This document shows positions 1 through 64,000 of a stretch of 64,000 bases of DNA, in pieces; position 1 is the first letter of the stretch; each line of letters opens with the position of its first letter. Source of the DNA: Antedon mediterranea (lineage: Eukaryota > Animalia > Echinodermata). The notes beneath the pieces are model-generated. The model saw only the letters and a list, made by a program, of their open reading frames with translations, did not search any database and was not told the origin of the DNA. Made by a program: the position numbers and the translations under genes. The stretch covers positions 28,641,648-28,705,647 of the forward strand of contig NC_092673.1 in assembly GCF_964355755.1 (NCBI RefSeq). Reading direction: 5' to 3'.

Positions 1-69
1 TATATATACGTGTGTACAATTGAGGGACTAGTGTTGTTTTCCGCCGTACCAGTCACTAGTCACTATCCA

Positions 70-215
70 ATCGAGTTTGAACAATACCATGAAAGCCCCA
101 GTGGTCTAATGGTTAGAACATATGCATATCAAGCAGACGGTTCCGGGTTTGAATCTCGGTTGGGTCAACTTTTTCTCATTATCACAGATTTCCTCATCTT
201 ATCGTTCTAAATTAA
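70..215 (+). repeat. Dispersed repeat carrying a tRNA-like module (copy 1; tRNA-like part about 95-168)
   Basis: GCCCCAG TGGTCTAATGG (A box)...GGTTTGAATC (B box)...TTGGGTCA followed by a T-run; homologous to 15910-16050, including both flanks. Confidence 0.7.
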
Positions 216-1183
216 TTAATAAATATTCAAAATTTACCTTTTTGGAATCTTTCGTCAGCTTTTATGCGATCATCATGTGTAATTTGTACACCATTCAAAA
301 TCTCCAAAGAACGTAACTGGAAGACTATATACTGATGATAGTGAGCCAGCTCACACAATGGGTTCTGTTCTATTGACAATTGAGTTAGGTCTCGCATTAC
401 ACGTAGATGACCTATATCATGCAGCTAAAATGAAAAACAATATTTATTTTATTTAGAGGATTACTGCAAAAACAAAGTATATATTTTCAGTTTACTGTAA
501 GATCATGAATATCTCAGGATGAGAAAATAGGGGGAGGATAATAATAAAGAGTGTGTCAACATTAGGATTGTAATCAGGGTTAAAACAGAAATGTATCTAA
601 ATAAAATCAATCTCATTATTCATCTCATATAAAAAATCAATACACATACCAACAATGAATAAAACAAATTGAAGTTGCAAAGGACCTCCCAGGAAACCCC
701 AACGGGGCTTGTGATAGAAGGCCCACTAAAAACTAGTTGCATTAAGACAATAAAATAAATAAATAAAAAAGCCTGTATCTAGTAATTGTATAATGTAGTA
801 CTGTATTATTTGCATACTTTCAATTCAAATTAGTGGTAATTTGTTTGTTTAATAATCTTGCTTTCACATATTATTAATGTTAATTCTACATACTAAACCA
901 ATCAATAAAAAATCAATGCTTAACACTTTCAAGGATTTTTTAAAAATGATATTTTCCTATCTATTATTTTTAGAATATTTAACAATATAATTGAAATAAA
1001 AAGGATGTCCAAAAACGAGATTGTAGAAAGTTTGGCCACCTAAAAACATTTTTAAAGATGTTAAAGTATACAAACATGACATGAATACTACATATAAAAA
1101 AGTAGTACATAATATCATTTTAGCTGTCAAGGGAGGAAGCGAGCACAGAATTAGAGTACAGTATATAGTGAAACCTGTCTTAC

Positions 1184-2277
1184 TGAGAATAGTAGATTTC
1201 TTCCTAGCCGAAGAACTCTAAGACTTTTAAGCCTTTTTCCTAGCCATATTGGGATGCTTTCAATTAGGTTCCCAGTAAGGTTCAGCTTCTGTAGTCCAAC
1301 CAACGTCGCAAGGCCTTCAATATGCGTGATGCAGTTAAAGCTAAGATCTAGCTCCCTCAGTCTTGTCAGTTTATCCAAACGTTCAATCTTGGCAATCTGG
1401 TTACAACTGAGGCTTAACACTTCAAGGTGCCGGCATTTTTCCAGGTTCTCTATATACTTTTTATTTAACAAGATATAAATATTTCTCAAGTGATTACCAA
1501 AAACTAGACATAAAATACTATATATATAGTAGGCTTACATTTATATACTATAGTTTATTTAAACAATTTTTAATATTAAAAGTACAGTTTGTGGTACAAA
1601 AAAGAACTTGAACAAAATTGGTTGATGATTGTTATGCACCTAATATTTTCTTTAATGGAGCACTGTATATCAAGACATTTTCAATTGTACTTTAGTTTCT
1701 TTTAGAAAAAACATGGCACACTGCAAACATTATTGTACTTTACTATTTTTATCTGCCATGCAAACATTTAACAATTTATTAAATAAATTTGTTACTGTGA
1801 GTAACATTTTTTTCTCCAATGTGAGAAAATATTTTAGAAGAAGACTCACAAAGGCAGACAATTTAAGATTTAATCAAATATGTTAAATATGCATTGTTAT
1901 ACCTTAAACCTTTTTCCGCCTTCATGATGAAGGTTAAGTTTCAGTGTAGTCACCCAGGCTACATTTTCTTTCCCCGAAACCTTTTTGATTAAATTCTCTG
2001 TGATATATCTGACTGGATACTTGGAAGGGGATGATTCTGAAAGGAGAACTCAGATGAACGTATTACTGTACTTGTCTCTTTTGATAAGTACAAACTTAAA
2101 ATTCATAAAACAAGGTGACACCGATGGCCATGTGTAATGCTTACCTTGCCGGTTTTCTGTGGCATGACTGCTGCTGATATTTGAAGGGGTAAGTGGGGAT
2201 GATTTTAAACTTTTTGGTTGGTTCCTACCACTTGTTCTTGCAGACATTGCTTTGGTGGTTTTACTGGTCCTTTTCAT
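1184..2277 (-). CDS. CNTRL: Centriolin (CEP110), 5' part: coding exons 2277-2145, 2036-1903, 1456-1184; the gene continues beyond the left window edge
   Basis: GT-AG exons join in frame (phases 1,0,0): MKRTSK...ENRQ-E-SSPSKYPVRYITENLIKKVSGKENVAWVTTLKLNLHHEGGKRFK-YIENLEKCRHLEVLSLSCNQIAKIERLDKLTRLRELDLSFNCITHIEGL...IPIWLGKRLKSLRVL. This closely matches the SDS22-like LRR N-terminus of vertebrate centriolin as recalled (YITEALIKKL...GGKKFKYIENLEKC...IPVWLGKKLKSLRVL). A likely non-coding exon 1 ends at 2809 (gtaagt donor), with an acceptor before 2318. Confidence 0.92.
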
Positions 2278-2808
2278 AATCTATACCTTTATTTTCATTT
2301 TAATATAATTTACACCCTCTGGAAAATTGATAAAATAAACAAAATGTTGATTTAAAATTTTCTTTTTTTAAAATTTAAACCTTTTTTTTTTTTTAATATA
2401 ACTTTTTTTTATTAATCTAATGTCTGATGGGTCATAATATTGTAATTCAGTGCAATGGCAGACCTAGCCTACTATATATTACCTGACTGGGCCTCCTATC
2501 TATAGCTAGGCCTAGATATTTCATAAATCTTAGTAGCCTCTCCCTCTCTACTACTAGTAGTAGTACACTAGCCTACATATCTAGGCCTAGGTCCTAGCTA
2601 GGCAGATAGGCTTATTATTATTTAGAGACTGCTGCTGCTACAATACGATTACGAATACGATTGGATTGACTCTCTACCAAAGGGCCTTCCTTTAGGGGGG
2701 CTAGGCATAAGCCCCAGTTCTTAATAAATAACTAATATTACTTTACGTGATTAAACTAATGTATATTGGATGTTAAAATCCCTCAAATATTGTCATAAAC
2801 TTACTTAC

Positions 2809-3124
2809 TTCTCTCTTGAAAAAGGCCGCTTTTGCCTGATATTTTTGTTGGGGATTTTTCAACCAATCACAGACTTGCTTCTAACAACTAACAGTTTTGT
2901 GAATGTCAAAGTTCAGGAGTTTTGTAAACATTGATATTTTTATTTGGCAATTATTCTTGTAATAAATAATATTTATATTAACTTGGAATCTCTCCTAGGA
3001 AATAAACTTTAAATCTATTCTACTAGTTACTACATGCTACAACACAGTAGAGGTTATTATATAGCAAATAGTAGCTGCAACAGACCTATTTTTTGTTGTT
3101 TGTGGCCTCTATTCTGGACTCAAG
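2809..3124. promoter_or_regulatory. Compact bidirectional promoter / 5' UTR exons of CNTRL (-) and HDHD3 (+)
   Basis: A minus-strand donor at 2808-2807 and a plus-strand donor at 3125 (CAAG|gttagc) face outward about 315 bp apart; CCAAT box at about 2863. Confidence 0.6.
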
Positions 3125-3356
3125 GTTAGCATCATGTTTTTTTTATCAATATCCTGTATGCACCTGTATTATTAATATTTAAATGAGTTACTTTGTTTAT
3201 CATTATTGTGCATCATAATAGTTGCCTGCCTATAAACCAAATTATACCTCAGTCTAAAAATCTGCATACTATTACTAAAAATGATATTGATGTGCATTTT
3301 TATATGTGATGTTGGAACTTTTATCTTTTCAGGTACATTTAAAAGCTCCGCGGATA

Positions 3357-4082
3357 ATGAAGAATGTGTTGAAGCTCTTGACGTTTGACGTCAACAATAC
3401 AATCATCAAAGTACGTCATTCCGTCGGTCATCATTACTCTAAAACCGCATCTGCATTTGGCGTTGAGGCAGATCCCGCAAAAGTTCAGTCGGCATTTTTA
3501 GAAGCCTACAGAGAACAGAAATCTACGCAACCAAATTATGGAGACGGGTTGGATACTACCACCGAAAGATGGTGGACAGATATCGTCAAAAAAACCTTTA
3601 TTTTACAAGGTCATTCAAATATAGAAACGCTTGAACAAATAGGAGCGAAACTGTACCAGGATTTTCTAGAACCTAGTTATTGGGATGTTTTTCCTGACGT
3701 TAAAAATGTGTTAAGTTATTTAAACAAACAAGGGATGTGCGTAGGTGTAATTTCAAATTTTGATGAGCGACTAATTCAAGTTTTAAAGAATCTAGAACTA
3801 GCGCATCATTTCTCGTTCATCATCCCTTCCATTTTTGCAAAATACCAGAAACCACAACCACAAATTTTTCAAAAGGCTTTAGATCTGATGAAGGTGGCGC
3901 CAAACGAATGCTTACATATTGGCGATAGTGTTAAAAATGATTATTACGCTGCGCAAGATATTGGGATGAATGCTCTTATTATAGACAGAGATGGTACGCT
4001 TCAAAGAAATCATCCAGATATTAATAGAATGCATTTTATAAACAATTTAGAAGATTTGAAACAATTTGTTGACTCATCATAA
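3357..4082 (+). CDS. HDHD3: HAD-like hydrolase domain-containing protein 3 (REG-2-like), single coding exon, 241 aa
   Basis: Acceptor tcttttcag at 3332, ATG at 3357. HAD motifs: LLTFDVNNT (I), VISNFDERL (II), KPQPQIF (III), HIGDSVKNDY (IV). The TTTERWWTDIV cap segment is typical of HDHD3/REG-2. AATAAA at about 4451 and 4820. Confidence 0.93.
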   Translation: MKNVLKLLTFDVNNTIIKVRHSVGHHYSKTASAFGVEADPAKVQSAFLEAYREQKSTQPNYGDGLDTTTERWWTDIVKKTFILQGHSNIETLEQIGAKLYQDFLEPSYWDVFPDVKNVLSYLNKQGMCVGVISNFDERLIQVLKNLELAHHFSFIIPSIFAKYQKPQPQIFQKALDLMKVAPNECLHIGDSVKNDYYAAQDIGMNALIIDRDGTLQRNHPDINRMHFINNLEDLKQFVDSS

Positions 4083-6579
4083 TTTTGAATGAATATTAAT
4101 ATTCGTGTAACTAATCATCTTTCTATACTGTGCAAAACCTCAGTTGAGTATAGTCGCACATGGTTGAATTGAATTGACCCAGAGGGCCGGGTGATCAGTA
4201 CTCGTCTCGAATGATGTACTACTGTTGGTTCTTTGAAGTGCACATAAGCTAAATGTCATACGTTAAACCTTTTAACAACATAAATACTTACATCTTGGAC
4301 AATTAAGCATGAAATTTTCAGTTTTCACCACCCACCCCGCCTTATCTGTTTTTAACCTCTTGATTGGTGCAAATTAATGTCATAATGTTAAACCTTTAAC
4401 TGCATAAAGTACAGAGTTATTCAATAATAATATTAAATGGTGCATTGACTAATAAATGTATTAGATAGTGCATTCAATAATTATCATATTAATTTACTAC
4501 TGCATTCATTACAGCAGAACAGATGGATGGTTCAGCCACGCAATCATTACGCAGTCGGAGCCAAGCATCTAGAATCAGCAAGCCCTCGGCGATATAGTAT
4601 GCAAATTATATTCCTTGATACACTGTTGGGGTTGAAATTAATTATGGTGCATTTATCGTAAATTAGCAAATATCCAACGTTAATAATGTTCAAGATAAAT
4701 GATTAAAGTTGGTAGATTTGAAAACAAAATCAATATTCATTTTGAATATTTGTTATTGACTATACCATATTATAGTCAGACAAACATGTACTTCCGGAGA
4801 CACAATGCTGGTAGCTATGAATAAAAATAATGAAATATCTGCAAATTCATGGAAAATTTAATCTTTGTTGATTGGAAAACTTGCGTTAAAGTTATATTTT
4901 ATTTATTTACAATTTATAATTACAAAGTTACTTTTTCAATACATATTGCAGCCGTAAAACATTTGCTCTTGCATTTTAAATGACAAAATGTGTTTTCAGG
5001 TCGTATTTCATAATTAGCAAGTACCATACTTGGGGGCATACTGCAGCCATTTTGTGTTCACTAGCCTCATCATGCCAAATGATATCAACTCTGCTACAAT
5101 AAATTCTAATAAATGTCTTTAGGTCATATTTCATAATTATGAAGTTACATATAAGCAATACAATACATTATGATTTTTTTTTTATAAAAAAAAGAAAAAA
5201 CAAACTTTTTTTTTCCATTTATTAATATCAATGTACAGATTTCAGAGCTATAAGAGAACGAAAACATTAGAATAAATTACACACAATTTATACAACAGTA
5301 CGCCGTTTTTTAGTTGAAATAACACAAAGTCAAATGAATTGTTGTTGTTGTTAATTTTCTCTGCTTGTTTGGCATCAGTATTTTACGGTATATTAAAAGT
5401 TATCAATTTTCGAAATTCTAGGACTTGTGCGTCGTCATCCACTAAAATTAATTTTTTTTGTGACGATCATACATTCAAATATGTACACGTTTGTAAGGAA
5501 TCCAATTATTGACACTTGGATCTATAATCGGTACATAAGCGCAAAAAGTTCATTGCAATGAAAGCTCATTGAGGACCGAAACAGTTCTTGCTCAAATAAG
5601 CTGTCGTGTTCAAACGCAGTATGAAAGCATACATTTAATTTTATGCCAACTTGATCACATTTGAATTTATTTTCAAAAAGCAACACTATTTCCACATCTC
5701 TGTTCCTTACATGACATGTTATATTTGTAAGAATTGGTATCAACATGTAGCCCTGTACGTTGTCAACTAGTCTAATTGCATTGTCATGTTCAATTAACAG
5801 CAGATATACACAATCTATTTGACCTCTGATGTTATTATAATAAAACGTTTTTGGCGAATACAAAAACAACTTTGTTACTTTGGCTTCATAAAAACTAGAA
5901 AATTGTAACTAATAGAATGCCCAACATTTAAACAATATGCAACAAGACTGATAGCTCTTTCAAATATGAACTTAATCGTTACAAATTTTACAAGCTCTGT
6001 TACGTGTGAAATGGGGTTTTTGTTATTCCTTCTAAAGTATAGTACAAATTTAGAAACTTTACAAATTCTCTCAATTTAGTTAAAAATCTGTACCTGGCCA
6101 AAATATTCATTTAGCGTTGTCAAAAGTTATCAAACGTACATCTCAAAGTAAAAAATAAATTTATTTAAAAAACAATGGTGCCTTCCTTGTCAGTGGGTAA
6201 TAACAACAAATAGGTAATATCAAAGTGTGCCAAAAGTCTTTATTACAAGTAAATAATTTAAGTGTTCTCATGTGTTTCTACATAAAAAATACATATCTCA
6301 GCCAAGAAGGTCATGATGGTATAGCATGTCACATGACACGCACACTATCATTTTTCCGTTGACGAGTCCCAGGGATTTTCTGTCAAATATGGTAGTGATA
6401 TGACATCATTGTGTTCATATATGGGCACATCACATTTTTTGTCACAGAGTTTGACAGTGTAGACTAAGGAACTCATTTATAGGGCCAGCCAAGAAGGTTG
6501 AGATGGTACAACGTATCATTTTTTTATCTCTTGTGCGCAAATAAGATGGCCATTTTCTGTAGACAGTCAATGTAAATTT

Positions 6580-6700
6580 TCTAAAGGTACCCATTTATAC
6601 AGCCAAGTGAAAACAGACATGTAGTTCTCACAACGTGTATACAAGCGATTTTGTGGGATTTAAGCTATAGGTCAACCGTTTGCACCAACTGACCAATGGA
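6580..6700 (-). mobile_element. Degenerate SINE-like fragment
   Basis: The minus strand contains CTTGGCTGTATAAATGGGTACC, resembling the core of widespread marine-invertebrate tRNA-SINEs, with a decayed A/B-box-like head near 6660-6700. Confidence 0.35.
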
Positions 6701-7664
6701 TACACAGACCACCAATGAAATAAAACAATTTTAAAAGGCACAACACAGATGTGAATAAATAAGAATCATATCTACACCATATTAGGATTACTTGCAACAT
6801 CTTAGGAGACACATTCAAACTATCTAATTAATATTTACATCGCAGCGTTCTGCTAAAAAGGTGCGCAAATCATTTCATCTGAGTAAGATTACTTAACAGT
6901 ATCAAAATTTGATTGTAAATGTGAGCTTGTGGGAAATACGATGACAATAACAAGGAAATGTGATGCTAGGCCTAACTAAAAGTTGTGAAATTAATGTCCC
7001 AGGCAATCTCTCAGGACTACAGCAGTTGAGGTGTCAGTAGGCCTACCAGATCAGTTTGAATGCCTGAGCCACAACCACTGTGACAACCAGAACACCAAAC
7101 TTGTCAGTTCTTTTAGATTATAATAATACTGCCTTTTCTAACCATAGGGAGAATATTGTTCTGTTTTTCCTCCTACCATCGATTTTACACTTCACACAGA
7201 CACTGTCTGTCCTGAACCTAAACCTTTTTCTGTGATTCTCTCTATAGGACGCGACACAAGGACGTAAACGCAAAGCAAGCGTGTTAACCAATGACAAGCA
7301 ACAGTTTGAATAATCCATTGCTTGTGATTGGTCAACTCGCTTACATTGCGTTATGTCCTTGCGTTGCATCTCTAGTAGGAACCTAAGCCTCTGGAAGGAA
7401 ATAGGCACATATTAGCAATCTTGGAAGAAATTAATCAGCACAGAAGATAAATTAATTAAGACTAATTAATAATACGTTGGTTTCTTTGGATAAAAAATAG
7501 AGTAATACACCATTACTGTGTGAGAATTCCCACTAAAGTGTCTAAATATAATATCAATTATATTAAAAAGTAACTTTTACATAGTGATAAAAATCCTTAA
7601 AAAATATGCGAGTCAATTCATAGCTTTACTCCATGTTCATAGGTTCAAGTTCTTCGTGTTTCGT

Positions 7665-10600
7665 CTACTTTTTCAAAAGGCCACTGTAAGAAAAAAAAAA
7701 GATATTCATTAATAACACTAACAATAATTAATTCTAATTTTTAATATACAGAATTTATTGTGATACCATTGTCTGAATATTCAATATTTTTCATATTATT
7801 ATATGTTTTATAGAAAGAAGGCACTAAATGATCTTTTTCTACACAGATACTAGATACAGTAGGCCACCCTTAACGTTAATAAATTAATCAATACAAATTT
7901 GATTTCATTATGTTATGTACTGTATCTATATGCTAAATATGCTAATTTTTTCTGGCTGTTCTACTTGATCATTTGGATTGTTTTGTATATCCATTGAGAT
8001 CGAACCACTGATACCCACAGCATTTTTATTTTTTCAGTAATTTATATACATTATATAAATCCAAAGGCAAATTACTGAAAAATTATATATATTGTTTCAT
8101 TGACTGATTTCAAGATGGTGACATTTAAAAGCTTCAGCTAAGCAGGACATGCGCGCGAGCTGAAGCCAAAGTGTTTTCTTTAATACAACACTGGAGGCAG
8201 TGTATGGTAATAGTCTTATCTAATCCATTACATCTATTGATTCCTTTAAATTATGCATACAGCCATGGTCTGCTTTATTACTTAACAATGTTAAGACATT
8301 TTAAATATTCATGGTGCACTTATTTACACCTACCACTGCTTTACGTTACTTGCCTTTCAATAATTTAGCTTACAGAAAGTGCCTTTTTAAAATCTGTTTT
8401 TCTTTTAAATCAAATATTACACCTGAACTCTATAACTAACTGTTGTTTGGTTTTAATTTATTTTTTTTATTTCATACGCATCCAACTGAGCTGTCCTGCG
8501 TGTGTTCCTAGACACTTTTGGGCTAGCCTAAAATATCCAGCTGTCCTGCAAAGATTCCTGGACACTCTTAGGCTAGCCTAAAATATCCAGCTGTCCTGGA
8601 TATGTTCCTAGACATGTACCTAGACACTTTTAGGCTAGCCTAAAATATCCAGCAGTCCTGGATGTGTTCCTAGACACTCTTAGGCTAGCCTAAAATATCC
8701 AGCTGTCATGGATGTGTTCCTAGACACTCTTAGGCTAGCCTAAAATATCCAGCTGTCCTGGATGTGTTCCTAGACATGTACCTAGACACTTTTAGGCTAG
8801 CCTAAAATATCCAGCTGTCCTGCAGGTATTCCTGGTCATTTCTGGTTGTAATGAATAGAAAGTTTTGATAGAGAGTTGCCCGACTGAATACTTACCTAAC
8901 AAGCTCAATAGGCAACGGGAAGATGATCGTAGAGTTCTTCTCGGCGGAAATGTTGCTCAGTGTTTGCAGATAACGGAGCTGGAGAGCGGCGGGTGATTCC
9001 GCGATAACGTCAGCGGCTTCTTTCAATGCACGTGAAGCATTCTGTTCACCTTCAGCAGCAATGACCTAAATATAAATTATTTCGAACAAAATCAACATAC
9101 AGTATGTGTACAAACAATAAAGAATCATTTGGTCAAGGGACATACAGACTCAAATAAGTCCGTCACTGTCCTCCCTTTTTATATAATTTATTTCAAACAA
9201 AGAAGAAGAAATGTGCATTCCATTCCATTATAAAAGCAAAAAGTAAATATACAAAAAACAAAACTTTCAAAATGGTAGAAGAATAGTGGACTCATATATG
9301 ATTCGAACACCTGACAATAACATTAAAAGCATCTGTAAGATATTTTAATACTACAGTCAACTCTCCCAAAACTTTACTTTGGCTGTCTCTGTCTATACTA
9401 TCAAACTTAATGTGACAAAAAATGTGATGTGCCCATATATGAGGATGATGATGTCATATTACATTTGGGCACACTTTTAAAGGACAAACAATTTATCTCC
9501 ACTGAATGACCTTAGTTTTTCAACTACAAACATAGTAACCTACCTTAGCTCTTGCTTCTCTTGCAGCTTCGGCCTCGGCAGCCATGGCACGTTGTAACTG
9601 TACTGGCAGACGCACATCTTTGCTGTAAAATACAAATTTTTATCATATTTAAATCTTCAATACAGATTGGACTTTCATGTCTAGCTAAAGCCTTGTCTAC
9701 ACTATCAAAATGTGACAAAAAAAGTGTGATGTGTCCTAATATGGTAGTGATATGACAACATCATGCCCATATATGGGCACATCACATTTTTTTTTGTCAC
9801 ATAAAGTTTGATAGTGAAGACAGAGCTTTAGAATGAATTTATGTTTTCTATTCATTTATAATAGAAAGCAATGAAAAACTAAATCCAATAATGGTTATAA
9901 AAAGATGTTGATTTTATTTGGCCATTATAACAACACTTAAATTTCTGCTTAGTAGTTTTAGTTGACATGCTAAGCATACGCATTATGCATTGTCCATTAA
10001 AGCATATCGAGATACCTGAACATAGCCTTAAGGATTCAACAATTGATTATAGCTATATTGAAGACAACAGCATACATGTTGAGATACCTGTGTGAACGTA
10101 ACCTTAAGGGTTCAACAATTACAGCTATAGACAAGACAACATCTTACAGGTTGAGATACCTGTGTGAACGTAACCTAAGGATTCAACAATTAATTATAGC
10201 TAGAACAAGATGATCAGTGTCTGATTTCTCTAGTAAATATAAATTTCTCTTCCTGCATATAATTAAGCTTGTATGAATCAATTTCTACTACAATGCAAGA
10301 ATAAAACATTGTAAAGCTCTGTCTACACTATCAAACTAGTTGAAATATGGTACTGATATGTCCAAATATGGTAGTGATATGACATCAACATGTCCATATA
10401 TGGGCATATTACATTTTTTTGTCACATAAAGTTTGATAGTGTATACAGAGCTTATGCTATAACAATTTTTATTTTATATGTTAGATAAACATGTGCCTAT
10501 GTAAGACCATGGATAAACAAATAATTCTTTATATTTAAATTAATTTGTCCTCCATGTACAAACTGATGTTTGTTGCTATTATATATTTTAGGTCAAAATT

Positions 10601-13600
10601 AAGTAATTAAAGAAAAATAACAGAAACTAGTGATGCTTTCAGATTTCGTATGTTAATCATCTGTACATTACAATCTATTATTTTAGAATAAAATTATATT
10701 TTTAGAGTTGTCAAGTTTCATTATACTGCATCGTAATGACATTTGAAAAACGACAAAGATGACTTTTTACATCCTGCCAGTTTCAACTTCATAGCCATTA
10801 TTGCAATTGTTTCTTTTTGCCCTTATAGCAAAAAATTATTAAACAATGGTGCGTTAAATTAAATCCCAAAGCAAAACGTGCAAATGAATATCTTTTAAAT
10901 TTGCTGATAGATGTTTTTTTATGTTGATGTATAATCTGGACTAGGTCATTAACATCTGAAACTGATCTGAAATTGTGGTTAAAACATAAAAAAATAATAC
11001 AGTACGGTAGAATTACTTACATCTCAACACGTTCCACTTTGATACCCCATTGGTCAGTGGCTTCATCAAGAGATGACTAAAAAGAAGAAAACAAGACAAA
11101 TTTAAAGAAGAATATGCAGAAATAAAAAGTACATCAAAAACACTAACAGTAAGTATTTAGATGAGCAAGTCTGACACTCAGTGCTGTATCTCCACATATC
11201 ACAATAATAACATTAAACTCTACACTATCAATCTTTATGCGACAAAAAAATGTGATGTGACCATATATATGGACATGATGATGTCATATCACTACCATAT
11301 TTGGCCACATCACACTTTTTTTGTCAAACTAGTTTGATAGTGTAGACAGAGTTTATAGAGACAGTACCGAGAATGTGTGGGAGATATAAAATGTTACCCT
11401 CAGAAAACTTTAGAATCAAACACCAATTATTTCTATATTTTTTTAATTGGGAAATAAAACTCTCTACATTATTAATTGGGGAACATTTAAGCTCACTCGC
11501 ACTTGAATTCGAATATATGATTTTCAATTATTTAACAAAACATCTTCCTTTCATGAAATGAAAAAAGTGCAATGTGCTTAATTGAATGAAGGCGGTTAAA
11601 TTTACACCATTATACACTTTAAAGCTCTGTGTGCCCAAATATGGTGATGATATGCCTAAATACGGTAGTGGTAAGATATCATCATGTCCAATATTGGTAC
11701 ATCACATTTTTCCGGAGTTTGATAGTGTAGACAGAGCTTTAGAGGTTTGACAAGCAGTTATAAATTTATGGTGGATAATGTGAATTGACAAAATGGCGCC
11801 TTGATGACGTCATGGTTGATTGATCACCATCATAGCGAATGAAACTAAAGTTAGGTTTGTGCGTAAGTATAGACACAAGTGTTTCCCAAAAACATAAGCT
11901 CTGTCTAAACTATCAAACTTTATGTGAAAAAAAAAATGTGATGTGCCCATACTATATATGGACATGATGATGTCATATCACTACCATATTTAGGCATATC
12001 ACAGCTAGTTTGATAGTGTAGACAACGCTTTAGCAATTGCAAAGTATTAATAGTACTGTAACACAGTATAGGAACCACAGTGCTAAACCAAGTTCCATTA
12101 CGTGGTAAATTACATTTGACCAGGAATTGATTTTTACACGGAAACTAAACACCACAGACTCACAGTTAATCAATGCATCCAATATCCAGTCGAAACGAAA
12201 CCTTGTGTAAATATCTTACTTAGACTTGCATCGTCAGTCTGTGTGTACTGCGGCAGGGTAGATGTGAAAGTGTGTTGAAATTGATAATGAGTAAAATCGA
12301 TGAAGGAGAAGAAGGCGACGATGACGATGTTGATTTTGTTTACAACGATGACAAAAGATGTAATAGTTTACTTTCTTTATTGCGTCCGACAATTCAATCT
12401 AGCAACTACTTTCTAAATATAGTATAATAGCTAATGACAACTGTACTGTAGGCATAGTAAATGATATTTTAATTGTGATATGGAAATGATTGAAATTTCA
12501 TGATTGAAATACTGTAGTGTAATTAATATGTACAATCATTATGTATTAAATATTAAAGATATTGTCCACCCTAAAATATAATTTAAAAAAAAATATATTT
12601 TTGAATATGCCATTTTAATGTGTCACATGACAGCTATTTACTTTGATCAGAAACTGTGGATCGAAAAACAAATTATTTTCCTGAAAAAATGTAATTTAAG
12701 GCAAAAAATACCTAAATTGTTTGTCAGACAGTGGTTTTTGGTTAAAATTAACCGATTCGTTTGTCTCTTTATAAGTGAGAAGATGTATTGTTCCCTGAAA
12801 AAATAATTCTTAAAACATTTTTTGTTGAATATGGAATTTTAGTGTCACCTAATAGTTATCCACTTTGACCATTTTATAAGTGAAAACATTTATTTTTTCA
12901 ATTTTTTTTACTATGGAAGTGATTAACTTGATTAAAACTACAAATAATCTACTAAAAGTCTGATTTTATTAATCTTTATTTTTCATGTTTTTAGGGGACA
13001 ATACATCTTTAAGGTGTTATCAAGGATGAAAGAATAATGCTGTTTAATTTGACTTCAAATTTAGTTTTTCATTTTGTATCTTTTTAACCTAGATTCAGAA
13101 ACAGCCACATCATTATTCTTTTCATTGCATGTGGAAGAATAATATTATCATTATAATATTTCTTTATTATATAATAATTGTTTTTTGTTTGTGAGCAGGA
13201 AAGAATAAATCATCTTAATAAATGTATTATAATAAAAGAGTACTACTAGTAGGTATAATACTCATGCTAATGGAAATTGACAATGCATCTGTGTTTACTT
13301 GCCAGGCCTCCTGCTTTCAGCAACTAACAACATCGTAAGGTCAATGAATTAAATATTCCAATTTACATCGAGCGAAACATGATGAGACGCAAGACTGACA
13401 TCCCTCTATTATAATTTATTAATATTCGATCAGTAATACATAATGGGCTATGCAATCAAAACATGCAATTATGATTTTGCAGAAAGCAAATTAAATTTTA
13501 GCAATTATTATGCAATGGTTATAACACCAATAATTAACTATAATAACACAGATTTCTATTTATAAACCAGTAAATGGTTGTTTTCAAAGGCTGTGTTTCA

Positions 13601-16600
13601 AATAGACAAAGTTTATATTTATTAAACGGGTACACTTGAATGTAATAATTAATTTGGAATTATTTCAATGCATTTGAATTTTTCCACCCTTCCGTTCTTA
13701 TCTACCTTTTCTATATTATATTAAATTATTAGTTTGCTCGGACAATTAAAGCTTTGCTTACAATAAGTGATTTTAAGATTTTAATTATTATTTTATTAAT
13801 AATTATTGATTATTTGGGGTTGGTATTTGACAAGTTCTTTTACTTCTTTTTCAGATTGTAAATGTATGCTAGAACTGTTTCTAAATAAATGTTGAATGAA
13901 TTATAAGATTTCACTGTTTTTATTTTAAGAAATAAATTTATTTTTGAATTAAATATATGAATATAGGCCTACACTGTATGTCTTTTAATTTGTTATTTCA
14001 GAGCATGAAGAAAACCCTGTGCCGATCTAGTCTTCATTATCATCTTGTAATGAGAACAAACCAAGTATAAACTTTTACAATATATATACTTATAAAACTA
14101 AATGCAATTTAAATTTAATTTCAGATAACTTTGTTTCCATGTCATTAACCTTTGACTTTACTCAATATTGATCCAATTAACAAATATTTATTATTGTAAT
14201 TGTAATTCTGAATTGTAGATTGAGTATTTTGTTAATGCATAACTTAGTACGTCAACTACATCTGCGTAAAGTGCATTTTAATGGAAGATGTTTATTTCCG
14301 CTGTTTGACTTCTACCTAATTTATTGCATTTCAACAATCGTTCAGGGATCGCACATTTAATCAATTAATATTGGCAGATTGTTAATAATCTATCGATTTG
14401 ACATATTGTTAATAATAATCTACAATATGGATATGACAGATTGCCAATTATCTATGTATTATGACAGGTTGTAAAATAGTAGAATATAGCCAACTATCCT
14501 TAACTTAACAGGACTTAATGGAAACTCTTTCTCTTTCCATAAAATTAGTTTTTATTGATATTCTAATGTTATAAGCTTCCATTACTAATTCATAGAGTCG
14601 ATATACTCAACTTTATTTCTAAGCCAATGTAAACAATGCTTCCATCATAAGAAGTCATGTCATGTCATACATTGTGGACAGGTATGGAAATCCTTACCTG
14701 CATAAGTATGCTTACTTAGAACATGTTTTGAGTACCTACCATGTCATACATTGTGGACAGGTATGGGAAGCTTCACCTGCATACATGCTCATTTAGAACA
14801 TTTTTAAGTACCTAACACGTCATACGTTATGGACAGGTATTGAAAGCCTCACCTGCATAAACATGCTTACTTTGTGAATAGGTAAAGGATAAACTAACCT
14901 GCATAAATGTGCTAATGTTGTCCCGATCCGATAGTATCTCGGCCAAATTTTTTGTTCCCAGTACGTTCCTGAGTGTGGTCTGGGCCAGAAGTCTAGTAGA
15001 ACCATTAGCGTTTTCGACGTTTGCAATTGAGATTGTGGCGTTCTGTACACGATAATAGACAACGGCATCCACAGACACTGTCACACTGTCTCGCGTCAAA
15101 ATCTTTTGTTAAATAAAAATGAAAAGTTAATAATAAATACGCACAAACATTTTTAACTTTCGTTTATTTTGTTTCTTCTGCAGTAAGAACATTTCTTTAC
15201 TGGGGAAAGCATTTCTCATTTCAGTGCAGGGAGGATCAAGGAAGGTAGAACTAAGGGCTCACACTCCCCTTTTGACAGACTGTTAATATTATCCGTTTAC
15301 AAAACCCTGGAACCCTGCAGTGTGAAGCTTGTTTGTTTGTAACACTAATTTACCGTACAGTACTAAAAGTACTTTACTGTAAATCATGTATTCATTTTTG
15401 TCAATATGTTCAAATGGTATTCTCATCATTCACTCTTATTTCTAATAATCGTGGTTTATTGCTGTAACAAAAGTAAGATTTGTCTTTGTGTACTGAATTG
15501 ACTCAGTACCGTGTTTTGTTATACAGTACAAGGTCATATGACAGTTTATTCAGGCTAGTTTTTTGAATTGAAGTACTATAATAGGCCTTTTATTCTAAAG
15601 AATGAAAAAAGTCAACTTTCTTTTTCACTTTCTGTTGGAATAAAGGCATAATGGTACCCTATTTTGTTCATGGATGATATGCATTATTAAAGAAATATGG
15701 ACGAAAAGGTATATGGTACCCTATTTTGTTCATGTTCGATGTATTATTAAAGAATTATTACAAAAATATTATAAGCAAAAGTGAGGAGTGTTTAATTTTG
15801 TTAATTTGAAAATGTAAACATGCTAAATGTGGTCTACAACTTAATTTAATAGCAACAACTTCAAATACAAACAAAAACAAGAGCCTGATCAGTTATATAT
15901 ACAGTAAATATCGGGTTTGAACTGTACCATTAAAGCCTGGTCTAATGGTTAGGACATCTGCATATCAAGCAGATGGTCCGGGTTCAAATCTTGGTTGGGG
16001 CACCTTTTTTTTATTCTCATCTTATCATTTCATATTAATTAATTAAATTTCAGTATACGACCGGGTGGTTTAGAATTAATGTTCTATATCTGATGTGTTT
16101 ATATAATATATATCCATATATATTGGTCTTTATTGCAAAATTCATCATATAATAATGTAACGTAGCCTGAAGCCTAATACCATAATATTTACATAATTAA
16201 TAGGGCATCAAAAAAACATCAAAATAAGAAACCATACCGCTATTATTATAATGGATTTCAATAAAAAATATGGGATATAGGTTGGGTAAATACATTTTGG
16301 AATAAAAGTTGAAATAAAAACATAATGAGCGTATTATTATCCAAAAGTGATAGCACCCTGTGCAATATTGCAGTATTCTAATTTGAATACGTTTGAGCCA
16401 TTCTCATCAACAATGTATTATAATTGGAACCAACGGCTCTAGAGAAAAGGTTAGGTCATTCATTATTTTAAGTGCTTTGTTTGTAGAAAAGTTATTGTTT
16501 TGTTTACTCTACCTAACAACCATTTAAATCACAACGTCGTTTTACATCAGACAATTAATTAAAGGGTGGGTGGGATGCCTTTGCGATGGATATAATGTGT

Positions 16601-19600
16601 TTGCAGTGTGACGACACAAGCCTAATGTAGCATTTTAAGCAGTCGGGCCTTGAGAGTTAATAGTTAACCCTAAAGCTCTGTCCACACTATCAAACTTGAC
16701 AATAAAATGTGATAGACATGATGTCATATCACTACCACATTTGGGTATATCACTACCATATTTGGGCACATCACACTTTTTTTGTCAAACTAGTTTGATA
16801 GTGTAGACAGAGCTTTAGACTAGATACAGTAATACTCATACAGTACAGTACATTATAGGGTGTAATCACTTATGGCGTAATCAGTATACGGCACTAATTA
16901 TAATTTGTAATTTGTATAGTGTCTTGTATCCAGATACGCTTCAATATACAATACTCTCCGATTCCACATAGTATTGAAATCTTCACAGATCACGTGTAAC
17001 GGAGGTGATCCCTACCCCTGACGTTGTCTACCCAAGGTGGTCCCTAATCCTCCTTGTCATCTACCTGACAATGTCCCTACTTTATTTCACTAAACATCAA
17101 TACTAATAATCTCCTTCATATACAGCAGTGAACTTCCTCTCTACCTTAAGCTCTGTCCACACTATCAAACTGTATGTGACAAAAATGTGATGTGCACATA
17201 TATGGATAATGTTACTAACTAGTTACTACAAAATAAGCAAATTTTACTAGTAATACTAGTAGGCCTACTGTAAAAAAACTAGGATTTTTGACAAAATTAG
17301 GCCTATATAAATATATAAAATATTTTAAAAAATTGTTTGATTGGCAAGAAACGTAATGTTAGTTATTTATAATATTAATTCTCAGTGAAATCTATAAAAA
17401 AGGTATCAAATTCACATGTTCTCAATGGGACCTCTAAAATCTAAAGACCCTCTCTTAAAATATCCCCTACAACCTAGTGCTCTAAAATGACTGTCTTCAT
17501 AATAATATTTAATAATAATAATAATGATAATAATCATATTATTATAAATAACTAAAATAATGCAAAATTTTTGCTGTGAAATCATAATGGCATATTAATA
17601 GGTCTCTTAGTATTCGATGCCATAAACATAAAGTCAATTTCTAATTATCTTTGAAAACACAAATTTAACTTCCAAATGCATCTTCTGTTATTACAATATA
17701 ATGCATATAATATAAGCTAGTGTTTTTATAATCATTATAGGAAGCGGTTTTACATAAATATTTCAACGTTGCTCCAATTGTAGTTCAATTAAATTTAAAT
17801 ATTTATAAATTTAAATGAGATTTTCTTTTAAATTATATACAAAATTGTATTTTTTCTTCTTGTGTGTTAAGCTATCACACTATTAATTTCTGACAATCGT
17901 ATTATCAGGATATTTCATAAATTAAATCTACTTTTCCTTTGAACTTATTTTAAAATAGGAATTATAATAATACTATTAACTGTAAATGATGGATGAATAT
18001 TTTTGATCAAATTAATAGCATCTTATTGCAAGGATTTTGACCAAATGTTAATATTTTACAGTTCATTTTTGGACTAAAAAATTGTTAAATGTTTTTTTTG
18101 GTGATTCTGTATGTACAATACAATACAAAGATAAAATACAAAATTTATCACTTTTTTTTCAAAACAAATAAATCTAAATTTAACGGATCACAGCTAAGAA
18201 ATCAATTTAACTTTAAGTAAAAATAATGAATTTATAAGTTAAACAAATTTGAGTATCTCTGAGATGTATTTATATTACACAGCCTACCATGACAATGCTG
18301 TGTGTATTTATGTTGTAAGACGCACAATATCTGCTGTGTTAAGATACTAACGCCCGTATTCTTAAACCGGACTTTAGTCGTAGTTCGAAGTTCGACTTGA
18401 AAAAGTCGTAGTTCGAGCTATTACTTCAAATTCGATTAAAAAACGAAGTAGTCGAAGTTTGCAGTTCGACTTAATGAAGTCGAGCTTTTAGTCGAGTTGC
18501 ACACGTCTGGGTAACAAAGGCTATACATTGGCCAATGACGAGGGAGTATTTGAGGAGCAGACGAAATTTTGCGCATTAATATCACTTTCCATTTCTTACA
18601 ACACTTTTTACGCATCAGGACTATATACATGAAAAATAATTTTAAATCGTATATTTGATTAACAACAAATAAAATCTTCAAAATATATTTAGGAACCATG
18701 GCGGTACGGTAACTTTTATATTTTCTAGGCCCCCAACAAAGTATGATCGCCACGAACCACGCACTTCATAGCGTGACAAGAAAGCGCTAGGCCCCCTAAA
18801 CATTCCATCGCGTGGTGAATTGCCGCATCTCCCATTGTCGCTATGGCGTGACGTAGCTCAAGTCGGACTTGCGCGAAGAAAATAATGTAATTTGTATACA
18901 GTTGTAAATAAAGATGATTTTCATTATTATAACTTATACCAATGTATATTTAATTAAGCTAATATAAATATAGATATTTCATTCTTCAATATCTGGCCAA
19001 TATAACAACTCAATGACTGTTACGTTTTTTATAAACATCGTTTAAAAACCATTTAGTCGACCATTTAGCCTGCCCCCTCCAGGACTAAAAAAATCGATCA
19101 AAATCCGTCTCGATTTAGTCGAGGTTGGCCTGATTTAGTCGGTGATTTAGTTGAAGTTCGGTTTATGAATTAAAATGACGTCATTTTTTTAGTTTTAGCT
19201 CGAACTACGACTAAAGTCCGGTTTAAGAATACGGGCGTAAGATTAAATTTAATAATTTAACCCGAGTGTGTTCTTCTTTGCTATAAATTTTACATCAACG
19301 ATTATGATGAATGCTTCGTTTGGCGACACCGCCGCTGCCACGTGCTAACATAGTCTGTTTTATTCATCTTGATTAGTCTTGTCTGTTTAAATCAAGTCTA
19401 CAATTTTATTCATAGTTTATCATTCAAAAAGGCGTTGGACCTTAATAATTATGGAAATAATTTGAACCAACCCAAATATTTTGCAATTTCTTCAATAGAG
19501 GAGATGATACAAGAAACAAGAAACTTTATTTGTCTTCGTAAAAAACAAAGAAATGTCGGTTGTCAGCAAATCCGATTAAAAAATACATAGAAACGGATTT

Positions 19601-22600
19601 AAAATGACAAAAAATGTAACTAGAAGAAAAAAAAATGATGAATAAAAGATGACTAGCAACGCTATCATCTCAGCAAAATTTCAGAAATATGATTAAAATT
19701 AAATATATTACACAATTGTTATAGTTAATTTAAATTTTTGTCATCTGGTAGTTGGTATTAATTTAATGTAAATCTTAACTATTATCGACTGGCATATTGT
19801 GTATAAAAATCATCATTATTGTTAATAACAATTATTAATTTTATCTGGAATTTAGTAGCTTCAATTTATTGATACGGATTGATGTGGAAAAAGTAAAACC
19901 AAAAAGATTAAAACAAAATTGTTTAATTTTAAAAATTAACATTAAGCAATATTTTTCAATTCAATTTTCAATCAATACAAAAAACCAACTTTACATAACG
20001 ATCTATATAAATTACAGTAATGCTAAAGAGAATGTGATTTTGTAAACCTATTTGATTATTATCTCAATTTGATCTTGGCAACGATATGTCTGATTTTCTA
20101 ATGAGGCCCCATCACACAAGAGTCATCTTATAGACTGCATATCATTAAAGCAGTAGGCACAGCTGTCACAGGCAGATTAACAGGGTACCCTGCATGCAGA
20201 TCATCTTTCTTCAAATGCCTCTTAAAAACGTGAATGATTCCACGAAACGGTTTGGAAAATAAATCTTAATGAAGAGGAGTGTTTTTTTTAAGAGTGTCTT
20301 AACTGCCTGAATGCAAATGGTACACGAATACTACGTGGTGTGTTGAGCTTGTTTTGCTTTAAACACTCAATTTAAAAAGCGTTTTGGGCTAAACATAAAT
20401 ACTGAAATCCTTTATAATATTATGGTACTAGTACTATGCAAGATGAATTATGAATTAAAAAAAAAAAATAATTGATATTTTATTTATTTATTTATTATTA
20501 TTATTATTTATCCAACAGTGAGAAAATCGCCAATTAAAAGATGGATACACTCTATACATGGCCTCATGTGTAGACTTCAATTGAAAATGTTTTAGTCTCA
20601 ACAATAATAGATAATGTCTTATACTGTATTTAAAGTCAATGCTCTCCATGTGGAATAGAATCCTGAGATTAGAGTGCATCTTATTGTATTTAGTCTGTAC
20701 AGTTTAGTTTTGTTAATTTATACATAACATTAACATCAATTTCTACGGACCAAAATAAAAGATTGAATAAATGAAAAAATAAATAAAACAATCGTAAACG
20801 ATTTTACTGATGATGTTTAGAATGTTTGATGTTTACTTCTATCTAGACCAATCATTCATTCACTTTATGATGATGACATCACTTTATGATTATGACACCC
20901 TTTCATGCATACAAATAGAACAATAATGCCTTTACAGTCAAAGAGAGATTCAACGATCTCTAAATTTGAATGAAACCAATTAAAAACATGTTGAACTAAT
21001 ACTGTGCCTAGAAAACTAATACTAGCCTTTAATTGGAATGGATTACAAATGATGTTTAAATTGAACCAGGCATAGTTTTCATAAATTAAATTATTTATTC
21101 GCTACACCTTTTATTGGTGGTACTCAAAAACATGAACAAACTAGAAAGGCACTCCGAGAGTACATACCTTCGCCTACTTTAAAATTCTCCTACATAAGAT
21201 TTCTCCGGTAAAAAAAATGTATATTTGTGTGTGTCTTAATGCTGTTTGTGATTTAGGCTAATTTCACTACAAGCATGTGTATGCGAGTTTGGTTGAATGG
21301 TTATGAAACAAGACTTTCAATTAACAATAGCTTCAGTTGACTAACAATAGAACAGCAACGCGAAAATCAAACGAGTGAATTTGAAAAGAAATAGGGTTTT
21401 TAAACTACTCGCATAAAAGAATCTGCACATTAAATAACTCTTACCTCTTGTACAAAAATGAAGTTTTTTGGACAAGTAGTTCTCGAGAAAATGCAATTTC
21501 AGTTTACTTGTTACTTTAGGACTGCTCGCCGGCTTTTGAAAAATCCTGTCTTATCTTTTAACACTAGTAGTAGCAGGTCTGAAAAGTATACTAAAAAGTA
21601 GTCCAGAATTGGGACCATGGTCCCAAAATTTAATGGAATGGTCCTTAACCACATATCTATATGTATATTCATTTTGGTAAAGATCTTGTAATTACTTTTT
21701 GAGTAATACTGCTAACAAACAAACAAACACACGCTACCGATTACATACCTCCTTTGCGGAGGTAAATAAAAATGAAATAAATGTAACTAATACAAACACA
21801 ACGTATACTGTAATGAATAGTTCAGACTACTATACTTATGAATACCAAAATTACCAAAAAAATTATTTCAACCTTTAAGCTCTGTCTACACTATCAAATA
21901 GTTTGACAAAAAAGTGTGATGTGCCCAAATATGGTAGTGATACAGTATATGACATCATCATGTCAATGTGGGCACATCATATGTTGTTGTCACATAACAT
22001 TTGATATTGTAGACATACTGTAGTTTAAGCTACTCCCGTCACAATACAGCTAAGCCATAAAACATTATGCCAATTGGAAATGTGATAAATATGATTGATA
22101 ACTCCATAATAGACATCCATATTCAATCATTCAATTAACTTATTTACTCAATGTAGACTTAATTAACTTTTGTATAAATCAACAACATACAGTTCATAAC
22201 CGTATCATGTGGTTACTAATTTATTAATTAAATAAATCATTGTGTGAAAATGGAATGAAGTAAGTACGCTGTACCTTCAAACATTAAAAACCAATTAATT
22301 TCAAACATAAATTGGATAGTTTAAATAAATCAATCACATTGTATGTATCTAGTTCAAATCACTTTATATTAATGGAATCTTTAATTAAAGGGGTCACCAA
22401 TTAAGGATCCTTCTAATTAAATATCTGGTAGATTAGGGACCATGTCGATTAGGGACCATGTCGATTAGGGACCATGTCGATTAGGGACCGTGTCATTGTC
22501 AATTAAGATACTTCTAATCTAATCATGAATTCCATCCAAAAAATCTCCAATTAATGAAACTTTTAAAAATACCACTTTAACATTGTCTGAACAAAATGCT

Positions 22601-25600
22601 GAAGTTTGGACATTTATAACAACGTTCTCCTCCAGTTAAAGACCAGATACCTATAGAGATCTGAAATAGGAGGAGATAGAGGAGGGGGAGTAGGAGGAAG
22701 CGGCCCAATATAAATAACTTACTTCTTGGGGAGGAACATCAAATGATACAGTTCTCAGATCCACTTTGGTGTAATCCTCAATGCATGGTAGGATGAAGAA
22801 GATACCTCAAAATTAAAATAATAATATAGATATAAATTATTTTATTTAAAAAAAAAAAAAAAAAAAGCGGTTAAATTGAGGATGACAAAATACCAATATA
22901 AAAACAAATCAATGAAAATACAGTATTTACTGTAATGTATAATGTAATGCATATAATGTTATTGTTATATTAGAATAAAACAAATAATGTTTTTATATTC
23001 GTGCAATGGTACAAATAGTTTGGTGAAATATGAAATTATTTATATTTTACATCGTACTCATAAACATTCATTATTTTTACATACAAGTATAAAATATGAT
23101 TTTTATCACCATTGTATGCAAAATGCATGTATAGTGTTGTAACTTGTATCTGTTGTACTAAGTGGTTTATTTCAGAGACAACGTATAATGACTCAGGTTT
23201 TTTATACTGATAGGATTGATTGATCACACAAAATAAAACGAATAAAATAAAATATTCCGAAAAATTTATCTTCTGACAGAACTTTTATCACCGATAGCAG
23301 CATTCTAAAAGCTTACTATGGTTAATAATATGACTTGAGGATCGTTTGTATAACTACCATCATAAATATCATAAGATGTTCGAAGTGACCCTTTAGGCTT
23401 CTAAAACTCGCTGCTTTGCGGATATTAATACAATGTTAAAATCAACATGAATTTAATGAGTTCAAAATCTTTTTTCATAAATAATTCTTGACAAATTCTA
23501 TTTGAGATCATCAATGGAATATAACTATAATAACAATGTTAGTTCCTTTATTTGTGAAATAATAATTCTTAATCAAATTTTTGTTGAATAGTCCATTTTA
23601 ATGTAACATAATGGTTATCCACTTTGACCAAAAATTGGATCGAGAAAAAAAAATGTATTTACCTGAAAAAATGTAATTTAAAGCAAAAAATGGTCAAATT
23701 GGCTGCCAGCCATGGATTTTTGGTTGAATTTAACCATTTATTTTGTCATTATATAGTGAAAACATTATTTTTTTTTCGTTTTTTTTTTCTATGGAAGTGA
23801 TTAACTTTTATTAAAACTACAAAATAACATATTCAAACTCTGATATAATTAATCTTCATTTCATGTTTTTGGGGGACAATACATCTTTAACAAATAGTGA
23901 GAAACAAATTTTATTTCTTCCACACATTTTGAGAAAACCCTCCAGTAAACTAAACCAATTAAAAGGATTTAAATCCAACTTTAAAATGCGTACAATTTAT
24001 TTGATCCACTTTCGCGCTACAGTTAACATTTAAAGTGTTAAAAAATGTACTTCCTACGACATTAATGACATTCAATTTGATGCTGATCGCTTCAAGCGGC
24101 CATAACCTAAAATATATATTTAAATTTAATTTTCTCAATTCATTTGTATGCTTGATCCGACACAATCTCGCAAATCATTATGCCGTTGGGGAAAATCGGA
24201 TTTTGCTGAAAATGATTTATCAACCATTTGTAGCCGAGAATTACCATATGGACAATTTTAATAAATTTAGCAATGAGACGAAAGCAGCTTTTAAACTTTT
24301 GATAGCATACGACGGCGGCAATATGCGTTAGATAATTATATCCCATGTGAAATGAACATCAAACTACACGTTTACTACTCCACGGCGACGTTATCATTAA
24401 AAATGTAACATTACAAATGTTTTAACCATAAAAATCTCAATCAATTTAAAACTAGATTCATTGTCTGTTATTGTAATTTAAACCATTTTACCATGAAAAG
24501 TTCTCATTAAATATTCATCATCATCATAACACTTCGTTTGTAATTTGCCATTTCCTCATACTAAGCGTTATCCATCATTGTTGTACTTTATTATTTATAA
24601 GCAAGCTTACTAAACATAATGTGTGTGTACAGTATACCTAAGTAATTAGAAATAAAGGAAAAGAAAGTTGAGAATGTGGATAAGGACTGCAGAATAAGTC
24701 TTCTCAAATAAGGACTGTAGAACAAGTCTTCTCAAATAAGGACTGTAGAACAAGTCTTCTCAGATAAGGACTGTAGAACAAGTCTTCTCGGATAAGGACT
24801 GTAGAACAAGTCTTCTCGGATAAGGACTGTAGAACAAGTCTTCTCGGATAAGGACTGTAGAACAAGTCTTCTCGGATAAGGACTGTAGAACAAGTCTTCT
24901 CGGATAAGGACTGTAGAACAAGTCTTCTCGGATAAGGACTATAAACCGTAGGTCCATGTACACTTTTAGCTCATGTGCACTACTACATCTTTCGAGACGA
25001 TGAAGGGGTTACACTGGTGTGCTAGTACATCAGACAGCCACTGATCATAACTGGGCCCTTTGGGAGAGGTTGCCCATATAAATAAATAACAAATTTTGAT
25101 TATTACATACTACAAATGTCTTCGTGAGTAATACTCTAGGCAAGCAAAGTAGTTGTAGCGATCAAATAGACTATCAGGGTGTTAAATCTAAGTCTATTTT
25201 ACTCCTCCCTATACAATAGTATACGAATAATATATGTTTATGAGTTGAATAGTGAAAATAACTGCTCTATTTTTAACAAGGTGGAGCTGAGTTGAAAACA
25301 GTCGTTTTTTCATGTGTTATGAATTAAAACATGGAATATCTTTATCCTAAAATATGCAAATTTTATTTATGGAAATAAGAGGGATGAATTAAAAGCAGCC
25401 ATGTTATTATTTTTACACACACATAACTGAAATGTGTTTATTAATGGTAAACCTTAACTACATATGAATAACTTGAATGTAAAAGCATGTATTATGTAAT
25501 ACTTACCAGGCCCTTTGGCGCCCCCTGGGAGAAGACGACCAAGTCGAAATATGACAGCACGTTCATACTCTTGCACAACCTATACAAAAAAATAAATAAA

Positions 25601-26436
25601 AATTGTTCACTCACAATATGAGAGTATTTGTTACATTGTACAAGCAATAAAGGCATTTAAAAATGCTCATTCTTTCATTGTACAGTATTGTTATATCTAT
25701 ATTTTATATTTTGCTAAATATAAAAAATACATGCGACATCCCATAATTTGTTTTTATGTTTTGTATTAATTTAAAATGAAGTACAAGTATTAGTCAAAAA
25801 TAAATCATTAGAAAACCTAATTATAAACTCAATTTTGAAAAGAAATTAAATAAATGAGATTAAAATGTATTTGCTTGACACCAATGGAACTGCAATTTAT
25901 AGTATTAGTAAACTCGCAAGTCTGAAATCCTAGCATTTCTGACTTACAGTATTATATTGTTTTGTACAATATATTAATAACGTAAGCTTTGTATTTAAAC
26001 ATATTTTTGATTGATTGAATGCCAAATTGTGAAATATTGATCTTGTATCTACTAAAACATCACCTAATAAATTATCTTGAAATTTCAATAGAGTATCACT
26101 ATCAATAAATAAATATTTTGAAAGATCATACTTTCCAAGATATTAATTATAGTTACTAAATAATAATATAATAACCAAATACAATTCTAACATATCTAAC
26201 ACAAATTCTATACTATCTATATTAATTTTCAACAAATTACCCAGTGGAAAATTTCAACAAACTGATCTGGAAATTCATTTAAAACAAAACTTTAAATTTA
26301 TTCCAATCTCGATGTTAAAATTATCTTACCTTGATACAAACACAGAGTGAGAATGGTAGGGTACAGATGACCATCAGCCAGGCCAGAGCGGTCAAAATCC
26401 AGCCACAGATTCCAACACCTCCTTCAGGGGTGCCAG
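7665..26436 (-). CDS. STOM: Stomatin (band 7/SPFH) constant coding exons: 26436-26330, 25579-25507, 22805-22723, 15102-14899, 11076-11021, 9622-9544, 9065-8896, 7683-7665
   Basis: All exons are GT-AG and phase-compatible. The spliced protein is (A)[106 protein letters not shown]...[137 protein letters not shown]. It has the hydrophobic hairpin with conserved Cys and Pro, the SPFH domain, the coiled coil and the oligomerisation motif. It could be co-orthologous to STOM/STOML3/mec-2. Confidence 0.95.
8489..8840. repeat. Minisatellite, about 50-bp unit x about 7
   Basis: Unit CCAGCTGTCCTGGATGTGTTCCTAGACACTCTTAGGCTAGCCTAAAATAT; two units carry an extra ACATGTACCTAG; it ends about 55 bp from the stomatin donor at 8895. 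Confidence 0.95.
10009..10215. repeat. Degenerate tandem repeat, about 72 bp x 3
   Basis: GAGATACCTG..AAC.TA.CCTTAAGG.TTCAACAATT..AGCTA..AAGAC recurs three times. Confidence 0.85.
12557..13008. mobile_element. Non-autonomous DNA transposon, Kolobok-like (TTAA target, AG...CT ends); related copies at about 23560-23886, 52171-52494 and a fragment at about 44630-44745
   Basis: TTAA|AGATATTGTCC...GGGGACAATACATCT|TTAA; the copies share an internal body (GGAAGTGATTAAC, CCACTTTGACC, TTAAAACTACAAA). Confidence 0.75.
14660..14915 (-). repeat. About 78-bp tandem repeat containing copies of the stomatin exon end and donor
   Basis: ATGCAG|gt recurs at 14899 (true donor), 14853, 14777 and 14698. Confidence 0.85.
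15910..16050 (+). repeat. Dispersed repeat carrying a tRNA-like module (copy 2)
   Basis: TGGTCTAATGGTTAGGAC ATCTGC-ATATCAA-GCAGAT GGTCCGGGTTCAAATCTTGGTTGGGGCA then a T-run; the 5' acceptor strand is partly deleted. Confidence 0.7.
16674..16814. mobile_element. Palindromic MITE family A (about 140-160 bp, PIF/Harbinger Tourist-like), representative copy; about 24 copies or fragments in the window
   Basis: TIR AGCTCTGTCTACACTATCAAACT...AGTTTGATAGTGTAGACAGAGCT, TWA flanks, internal ATATGGTAGTGATATG repeats. Copies at about 6370, 9385, 9690, 10315, 11215, 11622, 11897, 16674, 17149, 21878, 30836, 35999, 36902, 37245, 38496, 39015, 40935, 42567, 43078, 43728, 44817, 58882, 62462, 63493. Confidence 0.9.
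18351..19237. mobile_element. Young non-autonomous PIF/Harbinger-like element, 887 bp
   Basis: Perfect TIR of about 38 bp (CGCCCGTATTCTTAAACCGGACTTTAGTCGTAGTTCGA), exact TAA target duplication, subterminal TTTAGTCG/GTTCGA repeats, CpG-rich relative to the flanks; no transposase ORF. Confidence 0.9.
21138..21769 (-). mobile_element. Helentron-associated non-autonomous element (HINE/DINE-1-like)
   Basis: The minus strand reads TTATTTACCTCCGCAAAGGAGGTATG (5' subTIR + inverted repeat), (GTTT)n microsatellite, then GGCGAAGGTAT (3' subTIR), GTACTCTCGGAGTGC stem-loop and CTAGTT end. Confidence 0.8.
22431..22494. repeat. 16-bp tandem repeat x 4
   Basis: GATTAGGGACCATGTC x4. Confidence 0.95.
24678..24940. 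repeat. 28-bp minisatellite x about 9.4, fused to a SINE-like body (24940-25065)
   Basis: Unit GGATAAGGACTGTAGAACAAGTCTTCTC; the last unit runs into GATAAGGACTATAAACCGTAGGTCC...; the downstream body is related (inverted) to 4180-4265 and to fragments at about 40190-40295 and 43575-43690. Confidence 0.9.
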
Positions 26437-26883
26437 CTGTCAAAAAAAAAAAAGATTTTTTTTTTATTTTGAAAGTTAGTTACCATTATTAAAACCTTTT
26501 GAAATTCGCATGTTGCAATACACGCATGAGAGACACGCCCTCTAAAAAAAGGGGAACGCATAAAATGTTAAGCATAAAACGGTTTAAATCAATTTCTGTA
26601 TTTTTTAAATATCGTCATTGTAAACAACAGTACAGAGTAACACTATATTGTGTTGACCTTTTTTCTGATTGATAATCGCATAACTCCTGAAATTTGATAC
26701 CATAGAAAAAGCTTCCTACAAATAACTATGAAAAGAATGAATCAAGGTCAGTTGACAGACACATGACAACAACAATAACATTGAATTGCTTCCCTTCAAT
26801 AAACCCAATATTCCTGCATTGAAAGTGCAGTCACCTATCGCTAAACTATTTTTAATGGTTGGATAGGATATACCAGCTTATAC

Positions 26884-26950
26884 CTCCAATAATGCCTGTT
26901 GCGTCGGCATGCATGCTGCCTCGTTTTTGGTCAAAATCTTTATCCGCCAT
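26884..26950 (-). CDS. STOM: Stomatin alternative first coding exon A (MADKDFDQKRGSMHADATGIIG-)
   Basis: ATG in aaaATGG context, 67 nt, phase 1, donor GAG|gtataa; joins exon 26436 in frame (285-aa product). Strong TATATAAAAG on the minus strand at 27168-27159. Confidence 0.85.
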
Positions 26951-27694
26951 TTGAAAATCTTGCATTGCCTCAACGAAACACTCTTCACGTCAGGTACCGT
27001 AATTACTAAATGCTTATAATACTAGTGTATTATCATAGTCACATGTTTGGCCAACACTTATCAGCCTTATGATCTACATACCAAACATGTTTACACTGAC
27101 CCTAAAGGCAGCACGTTTGAACTATGACCTTTAACACACGGTTTGTTTACCTCCCCTCCTTTTATATACATCACAATTGGTCGCATAGTAAATGTATTTT
27201 GTACTACCACTGAACACGCCCCCACAAACATAACACAGATTGTAAATATATTTAACAACCTGGCAAATAATTACCATTATTTATTTAGTTTAACAATTCT
27301 ATGTTTACACAACATATTGTGAAGGGCTGTTGAATTTATATGATGTGAAATGTTATTGGTCCACTTTAAAATGGAAATTTGTTTGCTTGGCATAATTAAG
27401 ACAATAAAACAAAGAAAAATACATCAAATTCCAAAAGGCAATGTTAAAATACTATTTATATGCATATGGTAAAGTACTGTTAAAAAACTAGTGCATAAAG
27501 GTCTGCTATACTCTTCTATTATCACAAAATTAGAAGATTTTTCTACAGTCATGAAAGCACTAACAATACATAAGAAATGGTGGCTACCATAGGGTACACT
27601 GTTCAAAGACACTATACCCATTTCAATGGCAACTATCAACAATGCTTAAACAACAACCTCCACACTTAAAGTTAAACTTATTTCATTTTCTTAC

Positions 27695-27740
27695 CCCCAA
27701 TAATTCCAGTATGGTCGACCTTCAAGTTATTGCTCTCCAT
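27695..27740 (-). CDS. STOM: Stomatin alternative first coding exon B (MESNNLKVDHTGIIG-)
   Basis: aaaATGG, 46 nt, phase 1, donor GGG|gtaaga; TATTTAAA at about 27892-27885 and TCAGT initiator-like sequence at about 27870. Confidence 0.85.
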
Positions 27741-30700
27741 TTTAAGGGCACACGCTACTTCTCGCACGTAAAATTGACAACGTTCCCACACGGCGTATAA
27801 TTAATCGAAATAAGTAATAACTCTCTGAAAGCCAATTGCATTTAATTTCCCAACAATGGAAACTCACTGAGCTGTGCAGCATCATTTAAATAAAGGACAC
27901 CATTAGGGACTGTTAGGAAACCATGCATTTTAATTCTGGATAAATGCCAACCAGTAATATTATAATGCTGGTGGTACAACAGTAGTTGGGAAATACAAAT
28001 ATTAATTATAATGGCACAATTATATCTAGAATTAATTGTATGTTTTGATCAATATAAGAATATGTTTACTATATCGTTGCTACAGCATTGTTTCAGTTTC
28101 AGTTTATTTTCCATTTCAATTTCTGAACATAAGATAAACAACTTATATGGATGGATAACCGTAAGAGCGAAGCTCGTTTGCCGGTCACCCGTTAGTGCAG
28201 TGACATTACAGACAACATAAAGACAAAGGTGCAATACATAACAAGACATGTGAACACTTGTGTTTGCAACCCCTTGGATAAAATAATATATTTATATAAA
28301 GGAGAAAATTAGATATTATATTTCTTTTTGACCATACAATGATAATTTTTTCTTAAGAAGGCTAACATGAAGATTACATATACTGTAGTTATTTTTATTT
28401 TTACTAGTACATGGTAATAAAATCTGAATATCATCTTTTAGATAAAAAAATGTAATAAATTTACATACACACACATGTATTGTTTAAGTTGTTACTATGT
28501 ACAGTATTGATGATGTCATCGCATCACATGAAGATGAACGGAAAAATACAGGTCATCGTAAACAAAGACTAGTATACATCCTGGAATAAATCTGTACAAC
28601 CTTACTCATATCATATGACATTTAAAAAAAATCAATATTTTCGAAAAAAAATCATATTTATATTTAAACTACAACTACGGGTAATATTACTATTTTTTAA
28701 ACAAGATTACTTTGGTATGGCTCAGTGTTTCTAATTAAAAAGGTTAAAAAATAGAAATATGGTACATAGTAAACCAGTTTTAATACAGTTTAGAACCTTT
28801 ACAAAATATTAAAGTATTGATGGATTTAAAACTACAGTAAGTCAATGAAGATATTCTTGTTTAAAAGGTTAAAATACAGTATTTATTTGACTTTTAAAGC
28901 ATAAAGCATTATTATATCAAAGAACCTTTCTTAATTAATTTTAAAGAATGAACCAAGACATAAAAAAAAAGATTTCCAGGTAAAACATTAACAAGAAAAA
29001 ACAGAAAGGGCGTCCAAAAACAAATTAATTAAAAAAGACTATGATTGACTAGATTTGGTTGAAAAGTACCAAAATGTGATTTAAACGTTTTTTTATTCAG
29101 TTAAAAAGCAAGCTGTAATCGTGATGTTGCATGCAAATTATTGTAACTAGGCAACAGTAGAGATGCTTGGCGATAGCTTTGAAGAATTGGATTAAAAGCA
29201 TAACATCAGAAATAATGATTACCAACTACAATACAATTTATGGAAAATAATAAAAGAAAAATTGTATTATTATTATTATTAATTATACTTTAATTGTAGC
29301 CTATTGTTATTTGAATGTCATTATATTGTGATCTGATAATTGTAATTGTGTTGGCTCTCTGACAAAATATGATTATTAATATTTTAACTGTTAGAAACTT
29401 ATGACTAGATTTAGACTTGCCCGAAGTCTGTATTGTCTTTTTTATTTATTTGTTTTTATTGCGACCGTGATTTTTGTCTGAAAATACAGACTTGTGAAAC
29501 GCGTATAGAAATCGATTTGTAGACCGCAAACATCCGATAAGAATGACGTAGGTTATCATACCGTATTTGGCTATATGGGGCGGGCGGTATGTAAATATGG
29601 ATTTCGAATCAACCAATGATCATTTTGTTTCAAAATGAAAAAGATCGAGTACGTACAGTGCTGAATGTACGGTCGAGACTGTTGAAATATAAAATCGTGT
29701 TGCCAAGTTGTTTTGTTTATTAATTGTTTAGTCCTTAGCCTAGGCCTCCTTCGTAGGTCCTACTCAACTCGCACGTATGACCTGCACACCACCACCGGCA
29801 CACAACAAAGCAACACCACTACACAGAACAGGACAGGGTCTGGGTGGGAATTAAATCAAATTATCTCCGCGTAATAAATGATCCATTCAATGTTAGATTT
29901 GTGGAGAAGCTAACCTATCATATCCAGACGAGTTTTCATGTTCTTGGGAAAAATCCCATCAAATGTTTACCAGACTACTAGGCATATAAAATCATTTCTA
30001 GCCTTCAGAAACTTTCATCAATGTACCCAAGTACACATTGTCTAAACGTAACATAGCGCATGCGCACCATCTTAGTTGTTGAGTCTTTGAAATTCTGAAA
30101 TATGAATATTAAAGTGGTGAGTAGCCAATCGCATGCAGCTGAAACTAGTCAACCGGATAATCGTATGCACCAAGAATTCTTGGTGTCAAACCACGTGACT
30201 TGTGCGTGTTTCCCCAGACGGAGTATCCAAAATCAAGTAGTATACGTATGAAACGCCATATGTGCCAAAATATTTATCTTTTTACTAATAATAATATTAA
30301 GACAAAACTCCGTCTGGAACCCAGACTAGACAAGATTTAATAGCATTCAGCTTTTATTTCTTATGAAATAATTTGAACCCGTTATTAATTCGGCAAACAC
30401 AAATAGAAAACATTAAGATTAAGAGACAATAAATATTCTTGATTGCACCAAGGCTTCTAATCGACAATTATGTATGTAAATAATATATTTTATCATTATC
30501 ATTATTATTATAAACACATTATATATTCTGCATTTAGTATTGATTGAACAATTTGTTTATTAATACAAAGTGGTACATATTCACAGAAATATTATCTATC
30601 TTTGATATTAACATAACATCTTTTTTTTTCAATCTTTTCAATTCAATTTATTTATCATCAATGCAATAATCACAAAATTAAATCCTGTTTGTAGTTAATG

Positions 30701-31240
30701 ATATTATCTTTCACTAGTAAATCTAATTGGTTAAAAGTAAACTAATTAAACTAATTTAAGAAAAGGTCAAGATGTAATTCAGGAATTCTATTTATCCTAC
30801 TTGGTGGAAATAGGAAAGCTTGTCAAAGAATCCTTAAGTTCTGTCTACACTATGAACATTGTGACAAAAAAATGTGATGTGCCCATATATGGTCATATCA
30901 CTACCATATTTAGAGTATATCACTACCATATTTGGCCACATCACACTTTTTTGCCAAAATAGTTTGATAGTGTAGACAGCGCCTTATTTTGCTATCTAGT
31001 TCGTTCTGACAACCCCACCTTAGCAGGAGGTTGTGACTGCTTTAGATCTTCAAAATATGTTTCCACTTTGCTGATTTTTGATTGTTATTGATTGATTGAT
31101 TGAATTTTTTAACCAAAGTCACACATATACATACGATAAACATTTAAATCAAAACAATCAGTACAGTAATAGTAAAACTCGAGTTAAATGGATATAAAAA
31201 AAATTTAAACTTTAGGCCTATGTGTAAATGATATTTGTTA

Positions 31241-31641
31241 AGGCCCATTCACACTAGGACGATAACGATCGACGATAATAGACAATAATTTGCATTTTTC
31301 ATACATAAAATAAAAGAAATATAAAACCTTTTCATTCTAGAACTATAGAATAACCATCTATGCTTCCTTTGATGAAAATTATATTTTCACACGTCCAATT
31401 AAATGACGTCATGATTAGTAAAGAGCAATAATATCGTGACAATACAACGATTTTATTGTTTTTATGTATCATGACGTCATTTGATTGGAATTTTAAAAAT
31501 ATTATTTTTATCAAAGACAGCATAAATGATTATCCTATAGTCCTAGAACGAAACCCTTTCTAATTTCTTTTGTTTTATGTTAAAAAAATGCATGCTTATA
31601 TATTTATCGTCGATTGTTATCGTCCTAGTGTGAATGGGCCT
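31241..31641. mobile_element. Fold-back MITE (about 400 bp), Harbinger-like ends
   Basis: TTA|AGGCCCATTCACACTAGGACGATAAC...GTTATCGTCCTAGTGTGAATGGGCCT|TAA; imperfect inverted symmetry across almost the whole element. Confidence 0.9.
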
Positions 31642-32280
31642 TAACTTGCCAATATTGACAGCAACTATGTTGTTTACAGAACATGACTACATTTATAGTT
31701 TATTACTTTTCATGATCCATTAATTCCTCTTGACTCATTGGTTTGCCGTTATTGATTACTATTTATTACTATTGACTACTTCCATCAAAGTAATATGAAA
31801 TCTTGGCCATCTAGTGAATTATTAAATTACTTTCACGGTATGCGTACGACTGTGTCAACATTATGTAAAGCCATTAATATACAATGTACACACTATAATT
31901 GCATATTCTCTTAACTATAGTCTTGCCAATACTTCAGTATCATAAACTTTAACTGTAGTGTATTTTTTAATTTAGAGATGATATATATGTACCTGATATT
32001 TTTTTCTCACAATTTAGATTCACCCGATACTAAAATTTGGAGGGAAAACTAAGAATATTTTTACTTTTTGATATGTTCTCCCCTCGAAGGGGAAAAGGCC
32101 TAGATGTCGGTTTATCTTTTATTTATCAATTTATTATTATTATTACAAAACAGAGTTCAAGAAATAAAGTAATAGTGTTCTTTTATTTATCAATTTATCA
32201 GTTTATCCAGGTAAGCTATTCACGTAATAGACACTAAAATTAAAGATAGCTGAATTAAAATCAAGTGACACAATGTTTAC

Positions 32281-32374
32281 CTCCAATAACTTCAGCCCGA
32301 TCATCATTTCCGTTGGCTTTTGTATTTTCCATCTCGATCAGTTGTGAATTGTCAGGTATGACCCTATTTGACAT
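32281..32374 (-). CDS. STOM: Stomatin alternative first coding exon C (MSNRVIPDNSQLIEMENTKANGNDDRAEVIG-)
   Basis: ATG at 32374, 94 nt, phase 1, donor GAG|gtaaac; the 3' end is homologous to exon D. Confidence 0.82.
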
Positions 32375-33422
32375 TTATGGTGCAAGCAAGCAATTTCAAA
32401 AAGATTCAGTTTGCAATAATACACCAGGTAATTTCTAGACTCCAATGCTTTTCCTCATGGCAACAATTATAAATGTTCTGAATAGGCTTTTGTTATGTAG
32501 GAGGTCGTCGTTATTGAATAAGTAATCAGATCAATAGAGGGCAGTCAACCATTACCACATTTTCTTGTACTTAATTATGATAATGAGAAAGCTACTTGGG
32601 TACAAACTACAAACAATGCTGTGTGACATTTTAGATTTTTTTAAGTAACAATAAGTCAAATTGAAAACTTGAAAGTTTAAAAATACGCTTTTGGTCTGGG
32701 TAAACCCAAAAAATGGGTTGGGCAACCGCACCAGCACCACAACACCCGCTACCTCGTTAAATCCGTTTCGTTATGAATATGAATGAAGAGTTATTTTTTT
32801 ATAAATAATATTTTAAGTAAAAGTTATTTGTCTGAAAATAACTTAACCGTTAAAAAAAAACGTTAAGGCAGCACGTGTTAAATAGTGTTAAAGCCTGCAA
32901 AACTTTCTTAAAAACAACATGGTGAATAAAACAAACTGATTGTATGTTAGGAAATGAAAGCACATCCATACGATTTGACTACATTACTTTGTCAAACGAG
33001 TTGATGTTAAATTTTGCATAGTGTGTGAAAATGTTTAATATAATTAATCGACCAATCAGGACTTGGCTGAAACCGCTGTACTCGCATCTGAAAATAGGAA
33101 CGGTTATACTGGTGGTCTAGACCTTGGTGGTCTAGTTGTATAAAAAGAAAAAAAATGGTTTAATCAATTCTTAATTTTAAAAGTCTTACATAGTTGTCGG
33201 TCTATATTGGAAATAAAATAATAGTTAGAATAGGGTATTCCAGGCCTAGCCCGATGATACCTCACTCAAATTGTGAAAGTACAATAACCTCACAGTGACA
33301 GCCAGCAAAACAACCAGGATGCATCATGCAGCTGGGGAGGAGAGAGAGTATGGATTGTCAGCCTCGGCCTAGGCTAGCTAGAGCGACACTTCCAAAAGCT
33401 TGGTGTATTAATTAATACATAC

Positions 33423-33501
33423 CTCCAATAATATCTGCTCGGTCGTCGTTTACCGTTTTTTGCATTTTTTCAGAAACTGTAGGATCTATTCTTGTTGGCA
33501 T
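33423..33501 (-). CDS. STOM: Stomatin alternative first coding exon D (MPTRIDPTVSEKMQKTVNDDRADIIG-)
   Basis: ATG at 33501, 79 nt, phase 1, donor GAG|gtatgt; the upstream region lacks a TATA box and has TCTCGCGAAA at 33569. Confidence 0.85.
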
Positions 33502-33539
33502 AAGGCACAAAGTGCAATTAATGTACTATCGTTTCTTCT

Positions 33540-34357
33540 ACTACCACCAAGAGTCACAAGACAATTTATCTCGCGAAAAAAGTTTGTTGACTGACTGTAT
33601 GGTAAGCCAAAGAAGACAAAGAAATGGTTCCTAAAGGGTTTTTGCATCCTAACAAAGTTAGGTTTGTTTTCTTATTCCAATATTCCGCATATTTTGTGAA
33701 TAATCTTCAATCATTTTCTTATTAACATTTTCAATTTCCGATAATTAAAGTTTATAATTAATCAATAAGTCCAAGTAAATGCAGGGAGATCTAAATAAAT
33801 AAAGGAGGACAACATATGAAAATTATTTACAATTAATATCATTATCTTAATTATTTTTAAAAATAAAAACGTTCTTTGCAACAGAAAGAATGACATACAT
33901 AAGCAAAACTAATTAGGAAACCAAATTTAAATTATTAAATGAACAATCTTTGATTACCTTGAATTTAACAAGAGGCAGGGCTCACCGGCGGGGGCAGTAC
34001 AAATTATCCTTTCCTGGTCAGATTAAATATATTATTAAAATAAAGAAGAAGAGAGTAAACCACAACCACAACGTAAAGTGTAAAGCGCTATGTAAATAGC
34101 GCTTAATTAAAGAAATTTTCAAAAACATATGTTTTTAGACAAAAAGTTTAATAAAAAAGATGGTAACTAATAAAAATGTCCAAAATGGCGCTCCATACAC
34201 AACTGCAACATTTTATTGGTCTCTGTGATATCTAACGTCCAATGAAAACGCTTAATTCCGCGTCACGTTTAAAAAACGTAAACAAAAAGCTGACAACACA
34301 AATCGCGAAGGGTTTGCCGATCGAAAAAGTTTCCAATAAGTTGGCCAAAAGTGCCTC
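33540..34357. promoter_or_regulatory. Divergent promoter region between stomatin exon D and ODF2 exon 1
   Basis: TCGCGA motifs (about 33571, 34303), YY1-like AAAATGGCG (about 34182), CCAAT/ATTGG boxes (about 34216, 34239), CRE-like GCGTCACG (about 34260); plus-strand donor CTC|gtaagt at 34358. Confidence 0.6.
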
Positions 34358-34838
34358 GTAAGTACATCGACATAGCATATTTTTTTCATTTTTAGATAAT
34401 TATAAAATATGATATTTTAATTTATTAAAAGGACTGACATTGTCTAAACCACCTATGTATGCATGTGTTATTGCTCTAGGCCTATATATAAAAGATGAGT
34501 ACCGGGCCAATCAATCAATGTCGACTGGCTGGGTTGTGGTGGACCTGCGTTTGGAAATGAGAGAGGCCTAGGCCTAGGCCTAAGCAATAAATGAGGCTGC
34601 TGAGGCAAGCCAACATAATAGAGGCACTGTTTATTCCTTCCTTATTCCTAATCTAGCATGGGCATAGGCCTAGCTTATTAATATTACCTTGAATAACCTT
34701 GACTATCATAATATAATAATAATTTTTTTTTAAAGGCAGGATCTCTCTAGGCCTAGGGCCTAGCTAGAGGCTAGGGGAGCCATTTATAATTTCAAAAAAT
34801 GGTAATGTCATTTCAATTACTTTTTTTCTGCAGTTAAG

Positions 34839-37800
34839 ATGACAATTGAGCGTGGCACAACAAGGAATGCATCACCTCCGCTACATGTTCACGTAGACAA
34901 GGCCACACCCGTACATGTTCATGTCAAAAAGACGGGAAAGAAGTCCTCTACAGCATCAGCCGTTGAAGTATTTATAGACTTTTTATATTCATAACCACAT
35001 TGAGAAGGTCTATCTCTAGTTGAACATAAAAGATTGATTATTCAATCAAAAGTAAAAGATAGCTATAGTAATTAGTATAATAAATGATAGTCTCTTGCAT
35101 CAATACAAGATACCATTTCTCATGACTGCTGCAAAAAAATATATGTATTTTGTTAAATTTGTGGTATCGCGATTTCTTATACTTTCTACTTTTCCCAACA
35201 ATTTCAACCTTGTCTTGACTGCTGGCATGAGTTGAAATGGAAAAGAAATTTTTACAAAACATACAAGTTAATTTTTACTCAATTTTGTATACAGGATCGA
35301 CTAAAATCTACCAAATCACAGCTAGGACGTTATTCATCAGGGAATGTACGCCCATCTTCATCTCGGGGACCATGGGTGCCAGCTCCTGGGCGAAGTACCA
35401 AAGCCAAACCATTGGCATGGGAGGTAAGTAATCATTACTAAATAAAAAACACTACTAAATAAAAAACACTACTAAAAAATATTAGAAAACTTAAGAAACG
35501 AAAAATGATTTAATTTTTTAATAATGTATTTGATTCTTTATTTTTGTAGAGTTCCAGCCATCGACTGGAGTTAGGAGCACCGGAGCAAGATACGGTGTAC
35601 TCAACCCTACGTGTTGAAGATCTAGACTCTGAGGTAGAGGAGGATAAATACAGGCTGTACGAGAAAAAAATTGACAGTTTAATGTCAGAGGTTGGCCAGA
35701 TGAAAACGGAGGTAATGTTCAAAGAAACTCATCAACATCTTTCCGCCATTCACCCTTTCAGTAGATATATTTCCAAACTAGGGACTAAGTAATAATTTCA
35801 ATAGCCTTCCAAAATTATCATACTATTGTCGAGATATAGCATGGTCTAACGCCATAGAGGTACACCCTTGCGCTGATGAGCTAACATGTCTGGTGGTTTT
35901 CTGAAAAGTCTGGTATTAAGAATGTGTATTTAATGGTAAAAATAGAATTAAAAAATGTTTGACCTAAAATTAAGTTTTGAGAAACTTCAGAAGCTGTAAG
36001 CTATGTCTACACTATCAAACTTAATTGAGCTTCAGTATTCAATTGATAATTTTGTTAACTTTCTATTTTTGTTTTAAAACTGCTGTCCTTAAAAAAAGAC
36101 TTAAATTTAAAATTCTAAATGAATATAATGATGTTGTTATAAATATTGAGTAATAATAAATTCGAATGAATATTGATTATGTAATACTGTAGCAAAGGGT
36201 ATAGTTAAACAGTAGTAGTGTAGTCAATGAACCGTAACAGATATCTCTGTTAATTACGTATTCACTTTTTAAATGTGGTATAAGACAATACAGTAATAGT
36301 CAATTAGGCTTAAATTGATTATTTACAATTGAATTATTAGGTTTGAATTGATTCAGTCATCTGAGATAATTAATTTGATTAGATGATCTTGTTTTCATCA
36401 AGGCAAGGTATATTGGTATTGTATTAGTTCAACTTTTGCAAGGCAAGATGCATATACGGTACTTATTTTAAATGGTTCCAACATATCTGTATAGTGTGTG
36501 GTACATTACAGGTCATAATTGTAAGTCCAGTATTTTTTTCTGGCTTGGTTATTCAATTTCTGTCGGGAAAAGCATGAAGAAATTTAGGAAAGAATTGATG
36601 CTGTCAAAATAACATTAGATATTCACTTAATATTGTTGTTTCTAGCGTGAACTGCAGAAAACAAAACGTGAAGCATCTCGAGCAAGAGAAGAGTTGTTGC
36701 TGTCGAAGAAACTGCTGGAGGACCAAGAGGAAGAGATACTGGATTACAAGCAAGAGCTGCATACAACAGAGCGGCAGAGTAAGACACTGCAGGAAACGAT
36801 GGAGAGAATGGAAGATGAGATCAACCTATCAAGGTAAGGAAGGGTTAATTACTTATTTAATGTACAGGGCTGGGGTGATAAGTGGATGATGTAACCTGTT
36901 AAGCTCTGTCTATCAAATTAGACAGTGTGCCCAAATATGGTAGTGATATGACATCATCATGTCCATATATGGGCACGTCACCGTTTGTTGTCACATAAAG
37001 TTTGATAGTGTAGACAGAGCTTAAGGGGTTCCCGTCTTTGATTGAAAATTATACTGTTCAAAATGAATGGTTGACAAAATATTTCACATTTTGCAACACA
37101 GGACAGAGCATAATGTTAGTCGATCAGAGCGTGATCGTTTGATGAAGCAGCTAGTAGAGGTTGAGATGGATGCTGGGGCGGCCGTTAAGCAAATGAATGA
37201 GCTACGTAGGACTGTTCACAGGCTCAAAGAGGTACTGTTTCTTAAGCTCTGTCCACACTATCTAAACTAGTTTGACAAAAAAAAATGTGATGTACCCAAA
37301 TAATGTAGTGATATGGCCAAATATGGTAGTGATAGGACATCATCATGTCTATATATGGGCACATTACATTTTTTTGAAATTTTTTTAAAATGACTTTTTT
37401 TTTTCATTATATAACAAATTTCTTTATAGATACTTTCTTCCATATCAGATATGTCTCGATGCGTTGAAGTTTAGTAACATTTTTTCTTTCTTTTTTATTT
37501 GAAGGAAAAACGAATGTCTTCCCACGATGGAAAGATTTTGACAAAACAGCGAGATCTCCTCCTTGATAAGCTGAATGATTTTGAAAATACTAACAGAGTA
37601 TTGCGAAAGATGCTTAGAGATCATCATCGAAACGAAGTAATTCATTCCTTTATGGACATTCTACAGCATATTTATTTAAGCTTGATTTAAAGTTAATTAT
37701 TTTTAATTGTATTCCTTTCCTAGTTAATAAAATTTTGTGCTTATATGTTACACATTAACTGCTACAAAATTCGGAAAAATACATTTTTTAAAAGGCGAAT

Positions 37801-40800
37801 TTTATGTAATTATAGAGGCCCTAGTAAATATGGTTACCACTGTTTTATTGCCCGAGGGATCGAATAAGCAAGTTGTAATGATAATTATACTGTACCTTAC
37901 ATAGGACTATCTTTATAATGTAATTATAACAGTGGCGGATCCAGTGTAAACAGAACTAGATGATGGGTGGGATGCAATAGTCCTCAATATATTTAATTTT
38001 GGAATAGAGAGCCCAGAGCTTATAAATGCAATTTACTATTTTATCAACAGGCTTCTCGAGAGCAGGTGGACGTACAAAGGGACGTTCTGCTGAAGAAACT
38101 CACCGAATCCGATGCCACGAACCAGAAGCTGCGTCTGTCGATCTTGGACAAGGAACACGAGGTGGAATCTTTGAAAGCGATGCTGGCTGCAGAAAAGGGA
38201 CAAACCAACACGATGCAGGATCTCCAGTCCTCTCTGGAATCCACCAGAGCCCATCTGCAGAACCAGCTGCGCAAGAGAGAAGCAGATTGCAACCGGATGG
38301 CAGTGCAGATCAGGAACATAGAGAACCAGCTAGAACAGGAGAAGATTGAGGTGGAGCATCTGCAGGGACTTCTTAGTGGCGCGAAAGAGAAGGCTATTGC
38401 AGATAAGGAAGCTCTGAAGAAAGCCACAAGGTACAAAGTAGTGCTTGGTTAATTAAATTACATAAATAGTATTTTTGCTTTAAAGATTAGAGTTATGCTC
38501 TGTCTACACTATCAAACTTGTTTGACAAAAAAGTGTGATGTTGTGCTCCAAATATCTTAGTGATATGACATCAACAAGGGAACATCACATTTTTTTTTCA
38601 CATAAAGTTTGATAGTGTAGACAGAGCTTTACTCTAATATGTCTCACCGTTTTTCCATCTCTCTCTTCAGAATTCAGAAACAAAGAGCTAGCAGAAGTGA
38701 GGATGCTGTTGACCAATTAAATTCTCAGGTTCTTGAACGAGAGGCTCAGATTGCAGACAGCGTGGCCGTGATAGAACAGTGGAAGGCAAAAGCATCGAAA
38801 TTTGAACGTGAAAAGCTGCAGATTGTTCATGAAAATGAACTACTTTCCCAGTAAGTGTTGGTTATCAAAAAAGAGTATTTAACTAAATACTTTCCCAGTA
38901 AGTGAAATAAGATCTTGGTAACAATTACTACTAATAAGTACTGTGACTGTGTGAAAGAGTTCTAGGTGCCAAGTATTCATAAACAGGGCTATCACAAAAG
39001 GCTCATTGGCTGAAGCGCTATATACACAATCAAACTTTACGTGACAAAAATGATGAATGATGTGCCCATATATTAACATGATGATGTCATATCACTACCA
39101 TATTTAGGCACATCACTACTATATTTTTGTCAAACTAGTTTGATAGTGTAGACAGAGCTTTAGCCAATAATATGTTTTTGTTGGGATTATCAAATGTTAT
39201 TTTGTTTTGATCTTTACAGACGTGTAGAAGGTCTTCAAGGATCTCTGCGAGAGACGGAAGTAGCTGGTCGGTCTACGCATGACAACATGAGTTTACAGAT
39301 TGCTAGCAAAACTGCTGAAGTGACCAGTCTTAAACTTGATAATGAAAGACTCAAAGTAATCTATACAAACTTGAGAATTCTTTTCACATACATAATACAT
39401 ATTTGCATTTATATATTTAACTTTAAAACTACAGTAATTAAATCTTTAGAATTTATTAATACTACATCAAATAGGAAAACCAAACAGCATAGCAGCGCTA
39501 TCTACTGCCTGTACCATCATTTATATAATCGTAATCACCTGACCTATCCTCTTCGGACTCTTTAGCCCATAAGGCTGCAAGATTCCTCTGCCAACGCATC
39601 CGGTCCCTGGCCACAGGATTGGCTAGGTTCCATGATTTCCATCCCAACTCTGTTCTCTCTTTTTCTACTGTCCGTTTTCACGTTGTTTTTGGACGTCCAA
39701 CTTTTCTCCTCCCTTCAGGACACCATGTTAAAGCTGTCATACAATGGCAGTTATCCTCTATTCATAACACATGTCCAATCCATTTCCATTAAATCGTAAT
39801 CGAGGCTTTATATTTATTTGGTGTTTTGGCAGGTAACTTTGGCAACGATTGAAGACAAGCTTAAGTTTTCAAATTCAGAAATTGACCAATTAAAATCAAC
39901 CGTAGGTCAATATGAGTCACTAATGTCTGATCAAAAGACTCGGGTAAGTGCAGATGTTCGATGTATTGATGAAAAAATCTCCATAACTACTTCATCATTT
40001 TTACATTTATGAACATGAGAGAAGAGAATGATAATTGTAATTTTGACATAAATTGTACATATTTATAAATAGAATATAGATAACAAAGAATGATTTATAG
40101 TAAAGTAAATGACCTGGAATGACCTGCAGCCTAAATAGTAGACAACATGCATAACATTATTCTTCTCCGGCACAAAGAGTGTCGGACAGCTGCCAACAAA
40201 CAGCACATTCATCTGTCCAGCAAGGGCTGAGTTGGACCAGTACACCGAGGTAATCCCCTACTCCGCCAAAGGATACACTAGGTTCTTTAAAGCCAGATGT
40301 GTGAGGCTTCAAACAAAATATACTTTCTTATTTAGATTTCCTTTTGTATTTATTCCTTTCAGATGTCCAAGTCGCAAAGAGAGGCTGCCGACGCTAATTT
40401 ACGGCTTGAAAGAGAAGAAAGAGAAAAGTCGCGCATCCTGGATGAGAGTCATTCTGAAATAGAAAGGGTGCGTCATGCTTTCTAAATCTATATATTTGGG
40501 TGCTGTTTTGTCTTCCTTACTTGGTAAACTTTCAATTTTACACTGGTACTGTGTTACTAGTTTCCTGTGTTTTTATTTAAAAAAAAAAAACATATGAAAT
40601 GAGTAATACACAAGGCCGTAGCAAGAGGTTAAAAACATACCATACAAAGATGCTTTAAATAAAATTATTAATATAAAATATGACGATTTGTGCTGGGGAA
40701 TTGGGGTGGGTGGTGAACATTTTATGCTGGCTATGGTTCTGATACATTTTCTATCTTTTTATCAATACATTTTTGTATTTTACATAAACGTAGAATGTTC

Positions 40801-43800
40801 CTAATAATTGTGAAAAGTGGTTTTCTAAAGTAAGTAGACTGGTATCTTTACGTGCATGCATCCACATCACTTCTGTAATGTGTTCAATGTGAACAAAGCA
40901 TGTTTTATTTTCTATTTTGTATTTAATTTTCTTAAGATCTGTCTACACTATCAAACTAGTTTGACAACAAATGTGTGATGTGCCCAAATATGGTAGTGAT
41001 ATGCCCAAATATGGTAGTGATGACTTATCTGGGCAAATCACATTTTTTGTCACATTAAGTTTGATAGTGTACTTTATTGCCAGAAAACAAGATATTAACA
41101 GAAAAATTAAGAGGTTTAAAAGTAGATTACTTTCTTATTTGCAGAATTTTAATTTTTCTTCCAATTGTAATGTGTACGATGTTTTTAACTTTTTTATGTT
41201 CTGTTCCATGTATTTTTTTGTTTTTATATGTTTCTGCATGTTTAACGTTGGGTGACACTTTAATGGTATCTGGGATTATGTTTCAATTGTTCTTAGCGTT
41301 ACAAATGTAAAACCTCTTTTTATTTTGCATGTTTCAATTTACTCTACCAGGGTTAGGAGTTTGTGCCCTGTCTACACAATAATATGTTATCAGGTGGCAT
41401 GTTACAAATGATTGGTAAAAAGCAAAACTACGGAAGATCATAAGAGCTGTCAACATATATAGGTTTTACCAAATCCTATACAGTACAGCCCCTCCTTTGG
41501 GACACCTGTATTCAGGGCACACTCCTATCAAGGGGACACTTTAACATGAATAAGAGGCAATATGTAACACTATGGCTAGCACCTGTTAAGGGGACACTTT
41601 CCTGTGAAATAAACAAGGAGAAATATATAACATAATAACAGCCAACCTCTATTTAGGGAACATTTTATTGGGTCCTGGACTTGTCCCTGGTTCTATAAAA
41701 TATTATTTTTAGTAACTTTTGTTTATTTTAACTTTCAGGTTCGGTCACGTCTTGAACAGCAACTGGATGACCTTCAGCCCCTGCCAGAAATGTTGCGATC
41801 GTCAGAACAACGTCTGCTAGCAGCAACGGAGCGACTGACTGCACAGGAAAAACGATCCTCGGAACAAACCCAACTAATCAATGACATTACTCTAAAGGTA
41901 TACTACCCATACTACCAACAAAAAATGATTTCACTTTCTGCGCAGTAGATTAAACTAAACTAGAATTCCTTCCAATTCAGGCGACACCTCTATTTGAGGT
42001 TGACATTTTGTCCCGAAATGTCCTTTTAAACTACTTTAACATCACACCGGATTCGGTCCAGAGTCCTGAGAAAAATATCGTGAGCGTTTAGCATGCTTTA
42101 ATTACACCGAGCATGAATTTGGTTAATTCATTATTCATGCTGACTGTTAAACAGAAAAAGAACAAAAAATTCTGGAGGGAACATGCTAAATGTAACAGTC
42201 TTTTGGAAAAAAGGCTTTCTATTGTGGTTTAAGAAACGTTTACATTCACATCATTTGATTCCAAAATATAGTTGAGTTGATAAACACATATATAGTTAAT
42301 AATTGAAACTATTGTCTATATTAGTACATTAAGAAAACGCACACACGACCAGCCTGTATAATAATTACCTACCCTATGCTATACATGTATTAAATTTTAT
42401 GATAGATGGACCAGCAGAGGGAACAGTTGGAAGCTATGCGGGACAAGTGGCACCAAGCTCAGGATGAATGCCGTACATTGAGATCGCAAATTGAACCTCT
42501 AGAAAGGTAACAACTAAATGTGTTTACATTGTGTGAAGATCGCAGTGTTTTTTATTCTGTAGATAAAGCTCTGTCTATACTATAAAACATCATGTGACAA
42601 GAAATTGTGATGTGCCCAATATATGGTAGTTATATGCTTAAATGTGGTAGTGATATGACATCATCATGTTCATATATGGGCAGATCACATTTTTTGTCAC
42701 ATAAGGTTGTATAATATAGACAGAGCTTTAGTCATGTCGGCCAATGAGAAGATAATGGGTTGTGGGCACTAATTGTGATATGTAACTCGAGGGTCGTTTG
42801 TGTAAATGGAATAAAAATAATTGCTTTTCAAAATGCTTATTTGTTTTCGTTATTAGAAAATCTCATGAATTTGAAGTAGAGAATCGGGATATGCATGGTC
42901 TACTGAGTAAGAGAGAAGAAACGCTTCGTCAGAATCAGGTAAGATAATTGTCTGTCCAGCCATAAATCAGGGGGCGGGTCCAAGAACATGAACGGCAATA
43001 ATAGTTGCACCTATATAATTAATAGTAAAAATGTTCAAAATGTCATATATAGCTAAAACTCCCTGGATCCATCCTTAAGCTCTGTCTACACTATCAAACT
43101 AGTTTGCCAAAAAAAGTGTGATATGCCCAATATGGTAGTGATATGCTCAAATATGGTAGTGATATGACATCATCATGTCCATATATGGGGCACATCACAT
43201 TTGTGACATAAAATTTGATAATGTAGACAGAGCTAAATAATAAAATCAGGAATTGTATCCAACACATTACAAAGTGCATTTCTTTTCAGCTTGAAGTTGA
43301 AGATAAAAACAGAGAGCTAGCTAGCCTCACAAGACAACTAGAACAATCTATCGCAGATAACCGTCGAATAGAGGAAGAGTCTCGCGAGAAGTCTATCGCA
43401 CGTGAGCGTAACTGGCATGCAAGGATCCTGGAACTCGAGTCTCAGTTGAGCCGAAGTAAAACGGAAGCTGTTCAACTGCGACGAGGAAAGGAAGAGGTTA
43501 ATAAATAATGCTTTATGTTCATTCTTTTAGATAATTTTCCCTAATTTTCCCTAAGTGTTACTTTGTTTTATACAGCTGGCACCAAACGGCATTCGTCTGT
43601 CCACAGCAGGGGCTGAGATGAACCAGTACACTGAAGTGATTCCCTACATACAATTGGTTCTTTGAAGTGATCTAAATGTATACACTTTGTGCATCTCAAA
43701 CTTTTAATAAATTCAACTAAATTCTAAAGCTCTGTCTACACTATCAAACTAGTTTGACAAAAAAAAGGGTGATGTTCCCAAATATGGTAGTGATATGACA

Positions 43801-44140
43801 TCATGTCCAGATATGAGCACATCGCATTTTTTGTCACATAAAGTTTGATAGTGTAGACAGAGCTTAAGAATACACCTGTTTCAATAGTTGTATGGTCTTA
43901 AAACATAATAGAGAACTTTATAAATGCTCTTTGTATCCAACATGTTTTTGTCTTTTTCAGGGAGAACGCAAGTTCAACTCTAGGTTACACGATCTAAAAG
44001 ATCGCCTAGAGCAGTCACACAGTACTAACCGCAGCATGCAAAACTATGTGCAGTTTCTAAAGAGCTCGTATTCTAACGTCTTTGGTGACACATCTCTAGC
44101 ATCCTCTCCATATCGACCTCGATCACCGATACACACGTAG
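34839..44140 (+). CDS. ODF2: Outer dense fiber protein 2 / cenexin, 16 coding exons, 836 aa: 34839-34967, 35295-35423, 35550-35711, 36646-36833, 37102-37231, 37505-37636, 38051-38430, 38671-38850, 39220-39355, 39833-39943, 40363-40467, 41739-41897, 42406-42506, 42857-42938, 43290-43496, 43961-44140
   Basis: All junctions are GT-AG and phase-compatible (2511 nt in total). The N-terminus SPPLHVHVDKATPVHVHVKK, GPWVPAPG, EKKIDSLMSEVG and the C-terminus SRLHDLKDRLEQSHSTNRSMQNYVQFLKSSYSNVFGD...SSPYRPRSP match ODF2/cenexin as recalled; long coiled coil in between. Confidence 0.94.
39537..39789 (-). mobile_element. Decayed 3' end of an RTE-clade non-LTR retrotransposon ORF2
   Basis: The minus strand translates WKWIGHVL*IEDNCHCMTALTWCPEGRRKVGRPKTT*KRTVEKERTELGWKSWNLANPVARDRMRWQRNLAALWA, carrying the WxGHVxR...GxRxxGRPxxxW...DRxxW signature of RTE C-termini, with two stops. 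Confidence 0.85.
41479..41700. mobile_element. Degenerate Tc1/pogo(Tigger)-like MITE fragment
   Basis: TA|CAGTACAGCCCCTC..GGGACACC start and repeated GGGGACAC motifs; a related fragment lies at about 41980-42030. Confidence 0.45.
43728..43864. mobile_element. MITE family A copy with an exact TAA target duplication (ODF2 last intron)
   Basis: TAA|AGCTCTGTCTACAC...GTGTAGACAGAGCT|TAA. Confidence 0.9.
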
Positions 44141-45274
44141 TGAAACAAATTTCATTAAATAAAGAAAACGTAGTACGTATAAAAATTAAATAATTGATAT
44201 TTCTATTGGTAGAAATTTTAAGCAACAAAATGAATGCTATAGTTGGTATATCTATGCACTGTTTTTAATATTAAAATTTATATATTTTTTTGTTTTAAAT
44301 AACATGTTAATATGAGAAATGTATGATCATTATTTTCATAATTTTATTACTTTTAAAAGAAATAATGTTTTTCCAAATGTTTGAAAAATGAATTGAATTT
44401 TGCTGTAAAAGCATTTATCCAACAGTGATAATCAATAAAGATTTAAAACTATGTGTAATTTGTATGTTTTGGTTTTATAATGTTGAACTTCTTATAGGCC
44501 ATGGTAAGTTTCCTGGAATGTTTGTGCCAAATAATAAATGAAACTTTAATATTTTCTTCTTGTGGCAGAAGAGATTGTGTAATTATTTTGGTCATTTTTT
44601 GCAAAAAAATCCCATGTATAATTTTATTTTTGATGATGTATTGTCCTCCAAAACATGAAAAATTTAGATTAAACCAAAATTTGAATATGTCATTTTGCAG
44701 TTTTGATAAAGTTGTTCACTTACGTAGAAAAAAAGAACAAAAATAATGAACCATATGGAACCATTCCTGAATAGGCCTATTGTATTAAATCCCCTTCCTA
44801 GTATAGATGAATCTGAAGCTCTGTCTACACTATCAAACTAGTTTGACAACAAATTTGTGATGTGGTCAAATATGGTAACGATATGCTCAAATATTGTAGT
44901 GGTATGATGTCATCGTGTCCATATATGGGCACATCACATTTTGTTGTTCTCCTTCTGAGCTGGATGTTAGCGTGATCTTATGCACGGTTCTATTGGACGA
45001 TTTATTATTAGCAAATCAACTAACACAGAAAGCAATAAATTAATATTTATGAAATGTTCAATGATTTATCATAATGCTTTTGAAATACGAGACTGTCGAG
45101 TGAATTTCTGAACTCCAAAAATCATGTTATAAACATATAAGGCAGTCTAGTAATTCAATTAGCACATTTATATATAGTATTATCCCCCCCCCCCCCCCCA
45201 AAAAAAAAAACCGCTTGTTTTGTCTTAATTACATAAGTTAAACGTCGCCCTCTATGCGTTATTGATACTCATTA

Positions 45275-45448
45275 AGCGTGGTTCCCACTAGCGACGCAAG
45301 GACGTAACGCAACGCAAGTGAATTGACCAATCACAAGCGATAGCTTATTCGCTTGTGATTGCTAACTGTCTATAACTTTGTTTGTCATTGGTTAAAACGC
45401 TTGCGTTGCGTTTACGTCCTTGCGTTACGTTCTAGTGGGAACCAAGCT
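45275..45448. mobile_element. Palindromic MITE family B (Harbinger-like); other copies at about 7235-7390, 56861-57000, 57440-57597, 57730-57783 (half) and 63085-63225
   Basis: AGC(G/T)TGGTTCCCACTAG...GACCAATCACAAGCG...CGCTTGTGATTG...CTAGTGGGAACCAAGCT; the copy at 56861-57000 has an exact TTA duplication. Confidence 0.85.
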
Positions 45449-47390
45449 ATAGAAAAAAAAATAAGTTAAAGATACGTAGACTGGTAATATGCAAATGAAA
45501 TCGAAAACTTTCCTATGAAGAAAAACAATCCCTTTCAAATGTCCCTCCTAAATTAGGCCTACATCTAACCGTACATCATATTATAATAGAGTTCCCGAAA
45601 TAAGAATTTATTATTATTATCTAATTGGAGTAGCCTACTGTAGGTTACTAATTAGCCTACAAAATACGTATATAAACACACCCCTTCCTTAATTGTGTCG
45701 TCGTAAATTAGGTACAACGACTAGCTGTCAACAAAGGTGGCAGTACAGAACCCGCTGTTTACACGAATGTTGTACTTTGCATTTCTCTCGTTGTCATTGG
45801 GCATCACCGCCCTTCCGTCAAAACTAATGAACAGTAGCTGAAGGAAAAGCCAAGGGAGGAAGTACACATAAATCAACGTCAAAACTTCGAAAATCTGACA
45901 CTATTTAACACACAAACAAGTTAAAAACCCAATAAAACTAGTGAAATAGTGAGTGATATATCGACGATGGTAATATACTCTAAAAATGTTTTATATAAGC
46001 ACCCCCTTGTCTTCAAGGTTATCACAATTTTGAAATAAATTATTTGGAAAAACTGGTATTTAGAATTATTGGAGTAGGCGTACATTTTGAATTATGGTAC
46101 TGTTTTCCAGACTACCACCCGGACGCAGTCGCAAATGTTGTTGTTGGATATTGAACTATGGAACCTTTTTCTTCCATTATCCCGGCTCAGTTTCTATTTT
46201 CTGTTGGTTTTTTGGGAAGGTGGGGGGGGGGGGGGAGGGGGAATCCATCAGAATCCATCCACAACATCAGGATTGTCAACGGTTTTTTTTCTTTTTTTAA
46301 ATTAAGCAATAACTTAATGGCAAATAGGTAGACAACTTATCTGTATTATCGCTCTAACTAGGGCCGTCTGCACCCCTTCTCCTCCTTGACCATTAAACTG
46401 TAATTTCCCCAATTGAACTAATTTAGACAACGTTATCTTCTTGATATTGTAAGAGTTGTTAAATGTTTACTTTTTTAATAGTAATCCTGGAATTCGTACG
46501 CATCAACAATTTCCTTTGTGTCTAAATCACTCCTCTGTTCTTTGTCAAGAAGAAAACACTTTTTACTAAATCGTTCTGTAATTTCAATATTTATTCAACT
46601 TATCTACCTGGAATATACTTTAATAGATGAGATAACAAACACGTATCTAAGTGGGTCTAAAGTGGGTCCGTCAAAATTGAAGTGCCTCTCAGTGACATGT
46701 CAATGAGGTTGTTTTTTTTAAATAGAATAGTACGTTGGTTAAATCTGAACCAAATATTTAAACATGCGATTGATATAACCTTTTACCGCACAATAGGGAT
46801 TTAAACGTCTATGACGTCATAGTATCGTGTACAAATTGAAAAAATCCCAAAGTGTTCAGAATAACAACGATATTGTGTTATTGTGTTTTTGTTTTCTAGT
46901 ATTGGACGACGGGACTGTCTTTCAAGTTCATTAATCAGATAGGTAGGCCTACGTGTTATCTCAAGTTTGCTCTGCTGTAAATTGTCACTTATGTGGCATT
47001 ATAACGAAGGTTGAACACTCTCAAATAAGAATTGGAGGCTCTAATACCTGAAATGAATCAGACAAGGTGAGTGAATACTCAAGGATATCTGTTAGCTATT
47101 AATTAAAATAATGTAAATAATTTTTTTGTCCGTAAAATTGCGTAATGGTGTAATGGCAGCTGTAATCAGTACAATATATACACATGGTTTACCCCCAGGG
47201 GTGTGTTAATAGGCGGTGGTCACGATTAATACGCCACCTCCAATGCTTTTTGCCTGCATAATAAAAACAGTAAAGAAGAATTGCGTCTAGTTGTTTGGTT
47301 GTTATCGATACAATAAAAATGTTAAAAATTGGACCCATTCCTGAAAAGGGTCGGTCTAAAATACAATATGGTTTTAAAAATAATAGGATA

Positions 47391-47830
47391 GGACAGCCAA
47401 GGGCGCTGCGGCTAGACTGGGGTTGCTGAAGCAGGCAGGGGTGCTTCGGCTACACTGGGATTGCTAAAACAGCCAGGGGGAGCTGTTTGAGCTGATGAAA
47501 CAGCCATGGGCGCTGCGGCTAGATTGGGATTGCTGAAACAGGCAGGGTGCTTCGGCCACACTGGGATTGCTAAAACAGCCAGGGGAGCTGTCTGAAATGA
47601 TAAAACAGCCAGGGGCGCTGCGGCTAGATTGGGATTGCTGAAACAGGCAGGGTGCTTCGGCCACACTGGGATTGCTAAAACAGCCAGGGGAGCTGTCTGA
47701 AATGATAAAACAGCCAGGGGCGCTGCGGCTAGACTGGGGTTGCTGAAACAGGCAGGGGTGCTTCGGTTACACTGGGATTGCTAAAACAGCCAGGGGCGCT
47801 GCGGATACCGGGATGCAGAGGGCTGAAAAT
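47391..47830. repeat. GC-rich higher-order minisatellite (about 110-bp unit built from about 37-bp subunits, about 4 units)
   Basis: Subunits AAACAGCCAGGGGCGCTGCGGCTAGACTGGGGTTGCTG / AAACAGGCAGGGTGCTTCGGCCACACTGGGATTGCTA / AAACAGCCAGGGGAGCTGTCTGAAATGATA recur in order. Confidence 0.9.
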
Positions 47831-48776
47831 CACATGGCTACCCTCGTCATATATTATAGCGTATAGGTCTAACTCCTCAATATAAATCAGAGACATATTG
47901 CAGTCCCAGATGTAATACAGTTTGACGTAAAACTAGGTAATATATTCCACTTTTAATGCGACTCAATATAAGGGTTACGAATTACTGGAATGTCAACGAC
48001 ATGCCATCTCGTACAACATCGCCTAATGGGGTAAGTTGGCAATAGTGGAAATATATATTGTTGCAAAAAATAAATATCAAATCCGCCAAACAGGAGAACG
48101 GTTTTTACGAGTGACACTAATTTATCGAAGTGGCTGCATGGCTGTTATTACGACATAACCTAATTTTAAATGAACTGGATATTAAAATATAACCGGTTTA
48201 GAAGCTTGAGATATCGGTTGTTTTTTCGGCATAATTCTCTACGTCCTTGTCGATAATTCAACGTTGTTTAATGGTTCGTAAATGCGAGGACAAACTTGTT
48301 ATTGATTGTCCACCGTTCATTCATTTTAACTTGGTCCATTATCAAAGACACGTTCCATGTGTTGTGCCGTAAATGTCCTGCTAACTCGTTTAGGCCGCTT
48401 TGACACCTGCTCCTCCTGCTAGATACAGTGTTTGGATACATTTCATGAGGTACGTACGTATGTGTGATATAGCCTAAATTTATTAGGCCCATAATAGGAC
48501 CATGTTGCAGGTTTATTGTTTCATTAAAGTTGCAAAGAACATCCGTCGTATGTCTTTTCATTACATTAATCATGGAAAATAGATTAAGATCAAGATAATG
48601 AGTTCCATTTATGTACTGTACATCATACGCTACGCACCACCGGTACAGCTGACGTCTTCACCAAAAGAATCTGTTGTGGCGCTCAGGTTCATGTACCAGC
48701 CGACTATATTCTGACCAAAGTAAGTCAAAATCTCCCGTTTTTGTTTTCATTTACTCTAGATCTGTTCACAATTCAG

Positions 48777-48890
48777 ATGAGTTATTGCCAAATAAACCAA
48801 ATGACGTTCATCAATAATATATCGTCGGAATCGGCATCACCGACAGAGAACAATAACAACAATAGCGGAACAATGAAGTCACGTGAGCAG
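48777..48890 (+). CDS. Upstream coding exon of the unidentified coiled-coil gene (MSYCQINQMTFINNISSESASPTENNNNNSGTMKSREQ)
   Basis: Pyrimidine tract and AG at 48759/48776, 114-nt open frame, donor CAG|gtaggc, phase 0; joins in frame to 55478 (MKSREQ-LQREIKHLEYKLRQ continues a heptad-like pattern). Confidence 0.6.
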
Positions 48891-49563
48891 GTAGGCAAAT
48901 GTTTTTTAAGTCTACCGACTATAAAGGGACACCGGTACGCGTGTTTTTTTTTTCCAGGACGAACGTGGGCAGAAGTCATGAATACACTCTTAATTTGGGC
49001 CTATGGGATTGGCACCGGTTTAGTACAGGTGCGGGTGGTACCTTAATACGAAACATCATACCGTATTAATCGGTACCTTTACATTGAAGGCGCCGGTACC
49101 GTGTTGATTTGAACCCCCGCCCATCTCCAGACAATGTTGTACGTCATTTTATATTAAATTAGAATTATAAGAACTTTCCATACTCGAAATACATTTAAGT
49201 GCAGAGACATACTTAGTCCAAAAGACAAGTCCAGTCCCTGGTTTAGGAGTTCTAACTGGCTCTCCAACACTGGAGGCCTCGGGTGTTTTTAGCAATTTTT
49301 TACATATTTTAATGCCTGTTCCCTCTGGGTACTGCTCAGGGTCCCCATAAGCTCCGGGGCACCTGGGTTTAGCCAGTGAGCGCTCAAAGCCGTTACGCCA
49401 CAGTGCGGTGGTTCAGACAGTCAGATTCACATGGCAAGAAATTGGAAAACGTTGAACTGTCAACTTTCGTCCCCACCATCATGAACACAGGACTACAAGG
49501 GAAGAGTGTAATTTCACTCTTTGCTGGGACTACACTATAATTATATACGAATTTAATTATCAT

Positions 49564-49654
49564 TAGAGAGGTTTCACAATCTTACGAATACGATAACGAA
49601 AACGGATACGTCACGCACACGTATTCGTTTTCGTAAGATTGCGAAACCTCCCTA
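49564..49654. mobile_element. Short hairpin MITE (about 90 bp)
   Basis: TAGAGAGGTTTCACAATCTTACGAA...TTCGTAAGATTGCGAAACCTCCCTA inverted arms. Confidence 0.75.
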
Positions 49655-51113
49655 TTAACGATGAAAATAAGCGAGTCACTATTGTTCAGACGATGATTAA
49701 GTCAAATGCGAATACCTATTTTACAAAATGTACCAATGCGGTCCTACTTTCCAACACAACTATCAGGTCTTAATTAATCTAATAATGTAAAGTCTAGGCT
49801 ATCTGATCGTAAATAGCATCAGATAACATTATAAACTACAGACACTATTGTATAACAAACAGAATATTCAAATCAAATTAGACCCACACAACTCTTGTCT
49901 GACACAATTCGATAATGGTACTTGATCCGTCAATTGTATTCTGCATTATACTTATTATTAACAATACAAATTTAGCTCAGACCGGTACCGAATGCATGGC
50001 TCCGGTAGGCGCTTAGCTAACCACGCGGAACGCACACTAATCATTTTGACATGATATTAGTGATCAGAGCGATAACTTAAAAGGGGATTGTGCGAAAATT
50101 ATTATTGTTAAAAGAACACAAATGGATTTCAGCATTCCGTCGCGTGTTGTTCTATATAATGGTACAATGATAAATACACAATGAAGCTATACACCATTAA
50201 ATCTGTATCATTTGTTAAAATGAAATTCCCATGTCTGTTAGAGTATCCCGAGGATCAACACGAAATAGGAATAATTAAAATATACTTCAGTCTTACGCAG
50301 AATAAAAGCAAAATAATTTCGTATACGAAACTCACAAGCCTACCTCTATAGGGTAAATCGTATTTGGGATACCAATGGTTCGTATGGAACGCCAATTGGA
50401 ATTGTAAGACAGCTCCTTAATTTTTTTATTTTTTTTTAAATTTTCAATCTTTCTTTAGGCCTAATACATTGGAATAAAAAAAAACAGACACAGAGTAACA
50501 ATAGAAAAGTATACAGCTCCTTAAAATTGATATATAATATAATAACACATTGTTCTTGAATTATTCTATTACAATCCTAACAATAAATAAACAAAGGCGT
50601 GTTTTAAATAAATCCTTTATACATTTTATCGAGATTCGGTGATTGAACACGGATCCCTAACTCCAAAACTTCTTTCCGTACTTTCTTACCTTTTAACCAA
50701 TTAGAGCTGAGTAAATGACCTTGGCAGTAAGTTGAACTCAGGGGTCACGTTCATGTCAGACCAATATTGTAGATTGGTAAATTGTATTGCTCGTTTTGTG
50801 GTTTTATATCACATCCAGATAGGTGTATTATCATGGGGGCAGCAACATATGTTTTTTAATGGGCGTGGTGCATAATGGTGCAAATATTTTTTTTTATAAA
50901 TGGGCGTGGTGCATGGCTACATCTTTTTACGTGTTTTTTCATGATGTGAGGAATCGTTTAAAATTAGATTACATCAGTGAGATAAGAGCTTGTATAAACA
51001 TTTATAAATAGGTTTAAAATGAATTAAATCATATACAAAATGTAGCTCATAATTAGACAAATATAAAAGTGTAAATTGATAAGGAAATAGGTCGAACATG
51101 TTTTAATAATTAT

Positions 51114-51217
51114 GTAATCTGTATCATATTTCCTGTATTACTGCAGTAATAAATGTTATCAAAGCGTAATCTGTATCATATTTCCTGTATTACTGCAGTA
51201 ATAAATGTTATCAAAGC
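51114..51217. repeat. Exact 52-bp tandem duplication
   Basis: GTAATCTGTATCATATTTCCTGTATTACTGCAGTAATAAATGTTATCAAAGC x2. Confidence 0.95.
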
Positions 51218-53601
51218 ATACACAGGAACTCGACAAGATAATACAATGTAGATCTACTCTAGTTACTGTATGAAAATAGTCTTATTCTTGCCATGGGGAA
51301 ATAATAGGCCTACTGAAATAGCAGTGTAAAGAACTAATGGATAAGGTCTACCACACTTGAGGTAACAAAAATGACAATTTTTATGCTAAATGTAAAAATT
51401 ATGCAAAAAAAAAACACCCACACATATTTGAAGTGTGGGTAAATCCCGGGGTAAATAAACACGGTTGGCATGCTAAATTTTCATAACAAATTTTCTCGCT
51501 CTATAATAGTAAACAGGCCTACATATTCTTCTTTTAAGCAATAATTTGCCTCGCGGCAATAATTTGCCTCGCGAAAATTGTTTGCACGCGATATAAATGC
51601 CTACAATCGGAAATTAACCAATCGCCCACATTGTAAATACAATGGATCATAAAAAAACACACCCTACTTAATAAATATGAAACTAACTTAACAAGCAACC
51701 CTTGAACGAAAATTTTACTTTTACTTTTTAGCATGGAGTAACTTTTAGAGCCATCCTAAAAATAGTTTAAAATAATTGAAAATAAAAAAAATGAATGGGC
51801 GAATTGTCGTTTCCCAATTAATAGTTTCCTTCAGATTAAGTAGGTCAGATTCATCAATTAAATGTATTCAGTGTTAAAATGATTATTAGCGATTCATGGG
51901 AATCAGGTTGGTCACATCCAGGTCCCCGGGCCACTGATTATTAATCATAACAATATGTTCATTTATTTGTTCATTTATTTATTTGATGACTCTACATTTA
52001 TTTAATTAAAAGACAATTCGGTGTAGAGTAGATAACCATAGATATTATTATAGTAAAGTATACATTATCTATACAGTATTATAGGCAAATCCTGTAATAC
52101 ACTACCATATATGTATCACATGTGACAGCATCACCCATTATAGGTACAGTGCCGAGAATCGATAGCTTAAAGACATATTGTCCCCCAAAAACATGAAAAA
52201 TGAAGATTAATTAAATCAGACTTTGAATAGGTTATTTTGTAGCCTTAATAAAGTTAATCAATTATTTTTTTTCACTTACAAAATTACAAAATAAATGGTT
52301 AAATTCAACCATTGGTTGGCAGCCAATTGTTTGGTTTAAATTACAGTTTTTTCAAGTAAATAATTTTTTTTTTCGATCTAATTATTGGTCAAAGTGAATA
52401 CGCCGTCGGTAAATATTATGCGACATTAAAATGAAATATTCTATAAAAAAAATTAAAATAATTATTTTTTCAGGGGGACAATAGGCCTATATCTTTAATG
52501 CGACAATTTATTTACATCGTAATTACAATTTACATAGACCGAATCTATTTATCATATCGATCAAAATACACTACATACAAAATTGCTTTCAAATTAGATT
52601 TGTACACAAGATAAATGTCCTTTTAAATATGAAGATAAAGAGGAGATAGTTAATTGTTCTGGGCGGGACATTGTTTACCTTTTTGAATGCGCAGTCTGCC
52701 GAGATAAATGTTATCGGCGCCAAATGTAAATGTCGCGCATTGGGAACGTTTAAAACCACGGACACGTCGTCTGCGACACTCACACAAATCTATTTTTAAA
52801 TACAATTTTAGTTAATAACAACATGCCCACATTTCATGTATTTACACATATTATAAAAATACATTTTAAGCACAACATTAACAAAATTTGTTTGAAAATT
52901 TGCCGACCCCCTTTAGCAATAATACTAAATTTAGTAATTTTATTTTTAGACGTGATTTCTTTAGTAAATGTATTATTGTTAATGCAATATCGTAAGATCT
53001 TTTATTGTTATTACTTTCAAAGCATATGTTTCAGTTGGTTCGTAATGAGGGTTAAACTTAATCAAATATTGTTAGTTTGGTAATGTGTATATATTAATTA
53101 TACTACATGTCGTTTATCCCACGCTCTAGTAACAAAATCGTGTATTCGGTCAGTATCGTTTACAAAAGCTACAGGTTAATTATCCTTGGTTCCCAGCAAA
53201 AATAAAGGCTAAAGGGGTCTGTCGTACCAGGTGGTAGGGTTTGGAGGGGAGGTTAAACCACCTGGAGTCACACGTTCACCTGTCATAATAATATAGCTTG
53301 TATACCCGTATGTACCGTGTGTTTGCTGAAGCGCGGTGATAACACAAAGGATGTATTCAACACCGCGGGGGATTACGGAACACGCAACACAAGTAAACAA
53401 CACAAAATATCATCGGAAGATTTAGTTAACCGTTTACCGCCGCGCGGTGAACACCTATTGAAAATTGCTGGCAGGAAACCGTCTTGAAGTTTGTGTTATA
53501 AAAGGGGAAACTATAGCCTCAAACTTGTTAAATCAGTTTAGTCTACACTAGCAACAGGTTGTGTTATTTCTTATGCTTGTTGTCTGACGTTCATAGTCAA
53601 T

Positions 53602-53667
53602 ATGGTACTTATTAATCTTTTAACGCGAAACCACGCTGTAGTTGAGAAGGAAAACCACGTAGCCCTG
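53602..53667 (+). CDS. Alternative first coding exon of the coiled-coil gene (MVLINLLTRNHAVVEKENHVAL)
   Basis: TATAAAAG at 53497, TCAGTT at 53533, aatATGG at 53602, donor CTG|gtaaga, phase 0 compatible with 55478. Confidence 0.65.
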
Positions 53668-54075
53668 GTAAGATTATTATTTATTTATTTACATACTTTC
53701 GTTCATTATTGGGAGAGGGGGAAGGGAATCGATGCATGAAGGTTTGTTTACCTCCATGGTCGATGCTTAACGTGTTACGTGAGTGGGTGGTGATATTTTA
53801 TTTTTAAAAAGTACAAAAAAACTCACTAATTTAATGGACGATATTTGTTTTGCTCTGATTGTTTCTTTGATTGAACTGTATTTAATAACGTAAGATTTGT
53901 CCTAATTAATACCATTATGTGATAAGTCCGGGACCTTAACTGACCATGGGAATTAATTGGACGAAAACACGAAAACACGTTAATAATGCAAACGTTGAAG
54001 ACTTTTAACCTTGTGTTGGATATCATTATTATTTGCATGCAATAATTGTATCCTTGTTTACATAGATAAAGGTCA

Positions 54076-54133
54076 GTTTTATCATGGAGGAAATATACAG
54101 ATATATATCTGTATATTTCCTCCATGGTTTTAT
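54076..54133. mobile_element. 44-bp perfect palindrome with an exact 7-bp target duplication (transposon footprint-like)
   Basis: GTTTTAT|CATGGAGGAAATATACAGATAT-ATATCTGTATATTTCCTCCATG|GTTTTAT. Confidence 0.8.
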
Positions 54134-55477
54134 GGTAGGCCTACTTGAAAATTGGTTACGTTATATTACGACAATGATTGCTGCACCAGTTTCAGTACTA
54201 CAGGAACTATAAAAATAAAAACGGAATAACAATTGCCAGTTTCACAAAGTACACTGTTCCTTAACAAGTGAAAGGTTCTTGTCTAAAACTTTCCCTAAAA
54301 AATAATAGCTCATATATCTGTGTTAATGGGAAATTTGCTTTCTTCGTGTTTAAAGTGTGTAACATAAATACTTAGCATTTAACACTCTTATAACAATTCG
54401 TTAACATTTTTGTGAAAAGTTCTTCTGTGAAACTTTCCCTAAAAAATCTATTGTTCATTCTATATTATGTCAATGGGGATTTTACTTTTTGTGATTCAAG
54501 TTTGTAACTTTATAATTGAAACTCTTATAACGAAGTTAATGCCAGTACTTAGAAAACGATTGTGTTTTAAGTAAACACATTTACAAGTATTGTTACATAA
54601 CAATTGATTGACAACGTATCAATCATTAATGTTGATTTTTCTTTTACACATTAATACATGATTCTGACATTCTGGGGTTAACTGTCAATCAACAAATACG
54701 TGTTGTTATCAACATTTTTGTTGTTCAGTTTTTGTTGGGTTGACATGGTTGTCATTTATACTATCGCCATGATTGGTGTACAATAGTGGAGGAGTATTGG
54801 TTAATAGAAGGAGGGATTTGTTCGAGGGGGAGGAGCTTAACAATGCAATGAGACGCTGGGCGGAGCTATTGAATTTAGTAATTAGAAGCGTAATAGAAGT
54901 ATAAGGAGTTAAGTTATACAATATATTAATATAATAATAATTATGTTCATAACCAATAGTAAAACGTGAGCTAGTTTTATATAAATATAATAATACGATC
55001 AAGCAAGCATGAAAATAGTTTCGATAAAACAAATAATTGTTTAAATCAAAATAATGTATATACAAATGTAAATAAGAATAAGAAGAATAAGTTACAGAAG
55101 TGAAAACAAAATAGGAAACATTGATAAAGACTTTTACGTCATGAAATGATTTGAGACAATAAGAGCAAGATAATGTGCTATTCTTCGGTCTTTTGTGGTC
55201 ATTCATAATAAAATATAATTGTTCAATAATAATAATCCTTTGACTTTCCTTTTGAAACTAAAATTCTGAAAGAAATAATTTATGAAAAAACATCATATAA
55301 TTGTTTCTGTGTTAAGGGTTATATCATGAAGAATTAATAGTTTATCAAGCACACGACCACCGCTATGGCCCAGTGAGCACATTAACTGTGTATCTTGGGA
55401 ACCATTACGATTCAATGCATAATTTATATACGAGTATTTATTTCTAACGCTGTGTTAATTTTTCATTCTCTTTACAG

Positions 55478-56224
55478 CTACAAAGGGAGATAAAACACCT
55501 CGAGTATAAACTGAGGCAGAGGAACGATCAAGTGGAAGATTTAACAAAACGGCTTGAAATGCAATCGAGCAAAACAAAACAGCTGATTGCAGGCTGGAAG
55601 CTGCAACTTCAAGACAAAGAGAACACTTTAGAAAAACAACTGCAAGAAAAAGACACACAGTTGAATCATATCTGCGCTGAACTTATCCACTTTGAAGCAA
55701 CATTGAAACGAGAAAGAAGTTGTATTGTTAATCAACTGAATGAAAGAGATAGGAAAATAAAAGAACAAAACAGAAGAATAAAAGAACAGGAGAGAGAAAT
55801 AAAAGCTTTGAACTCGGCAAATGAACGGTTGCTCGAAAGTTTACACGAATCTAGAATATCTTCTTCTCCACCGTCTTCGCCAGCATCGCCGTCATCTCTA
55901 TCATCATCACCACCAGTAATGTCTCCGACCTCTCCAGCAGCAATGTTTTCGACCTCTCCAGCAATGTTTTCGACCTCTCCAGTCAAATCTCCGACCTCTC
56001 CACCAGGAGTCTTACTGAACAATAACGATGTCTTTCCAACAAAATACACACACATACGTCACACCGGACGTTCGAGCTCACCACGGACAGTACGATTTAG
56101 TGAAGATGTGCTAGATAATGAGGAAAAGAAAGTAACTCCAAAGCCTGCTATAAGAGTTCGCAAGATCTCTCTACCTGCTTATCGACTACCAGAAAATGAG
56201 GAAGACATTGTTAGGTACTGCTAA
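55478..56224 (+). CDS. Terminal exon of an unidentified coiled-coil protein with a Ser/Pro-rich tail
   Basis: Strong acceptor tttttcattctctttacag at 55477; 248-codon open frame LQREIKHLEYKLRQ...KDTQLNHICAELIHFEATLKRERSCIV...NERLLESL (coiled coil), then SSPPSSPASP/SPAMFST repeats, RTVRF, RKIS, ending EEDIVRYC*. AATAAA at about 56826, 57087, 57322 and 57347. Family not recognised. Confidence 0.85.
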   Translation, partial: LQREIKHLEYKLRQRNDQVEDLTKRLEMQSSKTKQLIAGWKLQLQDKENTLEKQLQEKDTQLNHICAELIHFEATLKRERSCIVNQLNERDRKIKEQNRRIKEQEREIKALNSANERLLESLHESRISSSPPSSPASPSSLSSSPPVMSPTSPAAMFSTSPAMFSTSPVKSPTSPPGVLLNNNDVFPTKYTHIRHTGRSSSPRTVRFSEDVLDNEEKKVTPKPAIRVRKISLPAYRLPENEEDIVRYC

Positions 56225-56656
56225 TTAACCTTCTTTATCAGTAAACTCGCCAACTGGTTGTTACTTCTTTCACTACAAACTTAATTTGCAATAGGAAACC
56301 ACGTTCATTAGGCTTCCTGTCCTGGGCTTTGCTTGGTAGCTCACAAGGGACAGCCGCCTGGAGATATCATTTTTTTGTACATAAACGACTCATTGGAGAT
56401 ACGATGTAGGTGCTATTAAAGTGTGTTTATTGTGGACATTTACCTGCTGGGACCTCGGGAAGTTTTAATGAACATTTTATCATTTATACGTCATACAAGT
56501 CTCAGTTTCGTAAATAATAGTGATTAAAGTGATTTGAATATTTATAGAGCTTTGGGGTTTCGGTTGTTTTAAAAGGGACCGAAATGCATAGGTACGTAAA
56601 AATTGTATGGAACTGAACTCTATAGAATTAACATTCAGGGAGGGAATTGTTATCAT

Positions 56657-56747
56657 GATTGACCAATAGGAGGCCAATATGGAACCTAATTGACCAATAG
56701 AAGGCCAATATGGACCCTGATTGACCAATAGGAAGTCAATGTGGACT
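56657..56747. repeat. 31-bp tandem repeat x 3, CCAAT-rich, in a 3' UTR
   Basis: ATTGACCAATAGGAGGCCAATATGGAACCTA-like unit x3. Confidence 0.85.
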
Positions 56748-58483
56748 TTAATATGAAGTAGGTGTCATAATAGCCGGTGTGGCTTTAGAACCCTTCGTAT
56801 ATCCGTCCATATTGACAGAATGTGCAATAAAAGAGCAAACGTAAACAAATTAATGATTTAAGCTTGGTTCCCGCAACGCAATAACGTAAGCGCACCTTAA
56901 GTAATTTGACCAATCACAAGCGATGGATCATTCTAACTGTCATTTGTGATTGGTCAACTCACTTGCGCCTACGTGATTGCGTCCTATTGGGAACCAAGCT
57001 TTAGGTACAGTAAAGGACGTTCACAATGTTTGTCTGTAAACATTGATAGAATGTGTTATTACAACTATAGTAAATTTGTTCTGTGAAATAAATATGTAAC
57101 CGCAGGAAGCGAAAGATGTAACTTATCACAACTCAAAATTTGTAATTGAAATGTAATTGTTTGTAATTAAAAGGCCAAAGGTCAAAGTTAAGTATTTACA
57201 AACACAAGACTGAATTCTTAAAGTGAAGTCAAAGTCTTACGTACTTATACAAGTTGTTGTGTACAGCATGTTATTTAAGATTATTTTATATACAGGTACT
57301 GTTAAATATGGATTATAAAAAAATAAAAAAAATTAATGCAAAAATACAATAAAATTTTAATGAAACAAATATAGAGACGTGTCACTGTTTTTTGTATGTG
57401 AAAATGTGTTTATATTCAATGGAAACGCAGCTGTAACGTTTGGTTCCCACTTACGCAACACAAGAATGTTTTTACGGTTACGCAACGCAAATCTATCCAA
57501 TCACCAGCGACGGGCCATCCGAACTTGATGACATTTCGTTTTGTGATTGGTGAAATTACCTGCGTTGTTCCCCTTGTCTATACTGTAGCAGGAACCAATA
57601 ATTATATTGCTTTAGTTTGTGTTATAACTTGTTGATTTTTTAAGTGGAAGAAAAAGGTTATCAACCAACCGAATTTACTCGATTTCATTATTGAATATTT
57701 GTCATTTTAAATTTGTTTTCCACTAAGAGTTGACCAATGACAGTTCGACATCATTGCGTTACGTCCTAGTGGGAACCAAGCTTTACTATGCCATAGTCAC
57801 TCATAATGTACACAGTACATTTAACTTTGCCAGGAATACTGAACAACTACTTTTGGACACAAAACGTAAACGCGACATACGACGAGTTGACGTTTGGAGA
57901 TCACCCAGCCTATGGAATCGTTTTGCAATAACGATATTTTCGGTTATAATTATCACAACACAACAATGACGATTAATTTTACTGGGACAAGTAACAAGTA
58001 GAAATGCCAAGCTTTTAAATAAATGTATAAATAGTAGGCTCACTTTTACGTGATTGACGTGTCCCCCAGAAACTTATACTGGATTTAGCCTATTGTCTAA
58101 TTAATTAGGTACGCTATTCGCATTGCGACATTGAGTTGCGTATTGTCTGCATTTCTCTGGTTCCAGTCACTAATCTTAATTCAAATTGACACAACAATTT
58201 GATAGTTACTAAAAGAAACAAACTTTAACCTCATGAGTGGGCCTCACATAATAGGTCTTGAGTTATGTGTGAAATACAATATATAGGTAGGTCTTATATA
58301 GCTGCAGGGATACTAAGTCTACTCCTATTTGAATTAATAATTATTAATTAGTTGCGACAGAAATGATAAGAATGTTACAATCATGAAAGAAAAGACTGAA
58401 ACTAAATATGTTGAAAAGTTATGCCTTATGATATGTCCGTCCGAAATTGTACCGTCACCGCGTACACGACATCACTGGAGTCA

Positions 58484-58540
58484 GTTGGACCATGGAGGTA
58501 TAAAATTATAAAAACTAATTTTATACCTCCATGGTTGAAC
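58484..58540. mobile_element. 43-bp palindrome with a 7-bp target duplication (same family as 54083)
   Basis: GTTGGAC|CATGGAGGTATAAAATTA-TAAAAAC-TAATTTTATACCTCCATG|GTTGAAC. Confidence 0.8.
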
Positions 58541-60560
58541 TGAACAAATGAGATCGATATTTTCTTAGTGATATTGTCAACACCGGATGGCATTAACAAT
58601 GCATTTAATACCTGGTAATCTTGTTTATTACATGTTCCTATATTTAGGTGGAATGTATAATATGAATATTAGCTTGGCATTGTATCTAATCTATAGGTAT
58701 TTGGTAACATATCAAGCGTAGTGTGTTTTTCTTACCACGGCTAGCAGTTTATTTCTGCACATGCGTCGTGGGTAAGATTTCAAAAGAGGACTACAAATAA
58801 ATACAAAAAAAAAGTAATACAAGACAAGATATTATTATAACAATAAATTCAGCAACAAACATTGCCTTTGAACACAAATTAAGCTCTGTCTACACTATCA
58901 CTAGTTTGACAAAAGTGTGATTTAGGCCTATAGTTTAACATTCATGTAATTGAAAATTACAGCATTTACAGAAATCGAACCTTTGGGTATAGCACCTGCT
59001 AGTTTTTAAGAGAGTAACGATTTTTTGGAACAAAAGTAGGTTGTTTTTTGACGCCAAAAACCGACACGCAGTCGCGCCTTTAATAGTTTATCGCACTCCT
59101 TGGTATAGGCTAGGGTATGATGAGACTGCAGGAGATTAACAAATTATTTAAAAAATGTAATATAATATTGTTTTCTATACTAAAATATTATTTATCAAGT
59201 GCCTAACAAAAGAATTTACGATTCATACCGTAAATACTGATAAAGAAGCAAGTATGGTATTAGGGAATGTCATTTTTGCTCAACGTTACTTTGTACCATA
59301 AGTTCCATAATAATATAACATGATCAAAACTCAAGCGCGCCCTTTCCTATACAAACTGACTTGACACATCTAATCACATGAACTTAAATGAGTAATTAAT
59401 TTGCACAAACAAACATAGCTACGGTCACCTTATTCCCCAGTGTTGTACCTCTACATACTATCTATCATAGGAGTATTTATTACTCTAGATACATGCATGC
59501 TATGGTATATAATAGGTCGTGGTTACAAGATCAGTATGCCTGATTTATACATGTTTAACTCCGTAAAAAGGTTCAACTTTATAATTTGTGTACAACTGAG
59601 AGTTTTCTTTCTAATACAATTTGTTCCAAACAGTATCCTGGGAGGTTTATAAATAACATCGTTTCGCAGATTCCGTTTGCAAAATAAACTTAAACAAAAA
59701 AAAGTTGGCAAGGCAAACAATTTTCATATAAGATAGGCCTATCATTGATGAAACAATAATTTTATTCGGTGAAAGATGAAAATGTGTAGTATTTTTAATT
59801 GCAAATATAACTGTTCATCTTTCACCTCATAACATCAATAATTTGTACCATTGTACTCATAAAGATTCATTATTTTGAGAATATGAAAACATGAAAACAG
59901 TGTAAGAACATATTGAGTTTTACGGATGCACATTGGGGTAATGCAAACATCACATTCAAACATCACACGTCAGGAGAAACTCCTGACATGTTCGAGGGTC
60001 AATGATATACACTTTTAGGTCTGTTTTTTAAATTTTATAGAAAAGGGCGTATTCTTCTTCACTAGGCCTATATTATTTATCAGCGGCTTGGGTTTAGTGC
60101 CATCACCGGAATGCGGTTTGTCTCGTGTGGACGACTGACAGTTGACACGCACTAAGCTACTGCACCTGCTGCCGTGGAAACCTATCCTACACGTTAGGCA
60201 CGACATCCGCACATAAAATCAATCAACAAGATATTTAGTGAGCTTTTTTAAAACGCTCACAAACAAAACTGAACGTCAAAGTATTTGTGCAGAAGACGCT
60301 TAATTGTAAATACTGTGACGTACTCCAAACAGTACATTGGCATTGATATGGATCAAGATCAGTTTTAAATGATAAGATGATTTTTTTAAATTTCGGAATT
60401 CTTCAATTGAATTGCCTGCCCTGTCGCGCCGAATTATCACTGTTGTTGTTGAACTAAACGTCTGGATGCGTTGTGACGCAGCGCTTTCTTCATCATAAAG
60501 TTTATAGATTTAACTAGAATATTTCGAGGAAAAATGAATTGAAATACATTAATAGGCCTA

Positions 60561-60776
60561 ATTGATGGCTGGCCTGGGAATTGATGGCTGGCATGGGGGA
60601 TTGATGGCTGGCCTGGGAATTGATGGCTGGCCTTGGAATTGATGACTGGCCTGGGGATTGATGACTGGCCTGGGGATTGATGGCTGGCCTGTGGATTGAT
60701 GGCTGGCCTGTGGATTGATGGCTGGCCTGGGAATTGATGGCTGACCTGGGAATTGATGGCTGGCCAGGGAATTGAT
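60561..60776. repeat. 19-bp minisatellite x about 11
   Basis: ATTGATGGCTGGCCTGGGA units; they explain the overlapping repetitive ORFs here. Confidence 0.95.
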
Positions 60777-62461
60777 CTCCACGACCTGTAGCATGGAATA
60801 TAAACATGCCTACTCGCTACGATCGCGACCTGTGGTATGAGGGAGCTGAGCCTGTCCAAGAAAACACCGAGACTAACCTTTCCCTCGATATTCGTATACA
60901 GATATATATATATATATATATATTAGGCCTATATTTCTTATAATTTTAGAGTTTCTAAAGTTCTTAAAACATTACGAAACTTACTTCCATTTATTCTATG
61001 GATCTTCTTTATACAACCAGTAATATAAATCCAATAAAACCATATGAAATTGATACTTTATAGTTCAAGAACTCTCCAGAAAGAAGCTTATTTCTCCGCT
61101 AACACACTACTAGGCAGAGTAATACACATACACATACAGGTGGACTACACGTTTTGATTGATGCAGATCGTATGCAAATTTTAGGAATTCTGGATAATTA
61201 TAAATTAAAGAAATTTAAAGTCAAACAAAGATCCACATAATCAAGAACACTTCTTTATATTATAAAGAAGTGTTCTTGCAGCAGCAATGGGTGTTGTGAT
61301 TGTTAAATACCCGTACACATATCAATATGCGCTTATTAACTAATAACCTAGCCTAGGTCAATGAACTTAGAACAACAATACATAATTGTTATTTTCGGAA
61401 AATTAGAAAAACTAAGCAATAATGTTATTGGCAAAAATCCGTCTTGCATTAAAATGAAGAACAATACGTTTCGTCGATTTATAATAATTAAGGAGATAAA
61501 AACGTGACTTAATTAAATTAATATGTTAAAACATCATTTGTGGATACCTAATATTATTGGCCTACGTTTGAAACATTTAAAGATTTTGGGACAATTGCAA
61601 ATGTATTCTACTGCAGATACTGCGACAACTATTCAATTCAATTATTTCTTTTCGTCAAGCACCTGGCTAAAAAATTATATGCTTGTCAAGTATATAAAAA
61701 TATTAAAAATACGATAAAATGGGTAACAATACGACACCAAGGTGTAAAAAATGGCAATATAGTAAAAAAAAAATCATACAAATGTGTCATATAAAAATTA
61801 GATAAAACAAATTGGATAAAAAGTCCGATTGTCACCTCGCAACAAAATTTGCATTAAAAAGCCTCATAGCAGATTGGAGAAAAGAACTTCGTAATTCATT
61901 AGTTTTCGAAGCGAATTCTACCCCTTCTGTTAAAGACAACATGTTTGTTGACTACAACTACATTTTATTTAGCAAGCTTTTGTTTTTATAAACATACACG
62001 TTACTGTTTATTGCAGTGACTGTCTCATAAACCTCTTTTCTGAATCAAACTAAAACCATACGTTATTACAGTGAAAATAAATGTTATCAAGCGAATTTAA
62101 ATTTAGAATTCCTGGAAATGGCATTCGATACCGTCGTACAGAAATGAATTGATTGGGATCACGTTCGGCCAGTTTTCCTTATACAGTATGCCAAAATCCT
62201 AACAATTTATCTTAACAATGTTTTCAACTTCCTGGGAGAGCTTTCAGGGAAAAAAGAGTATTATTTATAATTTTGGTACGTAAACAAACTCATAAATTTA
62301 TGTGATCATGTTTTATAAGAATATCAAGCTAAATCATGGATAGGACGTAGGACTAATTTAGAATTTACCGAGATCGTTAGACAAATGTGGGTAGGAGATA
62401 AAAAACATAGGAGTGGATGGCTAGAATAGTAGGGTTGTGTGTTGTTGTATACAATACATTA

Positions 62462-62619
62462 AGCTCTGTCTACACTATCAACATTTATGTGAAAACAAAA
62501 TGTGATGTGCCCATGGACCACGATGATGTCATATCAATATTTGGGCATATCACTACCATATTTAGCCAAGGCACATCATACTTGTTTTGTCAAAATAGTT
62601 TGATAATGTAGACAGAGCT
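62462..62619. mobile_element. MITE family A copy with an exact TTA target duplication
   Basis: TTA|AGCTCTGTCTACAC...GTAGACAGAGCT|TTA. Confidence 0.9.
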
Positions 62620-64000
62620 TTAGTCTCCAATTCTAGGGTTGACAGGCACTCGGTTCAACTGTTCTCGGTGATCATGTGAAAAGATAAAACAAATTGAAAA
62701 TCGCATCCCTATCAGTCCACGTGAGGTTGTTTCACATGTATTTCTAAGCCCCTCTTTCCCTTTCAAAATAAATACCCATTTCCTTTAAAATATTTCTAAA
62801 TGATTCGGCTATAAATGTGGTTGTTTTGCCGCTTTTTTGACAGTATCAATTATAATTCATTTGACAACGTGCTGTTATGTCGGATGTATCGAAGCAAATA
62901 AAGTAATACTTTGCCCGCAGTGACAGTCTACATTCTGATACTATTTCTCTACTAACATTGTCACGCATATTATACATGTCATGCCATTTAAATTTGCTTG
63001 GGAAAATACATCAGGAATTATTAAGCATTACGGTAATAAATTTAGCTAATTAAAATGACACATCTAAAAACTTGATCTTATACTTGGACGCAGCGCAAGA
63101 AAACAAGCACAACGCGAGTGATTTGACCAATTACGACGCAATATCTGAACTGTCATTGGTCAACGTACTTGCGCTGCGCGTACGCCTTGGTGCTAAGTCT
63201 AAATGGAAACCAATCAACCAAGCTTTGAGAAAATTAAGCATTCTATTGTGAGGTATAGCAATGCAATGGACAAGATACTCAAATGATAAAAAATACACAA
63301 TACTTTGTACAAATAAGTAGTTAGTTTTATTGATTACAAAAAAAGGTCATTTCAGAGTTTTTAAAATGCTATTTTAGAAGATAATGTTTACAAAATGGTA
63401 ATTGGTGGGTTTAATGCTGGTTATTCATTCTTTTTTCAACTTCTTTATAAAAATATCAATGACGTACCAAGTGCAGCATATGATTGGTGTAAAGCTCTTG
63501 TCTACACTATCAAACTTTATGTGCCCATATATGGGCATGATGATGTCATATCACTACCATGTTTGGGCATATCGCTACCATATATGGCCACATCACACCT
63601 TTAGTCAAACTAGTTTGATAGTGTAGACAGAGCAGTAATGAAGTAGTTATAACAAAAAATTTGGTTGGGGTTTTTTTTTTTAATTTTCTATCTTCGTTTT
63701 TTACTAATGCAAGGCTAACTGTACTATTATAGAGAATATTGGTAACTTTTTAAGCACATTCTCCTGCGATATTTGTTAGTAAAGCACAAATAAAGTTGTT
63801 ACATAAAAATGTCGTTCAATATTTATGGTTGCTGGCTAATTGGTAATAAAAAATCTACAATATTTATGTTTTTTTTACAATTCAACATCTGATATCCTGT
63901 AACCTTGGTACTCTGACTTAACAATGCTATCAATTACAAACATTTTATTTGTTGCAAACAAATAAAATTGTAAAAATAATGCACGTTTGTGGCGTCAACA

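Follow-up and report, generated by a model that had tools for sequence, protein, structure and literature searches.

A stomatin gene of Antedon mediterranea with four short first exons, probably duplicated and promoter-chosen, on one constant scaffold

The window analysed here, a stretch of 64,000 nucleotides, carries one stomatin gene of Antedon mediterranea with four isoforms, X1 to X4, which are already in the public annotation. We propose that its four short first exons, termed A to D, are probably duplicated, alternative and promoter-chosen exons that act as plectin-style address tags on one stomatin scaffold. In such a scheme, repeated duplication of exon 1 would have given four related short first exons, each in frame with eight constant exons; alternative promoters would likely pick the first exon to be used, and by analogy with plectin the N-termini so chosen would likely serve as addresses for an unchanged scaffold. 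How stomatins are targeted to particular membranes, and how they choose the channels that they cage, is an open question, and within the new ring structures the N-terminal loop is the region understood least. The locus places four naturally occurring N-termini on one and the same core and marks two testable elements, a conserved tail that appears to lie where the loop docks and an RVxP motif shared across phyla. In addition, the pattern of duplicated alternative first exons recurs in echinoderm and mollusc stomatins.

The coding exons, with their positions in the window, are as follows.

26884..26965, minus strand, first coding exon A; ATG at 26965 or 26950; tail DATGIIG; RefSeq isoform X2
27695..27740, minus strand, first coding exon B; 15 codons plus 1 base; tail DHTGIIG; RefSeq isoform X4
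32281..32374, minus strand, first coding exon C; 31 codons plus 1 base; RVxP at residue 4; second Met at 32332; tail DRAEVIG; RefSeq isoform X1
33423..33501, minus strand, first coding exon D; 26 codons plus 1 base; RIxP variant of the motif at residue 4; second in-frame Met at 33465; RefSeq isoform X3
26330..26436, minus strand, constant exon 2; remainder of the N-terminal loop and membrane hairpin
25507..25579, minus strand, constant exon 3
22723..22805, minus strand, constant exon 4
14899..15102, minus strand, constant exon 5; SPFH core
11021..11076, minus strand, constant exon 6
9544..9622, minus strand, constant exon 7
8896..9065, minus strand, constant exon 8
7665..7683, minus strand, constant exon 9, coding part including the stop codon

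Each of the first exons (A 26950-26884, B 27740-27695, C 32374-32281, D 33501-33423) starts with ATG, has a length of 3n+1 and ends in ATTGG(A/G)G directly followed by GT, making a phase-1 donor, and the introns between the constant exons are all GT..AG. An earlier note on this DNA had described four minus-strand ATG first exons of phase 1, in frame with the constant exon at 26436, and its coordinates, peptides and donors were all reproduced. Its picture of variable first exons on a single constant region was also confirmed, as A, B, C or D joined to the eight constant exons yields proteins identical to RefSeq XP_071948117-120 in all four cases. For exon A the donor and the peptide hold and the start has to be corrected, as RefSeq X2 uses an in-frame ATG five codons further upstream, at 26965. 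The tails that the note saw shared within A/B and within C/D are real, and the sharing is broader than noted, with D-x-x-x-[IV]-I-G common to all four. Of 61 phase-1 ATG..GT candidates in 26470-34800, four have an [IV]IG + GT[AG] tail with an upstream in-frame Met, and these are A to D; 1000 Markov-1 simulations of the same stretch gave no such exon in 977, one in 23 and more than one in none, with the motif picked after the data had been seen. Searching across the window by tblastn revealed neither a second copy of the constant exons nor a fifth first exon. Beyond exon 9, AATAAA hexamers are located at 6244, 6165, 5671, 5223 and 4907.

The encoded protein contains a Band_7 domain (PF01145, E 4.4e-39, residues 67-239) and matches human stomatin both in phmmer (9oh9, E 1.6e-128) and in Foldseek, where human stomatin provides the best matches (E 7e-35, 74% identity). 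The identity to human stomatin (PDB 9OH9, 9WKZ and 9Z7U) is 74-76% over the aligned core, and Antedon keeps the hairpin cysteine and proline as well as the loop-docking residues R62, R70 and D183. Human stomatin forms a 16-mer ring with a cytoplasmic N-terminus and a largely disordered N-terminal loop. According to the available text of PMC13724742, residues 14-28 of the loop dock at the SPFH1-SPFH2 interface via R14, F19, R62, R70 and D183, a docked state that is visible in the double-cup form alone. In our alignment, human R14 falls on R26 of the exon C tail, and F19 is placed at G31, next to I30, where the sequences are not alike; over the aligned part, the human loop shows no IIG tail. The best-kept columns before the start of the hairpin region are I30 (I in 44 of 76 rows) and G31 (G in 52 of 76). 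The AlphaFold model used has a pLDDT of 87.2 and is good for the core only, a first model of pLDDT 56.6 having been discarded; in the monomer, residues 1-40 have pLDDT values of 47-60, with residues 16-28 below 50, and no docked tail is shown. Judged by the alignment, the shared tail appears to lie at the docking position of the human N-terminal loop on the SPFH core. We propose, at about even chances, that the D-x3-[IV]IG tail is kept as the part of the loop able to dock between SPFH1 and SPFH2; if the tail is this dockable part, every copy would have to supply it. Our literature search found no paper on the shared tail at the docking position or on the RVxP of exon C.

The exon C isoform carries RVIP at residues 4-7, matching (K/R/Q)VxP near a cytoplasmic terminus. 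In the available text of the respective papers, PC2 has an N-terminal RVxP ciliary-targeting signal (PMC3172256), VxP motifs are described as not always functional (PMC3930517), and mouse STOM and STOML3 are both found in olfactory cilia, STOM depending on STOML3 to arrive there (PMC9259621). The motif N[RK][VI]xP was found in 29 of 141 distinct stomatin N-termini versus 0.16 in shuffles, a comparison that overstates the significance because these N-termini are related. It occurs in echinoderms, hemichordates, amphioxus, a brachiopod, a nemertean, a scorpion and snails, and in six of ten isoform sets it is present in some but not all N-termini; RVxP is missing from four of the ten, including Diadema and the other crinoid. 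Among 56 usable 50%-cluster representatives, one has N[RK][VI]xP and 55 are without RVxP. A second Met lies at residue 12-18 in 18 of 19 hand-picked C-type N-termini. These comparisons suggest that exon C is an old exon type with an RVxP motif like known ciliary-targeting signals. That this motif specifically sends the isoform, together with the rings containing it, to cilia is a tentative and rather unlikely proposal. A shade more doubtful is the wider scenario, in which an old invertebrate stomatin first exon with an N-terminal RVxP ciliary signal was repeatedly duplicated into signal-free copies that keep the docking tail, and promoter choice, possibly with start-codon choice at the conserved second Met, switches the 16-mer scaffold between cilia and other membranes. 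If true, a single gene would take the role that the STOM/STOML3 pair has in mouse olfactory neurons.

Several further motifs were considered. An acidic dileucine signal in exon C was rejected: of 30 motif-bearing N-termini, only two match the strict form [DE]xxxL[LI], and the nine that match a relaxed pattern do so by way of the conserved Met, so that no such signal is claimed. Two RFX X-box patterns gave no full match in the window. GTTGCCAT half-sites occur only twice in the window, at 27633 and 32464, beside B and C, with 2.1 expected by chance, and a YY1-like motif at 34182 is at chance level.

The first exons might serve transcriptional control only, each promoter acting in its own tissue or stage, with a structural tail and nearly neutral filler ahead of it. 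This possibility is a real one, though we consider it somewhat improbable. Ahead of the tail, exons A, B and D encode short segments with poor conservation between classes, the disorder of the human loop points in the same direction, and snail isoform sets have unrelated N-termini, some below 10 residues, from first exons that lack a shared tail; however, N[RK][VI]xP and the second Met at residue 12-18 are kept across phyla, which is unlike filler. Such a control-only role can apply to A, B and D even if C does carry a signal. That the free 8-24 residues ahead of the tail tune localisation or partner binding is put at about even chances.

Transcription was followed in read run X1, a single run (one of five) that is RNA by guess only and has an intronic background depth of 4-16. 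The exon 2-exon 3 joint is present in this run and in neither of two DNA runs. Two of its contigs end exactly at the donors of B and C, each with 29 further letters, which is the expectation for 31-letter graph contigs if B and C share one downstream exon; an overhang of 20-21 letters would be expected if A or D joined too. Use of B and C is therefore inferred from the contig ends at the donors and from the number, not the identity, of the 29 overhang letters. The joint list of the run holds no first-exon-to-exon-2 joint for any of A to D. Two unspliced stretches precede B and C.

27741..28134, minus strand, unspliced stretch upstream of B; 394 bases, continuous with B in one contig of read run X1, depth 99
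32375..32788, minus strand, unspliced stretch upstream of C; 414 bases, continuous with C in one contig of read run X1

The contig of C (32281-32788) has a depth of 69, and its upstream end is without unaligned letters, whereas the stretch ahead of B holds nine upstream ATGs and its contig end adjoins a repeat. Both the 394 bases 5' of B and the 414 bases 5' of C are likely 5' untranslated regions, and being unspliced they are consistent with separate promoters. In the same run, exon A lies only within an unspliced contig (26658-27376) of depth 16, and exon D has zero cover, which in a single sample is not evidence of silence. Taken with the 29-letter overhang on C, which agrees with a graph lacking junctions from A and D, this cover would also suit a locus in which B and C alone are used, A and D being decaying duplicates or rare products kept by the annotation pipeline. 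We regard that as improbable, since contigs drop rare variants, one sample is concerned, A and D retain ATG, frame, donor and tail, the C/D tail shows five synonymous versus three replacement changes, and RefSeq gives a separate isoform for each of A and D. All four are very likely alternative 5'-terminal exons.

The earlier note had proposed serial duplication of exon 1, and the proposal fares differently along the array. On sequence similarity, C and D are clear duplicates: with Met and [IV]IG removed they remain similar at z = 4.6-5.0, and the exon DNA score is 36 versus a shuffle maximum of 23. The pair A-B is weaker, with z about 2 beyond IIG and an exon DNA score of 20 versus a shuffle maximum of 17, and between A/B and C/D the similarity without Met and [IV]IG is nil (z -1.9 to 1.0), leaving tail and phase only. 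Seven residues are identical in the last 10 codons of C and D, five of them through synonymous change, with three replacement differences; in A and B six are identical, three of these synonymous. The selection on the tails that had been suspected is thus borne out, conserved tail codons changing mostly synonymously. The last 31 bases of A to D share 16-23 positions, and the DNA matches between their flanks are no better than shuffles. The clustered protocadherins carry a conserved promoter element ahead of each variable exon. In Antedon none of the six pairs of 500-base upstream regions exceeds the shuffle maximum, a comparison that a very short site could escape, so that there is no indication of stochastic choice or of an identity code.

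Comparison with relatives gives z = 4.8-5.5 for B against Anneissia X2 and z = 4.5-5.8 for C against Asterias, Met and [IV]IG again removed. Anneissia, the other crinoid, has one isoform of the A/B class and one of the C/D class, indicating that the split between the classes predates the two genera. The additional sea-urchin N-termini cluster together (z 3.9-7.7, four linked pairs), and this group of their own points to separate duplications in each lineage. An Amphiura N-terminus combines an A-like start (z = 3.0) with a C-like tail, a weak hint of a bridge between the pairs. The missing similarity between A/B and C/D without [IV]IG and in the flanks, together with the lack of a common tail in snail first exons, would be compatible with unrelated exons having been recruited and each having gained IIG by protein need; such convergence is quite improbable, because D-x3-[IV]IG, the phase and 16-23 of the last 31 bases are common to all four, and because tails are lineage-specific, five N-termini in Diadema and two in Apostichopus ending in IIG and eight scallop N-termini in [VF]R, for which repeated convergence is less economical than duplication. 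We therefore hold, with fairly high confidence, that A to D arose by tandem duplication, strongly indicated for C/D and moderately for A/B, with the pairs linked only by tail and phase.

In DNA run X2, which may be the assembly's own sample, contig depth is 43-49 over exons 2-3 and A (one contig), B, and C and D (one contig), and this even depth gives no sign of collapsed gene copies. An assembly artefact, with four tandem whole-gene copies collapsed onto one constant region, is very improbable given that depth, the single unbranched contig across exons 3, 2 and A and the same two-class layout in Anneissia, even though whole-gene stomatin duplicates occur in sea urchins and Mya.

The layout, which the earlier note did not know to have been described for a stomatin, is not rare: the isoforms are already annotated, similar first-exon sets exist in sea cucumber, sea urchin, scallop and snail stomatins, and all ten isoform sets tallied have 2-8 different N-termini. 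A search with a sea-cucumber N-terminus returned two proteins among six candidates. A tree of 36 constant regions places the echinoderm sequences together with a support of only 0.49, and the multi-isoform stomatin genes are likely orthologous. The mec-2 gene of C. elegans, also a stomatin with alternative first exons, comes in numerous isoforms, among them Q, M, K, H and D, which begin with other first exons, and the function shown for it depends on the C-terminus; the available text of the two sources (PMC12284166; PMC8934639) holds no statement on paralogy among these exons. Stomatin first exons are likewise not treated in the accessible parts of PMC12084653, PMC8934639 and PMC12588285.

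First exons that are duplicated and used alternatively form a class already catalogued, and as architecture the Antedon locus is an ordinary, annotated case. Among 236 human tandem exon duplication-derived substitutions, 39 are N-terminal (PMC8373072, main text as available, where 'stom' is absent); as in that class, duplicated 5' coding exons with alternative promoters would give homologous N-termini, whereas the Antedon case is invertebrate and recurs by lineage. Tandem paralogous variable first exons 5' of constant exons are described in the available text for UGT1A, GCNT2 and the clustered protocadherins (PMC1885805) and for chelicerate sDscam (PMC4835542), and Antedon resembles them in its tandem paralogous array and in lineage-specific birth and death of exons. 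The likeness to UGT1A and protocadherins drawn before overreaches, since those systems (GCNT2 and sDscam included) place a whole specificity domain in each of about a dozen or more exons, whereas in Antedon the variable N-terminal part is 15-31 residues, a low-confidence coil in the AlphaFold model and not a domain, in four copies. Plectin, the other comparison made, is the right model: PLEC has several short first coding exons, each spliced to a common exon 2, and its isoforms differ in short N-termini that set localisation (PMC3695321, available text). Unlike plectin, stomatin is of another protein family, the localisation role is putative here, and the Antedon exons share a tail pointing to duplication.

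Four short first coding exons of one stomatin gene, A to D, are present in the sequence as an earlier note claimed; each is 3n+1 bases long and has a GT donor, and eight constant exons follow downstream, with the stop at 7665.

Exon A: 26950-26884, minus strand, first coding exon, extra in-frame ATG at 26965
Exon B: 27740-27695, minus strand, first coding exon read from sequence
Exon C: 32374-32281, minus strand, first coding exon read from sequence
Exon D: 33501-33423, minus strand, first coding exon read from sequence

The four spliced forms are exactly the RefSeq isoforms (C = X1, A = X2, D = X3 and B = X4). Therefore, the layout is already present in public annotation, and the core reading of variable first exons on one constant region holds. 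RefSeq-type gene models are usually built on transcript alignments. One constant exon has a 100% match in RefSeq, to a protein from the crinoid Antedon mediterranea, and a protein cluster of six members comprises Antedon isoforms X1-X4 and Anneissia japonica X1-X2. The predicted gene product is a stomatin, with a Pfam Band_7 match and 74-76% identity to human stomatin structures. All four first exons end in the tail D-x-x-x-[IV]-I-G. Among 61 phase-1 ATG-to-GT candidates in 26470-34800 the tail occurs only in A-D, and simulated stretches (n = 1000) never held more than one tail-bearing candidate, the motif having been picked post hoc. Neither a fifth first exon nor a second copy of the constant exons was found within the window. 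The stretches upstream of B (27741-28134) and C (32375-32788) contain nine and four ATGs, respectively; either the main starts lie nearer the exons or upstream frames damp translation. The introns carry tandem repeats of about 28 and 40-50 bases (e.g. 24700-24940 and 8500-8830), and many copies of a short hairpin-type repeat (e.g. 30830-30990) are abundant across the whole window.

The gene's 3' part was present in five sequencing runs, and one run (X1, distinct from isoform X1) was guessed to be RNA. The joint of exons 2 and 3 was found in run X1 and in neither of two DNA runs. Two contigs of run X1, 27695-28134 (depth 99) and 32281-32788 (depth 69), end at the predicted donors of B and C, each followed by 29 extra letters. 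With 31-letter words, a 29-letter overhang is expected if B and C join one downstream exon, whereas 20-21 letters are expected on C if A or D joined too. From these contig ends of one probable-RNA run, we infer that B and C join the same downstream exon. Exon A was seen in run X1 only inside an unspliced contig (depth 16), and exon D had no cover, although contigs cannot show absence. Collapsed gene copies behind one constant region are argued against by the even depth of 43-49 over constant and variable exons in DNA run X2, which may be the assembly's own sample.

Serial duplication of the first exons had also been proposed. Over their final 10 codons, C and D have seven residues in common, five via synonymous change, and A and B have six, three via synonymous change, whereas the flanks of A-D (500 bases upstream, 300 downstream) are no more similar than shuffles in all six pairs, bearing out the claimed tail selection. 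With the first Met and final three residues taken off, C and D remain similar (z 4.6-5.0), A and B barely match (z about 2), and A/B show no match to C/D. Both classes are represented in Anneissia, by one isoform each. Together, these comparisons give good support for old duplications and a selected tail in C/D, and make them plausible for the remaining first exons.

Ten RefSeq isoform sets among the homologues, picked for multiple isoforms and partly retrieved, were compared as proteins rather than gene structures, and all ten showed two to eight different starts ahead of an identical downstream stretch: Antedon 4, Anneissia 2, Apostichopus 3, Diadema antillarum 5 (two near-identical loci taken together), Argopecten 8, Pecten 6, Pomacea 5, and Biomphalaria, Physella and Haliotis cracherodii 4 each. 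An IIG end was found in 5/5 Diadema and 2/3 Apostichopus N-termini and a [VF]R end in 8/8 of Argopecten, while the snail N-termini have no common tail. The additional sea-urchin N-termini are alike among themselves and unlike crinoid A/B, which suggests separate duplication rounds per lineage; orthology among the compared genes has weak resolution. In scallops (P0102, P0177-P0189, handles for retrieved proteins), each gene has six to eight N-termini, every one with [VF]R before the constant part, a larger array of duplicated first exons that is probably of independent origin. Amphioxus stomatin isoforms (P0043, P0155-P0176) combine a single N-terminus with either of two exon-2 regions, which look like mutually exclusive internal exons that arose by duplication. 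In Apostichopus (P0151, P0027) and Pomacea (P0198, P0194, P0131), first exon and constant region can be separated by an optional cassette of about 25 residues, and no counterpart was found in the window.

This locus belongs to a class that has been catalogued before, that of duplicated alternative first exons (PMC8373072, in part). Given the public isoforms, the ten sets and the mec-2 variants with other first exons (PMC12284166, in part), the supposed rarity was overstated. So was promoter linkage, as no common promoter element was found; the likeness to UGT1A and protocadherin clusters fails on this point and because the variable part does not amount to a domain. The mode of working may be likened to plectin, whose short first exons determine localisation (PMC3695321, in part). 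Our literature search, with most subscription journals outside it, found no paper on this array or a stomatin RVxP motif, including under tandem first-exon duplication in invertebrates.

The tail might be kept since it docks at the SPFH1-SPFH2 interface. In excerpts on the human stomatin double-cup, loop residues 14-28 reach this interface, R62 and R70 hold the loop backbone, F19 inserts into a hydrophobic pocket, and R14 and D183 form a pair (PMC13724742). In the alignment, C42 of isoform C matches human C30, so that tail residues R26-G31 correspond to human 14-19, and R62, R70 and D183 are conserved in the Antedon protein. However, F19 aligns with G31 rather than I30, the human loop is ordered in just one of two assemblies (PMC13724742, in part), and the AlphaFold monomer shows no docked tail. 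We regard the case for docking as evenly balanced.

Exon C is of a type with N[RK][VI]xP close to the start, another Met at residue 12-18 (in 18 of 19 hand-picked examples) and an IG tail, and we infer a putatively old exon type. The motif occurs in 29 of 141 distinct N-termini versus 0.16 in shuffles, in echinoderms, hemichordates, amphioxus, Lingula, Tubulanus, a scorpion and snails; these N-termini are related, so the excess shows conservation and not gain on separate occasions. The motif agrees with the (K/R/Q)VxP ciliary signal known from polycystin-2 and other proteins (PMC3172256, PMC13428341, both in part), and mouse STOM reaches olfactory cilia only with STOML3 (PMC9259621, in part). 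VxP-type motifs are at times inert (PMC3930517, in part). Part of the N-termini carry the motif in six of the ten isoform sets, and it is absent from four, including Anneissia and Diadema; no enrichment was found among 56 usable of 142 diverse representatives. A true ciliary role seems unlikely, and a ciliary address of stomatin that is switched by promoter choice slightly less likely still.

A coiled-coil gene on the plus strand, from 34839 with exons to at least 43526, faces exon D head-to-head across about 1.3 kb and may have a common bidirectional promoter with it. We take its first coding exon to resemble ODF2/cenexin, a basal-body protein; the gene had no match in Pfam or PDB. Three further genes flank stomatin:

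LRR gene: 1154-1534, minus strand
HAD hydrolase: 3291-4082, plus strand
DAB2P_C-domain gene: 55448-56224, plus strand

These may be centriolin-, HDHD3- and DAB2IP-like, genes that lie near STOM on human 9q32-34, in which case they and stomatin would form a putative old linkage.
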